NCBI GenBank assembly: GCA_029932075.1 | Contig: JAOZQT010000013.1 | Span: 1-55,899 of the forward strand | DNA from: Anaerolineae bacterium | Lineage (GTDB): Bacteria; Chloroflexota; Anaerolineae; 4572-78 | Reading direction: 5' to 3' | Length of the DNA stretch: 55,899 nt | Shown: positions 1 to 55,899 of the stretch, piece by piece | How positions within the stretch are numbered: the first letter of the stretch is position 1 | How the letters are laid out: the number at the start of each line of letters is the position of its first letter | Program-made: the position numbers and the translations under genes | Notes under the pieces: generated by a model | What the model saw: the letters and a program-made list of their open reading frames with translations, nothing else | Told to the model about the DNA's origin: nothing | Database searches by the model: none

Positions 1-291
1 CTCAACCGTTATTTAGCCTTATCATTTTTATTAATCGTGCTTTATATAAACTATGCTTCATGGATGTATTTAGCCGCACTTTTAGAAAAGAAAGCACTAG
101 GAGCCAAAAACAGTGGAGAATTAACCAGTGTCACAATGCCAGCAGGATTTATCGGGGGAACAGAAACTATTATATTTTATTGTTTATTTATGCTTTTACC
201 TCAATATTTAACTGTACTATTTTCAATCATGGGTATCTTGGTTGTGATTACGATAATGCAACGTTTAATTTGGGCTACACGTAATTTGTGA
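1..291 (+). CDS. C-terminal fragment of an integral membrane protein whose gene starts upstream of the window
   Basis: The reading frame is open from base 1 (LNRYLALSFLLIVLYINYASW...) to the stop at 289-291. The fragment is hydrophobic with TM-helix character. The family is not firmly recognised; a CDP-alcohol phosphatidyltransferase-like tail is possible. Confidence 0.4.
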   Translation, partial: LNRYLALSFLLIVLYINYASWMYLAALLEKKALGAKNSGELTSVTMPAGFIGGTETIIFYCLFMLLPQYLTVLFSIMGILVVITIMQRLIWATRNL

Positions 292-334
292 ACCAAATTT
301 TTTGTAATTATTCACTCCCTCTCTTGTCAGTAGA

Positions 335-382
335 CCCCCACCCCTAACCCCTCTCCCTGTGGGGGAGGGGTTAGGGGTGGGG
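335..382. repeat. GC-rich palindromic element (family C), copy C1, ~48 bp, imperfect inverted repeat
   Basis: Sequence is CCCCACCCCTAACCCCTCTCCC-TGT-GGGGGAGGGGTTAGGGGTGGGG, with 22-bp arms. It lies directly 3' of the upstream gene. It has G-quadruplex potential (GGGGG/GGGG/GGGG/GGGG tracts, TTAGGG-like). Related copies are at 9722, 25565, 31331, 35983 and 41001. Confidence 0.6.
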
Positions 383-577
383 ATGAACGCTTACGAGATG
401 GTTTAAAAACTTTTCTTGTTTTAGTTTAAATCAAGCTATTTATTAGCGAGCGGGTTCTTAGTCAGTTTCACCTATGACGGCGGCAGACGATGCCAGCTGG
501 TACAAACCCGTATAAAGAACAAGTGGTTACATTTTTTGAAACGGCTTTTATACAGAAGACAAGCATAATACAACTGC

Positions 578-606
578 TTGACTCTCACAGTGGTGCATGG
601 TAAAAT
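578..606 (+). promoter_or_regulatory. Putative sigma70-type promoter for the ProX-like gene
   Basis: TTGACT (578-583), then a 17-nt spacer, then TGgTAAAAT (598-606) as an extended -10. It sits ~45 nt upstream of ATG 654. Confidence 0.35.
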
Positions 607-653
607 AAGTTGTTAATTTATTATCATATAAAAAGGATATTTGTAGAAAACTT

Positions 654-1601
654 ATGATGTTACGTGTTTATTTAATAGTAGTTATGATTTTAGTTATGAC
701 CAGTTGTACTAATACAGAATCGCCCTCAGTTGAACAGGAGAAGCCAGTGATAAAATTGGCACAACGCGATTGGCTTGGTTTTGAATTGGACAACATGCTT
801 GCTAAGATAATCTTGGAAGAAGAAATGGGCTATACTGTCGAAATTATAGATATTGAGGCAGACCAACAATTTGAAATACTCGTTCAAGGTGAAGCCCATG
901 CTGTTTTGGAGATTTGGCCTATTACTTGGCTGAATGATATTGAGCGGTACATGGAAGTTGAAAAAACTGTTGAGCATGGCGGAAATTTGGGAGTCTTAGG
1001 TAAAATAGGTTGGTTCATGCCTAAGTATATGGTAGAGAAACATCCCGAACTTGCCACTTGGGAAGGCTTTAAAGACCCTGAATTGGCTCGATTGTTTAGC
1101 ACTCCTAGTACTGGTGATAAGGGACAATTTTTGACAGGATCCCCCGATTGGCTGGACGCGGCAGGAGATATTATTTCTAATTTAGATTTGCCTCTTCAGG
1201 TAGAATTTGCTGGTTCAGAAGAAGTTCTAGTAGAATCTATAATTACCGCTTATGAGAAAGAAGAGCCTATTCTATTTTATTTTTGGACTCCACATTATCT
1301 TTTTGCTAAATTTAGTTTAACTCCAGTTAAACTCCCACCATATAGCGATGAATGTTATGCTAAATTTGACACGGGCGGAGTAGATTGTGAATATCCCACC
1401 GATGCTCTCTTAAAAGCATTGTGGCCCGGTCTGAAAGATTATGCTCCTGATGCTTATGGTTTTTTGAAAAATTTTGGCTTTACTAATGAAGACCAAATAT
1501 CCATGATGGCTTCGGTTGAAATGGAAGGAAAAACCGTAGAACAATCCGTTCGTATCTGGATGGAGCAAAATGAAGTTACATGGCAAGCATGGATCCCGTA
1601 A
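654..1601 (+). CDS. Glycine betaine/proline-type ABC transporter substrate-binding lipoprotein (ProX/OpuAC family)
   Basis: Signal peptide with lipobox (LVMTSC). Colinear similarity to E. coli ProX, e.g. EPILFYFWTPHYLFAKF versus KPVFYYTWTPYWVSNEL. AAAGGA RBS upstream. Confidence 0.7.
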   Translation: MMLRVYLIVVMILVMTSCTNTESPSVEQEKPVIKLAQRDWLGFELDNMLAKIILEEEMGYTVEIIDIEADQQFEILVQGEAHAVLEIWPITWLNDIERYMEVEKTVEHGGNLGVLGKIGWFMPKYMVEKHPELATWEGFKDPELARLFSTPSTGDKGQFLTGSPDWLDAAGDIISNLDLPLQVEFAGSEEVLVESIITAYEKEEPILFYFWTPHYLFAKFSLTPVKLPPYSDECYAKFDTGGVDCEYPTDALLKALWPGLKDYAPDAYGFLKNFGFTNEDQISMMASVEMEGKTVEQSVRIWMEQNEVTWQAWIP

Positions 1602-1608
1602 ATATTAT

Positions 1609-1636
1609 GGAGCGTCAAAGCAAGCTTTGATGCTCC
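1609..1636. terminator. 28-bp palindrome (short family-A variant), putative terminator hairpin 8 bp after the ProX stop
   Basis: GGAGCGTCAAAGCAAGCTTTGATGCTCC has a ~12-bp stem and a 4-nt loop. It is not followed by a clear U-run. Confidence 0.4.
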
Positions 1637-1701
1637 GTAATCCAAGTTAATTCATTTTTCTTCCCTACAGTATTTCTCCATTCAAATGTAGTGTATATTT
1701 A

Positions 1702-4068
1702 ATGAATATTCTAAATCAATCGTCGAAATTTGATTTTTTGGATAATCTCAATATCGGTCGCAAGTTAGGACTTGCATTCAGTTTACTCATCATGTTATCG
1801 ATTATTTTTGGTGTTATGCTGTTTGTCATGGAAAATCTAGTAAAAACCATGTTCGAGGAAGTCCATAATGCCGACAAAGTAGCAAGTCTAGCACGTCAGA
1901 TAGAAGTAGAATTATTAGAGATGCGCCGCAATGAGAAAAACTTTTTGCTTCGTTATTCGGGTCAAAGTTTTGAGGGGGCTTATGGAAATTACGTTTTACC
2001 TAACCAACAACACTTTCAAACTTTGCTTGACTTGTTGACTGAAATACGCTCTATCATCCCCGCAGAAACAGAACGTGAAGTACGTTATGCTTCATTCTTA
2101 GATAAATTGGAAACAGCCACTCATGACTATCAAACTGTCTTTAATAATTTAGTTGAAAATATCCGCATTCGCGGTGACCAAAATTATGGTTTGACAGGTG
2201 ATGTGCTAGAAATGCTAGATACATTGGATAAAGAAATTGATGAAACTAATGAGTCAGATATAAAAATCACCAGTTCTAATTTACGAAAAGCATATCTATC
2301 ATATTTACATTTTGGCTTTCAATCAACGGGATACAATTATACAGAGCAACCTGTCCAAAAACATATTGATAATTTTCGAGAAGGTACAAAGCAACTCCAA
2401 ACTCTCATTAAATCACATAATAATTTATCTGCATCGAAACGGGAAAACTTGTCAATCATAACAAAAGAAATACAAAGCATGTTTGAACAATTATTAATGC
2501 TAGATAATGAAATCATCGAGCATGAAAAGCAATTAGCGATGAATGCTCGTTCTATAACCACGTTAGCAGGACGAATTATATCGAATGAAGAGGAACGTCA
2601 AACGGAAACTTTTGCTGAATTTATCACTTTACAAAATAGATACGTCATAGCAGGAATCGTTTTATTTATAACCACAATTTTATCGAGTGTAATCCTAGCT
2701 GTTATTTTCACCCGTAGTATTGCCATGCCCATTACCCATCTGACCGCAATCGCCACCCAAATTGCCCAAGCCCCCACTTTAGATGCATGGACGGGAAAAT
2801 TTGACCTTACACGTCAAGATGAAATCGGTATGTTAGCAAAAGACTTTAATTACATGACCATTCGATTGCAAACATTAATTGCTGACTTACAAGAGCGTGA
2901 ACAGAAATACCGTACTATTTTTGAAGAATCAAAAGATGTTCTTTTTGTTACGACAGCAGAAGGTCAGCTTATTGAAGTCAATCCCGCATGTAAAGAAATT
3001 TTTGGTTATACCATAGAAGAAGCAAAACTCTTAAATGTTGTTTCGTTTTATGCTTTTCCTGAAGACCGTCAGCGTTTCCGAAACGCTGTTGAATCTGAAG
3101 GGTTTGTGAAAAACCTTAATCTCAAAATGCGACGACGAGATGATAAAATTATTGATTGTTTAGTGAGTGCCACTTTGCATTATGACCCGTCGGGTAATTT
3201 TATGGGTTATCAAGGCATAATTCATGACATGACCGCACAGAAACATGTTGAAACTGAACGGCTAAAATTAACTGCAATTCGGCGAGAACTTTCGATTGCT
3301 AAAAATATACAGCATAACCTTTTACCCCCAAATAAACCAAATTGGCATGGGGTTGAAGTAGTTTGTTTTACCCAATCGGCACAGGAAATAGGCGGAGATT
3401 TGTATGCTTATCATGCCTTCCCGCCAACACTCGACCCTATGACAGGTGAAGTAATCGGAGGCAGATATGGCATTGCTGTCGGCGATGTGTCAGGAAAAGG
3501 AATATCGGCAGCTTTACTCATGGCATTGACTATGAGTACGTTTAAATCAACGGTACAACAATTTTTGGAACCGCCTGACCTGTTAGCTCAGATGGATAAA
3601 ACACTTATGACGTATACTAAAAAAAGTAGGCAAAACTGTGCTTTTGTGTATGTAGAATTTGATATAGACCTGACAGGTATTAGGCGAGGCACTATGGTCA
3701 ATGCAGGTTGTTCCATGCCCTTAATTCGACGGCATGATGGCACCGTTGATGAAATTGAAATTGGAGGCATGCCGCTTGGGGTTGGCTTGGGGAGCCAGTC
3801 AGGTTACATGTCAACCGAAGTCGAATTGCAACGTGATGACATGGTGATTTTGATGAGTGATGGTCTGCCCGAAGCCATGAATGAACATAACGAGATGTTT
3901 GGTTTTGAACGTTTGATGTATGCAGTAAAGTCATTCTCAAATCAAGACCTGAAAGGTTTTCAAAACATTTCAGGTCTCATGTTAGAACATATCAAAGATA
4001 AAGTCATGGCATTTATTGGCGATGCCGAACCGCATGACGATTTGACTATTGTTGTGGTGCAGGTATAG
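1702..4068 (+). CDS. Membrane sensor with HAMP and PAS domains fused to a PP2C-type (SpoIIE/RsbU-like) serine phosphatase
   Basis: N-terminal TM segments, PAS-like region (VNPACKEIFGYTIEEAK), and a PP2C/SpoIIE signature (GGDLYAY...VGDVSGKGISAALLMA...SDGLPEA). Confidence 0.75.
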   Translation: MNILNQSSKFDFLDNLNIGRKLGLAFSLLIMLSIIFGVMLFVMENLVKTMFEEVHNADKVASLARQIEVELLEMRRNEKNFLLRYSGQSFEGAYGNYVLPNQQHFQTLLDLLTEIRSIIPAETEREVRYASFLDKLETATHDYQTVFNNLVENIRIRGDQNYGLTGDVLEMLDTLDKEIDETNESDIKITSSNLRKAYLSYLHFGFQSTGYNYTEQPVQKHIDNFREGTKQLQTLIKSHNNLSASKRENLSIITKEIQSMFEQLLMLDNEIIEHEKQLAMNARSITTLAGRIISNEEERQTETFAEFITLQNRYVIAGIVLFITTILSSVILAVIFTRSIAMPITHLTAIATQIAQAPTLDAWTGKFDLTRQDEIGMLAKDFNYMTIRLQTLIADLQEREQKYRTIFEESKDVLFVTTAEGQLIEVNPACKEIFGYTIEEAKLLNVVSFYAFPEDRQRFRNAVESEGFVKNLNLKMRRRDDKIIDCLVSATLHYDPSGNFMGYQGIIHDMTAQKHVETERLKLTAIRRELSIAKNIQHNLLPPNKPNWHGVEVVCFTQSAQEIGGDLYAYHAFPPTLDPMTGEVIGGRYGIAVGDVSGKGISAALLMALTMSTFKSTVQQFLEPPDLLAQMDKTLMTYTKKSRQNCAFVYVEFDIDLTGIRRGTMVNAGCSMPLIRRHDGTVDEIEIGGMPLGVGLGSQSGYMSTEVELQRDDMVILMSDGLPEAMNEHNEMFGFERLMYAVKSFSNQDLKGFQNISGLMLEHIKDKVMAFIGDAEPHDDLTIVVVQV

Positions 4069-4076
4069 ATGTTCAT

Positions 4077-4124
4077 GGAGCGTCAAAGCTTGCTTTGACA
4101 TGAAAAAGCAAACTTTTTCGCTCC
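4077..4124. repeat. Family-A palindromic element, copy A1 (48 bp), between convergent genes
   Basis: GGAGCGTCAAAGCTTGCTTTGACATGAAAAAGCAAACTTTTTCGCTCC; an imperfect ~20-bp hairpin containing a HindIII AAGCTT site. Near-identical copies are at 25447 and 45448, with related fragments at 1609, 12205 and 52615. Confidence 0.6.
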
Positions 4125-4130
4125 TGACTC

Positions 4131-4433
4131 CTAACCCTTCACGAGTCCCTTCAAAATATACATCGCTCCCATGCCGATTAACACTAAGGGAATTACTACA
4201 TGCCAGGGGACATGTATACTTTGCATAATCGCAATTCCAATTGGGATAAGGATAAAGAGAGCAAATGTCCAAATTGCTTGACGAAACATACCACGTATCA
4301 ACAATCGGGTCGCTCCTGATAAGCCTAAAACCAACATAATACCTGGCCACCACCATCCTGTCAGAATCAGCATGCCGATGCCAATTAAAAGCACACCTGT
4401 TGAAACAGCATTTGCTTTTTCAGATTTATTCAT
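4131..4433 (-). CDS. Small integral membrane protein (3 predicted TM helices), hypothetical
   Basis: Strong RBS GGAGGAAAAAATG. Hydrophobic 100-aa product. Preferred over the overlapping ORF 3982-4356, which is a repeat-derived artefact. Confidence 0.5.
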   Translation of the reverse strand: MNKSEKANAVSTGVLLIGIGMLILTGWWWPGIMLVLGLSGATRLLIRGMFRQAIWTFALFILIPIGIAIMQSIHVPWHVVIPLVLIGMGAMYILKGLVKG

Positions 4434-4495
4434 TTTTTCCTCCTATTTATTAACATACCTATTTCATTTCATTTGTGCAAATATTGACATGATTT

Positions 4496-7270
4496 ATGAA
4501 AACAAATTCTAAAATACTAATCCCCATCACATTTATAGCATTTGCATTACGTGTATATGCCCTTGATTTTCAGCCGTTATGGGGTGATGAAGGCTGGAGT
4601 TTTTACTTCGCCTGCATGCCAATTGTTGATATGATACACTTAACGGCGTTAGATATTCACCCACCATTATATTATCTCATATTGCATGGCTGGTTTATGA
4701 TTGCAGGCATCACTTCTGAAATGGGGCGTTTCGTGTCAGTCATTTGCGGTACATTGCTCATCCCAATTGTATATCAACTTGCTCATGTAATTGAATCTAA
4801 CCACACCATTTCAAAGGTGAGTGGAGTGGGCGGGGTGCTGGCGGCATTCATAACTGCAATTAATCCTATGGCGATTTATTACAGCCAAGAAGTACGCATG
4901 TACGGTTTAGTAACGCTATTGGGAACGATGAGCATGCTTGCTTTCGTACATTTTTTAAGAGGCAATCAAAAAGCTAAATGGGCATACATCATCGTCACCA
5001 CATTAAGTTTATACACAATGTACTATGCTATTTTTATCGTGATTGCTCAAGGGATTTACGTACTGATAAGAGCGACAAAAAATTGGAGAGTCAAAGCTTT
5101 TATGATTAAACCTGACAGGTTTTTGGAAACCTGTCAGGTTTTGAACATTACCTCGTTTGTGACTATCGGCTTACTCTATTCCCCATGGGTGATTTATGCT
5201 ACAGATAAACTCATGGCATACATCGGGCAGAAAGTTAATATCGAAGGCTATACCTCGCTTACCTTAGCTGAATTTTTAACACGTTATGCGTTAGCCTTTT
5301 CGGTCGGGCATCCTTTGAAAATAGAAATTGAACTTCTTACGCCAATCACCATTTTATTTATCATGATTGCTATGCTGGGGACATGGAATCGCCTGAAATG
5401 TTCAACAAATAATTTTAAGGGACTTGTCTTACTTTATTTGTTTATTCCACTTTTATTAGGCTGGCTGATTAATTTAGTAAGCCCATTTACTCCACGCTTT
5501 TTCGAACGGACTTTGCTTATTGCCGCACCTGCTTGGTGGTTACTTGTCGCGGCTGGTTTGGCAAAAGTAAAAATCCAATTTTTCCCGAAAATCGAATTTC
5601 TACAGACGAGCATTATCGGACTTTTTCTAGTCGGCATTAACATGTACAGCTTGTTCGATTTTTACCAAATTCCTCGTTATCCCGATGAAGATTATCGTCC
5701 ACTTTTAGCTAAAGTTTCAGCCATCGCTACTCACAACGATATTATCATGGCAAGCTATCAATGGCAACTTGGTTATTATCATGCCTATCTAGCTAAACCC
5801 CATCCTCAGTTTTATATCGTGCCTGCATGGGGAAATACATGGGGAAATGACTCCGCTATCATGCGACATGATTTGACAAAGCTACTTCAACATGATGTTT
5901 GGTTTCCTGCTCATCAAACCTTAGGTCGAACATGGGAAACAAATGCAGAAAACATCATGACAGATATTGGCTTTCTGACATTGCTGACATGGTACGATGA
6001 AAATACTAAATTGACACTTTTTGCTAAGCAAACTACCATCACTCCAAGCCAAACAATTTATTTTAAAAACGACCTTAAATTAAATGTCTCTTTAGCCAAT
6101 GAAACCAATTTTGAAGCAGGGCGAGGTATCATACCTGTTGGGATTGCATGGGATGGGTTAGATAAAAATCAATTATCAAGTTATTTAGTTACCTTAAAAC
6201 TAAGCGACTCACATGGTGAAATTTGGGCAAAACGTGATGTTCTATCGCCGCAAACTGCTCGATTTACTGAACAACATGGTCTGTTGGTTGAAGCAGGTAC
6301 TGTTCCTGGTAGCTATGAAGTGCATTTAAGCGTGAGTCATGCTTCGCATAAAAAACCATTGGACATGCTAAGCAACGATGGTCAACCACAAGGCGTAGAA
6401 GCAAAACTGATGACAATAAATGTCTATCCCGCACAAACTCCCATCGGCAAAGCGGCTTTACCTGTTCAAACAATGACAAACATCCCATTTGATGACCATG
6501 TGAATTTGGTCGGCTACACAGTTGGACAAACAGAAATTCAAGCTGGAGAAACCCTGCCCGTCAATCTTTTTTGGCAAAGCATGAGCGATGCTTTACCTGA
6601 ATTAACCATGTTTGTGCAGTTGCAGGATGAGCATGGTAAAGCGGTCGCCTTAACCGAACATTCTCCGATATACCCGACTACGGCATGGCAATCGAAAACC
6701 CTTTTGAGAGACCTGCACCATGTCAAAATTCCTGCCGACTTGCCCCCAAAAACATACACCTTAGCCATTGGTGTACTTTATCCCAACAAAACCCGTTTGC
6801 AAACGCCGTTCAATAATCAATTTGTGCTAGGCAAAATTAAGCTGACAACTCGCTCCCATGAATTTGAAGCCCCTAGTTTCACTTATCCCGTTGAGGCAAA
6901 TTTTGACAACAAGGCTATTCTCATAGGCTATGACATATCCTCAACTCAATTGGAAATCGGAGATACTTTAACGCTTACCATGCATTGGCAGAGTAATGCC
7001 ATGTTTGACCGCAATTGGACAATCTTTGCTCATGTCGTTGATGAGGATGGCAAAATTATCGCACAGCAAGACCAGCTTCCACCATTTCCGACGACCACTT
7101 GGATTCCCAATGAATACATCAGTGATACTCGCTACATCATGCTAAAGCCTGACAAATTGCCAGGAGGCAACCACACAATTCATGTGGGGCTATACGATGC
7201 GGATACATTTTTGCGTTTACCTCTTGTAAATGGTGATGATACGTTTATTTTAAGTATGCCATCAAAATAA
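4496..7270 (+). CDS. GT-C fold glycosyltransferase (family 39/83, PMT/ArnT-like) with a large C-terminal extracytoplasmic domain
   Basis: Polytopic N-terminal ~450 aa carrying the first-loop motif YALDFQPLWGDEGWSFYFA typical of polyprenyl-phosphate-sugar dependent GT39/ArnT-type enzymes, followed by a ~450-aa soluble domain. Confidence 0.55.
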   Translation: MKTNSKILIPITFIAFALRVYALDFQPLWGDEGWSFYFACMPIVDMIHLTALDIHPPLYYLILHGWFMIAGITSEMGRFVSVICGTLLIPIVYQLAHVIESNHTISKVSGVGGVLAAFITAINPMAIYYSQEVRMYGLVTLLGTMSMLAFVHFLRGNQKAKWAYIIVTTLSLYTMYYAIFIVIAQGIYVLIRATKNWRVKAFMIKPDRFLETCQVLNITSFVTIGLLYSPWVIYATDKLMAYIGQKVNIEGYTSLTLAEFLTRYALAFSVGHPLKIEIELLTPITILFIMIAMLGTWNRLKCSTNNFKGLVLLYLFIPLLLGWLINLVSPFTPRFFERTLLIAAPAWWLLVAAGLAKVKIQFFPKIEFLQTSIIGLFLVGINMYSLFDFYQIPRYPDEDYRPLLAKVSAIATHNDIIMASYQWQLGYYHAYLAKPHPQFYIVPAWGNTWGNDSAIMRHDLTKLLQHDVWFPAHQTLGRTWETNAENIMTDIGFLTLLTWYDENTKLTLFAKQTTITPSQTIYFKNDLKLNVSLANETNFEAGRGIIPVGIAWDGLDKNQLSSYLVTLKLSDSHGEIWAKRDVLSPQTARFTEQHGLLVEAGTVPGSYEVHLSVSHASHKKPLDMLSNDGQPQGVEAKLMTINVYPAQTPIGKAALPVQTMTNIPFDDHVNLVGYTVGQTEIQAGETLPVNLFWQSMSDALPELTMFVQLQDEHGKAVALTEHSPIYPTTAWQSKTLLRDLHHVKIPADLPPKTYTLAIGVLYPNKTRLQTPFNNQFVLGKIKLTTRSHEFEAPSFTYPVEANFDNKAILIGYDISSTQLEIGDTLTLTMHWQSNAMFDRNWTIFAHVVDEDGKIIAQQDQLPPFPTTTWIPNEYISDTRYIMLKPDKLPGGNHTIHVGLYDADTFLRLPLVNGDDTFILSMPSK

Positions 7271-7293
7271 TTGTAACCGTTCCCCATTTGATT

Positions 7294-7322
7294 TTGGTGA
7301 TGGAGTGGTTTTGTGGTATAAT
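7294..7322 (+). promoter_or_regulatory. Putative promoter of the vapBC operon
   Basis: TTGGTG (7294-7299), then a 17-nt spacer, then the extended -10 TGgTATAAT (7314-7322), ~37 nt before ATG 7359. Confidence 0.3.
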
Positions 7323-7358
7323 GAATTTATCTATTTTTTGAATTGAGAGGTGGTAATT

Positions 7359-7604
7359 ATGCAAAACGTACAGACATTAAAAACAAATGTTATCAATACT
7401 TTAGATATGCTCCCATTTGAAAATTTACGACTATTAAGTGAATTTGCTTCTTTTCTACGATTGAAAATAGAACAGAGTACAATGCAACAAAAACCAGTTA
7501 TTAAACTAGGTGGTTTATGGGCAAATACACTCCCTATAACAGAAGACGATATTACAGAAGCACGTCAAGAAATGTGGGGTAATTTGGGAGAAATTGAAAT
7601 ATGA
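7359..7604 (+). CDS. Antitoxin of a VapBC-type toxin-antitoxin pair
   Basis: Small acidic protein immediately upstream of the PIN gene, overlapping it by 4 bp (ATGA). RBS GAGAGGTGG is 5 nt before ATG 7359. The track start at 7350 is a GTG inside the RBS. Confidence 0.6.
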   Translation: MQNVQTLKTNVINTLDMLPFENLRLLSEFASFLRLKIEQSTMQQKPVIKLGGLWANTLPITEDDITEARQEMWGNLGEIEI

Positions 7605-8008
7605 GTTTATCTTATGTAATCGACACACATGCTTTTATATGGCATCTTCAAAGTTCTTCAAGGTTGTCATCCACTGTCAAACAAATTTTTGCAGAGACAG
7701 ATGAGGGTAAAATAATTGTTATTGTACCAACTATTGTTCTGGTTGAAATGATTTATTTAGCAGAAAAAAGCCGAATACCACAAAATATTGTCAATATAGC
7801 ATTACAACTGTTGGGAAAAGAAAGTGCCAATTATCAACTTGCCCCATTGAATTTTGAAGTTGTGGAAAGCCTAAAACAAATACCACGTTCTGTTGTTCCT
7901 GATATGCCTGATCGTATTATTTCAGCAACAGCCTTAGCATTGAAACTTCCTCTTTTGAGTAAAGACTCAGCTATATTGCGTTTATTGAATATTAAAGTAA
8001 TTTGGTAA
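7601..8008 (+). CDS. vapC: PIN-domain ribonuclease toxin VapC
   Basis: N-terminal VIDTHAFIW (PIN first acidic residue). 135 aa. Translationally coupled to the upstream antitoxin gene. Confidence 0.75.
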   Translation: MSLSYVIDTHAFIWHLQSSSRLSSTVKQIFAETDEGKIIVIVPTIVLVEMIYLAEKSRIPQNIVNIALQLLGKESANYQLAPLNFEVVESLKQIPRSVVPDMPDRIISATALALKLPLLSKDSAILRLLNIKVIW

Positions 8009-8095
8009 ACCCAAATAACAAGGCGTTGCTGGCTAGGATAATTCACTCCACAAAATAATTGCCTAATTAAACAAGCAGGTATATAATTGGCATTG

Positions 8096-11000
8096 ATGTC
8101 AAACTATATTCATAAGCACGATGTTATTTCAATTATTATCCTATTTATCTTGCCGTTGATTTTCTTTTGGCAAGTCACACTTGGCACAAAAACCCTTCTC
8201 CCCGCCGATAATCTTTTCACTTTTGAGCCGTACCATTCGTTTGTAGATGAATTTGGTATTGAGCGGGTTCAAAATCATCTCCTGTCCGATTTAGTTTTAG
8301 AAAATTATGTTTGGAAACGGTTTATTCGAGAATCGATTGCCAAACGGGAATTACCTCTTTGGAATCCATACATCTTTGCTGGACAACCTTTTTTAGCAAA
8401 TGGGCAACATTCTGCCTTATATCCCCTGACGATATTATTCTACATCTTGCCATTAGAAAATGCTTACGGCTGGTTTACTGTTATCCAATTGTGGTTAGCT
8501 GGAGCATTTACTTATTTGTTTTTGCGGGTGCTGAAAGCAAATCGCTGGGGAGCATTACTAGCTGGCATTGTATACCAATTGAGTGGCTGGTTTATTTTCC
8601 GAATTGTTTTTACCATGATGGTAGCGGGTGCAGTGTGGTTGCCCTTCATCCTGGCAATTATCGAAATTATTATTCGCAAACAAGAGGAAAAAGGAGAACA
8701 GTCATACTCTCCAATTCCTTATGTTACTGTCGGTGCTATTGCAGTTGGGATGCAAGTTTTAGCGGGGCATGTCGAAATCACTTACTATATTTTGTTGGTG
8801 AGTGCCTTTTATGCCGCATGCCGTTTATTTTTCATGTGGCGAAAGCAAGTAGGGGTTTATGGTCATAACACCATACGTTTGATGGCATGGTTATGGGTTA
8901 TGATGGTCATAGGTTTAGGATTGGGTGCCATTCAATTAATCCCTTTTTATGAAATCGGTACATCAAATTTTCGTGAAGGGACAACTTCATTGCAACAAGT
9001 TCAAGAATGGGCATTACCCATGCGGCGGATAATTAGTTTTGTCATGCCAAATTTTTTCGGTAGTTCTGCCCATACAGAATACTTTGATTTGGTGAGCAAA
9101 ACATGGCAACCATTTGGACTTAATGCACATGGCGAAATCAATCCGCTTTGCAATTACTGTGCTACATGGGATGTTAAAACGGCAGTTGAGGCAGGAGCAT
9201 ATTTGGGGATTTTGCCCTTGATTTTAGCAGGATTGGCGATTTATACTGGAGTACGGAAATCGCGTTTTCCTGTTTTTATCTTCGGGACACTAGCAATTTT
9301 ATCATTACTTTTTGCATTTGGCACACCGCTTTATGCCCTTTTGTTTTATGGTTTGCCAGGCTGGAATCAACTTCATTCGCCCTTTCGTTGGATTTATCCA
9401 TTTACCTTGAGCATTGCAGTTTTAGCAGGTATTGGTGTAACCAATTTGTGTGCATCCAAAAGGCATGATGCAACAACTTCAAGGTATGTAGGCGGGTTAC
9501 TTTTTTGGAGCGGATTGATTGGCATGCTTGCCATGTTCATTACATTTATATTTCCTACCACACTTATTAACATCGGGCAGTTTGTTGTTGACCATTCGGG
9601 ATTGGCTCAAAATGCTTTTGCTGATGGTCGACAGTTTGCCAGTTATCAATGGCGTAATCTGCTTCATTTTTTCTCGATGGTCATGGCAAGTGGGGCAATT
9701 TTACGTATTAGCCTTGTAAATCCCTCCCCTTCAAAGAGGAGGGGCTGGGGTGGGGTCTGGAAACCGTTGATGTTGCTTATCGTCGTCATGGATTTGATGA
9801 TGTCGAGCATGGGTTTTAATCCTGCCGTTGACCCTACATTGCTCGATTTTACGCCGCCTGCTATCGAATGGCTACAAGCTCAACAAAAAACCGATTCTCT
9901 ATTTCGTATCACGAGCTTCGACACATCGACGGGAAGAGGAAATAAAATTCTCAATGCCAATACAGCCATGCTAAATCAGCTATTTGATGTGCGTGGTTAT
10001 GATAGCATCATTTCCAAACAGTACCTCGAATTTATGTTGCTCATCCAAGAAAATGGTGATTACCTTTATAATCGAATTGCCCCGATTTATCAACCTGGTT
10101 ATCATGCACTCGATTCTGCATTGCTGGATTTGCTAGGGGTGCGATATGTTTTGACTACAGAGACAATTCCAAATGAAAGCTATCGTTTGGTGTATGATGA
10201 GGAAATTAAGATTTATGAAAATATTGATGTCATGCCGCGGGCGTTTGTGGTGACTCAATCGGAGCATGACATCAAAGACATGGCGTTTGCTTTGCGGAGT
10301 CTGAATCCACGTGAGAAGGTTTTGATTCAGGATTTAGGGGGCAGGGGTGATGGTCAAACAAAAAATGTTTTCGAAAACCTTTCTTGTTTTAACAATAAAA
10401 AGGTTTCTATTACGGAGTATACGAATAATGAGGTGATTATTTCGGCTGAAGTGTTTGAGCCGAGTTGGTTGGTTTTAGCTGACAGTTATTTTCCTGGTTG
10501 GAAGGCATACATCAGCATGACCAATTCTGAAGAAGAAACCGAAATCACCATTCATCGAGCAAACGGCAATTTTCGAGCCGTTCATCTTCCCGCTGGGGCA
10601 TGGCAAATTCGTTTTATTTACACCCCGATGAGTTTTAAGTTAGGAATATATGTCAGTTTCCTAGCGGGCATGATACTGATGTTTTTGTTCGGCTATTGGT
10701 CATGGGGTAAACTTTATCGCGAGAGTGAAACGGATAGCCCGATAAAACGGATTGCCAAAAATAGTTTGGTACCAATGGTCATGGCTTTGACGAATCGGCT
10801 GATTGACTTTGCTTTTGCGATGGTGATGTTGCGTATTTTGCAACCCGAAGGGGCAGGAAAATTTGCTTTTGCAGTGGCGTTCATCAGCATGTCAGATATT
10901 ATCACCCGCTATGGTTTAGGTACATTAGTTACGCGGGAGGTTGCCGCTAATCGAACTGAAACTAATAGTTATTTGTCGAATGTAACTTTATTACGGATGT

Positions 11001-12172
11001 ATTTGTGGGTGTTTGCCCTACCATTCATAGGAACGATTTTAGTATTGTATGTCATGTTCGGCGATTTGAGTTTTGATGTGGTGATTACTATTGCTATCTT
11101 TTCAATAGGCATGCTCCTTAGCAATTTTGCAGATGGCTTGACCGCCATTTTTTATGCCCATGAAAAAGCGGAATATCCAGCCGCCATCGCCTCGATTACG
11201 ACCTTAACTCGTGTTGGTGTTGGTTTGTTGGTGCTGTTACTTGGCTGGGGAATTATCGGTTTAGCAGGTGCTTCATTACTGGCAAATTTGGTATCATTCA
11301 TGGTTTTGAGTTATATTTTGATGGTCAAAATTTATCGCCCTTCATTCGATAATGACATATCTCTGCAAAAAGAAATGATGCGAGAAAGTTTGCCTTTAAT
11401 GCTAAATCATCTATTGGCAACCATATTTTTTCGGATTGATGTGTTTATTCTGGCACCGACATGGGGCGACGAATCGGTCGGTTATTACAACGCCGCCTAC
11501 AAATATATTGATGGCATTAACATCATTCCACAATATTTCACCCTAGCCATTTTCCCCTTGATGAGCAAATTCGCCTCCGATTCCCGCGACTCGTTGATAC
11601 GAGCATACAAATTAAGTTTACGTCTGTTGATTATGCTTGCCTTGCCCATCACCATTGGCACGCCATTTGTGGCTCATGAGCTAATTGGATTTTTGGCAGG
11701 TGAGAAATTCATTCCCGATTCGGTGATTGTTTTGCAGATATTAATTTTCTTTTTGCCCTTCAGTTTCATCAATCAAGTAACGCAATATGTCTTAATCGCC
11801 ATCAATCAACAACGCTTTTTAACACGTGCATTTGTAATAGGGGTCGCCTTCAACCTGATAACAAATATTATTTTTATCCCCAAATTTGGCTACCGAGCCG
11901 CCGCAGTCACCACAATTTTATCCGAATGGGTTTTGTTGATTCCATTTTACATGCTGGTCAAAAAACATTTATGCACTCTGCCATGGCTTGACATTGTATG
12001 GCGACCAATTGTGGCAGGTTTGGTGATGGGAGGGATATTGTGGTTTATGGGAGATATAGGATTTGTAATGACGGTAGTGATTGGCGGCAGTGTTTACTTG
12101 CTAGTGCTGACATTGGTGGGCGGTTTGAATCAAGAGGACATGGCGGTGGTATGGCGGCAATTCCCAAAATAA
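8096..12172 (+). CDS. Fusion protein: YfhO-family GT-C membrane glycosyltransferase (N-terminal ~850 aa) plus Wzx/MurJ-type (MOP superfamily) polysaccharide flippase domain (C-terminal ~480 aa)
   Basis: The N-terminal part has the YfhO-like architecture of many TM helices followed by a beta-rich extracytoplasmic domain. The C-terminal part from ~aa 880 (LVPMVMALTNRLIDFAFAMVMLRIL...) looks like 'polysaccharide biosynthesis protein' flippases with 12-14 TM helices. First ATG is at 8096 (TTG at 8087 is an alternative start). No strong RBS. Confidence 0.55.
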   Translation: MSNYIHKHDVISIIILFILPLIFFWQVTLGTKTLLPADNLFTFEPYHSFVDEFGIERVQNHLLSDLVLENYVWKRFIRESIAKRELPLWNPYIFAGQPFLANGQHSALYPLTILFYILPLENAYGWFTVIQLWLAGAFTYLFLRVLKANRWGALLAGIVYQLSGWFIFRIVFTMMVAGAVWLPFILAIIEIIIRKQEEKGEQSYSPIPYVTVGAIAVGMQVLAGHVEITYYILLVSAFYAACRLFFMWRKQVGVYGHNTIRLMAWLWVMMVIGLGLGAIQLIPFYEIGTSNFREGTTSLQQVQEWALPMRRIISFVMPNFFGSSAHTEYFDLVSKTWQPFGLNAHGEINPLCNYCATWDVKTAVEAGAYLGILPLILAGLAIYTGVRKSRFPVFIFGTLAILSLLFAFGTPLYALLFYGLPGWNQLHSPFRWIYPFTLSIAVLAGIGVTNLCASKRHDATTSRYVGGLLFWSGLIGMLAMFITFIFPTTLINIGQFVVDHSGLAQNAFADGRQFASYQWRNLLHFFSMVMASGAILRISLVNPSPSKRRGWGGVWKPLMLLIVVMDLMMSSMGFNPAVDPTLLDFTPPAIEWLQAQQKTDSLFRITSFDTSTGRGNKILNANTAMLNQLFDVRGYDSIISKQYLEFMLLIQENGDYLYNRIAPIYQPGYHALDSALLDLLGVRYVLTTETIPNESYRLVYDEEIKIYENIDVMPRAFVVTQSEHDIKDMAFALRSLNPREKVLIQDLGGRGDGQTKNVFENLSCFNNKKVSITEYTNNEVIISAEVFEPSWLVLADSYFPGWKAYISMTNSEEETEITIHRANGNFRAVHLPAGAWQIRFIYTPMSFKLGIYVSFLAGMILMFLFGYWSWGKLYRESETDSPIKRIAKNSLVPMVMALTNRLIDFAFAMVMLRILQPEGAGKFAFAVAFISMSDIITRYGLGTLVTREVAANRTETNSYLSNVTLLRMYLWVFALPFIGTILVLYVMFGDLSFDVVITIAIFSIGMLLSNFADGLTAIFYAHEKAEYPAAIASITTLTRVGVGLLVLLLGWGIIGLAGASLLANLVSFMVLSYILMVKIYRPSFDNDISLQKEMMRESLPLMLNHLLATIFFRIDVFILAPTWGDESVGYYNAAYKYIDGINIIPQYFTLAIFPLMSKFASDSRDSLIRAYKLSLRLLIMLALPITIGTPFVAHELIGFLAGEKFIPDSVIVLQILIFFLPFSFINQVTQYVLIAINQQRFLTRAFVIGVAFNLITNIIFIPKFGYRAAAVTTILSEWVLLIPFYMLVKKHLCTLPWLDIVWRPIVAGLVMGGILWFMGDIGFVMTVVIGGSVYLLVLTLVGGLNQEDMAVVWRQFPK
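9722..9755. repeat. Family-C GC-rich element (copy C2) embedded in-frame inside the YfhO/flippase CDS
   Basis: CCCTCCCCTTCAAAGAGGAGGGGCTGGGGTGGGG resembles copy C5 (CCTCCCTTTGAAGGGAGGGGTTGGGAATGGG). It encodes NPSPSKRRGWGGVW in a predicted loop right after a TM helix. Confidence 0.5.
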
Positions 12173-12232
12173 CAACTATTGGACTGTTAAATCTCGCATG
12201 GAACATCAAAGTTTGCTTTGACCATATCTATA

Positions 12233-12366
12233 CCAAAAAAGGGTTAGTTTTGTGAATACCATAAGCGGGTTTATGCCATAAACCTCTACATTAACACTGT
12301 TCACAAATGCAGGGGTTTGTGGCACAAACCACATGGTTTAAAATTACAATTTTTACCCTTAGCAAG
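12233..12366. repeat. Family-E 134-bp repeat, copy E1, between convergent genes
   Basis: Over 90% identical to 50163-50296. It contains internal palindromes (GGTTTATGCCATAAACC; GGTTTGTGGCACAAACC; TGTGAATA/TGTTCACAAA). It is preceded by a family-A-like fragment (CAAAGTTTGCTTTGACCAT) at ~12205. Confidence 0.6.
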
Positions 12367-12382
12367 TATATATACCGCAAAA

Positions 12383-14752
12383 TCAAACTAACATAGTTTT
12401 CAAAACAACATCCATGTTATCAGCTAAAATGAAATCTAGCTTATCACGTACCTTTTGGGGAATTTCAACCAAATCTTTTTCGTTGCGTTTGGGGATGACC
12501 ACCGTTTCTAAGCCTGCACGATGAGCCGCCATAACTTTGACGCGTAAACCACCCACAGGCAAAATATTACCTTGTAAAGTGATTTCTCCTGTTGTGGCAA
12601 TGGTTCGTTTTACTGGTCGTTTGCTAAAAGCAGAAATTAATGCTGTAGCCACAGTAACACCTGCACTGGGACCGTCTTTTGATACGGCACCTTCAGGAAC
12701 ATGAATGTGAACATCTATATGTGTAAAGCAGGTCGGGTCAATACCGTAACGGTCTGCATTTGTTCTGGTGTATGATAAAGCTGCCTGAGCCGATTCTTGC
12801 ATTACCTTGCCTAATTTACCCGTTAATGTTAATTTGCCTTGCCCTTCATAAACACCTACTTCAATAAATACTATATCACCCCCAGCGGCTGTCCAAGCCA
12901 AACCTGTTGCTACACCAATTTCATCAACGGCATTAAGAAATTGGTTGACATATTTTGGAACACCTAAGTATTTGGCTAAGGACTCAATCTTAATCAGACA
13001 GGGTGAATTTATCCCCTCCATAAATTGACGAACAACTTTTCGACAAATCTTGCCTAATTGACGGTCTAAATCTCGTACTCCTGACTCATAAGTGTAGGTA
13101 CGAATGGCATGGCGAACGGCTTCATCATCAAAAGCCAGTTCCTCCAAAGTAAGAGCATGTTCATCTAGGTGGCGAGGGATGAGAAAATTTGTGGCAATAG
13201 CAAATTTTTCGCTATCAATATAGCCTGGAAACTCAATAACTTCCATGCGGTCAATCAACGATGGAGGGATGGTATCTAATGTATTTGCAGTGGCTATAAA
13301 TAACACTTGCGATAGATTGTATGGCAAATCAAGATAGTTGTCTACAAAGACATTGTTTTGTTCGGGGTCTAAGACTTCTAAAAGAGCTGCCGCCGGGTCG
13401 CCGCGATATTCAGTACCTATTTTATCAATTTCATCTAAAACAATCAATGGATTAATTGTCCCAACACGTTTTATTGTTTGAATGATACGACCGGGCATTG
13501 CTCCGATATATGTGCGACGATGTCCACGAATTTGAGCCTCATCTCGCATGCCACCAAGACTTAAGTTAGCATATTTTCGACCAAGTGCCTCAGCAATAGA
13601 ACGCCCTAGTGTGGTCTTTCCTGTGCCAGGTGGACCGACAAAACATAAAATTGGGGTGCGTAAACTTGTCTGCCCTTTCGTCCGCGAACGAACAGCAATG
13701 TATTCTAATATCCGCTCTTTGACTCGTTTTAATCCGTAATGATTTTTGTTTAATATCGTTTTTGCATGATGAATATCTAATTGTTCCTGGCTCGCCTCTG
13801 ACCATGGTAAGTCTAAAATCAGGTTCAAGTAATTGCGAATTATACCTACTTCAGGAGCAGTATGAGGTGTACTTTCCAAACGGCTTAATTCCTTTTTCAC
13901 TTTCAGATGCACACTGGGTGGTAAGGCAAGCGATTCGAGTTGCGTACCTAATTCATGCACTTCTGCTAGGTAGCTATCTTTCTCACCGAGTTCCTGTTGA
14001 ATAACCCGCAACTGTTCTCGCAAGAAAAATTCTCGTTGCGTTTCATCAATCTCGCGTCGAACCTGATTTTGGATACGTCCTTGTAACTCCTGTATGTCTA
14101 ATTCTTGGGTTAAAATAGAACTAAGGCGTTGTAGACGTATTGTTGGTTTAATAACAGGTAATAAATCTTGACGTTCCTGTAATTTAAGGTCAACAACGGA
14201 AGCCACAAAATCTGTCAGATGACTCGGTGATACGATTTCTTTAGCCATCGTCAATACTTCATAGGAAATGGCATGATTTAGTTGGGCAAGTTTTTCTAGC
14301 ACATTGACAATCATCCGCATTTGAGCTTCGATTATTGTCGTATTATCGAGTTCAGACGATTCGTGTAATAGTTCTGCTTGCACAACAGCATAAGGTTTAC
14401 TTTGTACCCATTGTGTAATCCTCACTCGTTTAATCCCTTCTAATAAAACTATTGTTACATTGTTGGGTATAGGCATGTAACGGATAATTGAAGCCAAAAC
14501 TCCAAACTCATACACATCATCAGGTTTGGGATTATTTAAAAATGTGCTACGCGGGCTACTGACAATAACACTCATTCCCTTTTGAATCATCATCTTTACA
14601 GCCGCTAATTCTTCCTTATGAACAATATGCATGGAAGTAACGATATTAGGAAACAATACCTTCTGCCGCATAACCAGAAGTGGTCTTTCTATCATATCTA
14701 TCGCGTTGATATTTACCGAATTTGTTTTTCCGATTTCCGATTCCACTTTCAT
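12383..14752 (-). CDS. lon: ATP-dependent Lon protease (LonA type)
   Basis: Lon N-terminal domain, AAA+ Walker A (GPPGTGKTT), and an S16 protease domain with the catalytic Ser motif DGPSAGVT plus a downstream Lys (TGEITLQGNILPVGGLRVKV). Start is ATG 14752 after RBS GAGGAAC. The track start 14761 is a TTG inside the RBS. Confidence 0.9.
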   Translation of the reverse strand: MKVESEIGKTNSVNINAIDMIERPLLVMRQKVLFPNIVTSMHIVHKEELAAVKMMIQKGMSVIVSSPRSTFLNNPKPDDVYEFGVLASIIRYMPIPNNVTIVLLEGIKRVRITQWVQSKPYAVVQAELLHESSELDNTTIIEAQMRMIVNVLEKLAQLNHAISYEVLTMAKEIVSPSHLTDFVASVVDLKLQERQDLLPVIKPTIRLQRLSSILTQELDIQELQGRIQNQVRREIDETQREFFLREQLRVIQQELGEKDSYLAEVHELGTQLESLALPPSVHLKVKKELSRLESTPHTAPEVGIIRNYLNLILDLPWSEASQEQLDIHHAKTILNKNHYGLKRVKERILEYIAVRSRTKGQTSLRTPILCFVGPPGTGKTTLGRSIAEALGRKYANLSLGGMRDEAQIRGHRRTYIGAMPGRIIQTIKRVGTINPLIVLDEIDKIGTEYRGDPAAALLEVLDPEQNNVFVDNYLDLPYNLSQVLFIATANTLDTIPPSLIDRMEVIEFPGYIDSEKFAIATNFLIPRHLDEHALTLEELAFDDEAVRHAIRTYTYESGVRDLDRQLGKICRKVVRQFMEGINSPCLIKIESLAKYLGVPKYVNQFLNAVDEIGVATGLAWTAAGGDIVFIEVGVYEGQGKLTLTGKLGKVMQESAQAALSYTRTNADRYGIDPTCFTHIDVHIHVPEGAVSKDGPSAGVTVATALISAFSKRPVKRTIATTGEITLQGNILPVGGLRVKVMAAHRAGLETVVIPKRNEKDLVEIPQKVRDKLDFILADNMDVVLKTMLV

Positions 14753-15005
14753 GTTCCTCAATTAAAACTAAGCAAATTTATGCTCAATATACCACAGGGT
14801 TGCGAAAAATGACAATTGATGGCACATTGTTTGATTAATTGATTTTTCTTGTTTCCCAACCCAAGACTGTTTTGGGTTGAGAAAACGGTTATCAATTTGG
14901 CAAAACAGAACGAAAAGATTATAATACCATGCAGGACAGGCATCTTGCCTGCTTTGACTATTGCTCACAGTCAAAATTACCATGATACATGATGAGTACA
15001 CAAAC

Positions 15006-16601
15006 ATGCGAAAATTTTTTTCTTATGGACCGTTAAGTAAAACCCAACATTATTATGTGCCCCGCACCCAATTGATTGAATTTGGGATAAATCAATTAGT
15101 CGGGCATCCTCATGAGGAAGGTGGACATTACATCACCGTTTGGGCTCCACGTCAACGGGGTAAGTCATGGATAATGCAACAGGTATTATGGCAGTTGCAG
15201 GAAGATGAGCGGTTTGATGTTGTAAAGTTGAGCCTGCAACATTTAACTGATTTAGCTGATATTAATACGGTCATGAATGTTATTGCCGAAGAAATGACTC
15301 AATTTTTAGGATACGAGACTATTCGTGTCAACGACCCACGTGATTTTGCTCGTTTGTTTAGCAAAAGTGTTTTACAAAAACCATTGATATTGATGCTTGA
15401 TGAGTTTGATTCTTTGCACCCTGAAGCTATAGGGCATGTGGTGCGTGCCTTTCGTAATATTTATAATTTGAGAAGAGACTCATCACTTCCTACTGAACAA
15501 AAACCATATCTATTGCATAGTGTAGCATTGATTGGGGTGCGGGCGGTTTTGGGAGTAGATACCATGAGCGGTTCACCTTTCAATGTGCAACGGAGCATGC
15601 ATATTCCAAATTTGACCTACGAAGAAGTGGATTCTATGTTTCATTGGTATGAGCAAGAGAGTGGACAAACTGTCGAGCAAGATGTGATTGACCGCTTGTT
15701 TCATGTCTTGCAAGGGCAACCAGGCTTGACGGGTTGGTTCGGCGAATTGTTGACCGAAACGTATAACAAACATCATCCGACCATTGCTATGAACGACTTT
15801 GACTTAGTGTACAAAACGGCAGTTCAAGCATTGCCCAATGCCAACATCTTGAATATTGTCAGTAAGGCAAAACAAGACCCGTACCGTGAAACGGTGTTGA
15901 GTCTTTTTGAAACAGATGAGAAAGTTCCTTTTAAGTATGACAAACCGAATATAGCTTATCTCTATTTGAATGGAGTTATTGATGAAGAGGTAGATAAAGA
16001 AAATGAGCGACATGTTAAGTTTCCATGTCAATTTGTCCAAGAACGGTTATTCAATTATTTTTCATCTATGCTTTATCAAAGCATGAATCGTTTGTATGAC
16101 CCGTTTATGGATTTAGTGCCATACATCACTGAAACTACCTTGAATATCAAGGGCATATTGCAATTGTATGAGCAGTATGTGCATAAAAATGATGATTGGC
16201 TTTTCCGCGAAGCTCCACGTCGTAAAACTGATTTTCGTATCATGGAAGCAACCTATCATTTCAATTTGTTCATGTACTTGAGCAAGTTCATACGAAAGCG
16301 TGGTGGGCAGGTGATTCCTGAATTTCCAACGGGCAATGGCAAGGTTGATTTGATTATTCAACATGGTGGCAAAATCCATGCCATTGAAGTAAAGAGTTTC
16401 AGTGATGCCTACGAATTGAAAAAAGGAATCGGTCAAGCGGCTGAATACGGTAAGCAACTTGGTTTAACTAAAATTGTGCTGGCAACGTTTGTAGAAAATA
16501 TCCCATCTGATTTTCGGCAAAAGCATGAGGTTATTGAAACGGATGAGGAAACAGGCGTAACTGTGGAGGTTGTTTTTGTGAATGTGATTCAACCGCGATA
16601 G
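15006..16601 (+). CDS. AAA-ATPase-like domain protein with a C-terminal PD-(D/E)XK nuclease-like domain
   Basis: N-terminal RQRGKSW motif resembling the 'predicted AAA-ATPase' family (RPRRFGKS). C-terminal GNGKVDLIIQHGGKIHAIEVKSF resembles the PDDEXK_9-type motif. First ATG is at 15006; in-frame alternatives are TTG 14961 and ATG 14982. Confidence 0.6.
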   Translation: MRKFFSYGPLSKTQHYYVPRTQLIEFGINQLVGHPHEEGGHYITVWAPRQRGKSWIMQQVLWQLQEDERFDVVKLSLQHLTDLADINTVMNVIAEEMTQFLGYETIRVNDPRDFARLFSKSVLQKPLILMLDEFDSLHPEAIGHVVRAFRNIYNLRRDSSLPTEQKPYLLHSVALIGVRAVLGVDTMSGSPFNVQRSMHIPNLTYEEVDSMFHWYEQESGQTVEQDVIDRLFHVLQGQPGLTGWFGELLTETYNKHHPTIAMNDFDLVYKTAVQALPNANILNIVSKAKQDPYRETVLSLFETDEKVPFKYDKPNIAYLYLNGVIDEEVDKENERHVKFPCQFVQERLFNYFSSMLYQSMNRLYDPFMDLVPYITETTLNIKGILQLYEQYVHKNDDWLFREAPRRKTDFRIMEATYHFNLFMYLSKFIRKRGGQVIPEFPTGNGKVDLIIQHGGKIHAIEVKSFSDAYELKKGIGQAAEYGKQLGLTKIVLATFVENIPSDFRQKHEVIETDEETGVTVEVVFVNVIQPR

Positions 16602-16603
16602 TA

Positions 16604-16848
16604 GACCCCACCCCTAGGGCTGTTCAATGCTAAATAAGATATTGGATTTCGTACCTCAATCTTATCCATGGGGTATTGTTTTTAACAGAATATGTAGAGA
16701 TTTATGGTATAAATCCTACACGATGATAAGACATGTGTCCCATATTCCTACCATGTTCTACCTGAAAAAATAGCATTGAACAGCTCTGAATAGTAAGGGC
16801 GTACGCCCGTACGCCCTTACAACTGGCATTGAACAGCCCTGGTAGGGT
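16604..16848. repeat. Repeat-dense intergenic region of nested small palindromic/dispersed elements (families B and C fragments)
   Basis: GACCCCACCCCTAGGGCTGTTCAATGCTAAAT at 16604-16635. A perfect 12+4+12 palindrome GTAAGGGCGTAC-GCCC-GTACGCCCTTAC at 16793-16820 is flanked by 12-bp direct repeats GCATTGAACAGC (16773-16784 and 16826-16837). The B motif TTAGCATTRAACAGCCCT recurs at 25550 and 45524. Confidence 0.55.
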
Positions 16849-16944
16849 GAACGGTTACGTTCCGTTTTACGGATTGTTTTCCTGAATTTGTTAAAAAATT
16901 GAGATTGATATATAATGGCAATAATTTTGACATAATCAACATGG

Positions 16945-18270
16945 ATGAACAAAAAAATGAAACGATACGAATCATGGGGAAAATACCCCACTGCACATCA
17001 TAAAATTTACCCGCTTCAATGGCGAACCGATAAATTAGACATGGCAACATTTGATAGAACGGTTTTGCCATTCGGACAGGGACGTAGTTATGGCGATAGC
17101 TGTTTGAATGATGGAGGAATCCTGCTCGATACTGAAGGATTAAATCGCCTAATTTCTTTCGACAGAGAAAAAGGTATCTTGCGATGCGAAGCAGGTTTAA
17201 CGCTGGACAAAATTTTGGAATTGATTGTTCCACAAGGTTGGTTTTTTCCTGTAACTCCTGGCACAAAATATGTTTCAGTTGGAGGGTGTATTGCTAATGA
17301 TGTACATGGCAAAACACACCATCGGGAAGGTACGTTTGGGCATCATGTTTCATGCTTTGAGTTGATGCGTTCTAACGGTGAGCGATTGCTATGCTCCCCG
17401 ACCGAAAATGAGGAGTTGTTTAGGGCAACAATTGGCGGACTAGGCTTGACAGGATTAATCACTTGGGCAGAATTAACTCTAAAGCCCATCAAGAGTCCCT
17501 TCATTCGCATGGAAAGCATCAAGTTTGAAAACCTTGATAAATTTTTTGAGGTTTCGGCAGAATCGGATGAAAAATTTGAGGCAACCATGGCTTGGGTAGA
17601 TTGTCTTTCTCAAGGTGAGTCATTGGGACGAGGCATATTCATGGGCGGCAATTTTGCTGAACCTCCCTTTGACAAAACCCCCACTGGTCGCAGTAAAACA
17701 TTATTTACTGTTCCCATAAATGCCCCAAATTTTGCCCTGAACACCTTAACCAGTCGAGCTTTTAATTATTTGTACTACAACAAACAACGAATAAAAATCC
17801 AAAGAAGTTTGCTCTATTATGAACCGTTTTTCTATCCATTAGATATCCTTGACCAATGGAATCGCATCTACGGAAATAGAGGATTTATGCAGTATCAATT
17901 TGTTGTGCCGTATACAGATTATAATGCTATTCGCACCATTTTCCAAAAGATTGCCGAGTCAGGCTTGGGGTCATTTCTGGCAGTGCTAAAAACGTTCGGA
18001 GATATTCCATCGTTGGGCATAATGTCTTTTCCACGTCAGGGAGTCAATTTAGCTCTTGATTTTCCTAATGACGGGACTAAAACATTTAACCTTTTGGAAC
18101 AGCTCGACCAAATTGTTAAGGCAAATAATGGTTTGGTCTATCCTGCTAAAGATGCCCGCATGTCCGCTGATAGCTTTCAGTCATTTTATCCGCAATGGCA
18201 TGAATTTGCCAAATATATTGACCCTAAGTTTTCATCTAGTTTTTGGCGGAGAGTAACAGTAAGCAAGTAG
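16945..18270 (+). CDS. FAD-dependent oxidoreductase, DprE1 homolog (decaprenylphosphoryl-beta-D-ribose 2'-oxidase-like)
   Basis: Long colinear match to M. tuberculosis DprE1, e.g. RSYGDSCLNDGGILLD...VTPGTKYVSVGGCIANDVHGKTHHREGTFGHHV versus RSYGDNAQNGGGLVID...[33 protein letters not shown]. Also QYQFVVPY versus QYQFVIPT. Confidence 0.8.
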   Translation: MNKKMKRYESWGKYPTAHHKIYPLQWRTDKLDMATFDRTVLPFGQGRSYGDSCLNDGGILLDTEGLNRLISFDREKGILRCEAGLTLDKILELIVPQGWFFPVTPGTKYVSVGGCIANDVHGKTHHREGTFGHHVSCFELMRSNGERLLCSPTENEELFRATIGGLGLTGLITWAELTLKPIKSPFIRMESIKFENLDKFFEVSAESDEKFEATMAWVDCLSQGESLGRGIFMGGNFAEPPFDKTPTGRSKTLFTVPINAPNFALNTLTSRAFNYLYYNKQRIKIQRSLLYYEPFFYPLDILDQWNRIYGNRGFMQYQFVVPYTDYNAIRTIFQKIAESGLGSFLAVLKTFGDIPSLGIMSFPRQGVNLALDFPNDGTKTFNLLEQLDQIVKANNGLVYPAKDARMSADSFQSFYPQWHEFAKYIDPKFSSSFWRRVTVSK

Positions 18271-18332
18271 GTTGGGCATTTGCCCGCCTGCTAAACAAAC
18301 AGGATGTCCGTTCTATATGAGGAGATATAACA

Positions 18333-19070
18333 ATGCACAAGATTTTAATTATCGGAGCCACTTCAGCAATTGCACAAGCTACAGCCACATATTTTGCAGC
18401 CGATGGTAACATGTTCTTCTTAGTAGCTCGTAATCAAGACCGATTACAAATAGTAACAGATGACTTGAAAGCACGAGGAGCAAATCAGGTCAGTTTTACG
18501 GCTATGGATGTTAATGAATTTGACCGCCATGAGCCTGTTATCCAAGAAGCTACCGAATCTATGCATGGCTTGAATATGGTGCTAATCGCACATGGCACGT
18601 TAGGTGACCAAAAAGTTGGGGAAAAAGATTATCATGTAGCAGAAGAGGAATTAAAAACAAATCTGTTAAGCACAATATCACTTTGTACAATTTTGGCTAA
18701 TCAGTTTGAATCCCAACGACATGGTACTTTAGCCGTAATCACCTCTGTGGCTGGGGATAGAGGTCGTCAGAGCAATTATATTTATGGTACTGCTCAAGGA
18801 GCAAAAAGCATTTTCTTGCAAGGGCTACGCAACCGTCTAAGCCATGCGGGTGTTCAGGTGCTGACCATCAAGCCAGGTTTCATTGACACGCCCATGACAG
18901 CTCATCTGAAAAAAGGATTGCTTTTTGTTAAACCCGAAGTGGCGGGCAAAGCAATCTATCATGCAATTATCAAAAATAAAGATATTGCTTATGTACCTTC
19001 GTTTTGGTGGTTTATTATGACGGTAATTAAGTTGATACCCGAAGGAATTTTTAAGCGATTACGATTGTGA
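18333..19070 (+). CDS. Short-chain dehydrogenase, DprE2 homolog (decaprenylphosphoryl-2-keto-ribose reductase-like)
   Basis: Colinear match to M. tuberculosis DprE2 over the C-terminal 150 aa, e.g. NYIYGTAQGAKSIFLQGL...VQVLTIKPGFIDTPMTAHLKKG...IPEGIFKRLRL versus NFVYGSTKAGLDGFYLGL...[22 protein letters not shown]...IPRSIFRKLPI. RBS GAGGAGA. It lies 62 bp after the DprE1 homolog. Confidence 0.8.
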   Translation: MHKILIIGATSAIAQATATYFAADGNMFFLVARNQDRLQIVTDDLKARGANQVSFTAMDVNEFDRHEPVIQEATESMHGLNMVLIAHGTLGDQKVGEKDYHVAEEELKTNLLSTISLCTILANQFESQRHGTLAVITSVAGDRGRQSNYIYGTAQGAKSIFLQGLRNRLSHAGVQVLTIKPGFIDTPMTAHLKKGLLFVKPEVAGKAIYHAIIKNKDIAYVPSFWWFIMTVIKLIPEGIFKRLRL

Positions 19071-19086
19071 GGTATTGCGGTTGAAT

Positions 19087-19869
19087 TCATAAAATAACCT
19101 GTACTAATAGCATCAAACAAAACCCTATCACAAACGCCCATGCAATTTCTACCGGGCTTTTATCTTCAAGTGCTTCAGGGATGAGTTCCATGATTATCAA
19201 AAATATCATTGCCCCAGCGGCAAAACCTAAAAATGGGAGCATCAATGGTTTGAATAACCACACCAAAATACTTGCGGGAACGGCGGCAATTGGTTGAGGG
19301 AGGCTAGTGAGGAATGCCATGAAAAAGCAGTACATAATGCTTGCTCCTTTACTCCTCAAGGGAATAGAAATGGCTAATCCTTCGGGAATGTTATGGATGG
19401 CAATTGCCAGTGCGATATAATTCCCTAGATTTTCTGCACCAGCAATATGAGTTCCTGAAGCATAACCCACACCAACAGCAACACCTTCAGGGATACTGTG
19501 AAAGCTCATGGCAACGAAAATTAGAATTTCTGTTCGGTTGCCGATTTTGTTGAGGAATGAGTTTTCAAGTCGTTCGGGTGTTAAACTAACATTAACCGCC
19601 CATAAAAAAGCCGCCCCCAAAAGAATACCAATTAAAACAAGCGTTACTTGTTCAAAACTGGTATAGTCATTTTGCCCAAGTGTTAAGCCTGGTAAAATCA
19701 AGTTGTAAACGGAAGCAGAAAACATCAACCCACCAGCAAAACCATAACCCAAACCCATATTTTTTTGGATATTTAGTCGTTTTATCAGTAATGGGAATGC
19801 TCCGCATCCACAGGCGATACTTGCTAGAATGCCTGCAACCGTGGTTTCAACAAGAAAATCATATTTCAT
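19087..19869 (-). CDS. zupT: ZIP-family divalent metal (zinc) transporter ZupT
   Basis: Motifs HSIPEGVAVGVGY and AIAIHNIPEGLAIS. Start is ATG 19869 after RBS GAGGT. The track start 19935 is an unlikely upstream extension. Confidence 0.8.
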   Translation of the reverse strand: MKYDFLVETTVAGILASIACGCGAFPLLIKRLNIQKNMGLGYGFAGGLMFSASVYNLILPGLTLGQNDYTSFEQVTLVLIGILLGAAFLWAVNVSLTPERLENSFLNKIGNRTEILIFVAMSFHSIPEGVAVGVGYASGTHIAGAENLGNYIALAIAIHNIPEGLAISIPLRSKGASIMYCFFMAFLTSLPQPIAAVPASILVWLFKPLMLPFLGFAAGAMIFLIIMELIPEALEDKSPVEIAWAFVIGFCLMLLVQVIL

Positions 19870-19983
19870 AATTACCTCACTATTCGCATGGTAGTATAGC
19901 TGAATAGCATGATTTGGCAAATTTACAAAGCACAAAGCAAATTTGCTAAATCCTACAAAATATGTATTATGTAGAAAAGATGA

Positions 19984-20004
19984 ATATGAGTCCTTGACTC
20001 ATAT
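19984..20004. promoter_or_regulatory. Perfect 9-3-9 palindrome ATATGAGTC-CTT-GACTCATAT in the zupT/GT4 divergent promoter region (candidate operator)
   Basis: Seen directly in the sequence, ~115 bp upstream of the zupT start and ~75 bp upstream of the GT4 start. Confidence 0.3.
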
Positions 20005-20016
20005 AAGGTAATAGTC

Positions 20017-20049
20017 AAACAAGAAAGGTTTTTAAAACCTTTCTTATTT
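20017..20049. repeat. Family-D AT-rich palindromic element, copy D3
   Basis: ACAAGAAAGGTTTTTAAAACCTTTCTTAT has 13-bp arms. Related copies are at 22866-22899, 39470-39502, 395-425 (half) and 10365-10392 (half, inside a CDS). Confidence 0.55.
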
Positions 20050-20079
20050 TAACCATAATAGGTTCTAGTTAGACATACC

Positions 20080-21210
20080 ATGAAAATATTACATATCTAC
20101 AAAGATTACTACCCCATCAAAGGTGGAATTGAAAACATGCTAAAGTGGGTGGCAGAGGCTCAAGCTGAACTGGGGCATGATGTCACCGTGTTAGTTGCAA
20201 GCCTAAATCGTCAAGAACAGATTGACATGCAACAAGGTGTGCGAGTCCATAAAGTTCCCCGTTTGGCAACTGTTGCCTCCACCCCAATTACACCTACATT
20301 ACCATTTGCAATTCGTCGCTATAAGCCTGACATTGCCCATGTGCATAGCCCTTATCCGCCCGGTGAATTGTTCAATTATTTATTTGGCAGGGCAAAATTT
20401 TCGGTGATGACTTATCATTCTGATGTTGTTCGGCAACAAACTCTTTTGAAATTTTATAAGCCATTGTTCAAAAGGGTGCTTAATCGGATTGATGTTATCA
20501 TGCCTACCAGTGCCAACTATATCGAAAGTTCTTCGTTCATTCGCTCTCATAAGCATAAATGTCGGGTTGTGCCATTGGGCATTGATTTGTGTCGATTCGA
20601 TACGCCGCCTTCAGCATTGGCACAAACGCTTAAGGAAATACATGGCTCGCCGTTGGTGTTGTTTGTGGGGCGTTTGCGTTACTATAAAGGAATCGATACC
20701 TTAATTGATGCTATGTCGCATGTCAACAAAGGAAAGGCATTGATTGTTGGTGACGGACCCTTGCGTGCTGAATTAGAGGCACATGTTAATCGTCTTAATT
20801 TAAGTGGTCATGTTCATTTTGCGGGAGATGTGTCTAATGACGATTTGCCTGCTTATTTTCAGGCGGCAGATTGTTTTGTGTTGCCCTCCAATTCACGGGC
20901 GGAAGCCTTTGGCATTGTTTTGCTTGAGGCGATGGCATCAGGTTTGCCATGTATCAGTACTGAATTGGAAACAGGAACTTCATGGGTAGTGCAGGATGGG
21001 ATTACGGGCTTTGTTGTTCCTCCACAAAATTCATCGGAACTTGCTCAAGCAATTAACACCATGCTTGGTGACAATGTCCTTCGTCGAAAAATGGCTCAGG
21101 CAAGTTTAAAACGAGTGCATGCTAATTTTTCAAAAGAAAAAATGGTGAATAATATTATGCAAATTTACGAAGAATTACTGAAAGGAGTTTATTATGCGAA
21201 AAAAAATTAA
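20080..21210 (+). CDS. Glycosyltransferase family 4 (GT-B, 'group 1' glycosyltransferase)
   Basis: N-terminal MKILHIYKDYYPIKGGIENM, and a C-terminal GT1/GT4 core with the E-x7-E-like region (EAFGIVLLEAMASGLPCIST). Confidence 0.85.
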   Translation: MKILHIYKDYYPIKGGIENMLKWVAEAQAELGHDVTVLVASLNRQEQIDMQQGVRVHKVPRLATVASTPITPTLPFAIRRYKPDIAHVHSPYPPGELFNYLFGRAKFSVMTYHSDVVRQQTLLKFYKPLFKRVLNRIDVIMPTSANYIESSSFIRSHKHKCRVVPLGIDLCRFDTPPSALAQTLKEIHGSPLVLFVGRLRYYKGIDTLIDAMSHVNKGKALIVGDGPLRAELEAHVNRLNLSGHVHFAGDVSNDDLPAYFQAADCFVLPSNSRAEAFGIVLLEAMASGLPCISTELETGTSWVVQDGITGFVVPPQNSSELAQAINTMLGDNVLRRKMAQASLKRVHANFSKEKMVNNIMQIYEELLKGVYYAKKN

Positions 21211-21232
21211 CGATAATACAGGAGCAAGTCAA

Positions 21233-22855
21233 ATGAAACAAACTTATGATTTTGATTTTATTGTAATTGGTTCGGGCTTTGGTGGAAGCGTCTCCGCACA
21301 CCGTTTGACGGAGAAAGGCTATAAGGTTGGTGTCATAGAAAAAGGGAAACGATATCGCCCTAAGGATTTCCCGAAAACAAATTGGCACTTGAAAAAATTT
21401 CTCTGGTTTCCACAATTAAGCCTACATGGTTTTTTTCAAATGACTCTATTTAGTCATGTGTGGATTTTGACAGGAGTAGGCGTAGGTGGTGGTTCATTGG
21501 TCTATGCCTGTACTTCGTTACAACCTCCCGATACGATTTGGCATGACCACCGCTGGGCAAAATTAAATGATTGGGTAAATGTGATGCCCACATTTTTCGA
21601 CGAATCTCGACGAATGTTAGGCGTAAAAACTAACACCTATTTCGGCAGGGCTGATAAAATTTTACAAAAAGCTGCCGAAAATATCGGACGGGGAGATACC
21701 TATTATCCTACTGAAGTCGCCGTTTATTTTGGTGAAAATGGAAAAGTTGTTCCTGACCCATATTTTGATGGTGAGGGTCCCGCTCGCACAGGGTGTAAAC
21801 TTTGCGGCGGGTGCATGATTGGCTGTCGGAATGGGGCAAAAAATACATTGGATAGAAATTATCTCTACCTTGCCGAAAAGCATGGAACTAAGATTATTCC
21901 TGAAACGAGAGTGGTTAGTATTAAACCGCTCAATGGCTCAACTGATGGCAGTGATGGCTACGAAATTCATACCGTTAGTTCTACTCGGCTTTTTGGAAAA
22001 GAACGAAAAGTTTATCGTTCACGAGGAGTTGTCTTTTCAGGTGGTGTATTAGGGACAGTCAAATTAATGCTTGACATGAAGGAAAACGGTTCCATGCCAT
22101 ATCTGAGTGACCAAGTGGGTGAGTATGTCCGCACCAATTCTGAATCAATCATCGGGATACAAATGGATGATGAAGGAATTGATGTTACTGATGGCATCGC
22201 CATTGGTTCGGGATTTTATTTGGATGACCATACTCATATTGAAGCGGTGCGTTATCCAAAAGGCTCTGATTCCATATCACTTGTCACGACATTGCTCACA
22301 GGTGGTAAACTTGGGTCTTCACGCATTTTGTCATGGCTGAAGGTGATAGCACTCAATCCGATTAAATTTTTAAGGACACTAATTCCATTTGATTTTGCTA
22401 AAACTAACGTGATGTTGTTAGTCATGCAAACTATTGATAATCATATAAGGATGCGGCTCAAAAAATCATGGTATTCCCCATTTACAAAAACATTAGAGAC
22501 AGTGGGAGCAAACATCCCAACTTATATTCCCCAAGCAAATCAATTTGCTGAAAAAATGGGACATGACTTGAATGGCACCCCCAAAACATCCCTCGCAGAA
22601 ATATTTATGAATGTGCCCACCACAGCTCATATCTTAGGTGGGGCAATCATGGGAGCAAATCCGAATGAGGGTGTCACTGATAATAAGAGTCGTATCTTTA
22701 ATTATAAAAACATGTATGTTTGCGATGGGAGTATGATTGGAGCAAATTTGGGGGTCAATCCAAGTTTAACCATCACTGCCCTAAGCGAATATGTCATGGA
22801 TAATGTTCAATCGGCTGATGAAACCGATTGGAATGAAATAGGACAAACACTTTAA
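21233..22855 (+). CDS. GMC-family FAD-dependent oxidoreductase (cholesterol oxidase-like)
   Basis: Rossmann motif DFIVIGSGFGGSVSAHRLTEKGYKVGVIEKG near the N-terminus, and a GMC C-terminal region (HILGGAIMG). RBS GGAG is 8 nt before ATG 21233. An alternative in-frame ATG at 21194, also with an RBS, would overlap the GT4 stop by 17 nt. Confidence 0.75.
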   Translation: MKQTYDFDFIVIGSGFGGSVSAHRLTEKGYKVGVIEKGKRYRPKDFPKTNWHLKKFLWFPQLSLHGFFQMTLFSHVWILTGVGVGGGSLVYACTSLQPPDTIWHDHRWAKLNDWVNVMPTFFDESRRMLGVKTNTYFGRADKILQKAAENIGRGDTYYPTEVAVYFGENGKVVPDPYFDGEGPARTGCKLCGGCMIGCRNGAKNTLDRNYLYLAEKHGTKIIPETRVVSIKPLNGSTDGSDGYEIHTVSSTRLFGKERKVYRSRGVVFSGGVLGTVKLMLDMKENGSMPYLSDQVGEYVRTNSESIIGIQMDDEGIDVTDGIAIGSGFYLDDHTHIEAVRYPKGSDSISLVTTLLTGGKLGSSRILSWLKVIALNPIKFLRTLIPFDFAKTNVMLLVMQTIDNHIRMRLKKSWYSPFTKTLETVGANIPTYIPQANQFAEKMGHDLNGTPKTSLAEIFMNVPTTAHILGGAIMGANPNEGVTDNKSRIFNYKNMYVCDGSMIGANLGVNPSLTITALSEYVMDNVQSADETDWNEIGQTL

Positions 22856-22865
22856 TCACATAGTC

Positions 22866-22899
22866 AGACAAGAAAGGTTTTTAAAAACCTGTGTTGTCT
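22866..22899. repeat. Family-D palindromic element, copy D4, between the GMC stop and the ALDH RBS
   Basis: AGACAAGAAAGGTTTTTAAAAACCTGTGTTGTCT. Confidence 0.5.
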
Positions 22900-22916
22900 T
22901 TAAGAAAAGGAGAAAA

Positions 22917-24521
22917 ATGACAGATAAAAAAATACTTACCTGCATCAATCCCGCTACAGGGGAAAAATTTGATGAGATAACAATGGCGACAGCCGAAGAT
23001 GTCGCTACCGCATACAAAGACATGCGGCGGGCTAAAACGATATGGCAACAAAAATCGGTACATGAGCGGGTTCGCATCTTACGACAATTTCAATCGGTCA
23101 TGGTCGATGCCCTCGACGAAATTACTTCGGTTATCAACCAGGACTGTGGCAAAAGTCGGCAGGATGCACTTTTAGAAGTTTTCGTTACTCTCGATTTACT
23201 TCGAGAATATTGTAACCATGCCCCGAAATGGTTAGCACGAGAATATGTCCCATCGGGCTTACAATTTTTCAAGCGAGGCTATATTGAACATCGTCCTTAC
23301 GGTGTGGTTTTGATTATAGCTCCATGGAATTATCCTTTTAATTTAGCTTTAGCACCAGTGTTATCAGCCTTATTTGCGGGAAATACGGTTTTGCTCAAAT
23401 CATCAAAAACGACAGCCGCCACAGGTAAATTAATTGAATCGCTATTCAAACGTGTTCCCGAGTTGGAGCCGTTTATTCGGATAGTGCATGGCGATAGTTC
23501 GGTGGGAAGGATGTTAGTGAAGTCTGCCCCTGACCATATTTTTTTAACGGGGTCGGGTGCCACTGCCAGCAAAATTTTGCATGATGCGGCTGATAATTTA
23601 ACTCCTGTAACTTGTGAGCTCGGCGGCAAAGATGCCATGATTGTGCTTGATGATGCCGATGTAGAAAAAGCGGCAAAATGGGGCGTATGGGGAGCATTTT
23701 TCAATGCAGGACAAACTTGCATGTCAGTGGAACGGGTTTATGTACATGCGTCCATTTACGATGAATTTGTCTGGCATGTTGTGGCTGAAACTGAATCCAT
23801 CCAAATGGGCTATCATAAGGAAATGGTCAATTTTTGCCTTATTGGCTCCATGACCACATCTGAACAAGTCGACTTGGTCGAAGAACATTTAGCCGATGCT
23901 GTGGCGAAAGGTGCTAAAATTTTAGCGGGCGGCAGGCGACAAGACAATTTCTTTGAGCCGACGATTTTGGTTGATGTTGACCACACTATGAAGGTCATGC
24001 AAGAAGAGTCATTTGGTCCATTCATACCGATAATGAAAGTGTCTGATGAGGCTGAAGCAATTCGGCTGGCAAATGATAGTATTTATGGATTGAGTGCTAT
24101 CGTGTGGGGCAAAGATATTAAGCGAGCAGAACGAGTTGGGCATTATTTGGAAGCAGGTACTGTTATTATTAATGATGTCCTTGTTCATTTCGGGAATCCA
24201 CTGTTGCCTTTTGGTGGAGTCAAGGAATCAGGAAATGGTCGTTCACATGGTAGAGCGGGCTTACTTGGGTTTACGGAACCACATTCCTACATGATAGGTA
24301 ATCCACCTTATTCATTTGACATTGCTACGATGTTACGTGAACCCGGCCAATATCATGCTAATTCAGCCATTTTACATCTGATTTTCGGTACATCGCCCAA
24401 GCAAAAATTGAGACCAATTTTGAAAGATAAGGAAACTATCAGTAAGGCAGTAAAACTGACCATGCTTGGTACTACACTAGGAATTGGTTTTAAGTGGTTG
24501 TGGCATGTGATGAAAAGGTAA
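22917..24521 (+). CDS. NAD(P)+-dependent aldehyde dehydrogenase family protein with a ~60-aa C-terminal extension
   Basis: ALDH catalytic motifs ELGGKDAMIVLDDADVEKAA and FFNAGQTCMSVERVYVH (catalytic Cys). RBS AAAGGAG. Confidence 0.9.
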   Translation: MTDKKILTCINPATGEKFDEITMATAEDVATAYKDMRRAKTIWQQKSVHERVRILRQFQSVMVDALDEITSVINQDCGKSRQDALLEVFVTLDLLREYCNHAPKWLAREYVPSGLQFFKRGYIEHRPYGVVLIIAPWNYPFNLALAPVLSALFAGNTVLLKSSKTTAATGKLIESLFKRVPELEPFIRIVHGDSSVGRMLVKSAPDHIFLTGSGATASKILHDAADNLTPVTCELGGKDAMIVLDDADVEKAAKWGVWGAFFNAGQTCMSVERVYVHASIYDEFVWHVVAETESIQMGYHKEMVNFCLIGSMTTSEQVDLVEEHLADAVAKGAKILAGGRRQDNFFEPTILVDVDHTMKVMQEESFGPFIPIMKVSDEAEAIRLANDSIYGLSAIVWGKDIKRAERVGHYLEAGTVIINDVLVHFGNPLLPFGGVKESGNGRSHGRAGLLGFTEPHSYMIGNPPYSFDIATMLREPGQYHANSAILHLIFGTSPKQKLRPILKDKETISKAVKLTMLGTTLGIGFKWLWHVMKR

Positions 24522-24536
24522 ATGTGTTGGATGGGT

Positions 24537-24551
24537 AGACCTGTCAGGTCT
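24537..24551. terminator. 15-bp palindrome AGACCTGTCAGGTCT, 16 bp after the ALDH stop (possible terminator or iterated-palindrome copy)
   Basis: Seen in the sequence. No downstream U-run, so terminator function is uncertain. Confidence 0.25.
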
Positions 24552-24618
24552 GAATCCAATATGACTTATGAAAAATTCATAGATTTGTTGAAGGATAAAT
24601 ATAGAAAGGAAAACACAA

Positions 24619-25389
24619 ATGAAATTATCAGGCAAAATTGTAATACTGACAGGTGCCAGTCAAGGAATAGGTAAGGCAGCCGCTTATAAATTTGCTCAAG
24701 CTGGTTGTAAAGTGGCGTTGGTAGCTCGTTCGGCAAAGATGCTGACCGAAATTGTCAAGGATATAGGAGAGAACCATGCTCTAGCTATTCCTGCCGATGT
24801 CAGTCAAAAAGAAGATTGTAAAAAAATTGTTGAAAAAACAATAGAACACTACGGTAAAGTAGATGTGTTGATAAATAATGCTGGAGTGGGGCTTTATCAA
24901 CCAATGGAGTCTGTTTTGTTATCGGATATAAACACGGTAATGAACGTCAATTTTATAGGGGTGATTCAGTTAAGTCAAGCCGTTATTCCAAAGATGAGGA
25001 CACATGGCGGGGGACTGATTATTAATGTTGCCTCTATCATTGGTAAGCGAGGTTTTCCAAACATGGGTATTTACTGTGCTAGTAAAGCCGCCCTAGAACG
25101 AATGACCGAATCATGGCGGGTTGAGCAGGAGAAGGATAATATTCGTTTTAGCATGTGCTATCCTGGTATAACTCAAACTAATTTCCAGAAAAACACGTTG
25201 GGTATACCTCCTACCGACCAATTTAACCAGCTCGCAGGTGTTTCAGCTGAGCGTGTCGCATGGCAGATTGTTCAAACTGCTAGACGTGAATCTCGCGACG
25301 CTTATGTGACGTTATTTGATAAAATGTTTATTTTGGGAACGAAGCATGTTCCTCATTTATTCGATATGATTTTTCGGCGGTATTCGTAG
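24619..25389 (+). CDS. Short-chain dehydrogenase/reductase (SDR) family oxidoreductase
   Basis: TGASQGIGKAAA cofactor motif, NNAG, and a catalytic YxxxK (YCASK). Confidence 0.9.
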   Translation: MKLSGKIVILTGASQGIGKAAAYKFAQAGCKVALVARSAKMLTEIVKDIGENHALAIPADVSQKEDCKKIVEKTIEHYGKVDVLINNAGVGLYQPMESVLLSDINTVMNVNFIGVIQLSQAVIPKMRTHGGGLIINVASIIGKRGFPNMGIYCASKAALERMTESWRVEQEKDNIRFSMCYPGITQTNFQKNTLGIPPTDQFNQLAGVSAERVAWQIVQTARRESRDAYVTLFDKMFILGTKHVPHLFDMIFRRYS

Positions 25390-25446
25390 CCGCTCCCCCA
25401 TCTCTAACTAGTTGTAGGGGCGGCCATACGCCCTTACTATTAGGGT

Positions 25447-25617
25447 TGTTCAAAGCTTGCTTTGACATGAAAAAGCAAGCTTTTTCGCTCCATTGTGCGA
25501 CCACATGGTTGAAAATCATGTCGAAAAATATCCCAAGCCATGTTTTTTATTTAGCATTAAACAGCCCTACCACCTCTAACCCCTCCCTACATGGAGAGGG
25601 ATTAGGGGGCGTGGAGG
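25447..25617. repeat. Composite repeat block: family-A palindrome (copy A2, 5' end truncated), family-B motif, and family-C GC-rich palindrome (C3)
   Basis: 25447-25491 matches the A consensus. The shared flank AAATATCCCAAGCCATGTTTTTTATTTAGCATTAAACAGCCCT is as at 45497-45545. 25565-25617 is CCTACCACCTCTAACCCCTCCCTACATGGAGAGGGATTAGGGGGCGTGGAGG. The block lies between convergent genes. Confidence 0.6.
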
Positions 25618-25636
25618 TGAACTGTTTGGCTATGGA

Positions 25637-28600
25637 TTACTTCAAAATAATCGGCAAGTAAATATTTACTTCTGTGGATTTGCTCATCAAGGCAAATTCG
25701 CTCAGATGACATATCGGTGCTGTCAATTTATTATTGTCAGGGTCACGCACATAATCATCATTACATGCTTCAATGACCTCTTGCCACTGACTGTTATCTT
25801 CATCCCAATAGTACAAACCAAGCGTACTTTTATCAGTAATACCTGCTTCGTCTAAATCAGCATCACTATACTCAATGGTGATGTTGATTGGAGCCTCAAG
25901 TGATTGAGAAGCTGTCAATTGGAATGCATGTCCCGCAAAAGCAAAACCTGAAGTCCCGGCATCGGGCTCATTAGTTTGAGTATAAACAAAGGTAGTATCT
26001 TCACTTACTACATCTGCTCCCACATTAATTGTGGTTTCGAGATTATTCGTATCAGTGAAGGTTTGACTGCCCCCGCCAGGCTCAATAACAAATTCATTGG
26101 CAGGTGGTGGTTGTTCACTGCTAATAACAATAGCATGGGTCTTCGTTACTACTCCAAAACCATTATCCGCTGCAATTGTGATTATTTTCGTACCTACTGT
26201 ATTCCAAACCACGTTGGAAAGTTTGGCATCACGGGTGTTTAAGCTACCTGATAATGGTTCATCTTTGTCGGTTCGCTTAAATGTAAAGGTAATGGGTAAG
26301 GTAACGTTGGTCGGGTCAACTGTTGCCGTAAAGGTGTATGCTGTTCCAACTTGTCCCGTTGTGGGTCCGTTTATAGTTATGCTTGTAGGAGCCACATCTT
26401 GAGCAGTTTCTGCACTAATCAAATTGACTTTTGTACGACTCCCTAAACCTTGCCATGTAATATCCTCACCTGTCGTTAAATCAATCGGGCTGAAATCGGG
26501 GGGCAAAAACGCCTTAAAGGTAAGCGTATCTCCCGTCGTGGATCCTTCATCTGCTGTTGTTGTCGAATCATCGCCATAAGCATGCAAGAATCCATATTTA
26601 CCTGATTCGGTTAGGATAATATCACCGCTGTAATTTCCTTCAGAGTCATAAGTAGCGATAATCGAGCCAATCGGAGCCGCTTGGTCATTGATAGTCAATG
26701 TACCATAAAAATCTGCCCAAATATTAGTAATCTCAAATGGCATGGTGCTACTCAAATCTACCTTTTTGACAACCCCCCGTCCATCCCATGTAGAGTCGCC
26801 ACTCGTTATTTCAGCAGGGCGACCGTAGATGGTAAAACTGATATTGTCGCCAATTTCTGCACCTTCGTCAGTTGATGTACGGGCATCATCGCCATAGACA
26901 TGTAGAAGACCATATTCGCCCCCAAATGTGCCATGCGTGCTAAATGAACCAGCAACAATACCATCAGAGTCATAAGCAATTATTGTGGCATTACTTGGAA
27001 CAAGGTAACCACTGAATTTGGCGATGCCATGAAAATCAGCCCATTCAGTGGTAGGCATAAAAAAATCATTAGTTGCCAGCTTTTGAATTTGCATTGCCTG
27101 TGTTTCATGACGTTTTACCAAAGCAGTACTGTCATAAATCAGGGTAGCTGATTCATCCATTTTAATCCAATAACCAAAGCCAGGCTTCATTGTTTGCAAG
27201 TCACTTAAATCAGCATTATTTGGGTCATAAGTTAAACCACCATTTTCAAACCCTTGCACTAAAGTATATTTACCACTGATACTTTGTAAAGCAGTGCTGA
27301 CTGCCATTTCATCTTCAGGTAAAAAACTAACTAAGTTCCAACCTTCGTTCAAAATGATTTCGGTACTTGCTGGAACACTGACACCTTCAAAGCGTAAGAT
27401 TTGAGTAGTGTCAGCTGTGATATAAATCCAATAACCATCACGATTGTCAATCATGGTCAAGTCGCTGGCATCGGGATTAGCAGGGTCATAGGTCAACCCG
27501 CCGCCTGTCATGCCTGATGTGTATCCGAGAACCACATCATATTTGCCTTCAATGCTTTGCAACACATCGACAATAGCTAAACTCGGCGGCTCGATATTGA
27601 GAGAAAAGAGATTCCAGCCTGGTGTTAAGTTTAGTTTTAAGGGATGATATAGCTTTGATAGCGGGGTCGATGTTCCCACCAGATAACCTTCGATAGTATT
27701 TGTATCGGCTGTGGTACTACCCGTACGGATGCCTTGCCCATCAACTAGGGGAGTCGGGATGGTAGCAGTAAAATCACCATTTGCTGTAGCAGTAACGACA
27801 GCTACAAGTTGCAAAGCTTCTTGATGAGCGTCATCGTCATCAAGGAAAAGTTCAATGATACAATTGGGACATGGGCTGTTTTTGCCGTATGTGCCGACAA
27901 CTGTTGTGCCAGTAATGGCTGTAATCCTAGCAGGATTGAAATTTTTTAAAGGGTCACTATTTGAAATAGCAGGTCCTAAGCCAATCATATTTTCAAGTTC
28001 TGTTTCGGCAAGATTGCCTCGGATGGTGATTTGGTCAAACAACGGTGAACTATCGTTGACGAAAATTGCAGCATTACCTGAGCCGCTAGTAACAAGTGTG
28101 CCTTTGCTATTATAAATTTCATTATCTAGGATTTTAGTGCTATAGCCTGCAACTTGGATTCCCAAACCACATGTACCAATTTTATTGCCAGCAACATCTT
28201 TACCGATAATGTTATTAGCAATAAGATGATTGCTACCTAAAATGGTAATTGCTGGAGGGTGGGTTTCGGTAGGGCTTTGTGGACGATGTAATCCCGCAAT
28301 GATATTGTTAGTAATGGTGATATACGAACCATTGAGAATATCAATGCCCCAGCCACCATACCAATATTCACTCGGATTGGGGGTCGAGTCAGCAAAACAA
28401 TGAATACTAGTGTCATTGAAATTGTCGGGGACAGTACCATCAGCCCGCATGCCAACTTGGTTATTGTCAACAAGGTTATTATTCCCTTGCAAACGAATAG
28501 CGGACGGATTACCACCAGCAATGATATTATTGCGAACGGTATTTCCATCTGATAAAGCATGAATACCACCACCTGCAATGTTATTGCTATCAATGAACAC

Positions 28601-29281
28601 AATATCTGTGCCATCATTTGTCAACCCTGACCATATATTTTCGACGAGGTTATAGCCACCAATATTGCTAGATTTTTGCAACATGATGCTTCCCCCACCT
28701 TTGATGGCAATATTTTTAATGGTGTTCCTTTGACTAAACACCTGAAGACTGTAATTAGTGTTAAGGACAATTTTTGGACCCTTAGTGCGTCCACCAGTTT
28801 GAGTATCTCCATCAAGAGTTACAAAACCGTCATGGTCTTCCGCATTTAATGTAGCCGGTCCCAATTCGGGCAGGTCATTTTCAATCATAATCTCCCACAC
28901 ATCATTTGTGGAGTCATAATTTGAGTCAGATGTGTCAAGATTAAATTTAATCAAAATAGGACGGTCTGTAGCTGGTCTTGCTCCTGCCTCAAGCCATGCT
29001 CTCCGAAAACTACATGGTGATGTTCCATAATAAACACCTTCCGTGTAATGACATGTCCTAGTTATACTATCATCATCGGGGTCAGACGTTGTCGTGACTG
29101 TGATAATAGTTGTAAAATCGGTAGCAGAGGCATGAGCAAGTTTCATAGAATCAGCATGTGGTTCCTCGCTATCCGTTCCAACAGTGCCAAATGCTTTTTC
29201 AGGCATCTTAGCCATTACAATGCTGGCACTTATTAAAAGCACCAAAAGTGGTATCAGTAATCTGAACCAATATTTATACAT
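25637..29281 (-). CDS. Large secreted right-handed parallel beta-helix repeat protein with Ig/PKD-like and C-terminal domains (adhesin- or polysaccharide-lyase-like)
   Basis: N-terminal signal peptide. Many NxIxG/NNII beta-helix repeats (NNIIAGG..., NNQVG..., NNIIGKD...). PKD/Ig-like segment (ITINGPTTGQVGTAYTFTATVDP). Start is ATG 29281 after RBS AGAAGGAG. The track start 29293 is a GTG overlapping the RBS. Confidence 0.65.
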   Translation of the reverse strand: MYKYWFRLLIPLLVLLISASIVMAKMPEKAFGTVGTDSEEPHADSMKLAHASATDFTTIITVTTTSDPDDDSITRTCHYTEGVYYGTSPCSFRRAWLEAGARPATDRPILIKFNLDTSDSNYDSTNDVWEIMIENDLPELGPATLNAEDHDGFVTLDGDTQTGGRTKGPKIVLNTNYSLQVFSQRNTIKNIAIKGGGSIMLQKSSNIGGYNLVENIWSGLTNDGTDIVFIDSNNIAGGGIHALSDGNTVRNNIIAGGNPSAIRLQGNNNLVDNNQVGMRADGTVPDNFNDTSIHCFADSTPNPSEYWYGGWGIDILNGSYITITNNIIAGLHRPQSPTETHPPAITILGSNHLIANNIIGKDVAGNKIGTCGLGIQVAGYSTKILDNEIYNSKGTLVTSGSGNAAIFVNDSSPLFDQITIRGNLAETELENMIGLGPAISNSDPLKNFNPARITAITGTTVVGTYGKNSPCPNCIIELFLDDDDAHQEALQLVAVVTATANGDFTATIPTPLVDGQGIRTGSTTADTNTIEGYLVGTSTPLSKLYHPLKLNLTPGWNLFSLNIEPPSLAIVDVLQSIEGKYDVVLGYTSGMTGGGLTYDPANPDASDLTMIDNRDGYWIYITADTTQILRFEGVSVPASTEIILNEGWNLVSFLPEDEMAVSTALQSISGKYTLVQGFENGGLTYDPNNADLSDLQTMKPGFGYWIKMDESATLIYDSTALVKRHETQAMQIQKLATNDFFMPTTEWADFHGIAKFSGYLVPSNATIIAYDSDGIVAGSFSTHGTFGGEYGLLHVYGDDARTSTDEGAEIGDNISFTIYGRPAEITSGDSTWDGRGVVKKVDLSSTMPFEITNIWADFYGTLTINDQAAPIGSIIATYDSEGNYSGDIILTESGKYGFLHAYGDDSTTTADEGSTTGDTLTFKAFLPPDFSPIDLTTGEDITWQGLGSRTKVNLISAETAQDVAPTSITINGPTTGQVGTAYTFTATVDPTNVTLPITFTFKRTDKDEPLSGSLNTRDAKLSNVVWNTVGTKIITIAADNGFGVVTKTHAIVISSEQPPPANEFVIEPGGGSQTFTDTNNLETTINVGADVVSEDTTFVYTQTNEPDAGTSGFAFAGHAFQLTASQSLEAPINITIEYSDADLDEAGITDKSTLGLYYWDEDNSQWQEVIEACNDDYVRDPDNNKLTAPICHLSEFALMSKSTEVNIYLPIILK

Positions 29282-39513: not shown

Positions 39514-40821
39514 TTATAAGCGTCGACTGATTTTCCATTTACCTTCATGAAAAACCACCTCTAGGTTGATAATTTCTGTTGTTGTAACTTCGGCATCACC
39601 CTTATTTTGCTTAATCACTGCCTGTAATTTAACTCGACTGGAAAGTGGGGTTGAGCCTGCATAAGAAACAGCTACATCTGTTTTCTCCACATCAGGAAAA
39701 TATTCCAGTTTGGTAACAGATACATTAAATGGTAATGTATCACTTGGCAAGCCAAAGTAGGAAAATTTATTATTATTATATTCTGTTCCTGCTTGACTAT
39801 CAGGAGCAAAAAAATCAAGCATGTTCTCATTAGCATCAACTAATGCTGTATTTTCCCCCAACGTTTTATAAAATCCCAAAACCAGTTTTTCAGGAAATTC
39901 TGTTTGGAAGATGTTCACAAGAGGGTCTTCTAAAGCAAAATCAATATAAGATTTCACGGGAGCAGCCAATGAAGCCGCTCCTATATCTGCCATAAAGGTG
40001 GCATTAACACCTTCACCATGAAGGTCATACACATTTTTCACTGCCAGCTGAGCCCGTTCATATGCTCCCCTGTCAGAAACTGTAACTTGTTTGGTATCAG
40101 GATTGTATGATACCCCACCACTTCCTTCAAAAGAACCAATCACTTGATAACGTGGGGGGTCATCTCGTGGCGGTTGCCAAGGGCTTGTATTTTGTTGGAA
40201 GCTAAAAATGGTCAATTGATTTTTCACTCCATTCAATTGACCGTAAATAAGGAGCTCGGGAATACCATCTTGTACGATTACACCTGTTTCGGCATCGCAG
40301 TCACTTGTTTCGCATTTAGCAAGATTAGGAATAATATCTTGTTTGTCATCAACGATGACATGTCCTTCACCTAAGAAATCTCTGTCAGGAGCGTCAAGTG
40401 AATAAGGGAAAATAATAGGTAGCGGTTTGCCACGGTCATTATCATAAATCACCGCCAAACGTGGGGAACTTCCTGGACAAGGGTCGTTTAGGCTTTTCCT
40501 TTCAGAAATGTCACTGAATTCATCAGATACTCTAACCGAATCAACCTGATAAACGACCAGCCATTCTTGGTCTTCCGTATTATTATCTGTGTTAAGTTGT
40601 TGTGCTGAGCAGATTTTCCTCCCATCTTCAGGAATAAAATCAGTCAATTTACCTGACCAGACAAGCCAACCTGTTTCCACAAGTGGACTCATGTCAATTC
40701 TACACAGAAGTACTGAAAACACCAACATAAAACCAATAACAACGAGCAATCCAATCGCATTAACAATTGCTCCTGTAATATATTTTATAAACTGAGAACC
40801 AATTTCTGTTAATCCAGACAC
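39514..40821 (-). CDS. Hypothetical membrane-anchored protein (single N-terminal TM helix, large extracytoplasmic domain)
   Basis: GTG start at 40821 preceded by AAGGTG. No recognisable domain. Confidence 0.45.
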   Translation of the reverse strand: MSGLTEIGSQFIKYITGAIVNAIGLLVVIGFMLVFSVLLCRIDMSPLVETGWLVWSGKLTDFIPEDGRKICSAQQLNTDNNTEDQEWLVVYQVDSVRVSDEFSDISERKSLNDPCPGSSPRLAVIYDNDRGKPLPIIFPYSLDAPDRDFLGEGHVIVDDKQDIIPNLAKCETSDCDAETGVIVQDGIPELLIYGQLNGVKNQLTIFSFQQNTSPWQPPRDDPPRYQVIGSFEGSGGVSYNPDTKQVTVSDRGAYERAQLAVKNVYDLHGEGVNATFMADIGAASLAAPVKSYIDFALEDPLVNIFQTEFPEKLVLGFYKTLGENTALVDANENMLDFFAPDSQAGTEYNNNKFSYFGLPSDTLPFNVSVTKLEYFPDVEKTDVAVSYAGSTPLSSRVKLQAVIKQNKGDAEVTTTEIINLEVVFHEGKWKISRRL

Positions 40822-41000
40822 TATCTTTCACCTTTGTATGTTAAAAATATTATGTAAATTAAATTCATGTTATCACTGATTTTTTATTATGTCAACTTAA
40901 GAAAAAAAAATGGATATTATATTTTGACGATTTTTCAATCTGTTGAAACCGATTTCTGTTTCCAGAATGAGGTTTGAATCTCACGCCCGTTAGTACTACA

Positions 41001-41062
41001 ACCCCCCATCCCATTCCCATGCGAGGAGAATCCCCCTCCACATAGGGAAGGGGTTAGGGATA
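41001..41062. repeat. Family-C GC-rich element, copy C6, 3' of the gene ending at 41087
   Basis: ACCCCCCATCCCATTCCCATGCGAGGAGAATCCCCCTCCACATAGGGAAGGGGTTAGGGATAG. Confidence 0.5.
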
Positions 41063-41086
41063 GTGAAACGCGATTACCCAAGAAAA

Positions 41087-41722
41087 TTATTTCTGCTTCT
41101 TATGATTTTTAAACTGCTTAAAAGCTACATACATCAGCATGAAAAAGATTGCACTTGCCAAGAAGCTAACATAAGGTGAATCTTGAACTGCTAAGGTAAT
41201 TCCTGTTTCAGGCATTTCGACGTATATATCAATATCATCAGTACTTGTTTTTGATGATGGTGGTGATGTTGGTGTACTGGTGCTAGTCAGTTCAACTTCA
41301 GGAAGTGCACTCTCACCCAAGTCACCTGTACTTGTTATAACAGCAGTACTGGTTATAACAACAGTACGAATCATTGACGGTGTTTGGGTCTCTGTTGGGA
41401 ATGGTGTATTAATGGAAACCTGTTCTTTGGTAGGTGTCCAAGTTGGAACTGAAGCTACCTCATTAGTAGGTGTCCAAGTCGGAGTTGCTACATCCTCGAC
41501 CGCTTCCGTTGTGTCAACAACTTCAGTGGCATCACCATTGGTATCAGGTTCGGTACCAGTATCAACAGTATTGGTTATTGGTTCTCCTGTTTCAGCAGTT
41601 GTATCAGGAGGCGGTTCAGCACTGCCTGCACCAATCTGTGGCAATATAAAATAAGCACCAACACCAATAATACCAATCACAACAAATACAGCTAAAATAA
41701 TGATAATTAATCTCAGTTTCAT
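41087..41722 (-). CDS. Pro/Thr-rich cell-surface protein with a C-terminal LPXTG-like sorting signal (MPETG)
   Basis: N-terminal signal/anchor, low-complexity PT linker, then MPETG, a hydrophobic stretch FLASAIFFMLMYVAF, and a basic tail KQFKNHKKQK. Confidence 0.5.
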   Translation of the reverse strand: MKLRLIIIILAVFVVIGIIGVGAYFILPQIGAGSAEPPPDTTAETGEPITNTVDTGTEPDTNGDATEVVDTTEAVEDVATPTWTPTNEVASVPTWTPTKEQVSINTPFPTETQTPSMIRTVVITSTAVITSTGDLGESALPEVELTSTSTPTSPPSSKTSTDDIDIYVEMPETGITLAVQDSPYVSFLASAIFFMLMYVAFKQFKNHKKQK

Positions 41723-41774
41723 AAATTGATACTCCTATAGTTTTAGTGAACGGACTAGAAATCCGTTCTGCATG

Positions 41775-42275
41775 CTAATCTTCGATGCTATCTGATCGTT
41801 GCTGATTGTAATCAACATAGCGAACGGCACCGACAATAAGAAACGCAATCAATGCAAAACTCATCCAAAATTGCCAATCAGTAGGAATATCCATTGAGGA
41901 AACTCCCGTTTGAGGTAAAGGTCGCTCCATGCCTGCACTATTGGCAGGCGGAAGCGTTGCTATTGGTTGAGCAACAGATTCAGATGTAAGTCGCGGTTTT
42001 ATCGGCTTAATTGTGGGAGTTGCATCACCACCTGTTACATCAGGAGTCATCTGCATGACCCTAATCACTGTTGGCGAAGATGTAAATGTTGGTAATGGGG
42101 TTGGTGTTTCAATTGATATGGGTGTTGGTGCAACCTCATCACCTGGTACAAGAGCAGATTCTCCACCACCAAACCCCAAGATGCCACTGTTAAATACAAA
42201 ATAACCTCCCGCAACCAAAAGCACCAATCCAATAATTGTGCCAAAAATAATAATGAGTACACGTCTACTTTTCAT
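41775..42275 (-). CDS. Pro/Thr-rich cell-surface protein with a C-terminal LPXTG-like sorting signal (LPQTG)
   Basis: N-terminal signal/anchor, PT-rich linker, then LPQTG, a hydrophobic stretch FWMSFALIAFLIVGAV, and a charged tail. Confidence 0.5.
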   Translation of the reverse strand: MKSRRVLIIIFGTIIGLVLLVAGGYFVFNSGILGFGGGESALVPGDEVAPTPISIETPTPLPTFTSSPTVIRVMQMTPDVTGGDATPTIKPIKPRLTSESVAQPIATLPPANSAGMERPLPQTGVSSMDIPTDWQFWMSFALIAFLIVGAVRYVDYNQQRSDSIED

Positions 42276-42463
42276 GCTTTTTCACATTTCCTCACTTCTG
42301 TAAACAAAAATAGATTGTGTCAACCTAATTCTAAGTATACCACAAGATTTTTTGTTATGTCAACTAAAAACCATAAAAATTGTGTATTCTATCATTGTTT
42401 GGGTATTTTTTCAGAATGTGATATAATAGTACATGATTTTATAAATTATTTGTGTGAGACAAG

Positions 42464-44362
42464 ATGACTAAATCTAAGCATATCCAATCATCACATTGGT
42501 ATTATCGTTGCTGGGATAATTATACATTACGTGTAAAATTAATTATTGCCTTTTTAAGTGTGAGTATATTTTCGGCGGGTATAGTTGCATTTTTTTCAGG
42601 CACCATTCAATTGTCAACGCAAGACTTTGACATGCCTTGGGGAAACATAGCTTTAATTACTCTGTGTGTTGTCGGGGTATCCATAATAGTTGCAATTGGT
42701 GTTAATCAACTATTAACAAGACAACTTGCTCATATCACAAATACCATTAATAAAATCATAGAAGGTAATTTGGATATGAGTGCTTCCGTTGAGACACATG
42801 ACGAAATTGGTCAACTCGCTCAGGCACTTAATGCTATGACCAGCCATTTCCAAAAATCAATTGGTTCATTCACAACACAAATCAAAGAACAAACCTTTGA
42901 ATTGGAAAAAGCAAAAGAAAAAGCAGGGGTGGCAAACAAGGCAAAAATTGAATTTCTTTCCAATATGAGTCATGAATTACGAACCCCTCTTAATGGTATT
43001 TTGGGCTATGCTCAAATCCTTAGACGCTATAAGGGACTCAACCCTACCCAAAAAGAAGGCATGAAGATCATTTATCAAAGTAGTGAACATCTCCTCACTC
43101 TAATCAATGATGTATTAGACCTTGCTAATATTGAATCACAAAAAATAAACATCTATCCTTCCGATTTTCACTTCCAACAATTTTTAGATAATATTGCAAG
43201 CGTCATCCGCATGCAAGCAGAACAGAAAAGTATTACATTCGTTCAAGAAATAACAACACAATTACCACCTGGTATCCATGCTGACGAGAAACGGTTACGA
43301 CAAATTTTAATTAATCTTTTGGGAAATGCGGTTAAATTTACTAACAGTGGTAAAGTGATATTTCGAATAAGTGAATTGGATGAGATTAATGTTGTGAATG
43401 AATTAGGTGATAAAGAAAATCAGTCCATTATCCGCTTTGAAATTAAGGATACAGGAGTGGGGATGTCCCATGAAGAAATAAAAACAGTTTTCCTCCCTTT
43501 TGAGCAAGTTGGTGATATTCAACATCGGGCTCCTGGCATGGGTTTAGGTTTGACAATTAGTGGGAGATTGATTAACATGATGGGGGGTGAACTCAAGGTC
43601 AAAAGTGAATTGGGAAAAGGAAGTACCTTTTGGTTTGATATAAACCTACCAATTGCTTTCGTCGATAAATTAGGATTTGAAAAACAAGCTAAGCGAACTA
43701 TTACAGGATATAAAGGTAAAAGACAAAAAATATTGGTTGTTGATGACAGACCACAAAATTGTTTGGTGCTAACCAAGATGTTGCAACCACTTGGGTTTGA
43801 AGTGATTATTGCCTACAATGGTCAGGAAGAAGTTGAAAAAGCAGATGAATTTCGCCCCGACATTATCCTGACTGATTTGGTTATGCCCGTCATGACTGGT
43901 TTTGAGGCAGTGCAGATTATTCGTCAGACTGCCGAAATTCAAAACACAGTCATTATTGCTATATCTGCCAGTATTTTTGACATGAACCAAAAGGATAGTA
44001 AGCTAGCAGGGTGTGATGATTTTCTTCCTAAACCTGTTCGAAGGATTGATTTGCTTGATACTATTGCTGAACATCTCAACCTGGAATGGACATATCAATC
44101 AATTGAGGAGGAGCTTGTTTTAGCTGAAGAAGATGTTCAAGACAAAGACATGGACAGGTTCGTGCCGCCACCAATGAAAGATATACATACCTTGCATGAG
44201 CTTGCCATGATGGGAGACATGGAAGGTATCAGCGAATGGGCAACAGATATTGAACAATTGGATGAACAATTCAAACCGTTTGCTCGCGAACTTAGAAAGT
44301 TGGCAAACGAATATAAAGATGCCCAAATTTTGGATTTGGTCGAACAGTATGTTCAGGACTAA
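42464..44362 (+). CDS. Hybrid sensor histidine kinase/response regulator (TM sensor, HAMP, HisKA, HATPase_c, REC, C-terminal conserved module)
   Basis: H-box [13 protein letters not shown] boxes ([17 protein letters not shown]), and REC (VVDDRPQN...DLVMP). Confidence 0.85.
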
Positions 44363-44403
44363 CATTAATTTATTTTGTCAGATTTTCAGAAGGAGGAACA
44401 ACT

Positions 44404-45413
44404 ATGTACCTGGCACCATTAAACTACGACCGTTTTTTCAAGAAAGTTTTTCCGATACACGTATCGCTCAACAATTTTTGGAGGACTTTTTGGAAGTTAC
44501 CATTACAGAGCTCAAACCACTGTCTAAAGAACATTATGTAACAGATGATTCCTCGCGGGTTGAGTTCGATTTTCGTTGTAAAATTGAAGGACGGCATGTC
44601 ATCGTTGATATGCAACAATGGTACAAGTCTGATATTGTACAACGTTTTTATCTTTATCATGCTTTGAACACAGGTTTACAACTGGAGACCTTGCCCGAAA
44701 AACGATTGATTTTTGATAAGGAAACGCAATTACTCAAACAAGTCAAAGATTATCGTTATGTTGAACCAGTATTGACCTTGATTTGGTTGGTTAGTGAAAC
44801 TTTAGGCTTTGAGGATAATTATGTTAGTTTCACCATGGCACCTGAACTGGTGCTAAATTTTTTGAAAAATGAACACTTGTGGCACAATACTGAAATAAAG
44901 GATTTATTAACCGAACGCAAACATATTTTATCTTTGGTAAATAATACTACCAAATACCTTGATTTTCTATCCCAAAATCGGTTAATATTTCTCATTCAAA
45001 GAAATATCGTCAAGCATCAAAAAGGCATGGTTTATGAACGCTGGTTCCATTTTGCCGAAAAGAGCCGTAACCTAGAAAATGTGGAGTCTGATTTTGATGA
45101 GTTTCGGAATGATACCATCTTTGATGAGATGATGAGAAGGTTATCAAAAAAAGGCTTAGCAGATGAAGATTTAGTCTACATTGCCAGCGAGTCAGAGGTA
45201 CGAGCCGAAATGGCTCGTTGGGAACAAGGATATTTTGAGGATGGTTATAGGGACGGTTACAATTCAGGTCAAATCAAAGGTCATGCCGAAGGTCATGTCA
45301 AAGGAGAGCATAATAAAGCTATTCAAATTGCGGATAGCTTGCGAAAAAGGTGCATGTCGCTTGATGAAATTGCGGATATAACAGGACTCAGCCCGACCGA
45401 AATTATGGCATAA
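44404..45413 (+). pseudogene. Rpn-family (YhgA-like PD-(D/E)XK) recombination-promoting nuclease/putative transposase gene, disrupted by a single-base frameshift in a T5 run (44447-44451)
   Basis: ATG 44404 after RBS AGGAGG encodes MYLAPLNYDRFFKKVF, then changes frame to continue SDTRIAQQFLEDFLEV... through to the Rpn-type C-terminus (MSLDEIADITGLSPTEIMA). One extra T would restore the frame. This could be a genuine pseudogene or a homopolymer sequencing error. Confidence 0.5.
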
Positions 45414-45447
45414 ACCCCTACCATGCTATTTTGTGACAAGATAAATT

Positions 45448-45545
45448 GGAGCGTCAAAGCTTGCTTTGACATGAAAAAGCAAGCTTTTTCGCTCCATAAA
45501 TATCCCAAGCCATGTTTTTTGTTTTAGCATTAAACAGCCCTAATT
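45448..45545. repeat. Family-A palindrome (copy A3, full 48 bp) plus the shared family-B flank
   Basis: GGAGCGTCAAAGCTTGCTTTGACATGAAAAAGCAAGCTTTTTCGCTCC followed by ATAAATATCCCAAGCCATGTTTTTTGTTTTAGCATTAAACAGCCCTA. Confidence 0.6.
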
Positions 45546-45590
45546 GTAGGGGAGTGGTGATGGTGAAACGTTTTGATTTAAGAGGTTTCT

Positions 45591-48500
45591 ATGACAAAAT
45601 TTAAAACATGGCAACAGCCGCTAACTATGCGAAAAAAATTAATTTTCGTTTTTGTTATCATGGTTCTGACACCATTGGTGATATTAGCATGGCTCAATAA
45701 CCGAGCCACACATGCCGCACTAACATCGGCTGCCAATCAAACCATGTATGCGGCCGCATCTGAAAGTGTGACTGCATTAGACACTTTTATACATACAAAT
45801 ATTGGTACTGTTTATGCTATAGCTCAACTGCCCCAAATCGTCGAATATGTGCGTTTGCCTGCTGGCGAACGTCTAGGAATGAAAAATATCCGTGACATAT
45901 TTACCACTCTGAAAAATAATAACGCCGACACGTTGACCTATATAATTCTCGATGAGAATGGTAAAATTATCGTTGTTGGCTATGGGTCAGGTGAATTTGG
46001 TATTGGCTTTGATAAATCAGAGCATGATTATTTTAAGATACCTTTCGCAAACGGCAAACCATTCATCTCAAGTGTACAATTTTTGTCGGATGAACAACCT
46101 GTTTTATATTTCAGCACACCTATTGAAGATGTGGTTGGTAATATCATCGGTGTATTAGTTCAAGTGTATGATGCCACCGTTTTGCAAGACTTGATTAAAC
46201 ACAACAAGGGTTTATCTGGAGAAAATGCGTTTGTTGCTTTAGTGGATGAAAATCAATTTTACTTAGCTCATAGTTCCCGCCCCGAAAATATGTTTAAGTT
46301 TGTACATAATGTCGACGATGATACATTATTACAACTTTATCAAAATGAGCGTATCCCCGATTTGGAAGATAAAGCCTTGTTTCTTGATGACTCCACACTC
46401 AAACAAAAGTTAATAGAAAGCACAAATAAGTCCCATTTTTCAATCGCCGATATTACCCCTGATGGCAAAGTTCATCAAGCTACAGTGGCAAATTTAAGAA
46501 TGTTGCCATGGTCTGTTGTCTTTTTTCAACCTCAAGATGTCTTTCTAGAACCTGTCTATGAACAAACACAAACCGCAATTATTGTAGCTGTGGTGATTAT
46601 TGCCATAACAATTGGCATTGCAATTATAATAACTGGATTTTTGGTGGGTCCCATTGTTCGTTTAACCAGCATTGCCCAACAGGTCGGCAAAGGTAATTTA
46701 AGTGTTCAGGCACATGTCGAGTCGGGTGATGAAATTGGTATCCTAGCAGCAACATTTAATAAAATGATAAATCGCTTGGAAGCACGCATCAGTGACCTGA
46801 CACATACTCAAGAAGAACTTAGGCAATCTAAACAAGAATTGGAAGTGAAAAATAAACGGCTTAAGGAGATGGATAAACTTAAAGATGAATTTTTGGCAAA
46901 CACATCTCATGAACTACGCACTCCCATTAACGGTATCATCGGCTTGACCGAGTCCATGCTTGATGGAGCAACGGGAAGGCTTACTTCCGTGCAAAGCAGA
47001 AATCTATCCATGGTGGTCATGAGTGGACGACGTTTGTCGACATTGATTAACGATATCCTTGATTTTTCTAAGTTGAAACACCATGCTCTTACTCTACAAA
47101 TCAAACCCATTTATTTATATCCTCTTGTTGATATAGTGCTTGCTCTATCTGAACCACTTGTAATAAGCAGACCCATTGAATTGATAAACGACATTGACCC
47201 CGATATTCCAGCAGTGTACGGCGATGAAAATCGAGTTCAGCAAATTTTGTATAATTTGATTGGCAATGCTATCAAATTTACCGAAGTCGGTAAAATTACT
47301 GTGTCAACTGTTGTTGGTGAAGAATACTTGACCGTTGTTATTGAAGATACAGGAATTGGCATTTCAGATGAAAATCTACCACTTATCTTCCAAGCATTTG
47401 AACAAGCGGATGGCTCCATTGCTAGAAAATACGGTGGGGCAGGTTTGGGCTTGGCACTGACCAAACAATTAGTGGCATTGCATGGCGGGGAAATTCATGT
47501 CGACTCACAGGTCGGAAAAGGGTCAAAGTTTTATTTCACCTTACCAATTTCAAAGGGATTATCAGTAGACTCAAACACCTTTTTTGACCATCAATACGAA
47601 AAAGAAACGGTAGCCTCGATTTTAATTAATGACGATGAGGTCATGATTGAACATAAAACGCTTGCTCCTGTTGAAGGAGAATTTCATATTTTAGTTGTTG
47701 ATGATGAGCCTGTTAATTTACAAGTTTTAATCAATCATTTGTCATTACAAAATTATCATGTCACCGCCGCGGCAAATGGCTTAAAGGCATTGGATTTAAT
47801 TAAAAATGGACAGTTGTTTGATATTGTCGTATTAGATGTGATGATGCCACGCATGTCAGGCTATAGTGTTTGCAAGGAAATCCGCCGTCACTATTCAGCT
47901 ATAGAACTTCCGATAATTCTGCTCACTGCTAAAAATCAAGTAGGCGATTTGGTTACAGGTTTTAATTTGGGTGCTAATGATTATCTGGTCAAACCATTTT
48001 CTAAACTCGAATTATTAGCTCGCATAAAAAGCCATCTACAACTAAATGACATGCGAAGACTCAATGCGAGTAAAGATAGATTTTTTTCAATCGTAGCCCA
48101 TGACTTAAAGGGACCATTTCAGCCATTACTCGGCTTAACGGAATTGTTTCCACTGATTATTAAAAATAATGCATCTGAAGATGAATTAATAGAAACGGCA
48201 AATACTGTCCATGCCTCCGCTCAGAATGTATATAATCTGCTTGAAAATTTGCTTAAATGGTCACGCTTGCAACGTGGACACATGTCTTATGAACCAGCAA
48301 AACTCAATCTGCATGAAATTGTGCAACAGGCAGTTACTTTACTGACAGGTAATGCTATGGACAAAAATATTACTTTACAAAATGCCGTTCCAAAGGGCAT
48401 GTTTGTTTATGCCGATGAAAACATGCTTTATACCGTCATTCGTAATCTGACCACCAATGCCCTTAAATTTACCCCAAAGAAAGGCTGGATTACTATAAAA

Positions 48501-49097
48501 GCTATCATGCTCAAAAATATGGGTAACTCCTCTGATAAGTCTGTTTTTCACAAAGAATTTGTGGAAGTATGGGTCATAGATACTGGCATCGGCATGACTC
48601 AAGAGGTGATGGATAAATTATTTAAGATAGATGTGCATCACAGCACTGTTGGCACAAACAAGGAACAAGGTACAGGCTTAGGCTTGATTATCTGTCAAGA
48701 GATGGTCAAAAAAAATGACGGGGAAATTTGGGTTGAGAGTGAACCAGGTGATGGCACAATCGTTAAATTTACTGTGCCGTTTGATAGGTCGTCTCAACAA
48801 GATACCACTGTATCATCTCATGATGACATGACTGAAAAACATACAAACATGATTAAAGATGATAATGAAGAAAAAACAAAAACATGTATCCTGCCACCTG
48901 ATGAAGAATTGGCTCATTTACACATTTTAGCTATGGAGGGGGATATATATGGCATCAAACTACAAACGAAACGGATTAAAGAGATGGGTGAGCAGTATGT
49001 TGAGTTTGCAGATGAAATACAACAATTAGCAGTATCATTTGAGGACGAGAAAATATTACTTGTGATTGAAGAATGCATGAAAAAACAGAACGAATAA
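45591..49097 (+). CDS. Large hybrid sensor histidine kinase (extracytoplasmic Cache-like sensor, HAMP, HisKA/HATPase, REC, second HisKA/HATPase, C-terminal conserved module)
   Basis: Two H-boxes (SHELRTPINGI and AHDLKGPFQPL), two ATPase domains, and a REC domain (LVVDDEPVN...DVMMP). Confidence 0.85.
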   Translation: MTKFKTWQQPLTMRKKLIFVFVIMVLTPLVILAWLNNRATHAALTSAANQTMYAAASESVTALDTFIHTNIGTVYAIAQLPQIVEYVRLPAGERLGMKNIRDIFTTLKNNNADTLTYIILDENGKIIVVGYGSGEFGIGFDKSEHDYFKIPFANGKPFISSVQFLSDEQPVLYFSTPIEDVVGNIIGVLVQVYDATVLQDLIKHNKGLSGENAFVALVDENQFYLAHSSRPENMFKFVHNVDDDTLLQLYQNERIPDLEDKALFLDDSTLKQKLIESTNKSHFSIADITPDGKVHQATVANLRMLPWSVVFFQPQDVFLEPVYEQTQTAIIVAVVIIAITIGIAIIITGFLVGPIVRLTSIAQQVGKGNLSVQAHVESGDEIGILAATFNKMINRLEARISDLTHTQEELRQSKQELEVKNKRLKEMDKLKDEFLANTSHELRTPINGIIGLTESMLDGATGRLTSVQSRNLSMVVMSGRRLSTLINDILDFSKLKHHALTLQIKPIYLYPLVDIVLALSEPLVISRPIELINDIDPDIPAVYGDENRVQQILYNLIGNAIKFTEVGKITVSTVVGEEYLTVVIEDTGIGISDENLPLIFQAFEQADGSIARKYGGAGLGLALTKQLVALHGGEIHVDSQVGKGSKFYFTLPISKGLSVDSNTFFDHQYEKETVASILINDDEVMIEHKTLAPVEGEFHILVVDDEPVNLQVLINHLSLQNYHVTAAANGLKALDLIKNGQLFDIVVLDVMMPRMSGYSVCKEIRRHYSAIELPIILLTAKNQVGDLVTGFNLGANDYLVKPFSKLELLARIKSHLQLNDMRRLNASKDRFFSIVAHDLKGPFQPLLGLTELFPLIIKNNASEDELIETANTVHASAQNVYNLLENLLKWSRLQRGHMSYEPAKLNLHEIVQQAVTLLTGNAMDKNITLQNAVPKGMFVYADENMLYTVIRNLTTNALKFTPKKGWITIKAIMLKNMGNSSDKSVFHKEFVEVWVIDTGIGMTQEVMDKLFKIDVHHSTVGTNKEQGTGLGLIICQEMVKKNDGEIWVESEPGDGTIVKFTVPFDRSSQQDTTVSSHDDMTEKHTNMIKDDNEEKTKTCILPPDEELAHLHILAMEGDIYGIKLQTKRIKEMGEQYVEFADEIQQLAVSFEDEKILLVIEECMKKQNE

Positions 49098-49098
49098 C

Positions 49099-55899: not shown

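What the first reader, a model, noticed from the sequence alone, without database searches (positions are those of the whole stretch)
9722..10392. Dispersed palindromic repeat copies inserted in-frame inside a coding sequence
A family-C GC-rich element (CCCTCCCCTTCAAAGAGGAGGGGCTGGGGTGGGG; compare the intergenic copy at 35983-36017) lies within the YfhO/flippase ORF. It is translated as NPSPSKRRGWGGVW at a TM-helix/loop boundary without breaking the frame.

About 650 bp downstream, a half-copy of the AT-rich family-D palindrome (GAAAACCTTTCTTGTTTTAAC, 10365-10392) is also inside the same ORF.

In-frame insertion of REP/MITE-like palindromes into genes is known in a few lineages (for example Rickettsia RPEs) and creates novel peptide segments.
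Basis: seen in the sequence. Interest (0 to 1): 0.55.

Follow-up and report, generated by a model that had tools for sequence, protein, structure and literature searches.

The report
In-frame palindromic repeats in a membrane-protein gene
Two short palindromic DNA repeats that are scattered around this Anaerolineae genome sit in-frame inside a large cell-envelope gene and encode floppy protein loops; this is a known kind of event, but the same loop holds different repeats in many related bacteria.

Summary
The sequence at 9722-9755 is a GC-rich C-run/G-run hairpin element, 71% GC in a 40% GC genome. It lies in-frame in a 1361-aa YfhO(GT-C)-flippase fusion gene and reads NPSPSKRRGWGGVW. Related copies lie between genes at 330-383, 35983-36018 and 16601-16618.

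The "half-copy" of family D is really a full but decayed unit of about 64 nt (10345-10409, palindrome 10356-10389). It aligns with the intergenic copy at 20006-20068.

In an AlphaFold model, the two peptides are the loop between the last two TM helices and the only internal stretch with pLDDT below 50.

Orthologs do not show a clean 14-aa indel. The ancestral loop (SRCPIYLPRRLGGxxV) has the same 16-aa length, so the element replaced it. Among 176 orthologs, at least 41 carry repeat-derived peptides in this loop: heptamer-repeat palindromes, GC-rich hairpins or octamer repeats. Proteins 91-96% identical elsewhere carry different elements there.

Two neighbouring genes (a SpoIIE phosphatase and a PMT_2 glycosyltransferase) also hold in-frame palindromes, one as a clean +7-aa insertion.

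Best reading: REP-like selfish palindromes tolerated in permissive loops. This is a new member of a known kind (Rickettsia RPEs, intragenic REPs).

The parts
8087..12172 (+). Host gene: a fusion of a YfhO-type GT-C glycosyltransferase (N-terminal, about aa 1-880) and a Polysacc_synt/MOP flippase (C-terminal). It is 1361 aa from the TTG at 8087; database proteins start at the ATG at 8096 (1358 aa).
   Evidence: ORF list. Pfam hits PF09586 YfhO, PF01943 and PF13440. Full-length orthologs are widespread in Anaerolineae and Caldilineae. AlphaFold model with pLDDT 83.8 and pTM 0.88. Foldseek finds ArnT, AftD, AftA and AglB, which are GT-C folds. The protein is identical or near-identical in 4 independent assemblies.
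9722..9758 (+). In-frame GC-rich family-C element. It is a three-quarter copy: inner hairpin CCCTCCCC/GGAGGGG plus the 3' outer arm CTGGGGTGGGGTCT. It encodes PSPSKRRGWGGV, and the final T is the first base of the conserved Trp558 codon. The 5' outer arm is absent.
   Evidence: It shares the 12-mer GGGGTGGGGTCT with the copy at 16601-16618 on the opposite strand. RNA fold is -23.1 kcal/mol with z -0.6. In the model it is the coil at 544-557 between helices 514-543 and 558-573.
10345..10409 (+). In-frame AT-rich family-D element. It is a full unit of about 64 nt with its palindrome core at 10356-10389. It is decayed and encodes about GDGQTKNVFENLSCFNNKKVSI.
   Evidence: Alignment to 20006-20068. 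Palindrome scan. No stable fold remains (-8.9 kcal/mol, z +0.2). It coincides with the only internal stretch of pLDDT below 50, residues 752-769, between strands 744-748 and 772-778.
330..383 (+). Intergenic full copy of family C. It has a GTAG tag followed by a nested 21-bp-stem palindrome: CCCCACCCCTAACCCCTCTCCC TGT GGGGGAGGGGTTAGGGGTGGGG.
   Evidence: RNA fold is -52.6 kcal/mol with z -6.4.
35983..36018 (+). Intergenic family-C copy: inner hairpin plus the 3' arm, with a degenerate 5' arm.
16601..16618 (+). GTAG-tagged outer-arm fragment of family C (GTAGACCCCACCCCTAGG). Its first base is the last base of the stop codon of ORF 14961..16601.
20006..20068 (+). Intergenic family-D reference copy, with its palindrome at 20017-20049. 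It is the closest relative of the in-ORF copy.
39469..39501 (+). Family-D perfect palindrome AGACAAGAAAGGTTTTAAAAACCTTTCTTGTCT. It most likely lies between two minus-strand genes.
   Evidence: Pfam on the flanking ORFs.
22866..22899 (+). Family-D palindrome between ORF 21194..22855 and ORF 22917..24521.
3945..3977 (+). Another in-frame family-D-type palindrome (AGACCTGAAAGGTTTTCAAAACATTTCAGGTCT). It lies inside the SpoIIE/PP2C domain of ORF 1702..4068 and reads NQDLKGFQNISGLM.
   Evidence: It is a clean +7-aa insertion against about 58 of 60 homologs. Fold z is -4.4.
5108..5141 (+). Another in-frame perfect palindrome (AAACCTGACAGGTTTTTGGAAACCTGTCAGGTTT). It lies in the PMT_2 (GT-C) membrane-protein ORF 4496..7270 and reads IKPDRFLETCQV, between hydrophobic segments.
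   Evidence: Fold z is -5.8.

Best explanation
Both segments are copies of short REP-like palindromic repeat families that are scattered through this genome and through Anaerolineae in general. They landed in the coding sequence of a YfhO(GT-C)-flippase fusion gene. They survive because they are in-frame, free of stop codons and located in structurally permissive loops.

The GC-rich family-C copy now encodes the short, positively charged loop between the last two TM helices of the GT-C module. That loop is inferred to be cytoplasmic, because the next helix leads into the extracytoplasmic C-terminal domain. The AT-rich family-D copy encodes a disordered loop in that C-terminal beta-domain.

Each copy overwrote the ancestral loop sequence rather than simply lengthening it. 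Neither seems to add a function. They look like tolerated passengers, and both have lost part of their palindrome.

The TM loop is a recurrent landing and turnover site. Across orthologs it is occupied by unrelated palindromic families, and the occupant is exchanged between otherwise nearly identical proteins.

Shown here: repeat homology, frame, loop location, foreign composition, and recurrent occupancy with turnover. Inferred: neutrality, and the way the elements move. The most likely route is a hairpin- or ssDNA-dependent one of the REP/RAYT type, or recombination or template switching between palindromes.
For: Repeat homology and foreign composition:
- Exact and near matches to intergenic copies far exceed chance.
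- GC is 0.71 against 0.41, GC3 is 0.75 against 0.41, and rare AGG and TCC codons are used.

Intact host gene:
- The ORF is full length and aligns end to end with orthologs.
- It is the same in 4 assemblies at 99.92-99.96% DNA identity, with no SNP in either element.

Loop location:
- The model has a coil at 544-557 between helices 514-543 and 558-573.
- Residues 752-769 are the only internal segment with pLDDT below 50.
- The fold is GT-C.

Ortholog comparison:
- The ancestral 16-aa loop SRCPIYLPRRLGGxxV is found in the deep clades.
- Of 176 non-redundant orthologs, 28 have heptamer-repeat palindromes, 9 have GC-rich hairpins and 4 have octamer repeats in this loop. This needs at least 26 state changes on the NJ tree.
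- The loop DNA folds as strong palindromes, for example -53 kcal/mol in L012 and -50.7 in L010; L009, L025, L031, L056 and L077 are further cases.
- Pairs 91-96% identical outside the loop carry different families: P0072/L010, P0076/L012, P0064/P0083 and P0094/L009.
- The flanks are sharply conserved around the exchanged segment.

The same families elsewhere:
- The GC-rich family is in-frame at other loops of the same gene in L006, L028 and L042.
- Family D is in-frame at about aa 391 (L003) and about aa 729 (L009, L012, L013, L025, L081-L083).
- Two more in-frame palindromes lie in neighbouring window genes, one a clean +7-aa indel.

Family properties:
- Family D keeps its hairpin through compensatory changes. 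95% of cells pair, 8 of 15 pairs change on both sides, and 0 of 500 shuffles reach the observed covariation.
- Strong palindromes are about 6-8 times denser outside long ORFs than inside them: 2.26 against 0.29-0.40 per 10 kb. That is what purifying selection against genic copies would produce.
Against: - No before-and-after pair exists for this genome. The closest ortholog is only about 65-67% identical, and all sampled strains carry both elements. The insertion event is therefore inferred, not seen.
- Net loop length is unchanged (16 aa against 16 aa; 25 aa against 25 aa in P0002). A simple insertion does not explain this; it needs an accompanying deletion or a replacement mechanism.
- Only 3-4 family-C copies can be seen in 56 kb, and the genome-wide copy number is unknown.
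- No transposase or RAYT gene is in the window.
- No target-site duplication is visible at the one clean indel.
- Pro (CCN) and Gly (GGN) codons are complementary, so P..G-rich loops have some built-in hairpin tendency.
- The NJ tree is approximate.
Confidence: 0.8

Rival explanations
1. Selected nucleic-acid structure. A hairpin, or a G-quadruplex-prone G-run tract, at this point of the mRNA or DNA would be functionally useful. It might pause translation after the TM helices or act in regulation. Any palindrome would then be recruited and kept there, which would explain why so many different ones occupy the same site.
For: - Different palindromes occupy the same 48-nt site in at least 41 of 176 orthologs.
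- The sense strand of the GC-rich copies carries 3-4 G-runs: WIN GGAGGGGCTGGGGTGGGG and L083 GGGAGGGGCTGGGAGAGGG.
- Family D keeps its pairing by covariation.
Against: - About 61 orthologs, including the deep clades, have the plain 16-aa loop with unremarkable folding energies of about -0.2 to -0.3 kcal/mol per nt. A structure is therefore not required.
- The window's own copies fold no better than shuffled sequence (z -0.6 and +0.2), and the D copy has decayed.
- No terminator-like or promoter-like signal exceeds chance in 9500-10600.
- Palindromes occur at similar density in other long ORFs.
Confidence: 0.08
2. Single ancient insertion. A GC-rich element entered this loop once in an ancestor of the window lineage and the P0051 clade. 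The present diversity would then reflect decay and loss rather than repeated independent colonisation.
For: The window and L081-L083 share several features:
- the same orientation;
- the same reading frame;
- the same three-quarter architecture, with inner hairpin, YT, G-run arm and then GTC;
- the same missing 5' outer arm.
Against: - The window is about 66% identical to that clade. Lineages with other loop states, or with the ancestral RCPIY-type loop, branch between them.
- The element boundaries differ by 4 codons on the 5' side and 2 codons on the 3' side.
- Within the P0051 clade, members 89-93% identical to each other alternate between GC-rich and heptamer elements. Turnover is therefore much faster than the depth this history needs.
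- With only 6 orientation-and-frame combinations, and selection for a positively charged loop, convergence is cheap.
Confidence: 0.12
3. Chance or convergent resemblance. A Pro/Gly/Arg-rich loop evolved in place and only looks like the repeat family.
For: - The ancestral loop already encodes P..RR..GG.
- CCN and GGN codons pair with each other.
- The hairpin energy is not better than in shuffles of the same composition.
Against: - The 18-19-nt G-run arm matches the intergenic copies with one substitution and one indel.
- It shares the 12-mer GGGGTGGGGTCT with the copy at 16601-16618.
- Codon choice is strongly atypical for the gene.
- The second element matches an intergenic unit over 64 nt, including non-palindromic flanks.
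Confidence: 0.03
4. Assembly or sequencing artefact at a repeat.
For: The window comes from a metagenome-assembled genome, and repeats can seed chimeric joins.
Against: - The elements are 34-64 nt long and lie inside unique coding sequence.
- Four independent assemblies (ENA, NCBI, JGI, Logan) give the same sequence without indels.
Confidence: 0.01

Closest known systems
Rickettsia palindromic elements (RPEs; Ogata et al. 2000, as summarised in PMC10969869 and PMC3184786)
   Same: They are selfish palindromic repeats found in-frame inside functional protein genes. They add peptide segments at positions compatible with the fold, and several genes in one genome are affected.
   Different: RPEs are about 100-150 bp, restricted to Rickettsia, and encode a conserved peptide per family. 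The elements here are 34-64 nt and lie in Anaerolineae. They replace loop sequence without net lengthening. The same loop is serially occupied by unrelated families.
GTAG/CGTC-tagged REPs, thought to be mobilised by RAYT tyrosine transposases (Di Nocera et al. 2013, PMC3733652; Nunvar et al. 2010, PMC2817692; Ton-Hoang et al. 2012, PMC3333891)
   Same: - They have the same size class of 20-50 nt and are imperfect palindromes.
- They are mostly extragenic and often sit just after a stop codon.
- A GTAG tag is present on both window copies that keep the 5' outer arm.
- GTAG...CTAC palindromes are present in the window (53302-53329) and in ortholog loci.
- Intragenic REPs have been reported, including REPs at about the same site in Xanthomonas recB orthologs.
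   Different: No RAYT gene is seen in the window and the copy number is unknown. The family-C unit is a nested double palindrome made of C-runs and G-runs. Family D is AT-rich with AGAC...GTCT ends rather than a plain GTAG tag. The extent of same-site turnover across a whole class has not, to my knowledge, been described.
In-frame MITE-type repeats (ERIC, pneumococcal BOX/RUP, Coxiella QMITE1, Anabaena MITEs; PMC10969869, PMC5896051)
   Same: They are small non-autonomous repeats that give translational fusions or internal insertions.
   Different: MITEs are 70-300+ bp with terminal inverted repeats and target-site duplications. Neither the size nor a duplication is seen here.
Cyanobacterial STRR heptanucleotide tandem repeats (from my own knowledge of Mazel et al. 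1990; only indirectly supported)
   Same: The ortholog loops carry tandem heptamers such as (TTTACGA)n, (AATTACG)n and (CGTTTCA)n. Because 7 is not a multiple of 3, these give 7-aa periodic peptides such as FTIYDLR and IVNRKSK.
   Different: Here the heptamer arrays are arranged as inverted arms, so they form palindromes. They lie in Chloroflexota and inside a coding loop. The window itself does not carry this type at the site.

Membership tests
REP (repetitive extragenic palindrome), GTAG type | Short (about 20-40 nt) imperfect palindrome able to form a stem-loop | tested here: met
   Family C has a 21-bp stem in the full copy. Family D has a 15-16-bp stem, 95% of cells paired and compensatory changes.
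REP (repetitive extragenic palindrome), GTAG type | GTAG (or CGTC) tetranucleotide at one end | tested here: inconclusive
   GTAGACCCC starts both family-C copies that keep the 5' outer arm, at 330 and 16601. The ORF copy reads CCAGACCCC on the minus strand, where the tag position overlaps the conserved Trp codon. Copies in other genomes lack a clear tag. Only two informative copies exist.
REP (repetitive extragenic palindrome), GTAG type | High copy number per genome (tens to hundreds) | not testable with these tools
   Only 56 kb of this genome is held, plus 1.9 kb from L087. It contains 4 family-C and 6-7 family-D copies. The metagenome scan returned a single 1.8-kb contig.
REP (repetitive extragenic palindrome), GTAG type | Predominantly extragenic location | tested here: met
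   Three of 4 family-C copies in the window are intergenic. Across 78 ortholog loci, strong palindromes occur at 2.26 per 10 kb outside long ORFs against 0.29-0.40 inside them.
REP (repetitive extragenic palindrome), GTAG type | Association with a RAYT (IS200/IS605-like Y1 transposase) gene in the genome | not testable with these tools
   No transposase domain was found in the window ORFs that were scanned. The rest of the genome is not available.
Rickettsia palindromic elements (RPE) | Element of about 100-150 bp encoding a family-specific conserved peptide, in Rickettsia | tested here: not met
   The elements are 34-64 nt and the host is an Anaerolineae bacterium. They work like RPEs but are not members.
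MITE | Terminal inverted repeats flanking a non-palindromic core, a target-site duplication, and a size of 70-300+ bp | tested here: not met
   The size is too small and the whole unit is one hairpin. No direct repeat flanks the clean insertion at 3945-3977 (AATCA | element | CATGT).
YfhO / GT-C glycosyltransferase (host protein, N-terminal module) | Pfam YfhO match and a GT-C fold: a multi-TM N-terminal region plus an extracytoplasmic C-terminal domain | tested here: met
   PF09586 at 3.4e-15, above its cut-off. Foldseek finds ArnT 5ezm (E 8e-5), AftD, AftA and AglB. The model has a TM bundle followed by a beta-rich domain at 600-845.

The most novel reading that the evidence does not exclude
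The TM loop, and 3-4 other loops of this gene family, may not be merely tolerant. They may be self-perpetuating landing pads. Once a palindrome sits there, it would become the preferred target for the next hairpin-seeking element, or for conversion from another palindrome. The site would then undergo serial in-frame replacement faster than 5-10% protein divergence. If so, orthologous loops across Anaerolineae would be a natural record of how REP-like elements choose targets and replace each other inside genes.
Probability: 0.25. Interest if true: 0.6.

Novelty: new member of a known kind. Interest (0 to 1): 0.4.

Why it matters
In-frame survival of selfish palindromes is a known route to new loop sequence in proteins. 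It has been documented for Rickettsia RPEs, some REPs and some MITEs. This case extends it to Anaerolineae (Chloroflexota).

It also offers a rich comparative series. One 16-aa loop between two TM helices has been overwritten by at least three unrelated repeat families in at least 41 of 176 orthologs, with exchanges between proteins 91-96% identical.

That series could be used in three ways:
- to study target choice and turnover of REP-like elements;
- to map insertion-tolerant loops in GT-C enzymes;
- to warn annotators that peptides such as GRGWGRV, FTIYDLR/IVNRKSK and KPDRS in Chloroflexota proteins derive from repeats.

For the window itself, the two elements are most likely neutral passengers.

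Tried and rejected
- **Rfam, gathering thresholds, whole window.** It found only tRNA-Leu and no known RNA family at the elements.
- **Promoter and terminator scan of 9500-10600.** Nothing exceeded chance, so the elements are not an internal terminator.
It was not found; the loop length is the same as the ancestral one.
- **Peptide versus palindrome conservation among strains.** Four assemblies are 99.92-99.96% identical with no SNP in either element, so this was uninformative.
- **Getting more of this genome.** The single metagenome scan, using a genome-specific repeat, returned one 1.8-kb contig from a related organism. A genome-wide census was therefore not possible.
- **Is the YfhO gene as a whole enriched in palindromes over other long ORFs?** It has 0.40 against 0.29 per 10 kb, which is not a meaningful difference. 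The clustering is by site, not by gene.
- **PDB sequence search with the SpoIIE domain.** No hit. The indel was shown with database homologs instead.
- **Transposase or RAYT in the window.** None was found.
- **Literature on in-frame palindromes in Anaerolineae.** None was found in the held library.
- **Conserved mRNA structure at the site.** Orthologs with the ancestral loop do not fold notably.
Full report
**Observation.** The 34-nt string CCCTCCCCTTCAAAGAGGAGGGGCTGGGGTGGGG is at 9722-9755 on the + strand. It lies inside the only long ORF of the region, 8087..12172, and reads NPSPSKRRGWGGVW in that frame. These are residues 545-558 when counted from the TTG at 8087. Database versions of the protein start at the ATG at 8096. 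The genome is about 40% GC, whereas the segment is 71% GC. Only 0.07% of 34-nt windows in the 55.9 kb are as GC-rich. The segment's GC3 is 0.75 against 0.41 for the rest of the ORF. It uses codons that are rare in this gene: AGG is 5% of Arg codons and TCC is 8% of Ser codons.

**Family C.** The window also holds a better reference at 330-383: GTAG followed by the nested palindrome CCCCACCCCTAACCCCTCTCCC-TGT-GGGGGAGGGGTTAGGGGTGGGG. That copy has a 21-bp stem and folds at -52.6 kcal/mol with z -6.4. A GTAG-tagged outer-arm fragment sits at 16601-16618, overlapping the last base of a stop codon. GGAGGGGYTGGG with up to 1 mismatch occurs three times against 0.18 expected. The ORF copy is a three-quarter unit, with the inner hairpin and the 3' outer arm but no 5' outer arm. 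It shares the 12-mer GGGGTGGGGTCT with the copy at 16601 on the opposite strand. Similarity ends inside the conserved Trp558 codon.

**Family D.** The quoted string lies at 10373-10393. It is the right arm of a complete palindrome, AAACAAAAAATGTTTTCGAAAACCTTTCTTGTTT (10356-10389), with a 15-bp stem and 2 mismatches. Similarity to the intergenic copy extends beyond the palindrome on both sides. The stretch 10345-10409 aligns with 20006-20068 at about 81% identity, with local score 39. Other family members score at most 30 and unrelated windows at most 20. The ORF therefore holds a full but decayed unit, not a half-copy. As RNA it no longer folds better than shuffled sequence (z +0.2).

Family D is a widespread Anaerolineae family of the form AGAC-N5-AGGTTT...AAACCT-N5-GTCT. 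I found 23 usable copies in 1.35 Mb of related loci and the window. The middle of the stem covaries (AAGAA/TTCTT, CTGAC/GTCAG, CCTAA/TTAGG and so on). 95% of cells pair, 8 of 15 pairs change on both sides, and 0 of 500 shuffles reach the observed covariation score. The pattern used to collect the copies did not require complementarity in the middle.

**Host protein and structural context.** The ORF fuses a YfhO-type module with a Polysacc_synt/MOP flippase. Full-length orthologs are common in Anaerolineae and Caldilineae. An AlphaFold model of residues 1-880 has pLDDT 83.8 and pTM 0.88. Its best PDB matches are the GT-C enzymes ArnT, AftD, AftA and AglB.

- The family-C peptide is the coil at 544-557 between helices 514-543 and 558-573, the last two TM helices before the C-terminal beta-rich domain. 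Because that domain is extracytoplasmic in GT-C enzymes (established knowledge), I infer that the loop is cytoplasmic. Its positive charge (K, R, R) fits this.
- The family-D peptide coincides with residues 752-769, the only internal stretch with pLDDT below 50. It lies between strands 744-748 and 772-778.

Both elements therefore encode loops between well-predicted structural elements.

**Ortholog comparison at the TM loop.** I aligned 120 database homologs and 80 genomic loci with DNA. The flanks (..GAVLRI and WKPLAV..DL) are conserved and the 16-aa stretch between them is hypervariable. The deep clades and 61 of 176 non-redundant orthologs have a short RCPIY-type loop, typically SRCPIYLPRRLGGxxV. 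The window's SLVNPSPSKRRGWGGV is also 16 aa. There is no clean 14-aa indel, so the element replaced the ancestral loop.

At least 41 orthologs carry recognisably repeat-derived peptides in this loop (which adds one heptamer case to the counts):

- 28 have heptamer-repeat palindromes or arrays. An example is RFTIYDFGLPIVNRKSKIVN, encoded by (TTTACGA)n facing (TCGTAAA)n.
- 9 have GC-rich C-run/G-run hairpins.
- 4 have octamer-repeat elements.

A 147-nt palindrome in L077 and other odd inserts occur as well. At the DNA level these loops are strong palindromes, for example L012 ACCCCCCCCTTCCCCCCCCTTGAAAGGGGGGGGATTGAGGGGGGGGT at -53 kcal/mol. Some loop 12-mers recur elsewhere in the same locus (L002 at 4 sites, L009 at 2, L057 at 2). 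Fitch parsimony on an NJ tree needs at least 26 changes of repeat class.

Proteins that are 91-96% identical outside the loop carry different families: P0072 and L010 (96%), P0076 and L012 (93%), P0064 and P0083 (93%), P0094 and L009 (91%). A DNA alignment shows conserved flanks, CGGATTGTGCGCTGCCCNATCT and GCCTGGAAACCGCT, around the exchanged segment. The window's nearest relatives, at about 65-67% identity, carry heptamer-type loops rather than the GC-rich element.

Orthologs P0051, P0046, P0094, P0055 and P0064 have PSLRGRGWGRV-like peptides in the same loop. I fetched the DNA of three of them. All three carry the same kind of element in the same orientation and frame: CCCTCCC-loop-GGGAGGGG, then YT, then GGGGWGGGG, then TC. 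These genomes are 55-57% GC. So this is not a chance peptide resemblance. These proteins are about 66% identical to the window and sit in another clade. They also keep VRCPIFL before the element and two codons after it, so the position differs from the window by 4 and 2 codons. I read this as independent colonisation of the same loop by a class-wide element family. One ancient event cannot be excluded.

**Other sites and other genes.** Across orthologs, strong palindromes inside this gene cluster at a few variable loops: window residues about 391, 461, 541-558, 729 and 767. The GC-rich family is also in-frame at about 391 (L006 and L028, in opposite orientations) and at about 630 (L042). Family D is in-frame at about 391 in L003 (HSG25). 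It is also in-frame at about 729, reading KPDRS, in L009, L012, L013, L025 and L081-L083.

In the window, two neighbouring genes also hold in-frame palindromes:

- 3945-3977 lies inside the SpoIIE/PP2C domain of ORF 1702..4068. It is a clean +7-aa insertion against about 58 of 60 homologs.
- 5108-5141 lies in a loop of the PMT_2 GT-C protein encoded by ORF 4496..7270.

Both still fold strongly (z -4.4 and -5.8) and so look younger than the two copies in the YfhO gene.

Over 78 ortholog loci, strong palindromes occur at 2.26 per 10 kb outside long ORFs, 0.29 in other long ORFs and 0.40 in this gene. The gene as a whole is not special. The clustering is by loop.

**Mechanism.**

- Shown: the two segments are homologous to dispersed palindromic families, are foreign in composition, are in-frame, sit in loops, and are fixed in all four sampled assemblies. 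The TM loop is repeatedly occupied and exchanged across the family.
- Inferred: the elements are selfish REP-like repeats, and insertions survive only when they are in-frame, stop-free and in permissive loops. The peptides are then neutral passengers that decay.

How the elements move is unknown. The GTAG tag on both informative family-C copies points to a REP/RAYT-type, hairpin-dependent process as described in PMC3733652, PMC2817692 and PMC3333891. So do the GTAG...CTAC palindromes in the window (53302-53329) and in ortholog loci. However, no RAYT gene is in the window, and no target duplication is visible at the clean indel. The unchanged loop length and the same-site exchanges fit replacement better than plain insertion. 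That could be insertion with deletion, conversion between palindromes, or targeting of an existing palindrome. REPs are known targets for insertion sequences (PMC1525189).

**Rivals.**

- A selected mRNA or DNA structure at the site is unlikely. Many orthologs have a plain loop with ordinary folding, and the window's copies fold no better than shuffles.
- Chance resemblance is excluded by the match statistics and codon usage.
- An assembly artefact is excluded by four concordant assemblies.

**Comparison with known systems and novelty.** In-frame small repeats are well documented. Examples are Rickettsia RPEs, ERIC, BOX, QMITE1 and Anabaena MITEs (PMC10969869, PMC3184786, PMC5896051). Intragenic REPs are also documented, including REPs at about the same site of Xanthomonas recB orthologs (PMC3733652). 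The present elements work like RPEs but fail RPE and MITE membership on size and architecture. They fit REPs in size, palindromy and extragenic bias. The tag evidence is partial, and copy number and RAYT association are untested.

I found nothing on this phenomenon in Anaerolineae in the held library. I therefore rate it a new member of a known kind. The added point of interest is the extent of same-site turnover across a bacterial class.

**Limits.**

- Only 56 kb of the genome is available.
- The closest ortholog is about 65-67% identical.
- The tree is NJ on identity-based distances.
- Repeat classes for database proteins without DNA were assigned from peptide signatures.

Noticed in passing
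window 12229-12365 and 50161-50297: A 137-141-nt direct repeat, 96-97% identical. One copy lies just downstream of the YfhO-flippase stop codon. The other lies about 200 nt upstream of tRNA-Leu(TAA) at 50497-50582. It might be a MITE or a small RNA gene. Three of the SNPs between strains fall in the first copy (12285, 12298, 12310).
   Followed up: partly
window 4076-4124, 25443-25491, 45447-45495; partial copies at 1604-1641, 12198-12225, 52608-52635; L084:795-894: A third repeat family: a 50-nt composite of two overlapping palindromes (TGGAGCGTCAAAGCTTGCTTTGACATGAAAAAGCAAGCTTTTTCGCTCCA). It always lies just after genes. One copy was also found on a 39% GC JGI metagenome contig.
   Followed up: partly
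window 3945-3977 (ORF 1702..4068) and 5108-5141 (ORF 4496..7270): Two further in-frame palindromes sit in neighbouring genes, a HAMP-PAS-SpoIIE phosphatase and a PMT_2 glycosyltransferase. The first is a clean +7-aa insertion against about 58 of 60 homologs. An HSG24 homolog (P0131) and P0137 have other, longer insertions at the same point.
   Followed up: yes
ortholog loci, e.g. L009:11801-11893, L025:8921-9019, L006:1882-1938, L004:2833-2889: Tandem heptanucleotide arrays, (TTTACGA)n, (AATTACG)n and (CGTTTCA)n, are arranged as inverted arms. Translated, they give 7-aa periodic peptides (FTIYDLR, IVNRKSK). One phase of the complementary arm would contain TAA, and the in-frame copies carry substitutions that avoid it (e.g. 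TCGAAAA).
   Followed up: partly
L077:11654-11800: A 147-nt near-perfect palindrome (-72 kcal/mol) lies in-frame in the same loop of a fen-metagenome ortholog. It encodes 49 aa (…VIPRSRTWATRNLF…DVTRNDTG…).
   Followed up: no
L009, L012, L013, L025, L081-L083 at window-equivalent residue ~729: A family-D-type palindrome (AGACCTGTCAGGTTTT…AAACCTGACAGGTCT) is in-frame as …KPDRS… in a whole clade of orthologs that are 78-93% identical. An in-frame element can therefore be inherited through speciation.
   Followed up: partly
window 53302-53329 and 16793-16820; L025 at residue ~767; L036:6864-6891; L072:21585-21611: Classical-looking GTAG…CTAC (or GTAA…TTAC) tagged palindromes occur at these places, some of them inside long open frames. 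This suggests that GTAG-type REPs are common in this lineage.
   Followed up: no
window 32250-34733 (+): An 827-aa ORF matches the major-vault-protein shoulder domain (PF11978, E 1.8e-26).
   Followed up: no
window 7350-8008 (+): A small antitoxin-like ORF overlaps a PIN-domain (VapC-like) ORF by 4 nt, immediately upstream of the YfhO-flippase gene. The pair is conserved in the other assemblies of this organism.
   Followed up: no
window 41775-42275, 49099-50133, 53337-55852 (minus-strand ORFs): Several ORFs share imperfect GT-rich direct repeats on the + strand (e.g. GTAAATGTTGGTAATGGGGTTGGTGTT). These may be repetitive secreted or surface proteins. They were not examined.
   Followed up: no
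window 9722-9758 vs 39469-39501: Families C and D may share their termini. Family D has AGAC…GTCT ends, family C starts GT-AGAC-CCC, and the ORF copy ends GGG-GTCT. This could mean that one recognition system serves both families. It rests on few copies.
   Followed up: no

Follow-up and report, generated by a model that had tools for sequence, protein, structure and literature searches.

A DprE1/DprE2-type gene pair in an Anaerolineae genome, a probable epimerase of lipid-linked pentofuranose donor synthesis

Two adjacent genes of an Anaerolineae bacterium encode a DprE1-type FAD-dependent oxidase and a DprE2-type short-chain dehydrogenase/reductase (SDR), which together probably (at roughly 75%, in our estimate) form the two-component 2'-epimerase of a lipid-linked pentofuranose donor pathway. 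The conversion predicted for the pair, most likely from polyprenyl-phosphate-ribofuranose to polyprenyl-phosphate-arabinofuranose, follows from the linkage of its orthologs to a synthase gene, an arrangement that matches the published pentofuranose donor pathway. The genes lie in a 55.9-kb stretch of DNA (hereafter "the window") from the Chloroflexota MAG 'Anaerolineaceae bacterium 4572_78', whose GC content of ~40% agrees with the non-actinobacterial, AT-rich host anticipated in a preliminary description of this DNA. That description also took the pair to be unusual outside mycobacteria, but it proved less so than expected. DprE1-type relatives with 51-65% identity were found in at least 597 species, and the pair is carried by Chloroflexota, Acidobacteriota, Myxococcota, Bdellovibrionota, Verrucomicrobiota, large sulfur bacteria and others; DprE1/E2 proteins outside Actinobacteria have already been described (PMC11127046; bioRxiv 10.1101/2020.04.19.049825). 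With hundreds of bacterial species carrying it, the pair is an ordinary additional case of a known system that is widespread in bacteria.

Table 1. Features of the window discussed in the text
Feature	Position	Strand	Remarks
PMT_2-type GT-C gene	4496-7270		924 aa; weak Pfam match, 29 bits
YfhO + Polysacc_synt/MatE/MurJ fusion gene	8087-12172		Pfam
Three copies of a 15-17-nt motif (AGGGCTGTTCAATGC and complement)	16616-16840	.	343-nt intergenic region 5' of the pair
Sigma-70-like promoter match TTGTTA-17-TATAAT	16888-16916	+	29 nt 5' of the DprE1-like start; consensus scan, 10/12
DprE1-type FAD-dependent oxidase gene	16945-18270	+	441 aa
DprE2-type SDR gene	18333-19070	+	245 aa
GT4, GMC, ALDH and SDR genes	20080-25389		Pfam

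Family membership and active sites of the two proteins

A Pfam scan of the 441-aa ORF (437 aa from the ATG at 16957 that gene callers take as its start) retrieved the FAD_binding_4 domain (PF01565, 6.5e-21). Its residues 35-436 aligned with positions 35-446 of the 449 in the NCBIfam DprE1 equivalog NF053785 (366.4 bits, 2.7e-109), while the runner-up NCBIfam family reached just 1e-11, about 98 orders of magnitude behind in E-value. The nine best solved-structure sequences were all DprE1 (1e-73 to 2e-70, residues 38-436), and the tenth was a cytokinin oxidase (2e-12). The ORF thus aligns along both parts of the two-domain VAO/PCMH-type flavoprotein architecture of the DprE1 family, an N-terminal FAD_binding_4 domain and a DprE1-type substrate-binding domain. 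The 245-aa protein contains an adh_short domain (4.8e-31, Pfam scan), and its top solved structure was DprE2 in a DprE1-DprE2 complex (21gq_C, 2.8e-29, residues 4-243), followed by a second match at 7e-15. Among NCBIfam families it scored best with PRK07102 (317.8 bits over the full length, passing the cut-off of 267), with the DprE2 equivalog NF053786 second (176.1 bits, 1e-51). PRK07102, an "SDR family oxidoreductase" equivalog, is where NCBI would file this protein; the family name implies no function, and such SDRs are tied here to DprE1-like partners. The earlier proposal of two adjacent, DprE1- and DprE2-like ORFs is thereby borne out by full-length alignments, and the best matches (DprE1 in both NCBIfam and structures for the first ORF, DprE2 in structures for the second) place them in these clades and not in generic families. 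It counts against our interpretation that both proteins fall below the NCBIfam equivalog cut-offs (500 bits for NF053785, 250 bits for NF053786); the former model has evidently been calibrated on sequences from Actinobacteria.

The reference enzymes are Mycobacterium tuberculosis DprE1 (Rv3790) and DprE2 (Rv3791), the decaprenylphosphoryl-beta-D-ribose 2'-epimerase. They share with the window the architecture of an FAD oxidase beside an SDR reductase, and both align with the window proteins along their full length. A HMMER alignment with M. tuberculosis DprE1 (37% identity over 395 aligned residues) showed that Y49, H121, K123, Q316, Q318, K349, N368 and K402 of the window protein correspond to Y60, H132, K134, Q334, Q336, K367, N385 and K418, respectively, so that the lysine singled out in the preliminary description (Lys418) is indeed conserved. 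K402 and most of the other DprE1 active-site residues were invariant in a 16-sequence alignment of the window protein and its 15 closest relatives. The cysteine that had been singled out alongside it, Cys387, is replaced by an alanine (Ala370), which was also invariant in this alignment. Cys387 is the covalent target of benzothiazinones, typical of drug-sensitive mycobacterial enzymes, and is dispensable for catalysis. The substitution therefore predicts insensitivity to benzothiazinones and has no bearing on catalytic membership; a sensitivity test would be negative and uninformative on the identity of the enzyme.

The SDR is 29% identical to M. tuberculosis DprE2 over 239 residues and preserves the family motifs GATSAIA, SVAGDRGRxSNY and KPGFxDTPMTA. 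Ser138 and Tyr151 of the SDR triad are present, whereas the lysine of the YxxxK motif, found as YGxxK in about 45 other partner SDRs and in M. tuberculosis DprE2, is replaced by Gln155, with a lysine (Lys158) at Tyr+7 instead. The missing canonical lysine is a second point against our interpretation. The same exchange of Lys(+4) for Lys(+7) occurs in three other Anaerolineae loci (L029, L033, L042), which argues that the protein with the displaced lysine would be a working variant.

In the mechanism that we propose, the DprE1-type enzyme would oxidise the 2'-hydroxyl of polyprenyl-phosphoryl-beta-D-ribofuranose to a 2'-keto intermediate, which the DprE2-type SDR would reduce on the opposite face, using NAD(P)H and yielding polyprenyl-phosphoryl-beta-D-arabinofuranose.

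Conserved pairing and linkage to a phosphoribosyltransferase

The SDR gene starts 62 nt after the DprE1-type gene and is preceded by a GGAGA ribosome-binding site, and the two probably form a two-gene unit. The sigma-70-like match upstream (Table 1) is a weak candidate for the promoter of this unit; comparable matches are no more numerous in the region than expected from shuffling. The same intergenic region contains a perfect 13-nt hairpin (16793-16820) flanked by copies of the AGGGCTGTTCAATGC motif. The 12-mer core of this motif had six matches with at most one mismatch, against 0.25 expected, and related copies appear in the intergenic regions 25529-25588 and 45502-45561. It is most likely a dispersed intergenic repeat, and less likely a putative operator.

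To place the pair in context we surveyed 80 loci of DprE1-like relatives (51-62% identity), kept from the at least 597 species. In 68 of these 80 loci a DprE2-like SDR adjoins or is fused to the DprE1-like gene, and "Rosetta-stone" fusions of the FAD oxidase and the SDR were found in several lineages (P0004, P0012, P0021, P0059, L057, L058, L084, L087). The adjacency in the window is therefore not due to chance. These observations bear on the simplest alternative, namely that an unrelated FAD-linked oxidase and a generic SDR are chance neighbours without a role in lipid-linked sugar metabolism. Public annotation does call the proteins "FAD-binding oxidoreductase" and "short-chain dehydrogenase", and the sub-threshold equivalog scores fit such a reading as well. 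Against it stand the full-length similarity to DprE1, 60 orders of magnitude over any other solved family, the pairing or fusion kept across loci, and the conserved operon that orthologs form with a phosphoribosyltransferase gene (below), so that on the sequence comparisons this alternative appears effectively refuted.

Outside the Chloroflexota, 42 of the 48 pair loci that had sufficient upstream sequence to be counted contain a gene for a polyprenyl-phosphate phosphoribosyltransferase fused to a HAD phosphatase (HAD::UbiA), located directly 5' and on the same strand in 33 of the 42. These proteins score 618-680 bits with NCBIfam PRK08238; their C-terminal half resembles decaprenyl-phosphate phosphoribosyltransferase (~1e-44) and their N-terminal part HAD-IB. 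The synthase-linked close orthologs are 52-63% identical to the window pair. P0022, which at 63% identity is among the closest homologs, belongs to a complete operon with the synthase, in the order HAD-UbiA, DprE1, DprE2, LPG_synthase_TM, DUF2079 membrane protein and Glycos_transf_4.

The picture in the Chloroflexota, where carriers of the pair with complete genomes include Ktedonobacter racemifer DSM 44963, Ktedonosporobacter rubrisoli, Dictyobacter arantiisoli and Aggregatilinea lenta, is different, with the synthase near the pair in only one of 20 loci (L064). This single case is probably explained by horizontal transfer or erroneous binning; with its synthase as query, a protein search retrieved relatives from Kapabacteria, Ignavibacteria and Acidithiobacillus and none from Chloroflexota. 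We found no phosphoribosyltransferase in the window, either by Pfam among ORFs of at least 90 aa or with a custom HMM among six-frame ORFs. Given this absence and the 1/20 count, how Chloroflexota would come by the substrate is unproven, a further point against our interpretation; in the host the synthase would be encoded elsewhere in the genome. In a neighbour-joining tree, stand-alone Chloroflexota sequences and synthase-linked sequences interleave at similar distances, and the window protein clusters with L020, which is among the synthase-linked ones. When the neighbours of 24 loci were clustered in search of partners of the pair in Chloroflexota, the sole conserved context was synteny among Ktedonobacteria; by Pfam, the neighbours in the nearest Anaerolineae loci were unrelated (methyltransferase, TerB, MFS, ABC permease, Na+/H+ antiporter).

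The scarcity of the synthase in Chloroflexota (1/20 loci against 42/48 elsewhere) may alternatively suggest that the pair is a true epimerase acting there on another lipid-linked sugar, made by a GT2-type polyprenyl-phosphate glycosyltransferase from a nucleotide sugar and not from PRPP, with a 2-epimer other than D-arabinofuranose as the product. Two Chloroflexota-type loci (L008, L174) carry a DprE1::DprE2 fusion that is 60-64% identical to the window protein, flanked by genes for a DPM1-like GT2, a DegT aminotransferase and a methyltransferase, with a large PTPS_related or DUF2298 membrane protein nearby and no synthase in reach, and the window protein also groups with L008 in the tree. These two loci count as one observation, because they are close relatives (GT2 73% and DegT 83% identical), and just ~4 of 88 loci have a DPM1-like GT2 in the neighbourhood of the pair. 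Moreover, a protein from a complete synthase-linked operon resembles the window protein just as closely (63%), the DprE1 active-site residues of the window protein are unchanged, and a failure to find a gene within 10 kb is uninformative about the remaining genome. We therefore consider another sugar substrate unlikely. A broader version, in which the Chloroflexota module has become uncoupled from the PRPP-dependent synthase and acts as a general 2-epimerase of lipid-linked sugars for a monoderm cell-wall polymer, here with an SDR that would work with a relocated catalytic lysine, is a slightly longer shot. The substrate in that version would likewise be GT2-supplied, as is hinted at by the clusters of L008 and L174, which combine GT2-DegT-methyltransferase genes, the DprE1::DprE2 fusion and a GT-C-like gene.

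Neighbouring genes and the GT-C question

The preliminary description placed the pair inside a coherent GT-C/flippase locus. Pfam confirmed that the neighbours it listed exist (the GT-C, YfhO::flippase, GT4, GMC, ALDH and SDR genes of Table 1), and a coherent locus would mean that the PMT_2-type GT-C and the YfhO::flippase fusion flip and transfer D-arabinofuranose made by the pair, with the downstream GT4 and oxidoreductase genes serving the same pathway. All these genes fall within ~21 kb, most of them on the + strand. GT-C enzymes and MOP/MATE-type flippases are also the expected partners in three-component pentofuranose systems (PMC11127046), and donor and transferase genes that are unlinked can cooperate, as in Pseudomonas aeruginosa. 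In addition, the 924-aa GT-C and a membrane protein encoded beside the DprE1::DprE2 fusion of L174 are similar in their C-terminal regions (25% identity over 289 aa, 9e-21).

The arrangement of the genes and their associations in other genomes argue otherwise. The closest GT-C gene ends 4.8 kb 5' of the pair, with lon (on the opposite strand) and a gene for an AAA-type ATPase in between; between the GT-C genes themselves lies a PIN toxin-antitoxin pair, and a convergent ZIP transporter gene is found downstream of the DprE1/E2 pair. The GT4, ALDH and SDR genes make up a block of their own with the GMC gene, whose product is cholesterol-oxidase-like. Nor was a conserved association seen from either direction: no homolog of either window GT-C occurred within 10 kb of the DprE1-like gene in the 80 related loci, and none of 80 metagenomic loci with relatives of the 924-aa GT-C contained DprE1-like, DprE2-like or phosphoribosyltransferase genes. 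The relatives of the YfhO::flippase fusion are accompanied by an upstream DPM1-like GT2 in five of five cases (four abutting, one 4.4 kb off), which points to a polyprenyl-phosphate-sugar made by GT2 as the donor of the fusion protein; in none of the five was a DprE1/E2 gene nearby. This GT2 was not found in the window by tblastn. A locus of the kind proposed is thus not supported, and we regard joint action of these genes as improbable, if a shade less so than another sugar substrate.

Other candidate links were pursued without success. In two loci (L090, L093) the YfhO::flippase fusion has an FAD_binding_4/ALO gene at a distance of 9 kb, for which tblastn showed no similarity to the window DprE1/E2 proteins, and searches of solved-structure sequences with both window GT-C proteins gave no match even at E = 1. 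The large membrane proteins beside the pair in other phyla, most of which lack any Pfam family, were rejected as members of the window GT-C families by homology comparison. No flippase or GT-C gene in the host is tied to the pair, which weighs against our interpretation, and we assign neither window GT-C gene as the transferase for its product.

Comparison with known donor pathways and implications

In M. tuberculosis the pair acts in a context of Rv3806c, Rv3807c, Rv3789, Emb and Aft proteins, none of which is encoded in the window, and we know of no arabinogalactan in the Chloroflexota host, unlike in M. tuberculosis. Another parallel, drawn here from its published description only, is the non-actinobacterial pair of P. 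aeruginosa PA7/Pa5196. There, the D-arabinofuranose cluster PsPA7_6245-6251 (DprE1 = 6248, DprE2 = 6249) feeds arabinosylation of pilin by TfpW, with transferase genes unlinked from the donor genes, and the DprE1/DprE2 homologs, ~33% identical to those of M. tuberculosis, were experimentally required for D-arabinofuranose pilin glycosylation (bioRxiv 10.1101/2020.04.19.049825). Divergence of the size seen in the window is therefore compatible with the same function. The P. aeruginosa pair is clustered with genes for a phosphoribosyltransferase, a phosphatase and a GtrA-like protein, whereas the window pair stands alone.

The three-component pentofuranose system of Citrobacter youngae consists of the synthase-phosphatase ORF15, the transporter ORF14 and the GT136 GT-C enzyme ORF12 (Kelly et al. 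2024, PMC11127046). Published examples of such systems are mainly Gram-negative O-antigen systems, and those that contain arabinofuranose have DprE1/E2 homologs (PMC11127046). The architecture of ORF15 is that of the HAD::UbiA protein encoded directly 5' of the close orthologs of the window pair, and near these orthologs there is often a putative flippase (LPG_synthase_TM or GtrA-like) together with unannotated polytopic membrane proteins. In the window and in 19 of the 20 Chloroflexota loci, by contrast, the epimerase module alone is present locally, and no dedicated flippase or GT-C linked to donor genes was found in the window. Should the Anaerolineae host follow this scheme, the lipid-linked D-arabinofuranose would be flipped across the membrane, and a GT-C-fold transferase would then arabinosylate an envelope glycan or protein.

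A literature search combining DprE1, DprE2 or decaprenylphosphoryl with Chloroflexi found no paper. Arabinose has been reported among the whole-cell sugars of several Dictyobacter species (PMC12453558), and the pair is also present in a genome of this genus (L026), which is circumstantial support for a D-arabinofuranose product. That Chloroflexota make D-arabinofuranose wall polymers by a mycobacterial-type route is a tentative proposal that we hold at rather less than even odds; if true, it would account for the reports of arabinose from Ktedonobacteria.

D-arabinofuranose is seldom met in living organisms, and the pathway to its lipid-linked donor has been validated as a target for tuberculosis drugs. 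The generic oxidoreductase and dehydrogenase annotations of the window genes can now be corrected, and an arabinosyltransferase role should not be assumed for the neighbouring GT-C genes. The spread of the epimerase pair extends the range of bacteria in which the pathway is known, and indicates unexplored arabinose-containing envelope glycans in bacteria such as the Ktedonobacteria.

The oxidase and its partner dehydrogenase

ORF1 (DprE1-like FAD oxidase) and ORF2 (DprE2-like SDR) are co-directional and separated by 62 nt, with a GGAGA ribosome-binding site before ORF2, in a window whose GC content is about 40% along its whole length. Exact sequence matches place the window in the metagenome-assembled genome 'Anaerolineaceae bacterium 4572_78' (Chloroflexota). 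In public assemblies, gene callers start ORF1 at 16957, giving a protein of 437 aa. The protein carries a FAD_binding_4 domain (Pfam) and has a full-length match to the NCBIfam DprE1 equivalog (366 bits, 2.7e-109; curated cut-off of 500 not reached), with the runner-up family at only 1e-11. In a sequence search against all solved structures, the top nine matches were all DprE1 (1e-73 to 2e-70), and the first other structure, a cytokinin oxidase, followed at 2e-12.

Aligned with Mycobacterium tuberculosis (Mtb) DprE1 (37% identity across 395 residues), ORF1 has identical residues at Y60, H132, K134, Q334, Q336, K367, N385 and K418. The preliminary description had named Lys418 and a Cys387 equivalent as residues to look for; the lysine is present, and the cysteine position holds alanine (Ala370), which, like K402, is invariant among ORF1 and 15 close relatives. 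Since alanine occupies this position across the whole aligned group, natural insensitivity to benzothiazinones is predicted. The absence of Cys387 is no argument against membership of the DprE1 family.

ORF2 is a classical SDR (Pfam) that passes the cut-off of the NCBIfam equivalog PRK07102 (317.8 bits; cut-off 267), with DprE2 as its second family (176 bits, short of the cut-off of 250). Its top solved-structure match is DprE2 of the DprE1-DprE2 complex (21gq_C; 2.8e-29, 29% identity), and the next lies at 7e-15. The pair therefore misses NCBI's mycobacteria-tuned cut-offs for DprE1 and DprE2; the original identification of the two ORFs as relatives of these enzymes is nevertheless borne out by NCBIfam, the solved-structure matches and the DprE1 catalytic residues.

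The YxxxK triad is not conserved in the SDR. Its motif reads YGTAQGAK (residues 151-158), with Gln155 at the lysine position and a lysine three residues further on (Tyr+7), whereas the canonical YGxxK is kept in Mtb DprE2 and in about 45 partner SDRs of related loci. Three other Anaerolineae loci (L029, L033 and L042) likewise combine loss of the lysine with a gain at Tyr+7. Because the same swap recurs there, the sequences suggest a lysine shifted by about one helical turn in an SDR that tolerates the change and would still be active, rather than a dead enzyme.

The DprE1-like gene is unbroken in the window, as it is in three further assemblies of the same species (L001-L003). A 37.7-kb JGI version of the contig (37,711 nt) records it as pieces of 300 and 128 aa, probably an assembly or gene-calling artefact. 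Upstream of the gene, an intergenic repeat with the core TTTAGCATTRAACAGCCCTA is present in three copies around a perfect 13-nt hairpin; single copies occur in each of two more intergenic regions, which have about 40 nt in common.

Coordinates of the pair, of other window features and of genes in related loci
Feature	Position	Strand	Length	Remarks
PMT_2-type GT-C	4496-7270		924 aa	weak match, 29 bits
PIN toxin-antitoxin pair	7350-8008			between the two GT-C genes
YfhO + Polysacc_synt/MatE/MurJ fusion	8087-12172		1361 aa	
Repeat, three copies	16616-16840			
ORF1, DprE1-like FAD oxidase	16945-18270	+	441 aa	
ORF2, DprE2-like SDR	18333-19070	+	245 aa	OQY49180.1, 'short-chain dehydrogenase'
GT4/GMC/ALDH/SDR block	20080-25389			downstream of the pair
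Repeat, single copy	25529-25588			
ORF without family match	25637-29293	-	1218 aa	
PD-(D/E)XK nuclease-like gene	31551-32186			flanks vault-domain gene
Vault-domain gene	32250-34733		827 aa	annotated hypothetical
Uma2 endonuclease gene	34921-35820			flanks vault-domain gene
Repeat, single copy	45502-45561			
L029 partner SDR	11327-12064			YGTAMGAK, Met at lysine position
L033 partner SDR	11272-12060			YGTAQGAK
L042 partner SDR	3810-4547	-		YASAMAAK, Met at lysine position
L008 fusion locus	6936-12112			
L174 fusion locus	2107-10003			
L174 PTPS_related membrane protein	7262-10003		913 aa	

Distribution of the pair and linkage to a phosphoribose synthase

ORF1 shares 58-65% identity with its closest database homologs, which include proteins from Caldilineae, Aggregatilinea, Ktedonobacteria, Nitrospinota and Gemmatimonadota; in several, the FAD oxidase is fused to the SDR in one polypeptide. 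Scanning one genome per GTDB species revealed relatives in at least 597 species. The best 80 loci (L009-L088; 51-62% identity to ORF1) comprise 24 from Chloroflexota and others from Acidobacteriota, Myxococcota, Bdellovibrionota, Verrucomicrobiota, Omnitrophota, Gemmatimonadota, Kapaibacteria and Gamma-, Alpha- and Betaproteobacteria, including Xanthomonas, Luteibacter, Thioploca and Thiomargarita. ORFs were called in all loci and clustered, and HMMs were built. A DprE2-like SDR is adjacent to or fused with the DprE1-like gene in 68 of these 80.

The commonest other neighbour is a HAD::UbiA protein of about 484 aa, encoded immediately upstream. It matches NCBIfam PRK08238 (618-680 bits), with a HAD-IB phosphatase match in its N-terminal part and a match to decaprenyl-phosphate phosphoribosyltransferase (PRK12324, about 1e-44) in its C-terminal half. 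Citrobacter youngae ORF15 has the same domain architecture; it is a characterised polyprenyl-phosphoribose synthase and 5'-phosphatase that opens a 'three-component' pentofuranose glycosylation pathway, and DprE1/E2 homologs are reported wherever the glycan contains Araf (PMC11127046). A database homolog 63% identical to ORF1 (P0022) lies within a complete operon, in the order HAD-UbiA, DprE1, DprE2, LPG_synthase_TM, DUF2079, UPRTase, Glycos_transf_4, Epimerase_2. In Pseudomonas aeruginosa Pa5196/PA7, D-Araf glycosylation of pilin needs DprE1/DprE2 homologs that share about 33% identity with the mycobacterial enzymes (bioRxiv 10.1101/2020.04.19.049825).

Linkage to the synthase differs strongly between lineages: among those of the best 80 loci with enough upstream sequence, it was found in 42 of 48 outside Chloroflexota (at least 1.6 kb upstream) and in only 1 of 20 within the phylum. 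The exception, L064, probably reflects a transfer or a binning error, since the relatives of its synthase (Kapabacteria, Acidithiobacillus) and the grouping of its DprE1 with Hyphomicrobiales point outside Chloroflexota. No synthase gene was found in the 55,899 nt of the window, nor near the pair in those large sulfur bacteria whose contigs extend far enough upstream (Thiomargarita L023 and Ca. Albibeggiatoa L025; the Thioploca contig, L013, ends too close upstream). The Chloroflexota loci also yielded no other conserved neighbours of the pair, the genes around it being unrelated. In a star-like neighbour-joining tree, stand-alone Chloroflexota and synthase-linked sequences are interleaved, with ORF1 next to synthase-linked L020 and the fusion of L008. 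Taken together, the synthase linkage, the P0022 operon, the P. aeruginosa precedent and the interleaved tree place the window pair, most probably, in an orthologous group acting on PRPP-derived polyprenyl-phosphoryl-ribose; in this organism, a synthase would be encoded elsewhere in the genome.

A minority reading is that in Chloroflexota a GT2 makes the lipid-linked substrate. L008 and L174, two closely related loci of Chloroflexota type, carry a 703-aa DprE1::DprE2 fusion flanked by a divergent DPM1-like GT2, a DegT aminotransferase and a methyltransferase; no phosphoribosyltransferase was found within reach of either. A PTPS_related membrane protein is encoded directly downstream of the L174 fusion, and a DUF2298 membrane protein about 7.5 kb upstream of that in L008. 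However, only about 4 of 88 loci have a DPM1-like GT2 close to the pair.

Glycosyltransferases and other genes of the window

The gene calls for the 924-aa GT-C and the YfhO::flippase fusion were right in the preliminary description, which had also placed the pair with them inside one coherent GT-C/flippase locus. That locus does not hold: it is broken by unrelated genes, with lon (opposite strand) and an AAA_35-type ATPase gene between the GT-C genes and the pair and a convergent ZIP transporter gene after it, and three tests of association were negative. In none of the 80 related loci is there a homolog of either GT-C less than 10 kb from the pair. HMMs detected no DprE1-like, DprE2-like or synthase genes near relatives of the 924-aa GT-C, which number in the thousands, in 80 metagenomic loci (about 0.9 Mb). 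The fusion, a protein of about 1400 aa, occurs throughout Anaerolineae (50-64% identity over its full length in the best 120 matches) and has no DprE1/E2 gene within 10 kb in any of five contexts examined (L089-L093).

In all five of these, a DPM1-like GT2 of about 250 aa is encoded upstream of the fusion, abutting it in four and 4.4 kb off in one. The GT2 and the fusion make up a compact glycosylation system with the classic three-component layout (GT2, flippase and GT-C), of the kind fed by a polyprenyl-P-hexose-type donor. In the window, tblastn found no remnant of this GT2, and the PIN pair and the other GT-C lie upstream of the fusion instead.

A functional link between the pair and the window GT-Cs could still be argued from P. 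aeruginosa, where donor and transferase genes are unlinked (bioRxiv 10.1101/2020.04.19.049825), and from the resemblance of the 924-aa GT-C (residues 634-909) to the C-terminal region of the PTPS_related protein beside the L174 fusion (25% over 289 aa, 9e-21). Beyond this C-terminal similarity we found nothing to support it. The region, which likewise matches a small ORF in L012, may represent an extracytoplasmic repeat or binding domain common to these proteins.

Downstream of the pair, the GT4 gene and a cholesterol-oxidase-like GMC oxidoreductase gene overlap by 17 nt, and ALDH and SDR genes follow on the same strand; the GMC protein scores 779 bits against NF058674 (cut-off 850). This GT4/sterol-oxidase-like block is unusual and looks independent of the pair. 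Elsewhere in the window, the 827-aa protein contains a major-vault-protein shoulder domain (PF11978, 1.8e-26) and a weak Vault_3 repeat, with no sequence match among solved structures, and the 1218-aa ORF had no match in Pfam, NCBIfam or PADLOC.

Predicted role in Chloroflexota

The window pair falls in the clades of Mtb DprE1 and DprE2 and is predicted to work like them. The FAD enzyme would oxidise the 2'-OH of polyprenyl-phosphoryl-beta-D-ribofuranose, and the SDR would convert the 2'-keto intermediate to the arabino epimer, the lipid-linked D-Araf donor. Delivery of D-Araf to an envelope glycan or protein would then fall to a flippase and a GT-C transferase whose genes would lie elsewhere. 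Arabinose (D or L) is listed among the whole-cell sugars of several Dictyobacter species (PMC12453558), and the pair is present in a Dictyobacter genome (L026), which is circumstantial support for arabinose-containing envelopes in Chloroflexota.

The pair fits a view put forward in 2024, in which DprE1/E2 act as auxiliary epimerases in pentofuranose donor pathways of wide occurrence (PMC11127046). We found no paper on these genes in Chloroflexota. The pair adds a new member to a known kind of system, in a phylum where it has had no prior discussion, and is not a system of a new kind. For specialists, the points of interest are the stand-alone pair across Chloroflexota and the relocated lysine of its SDR.
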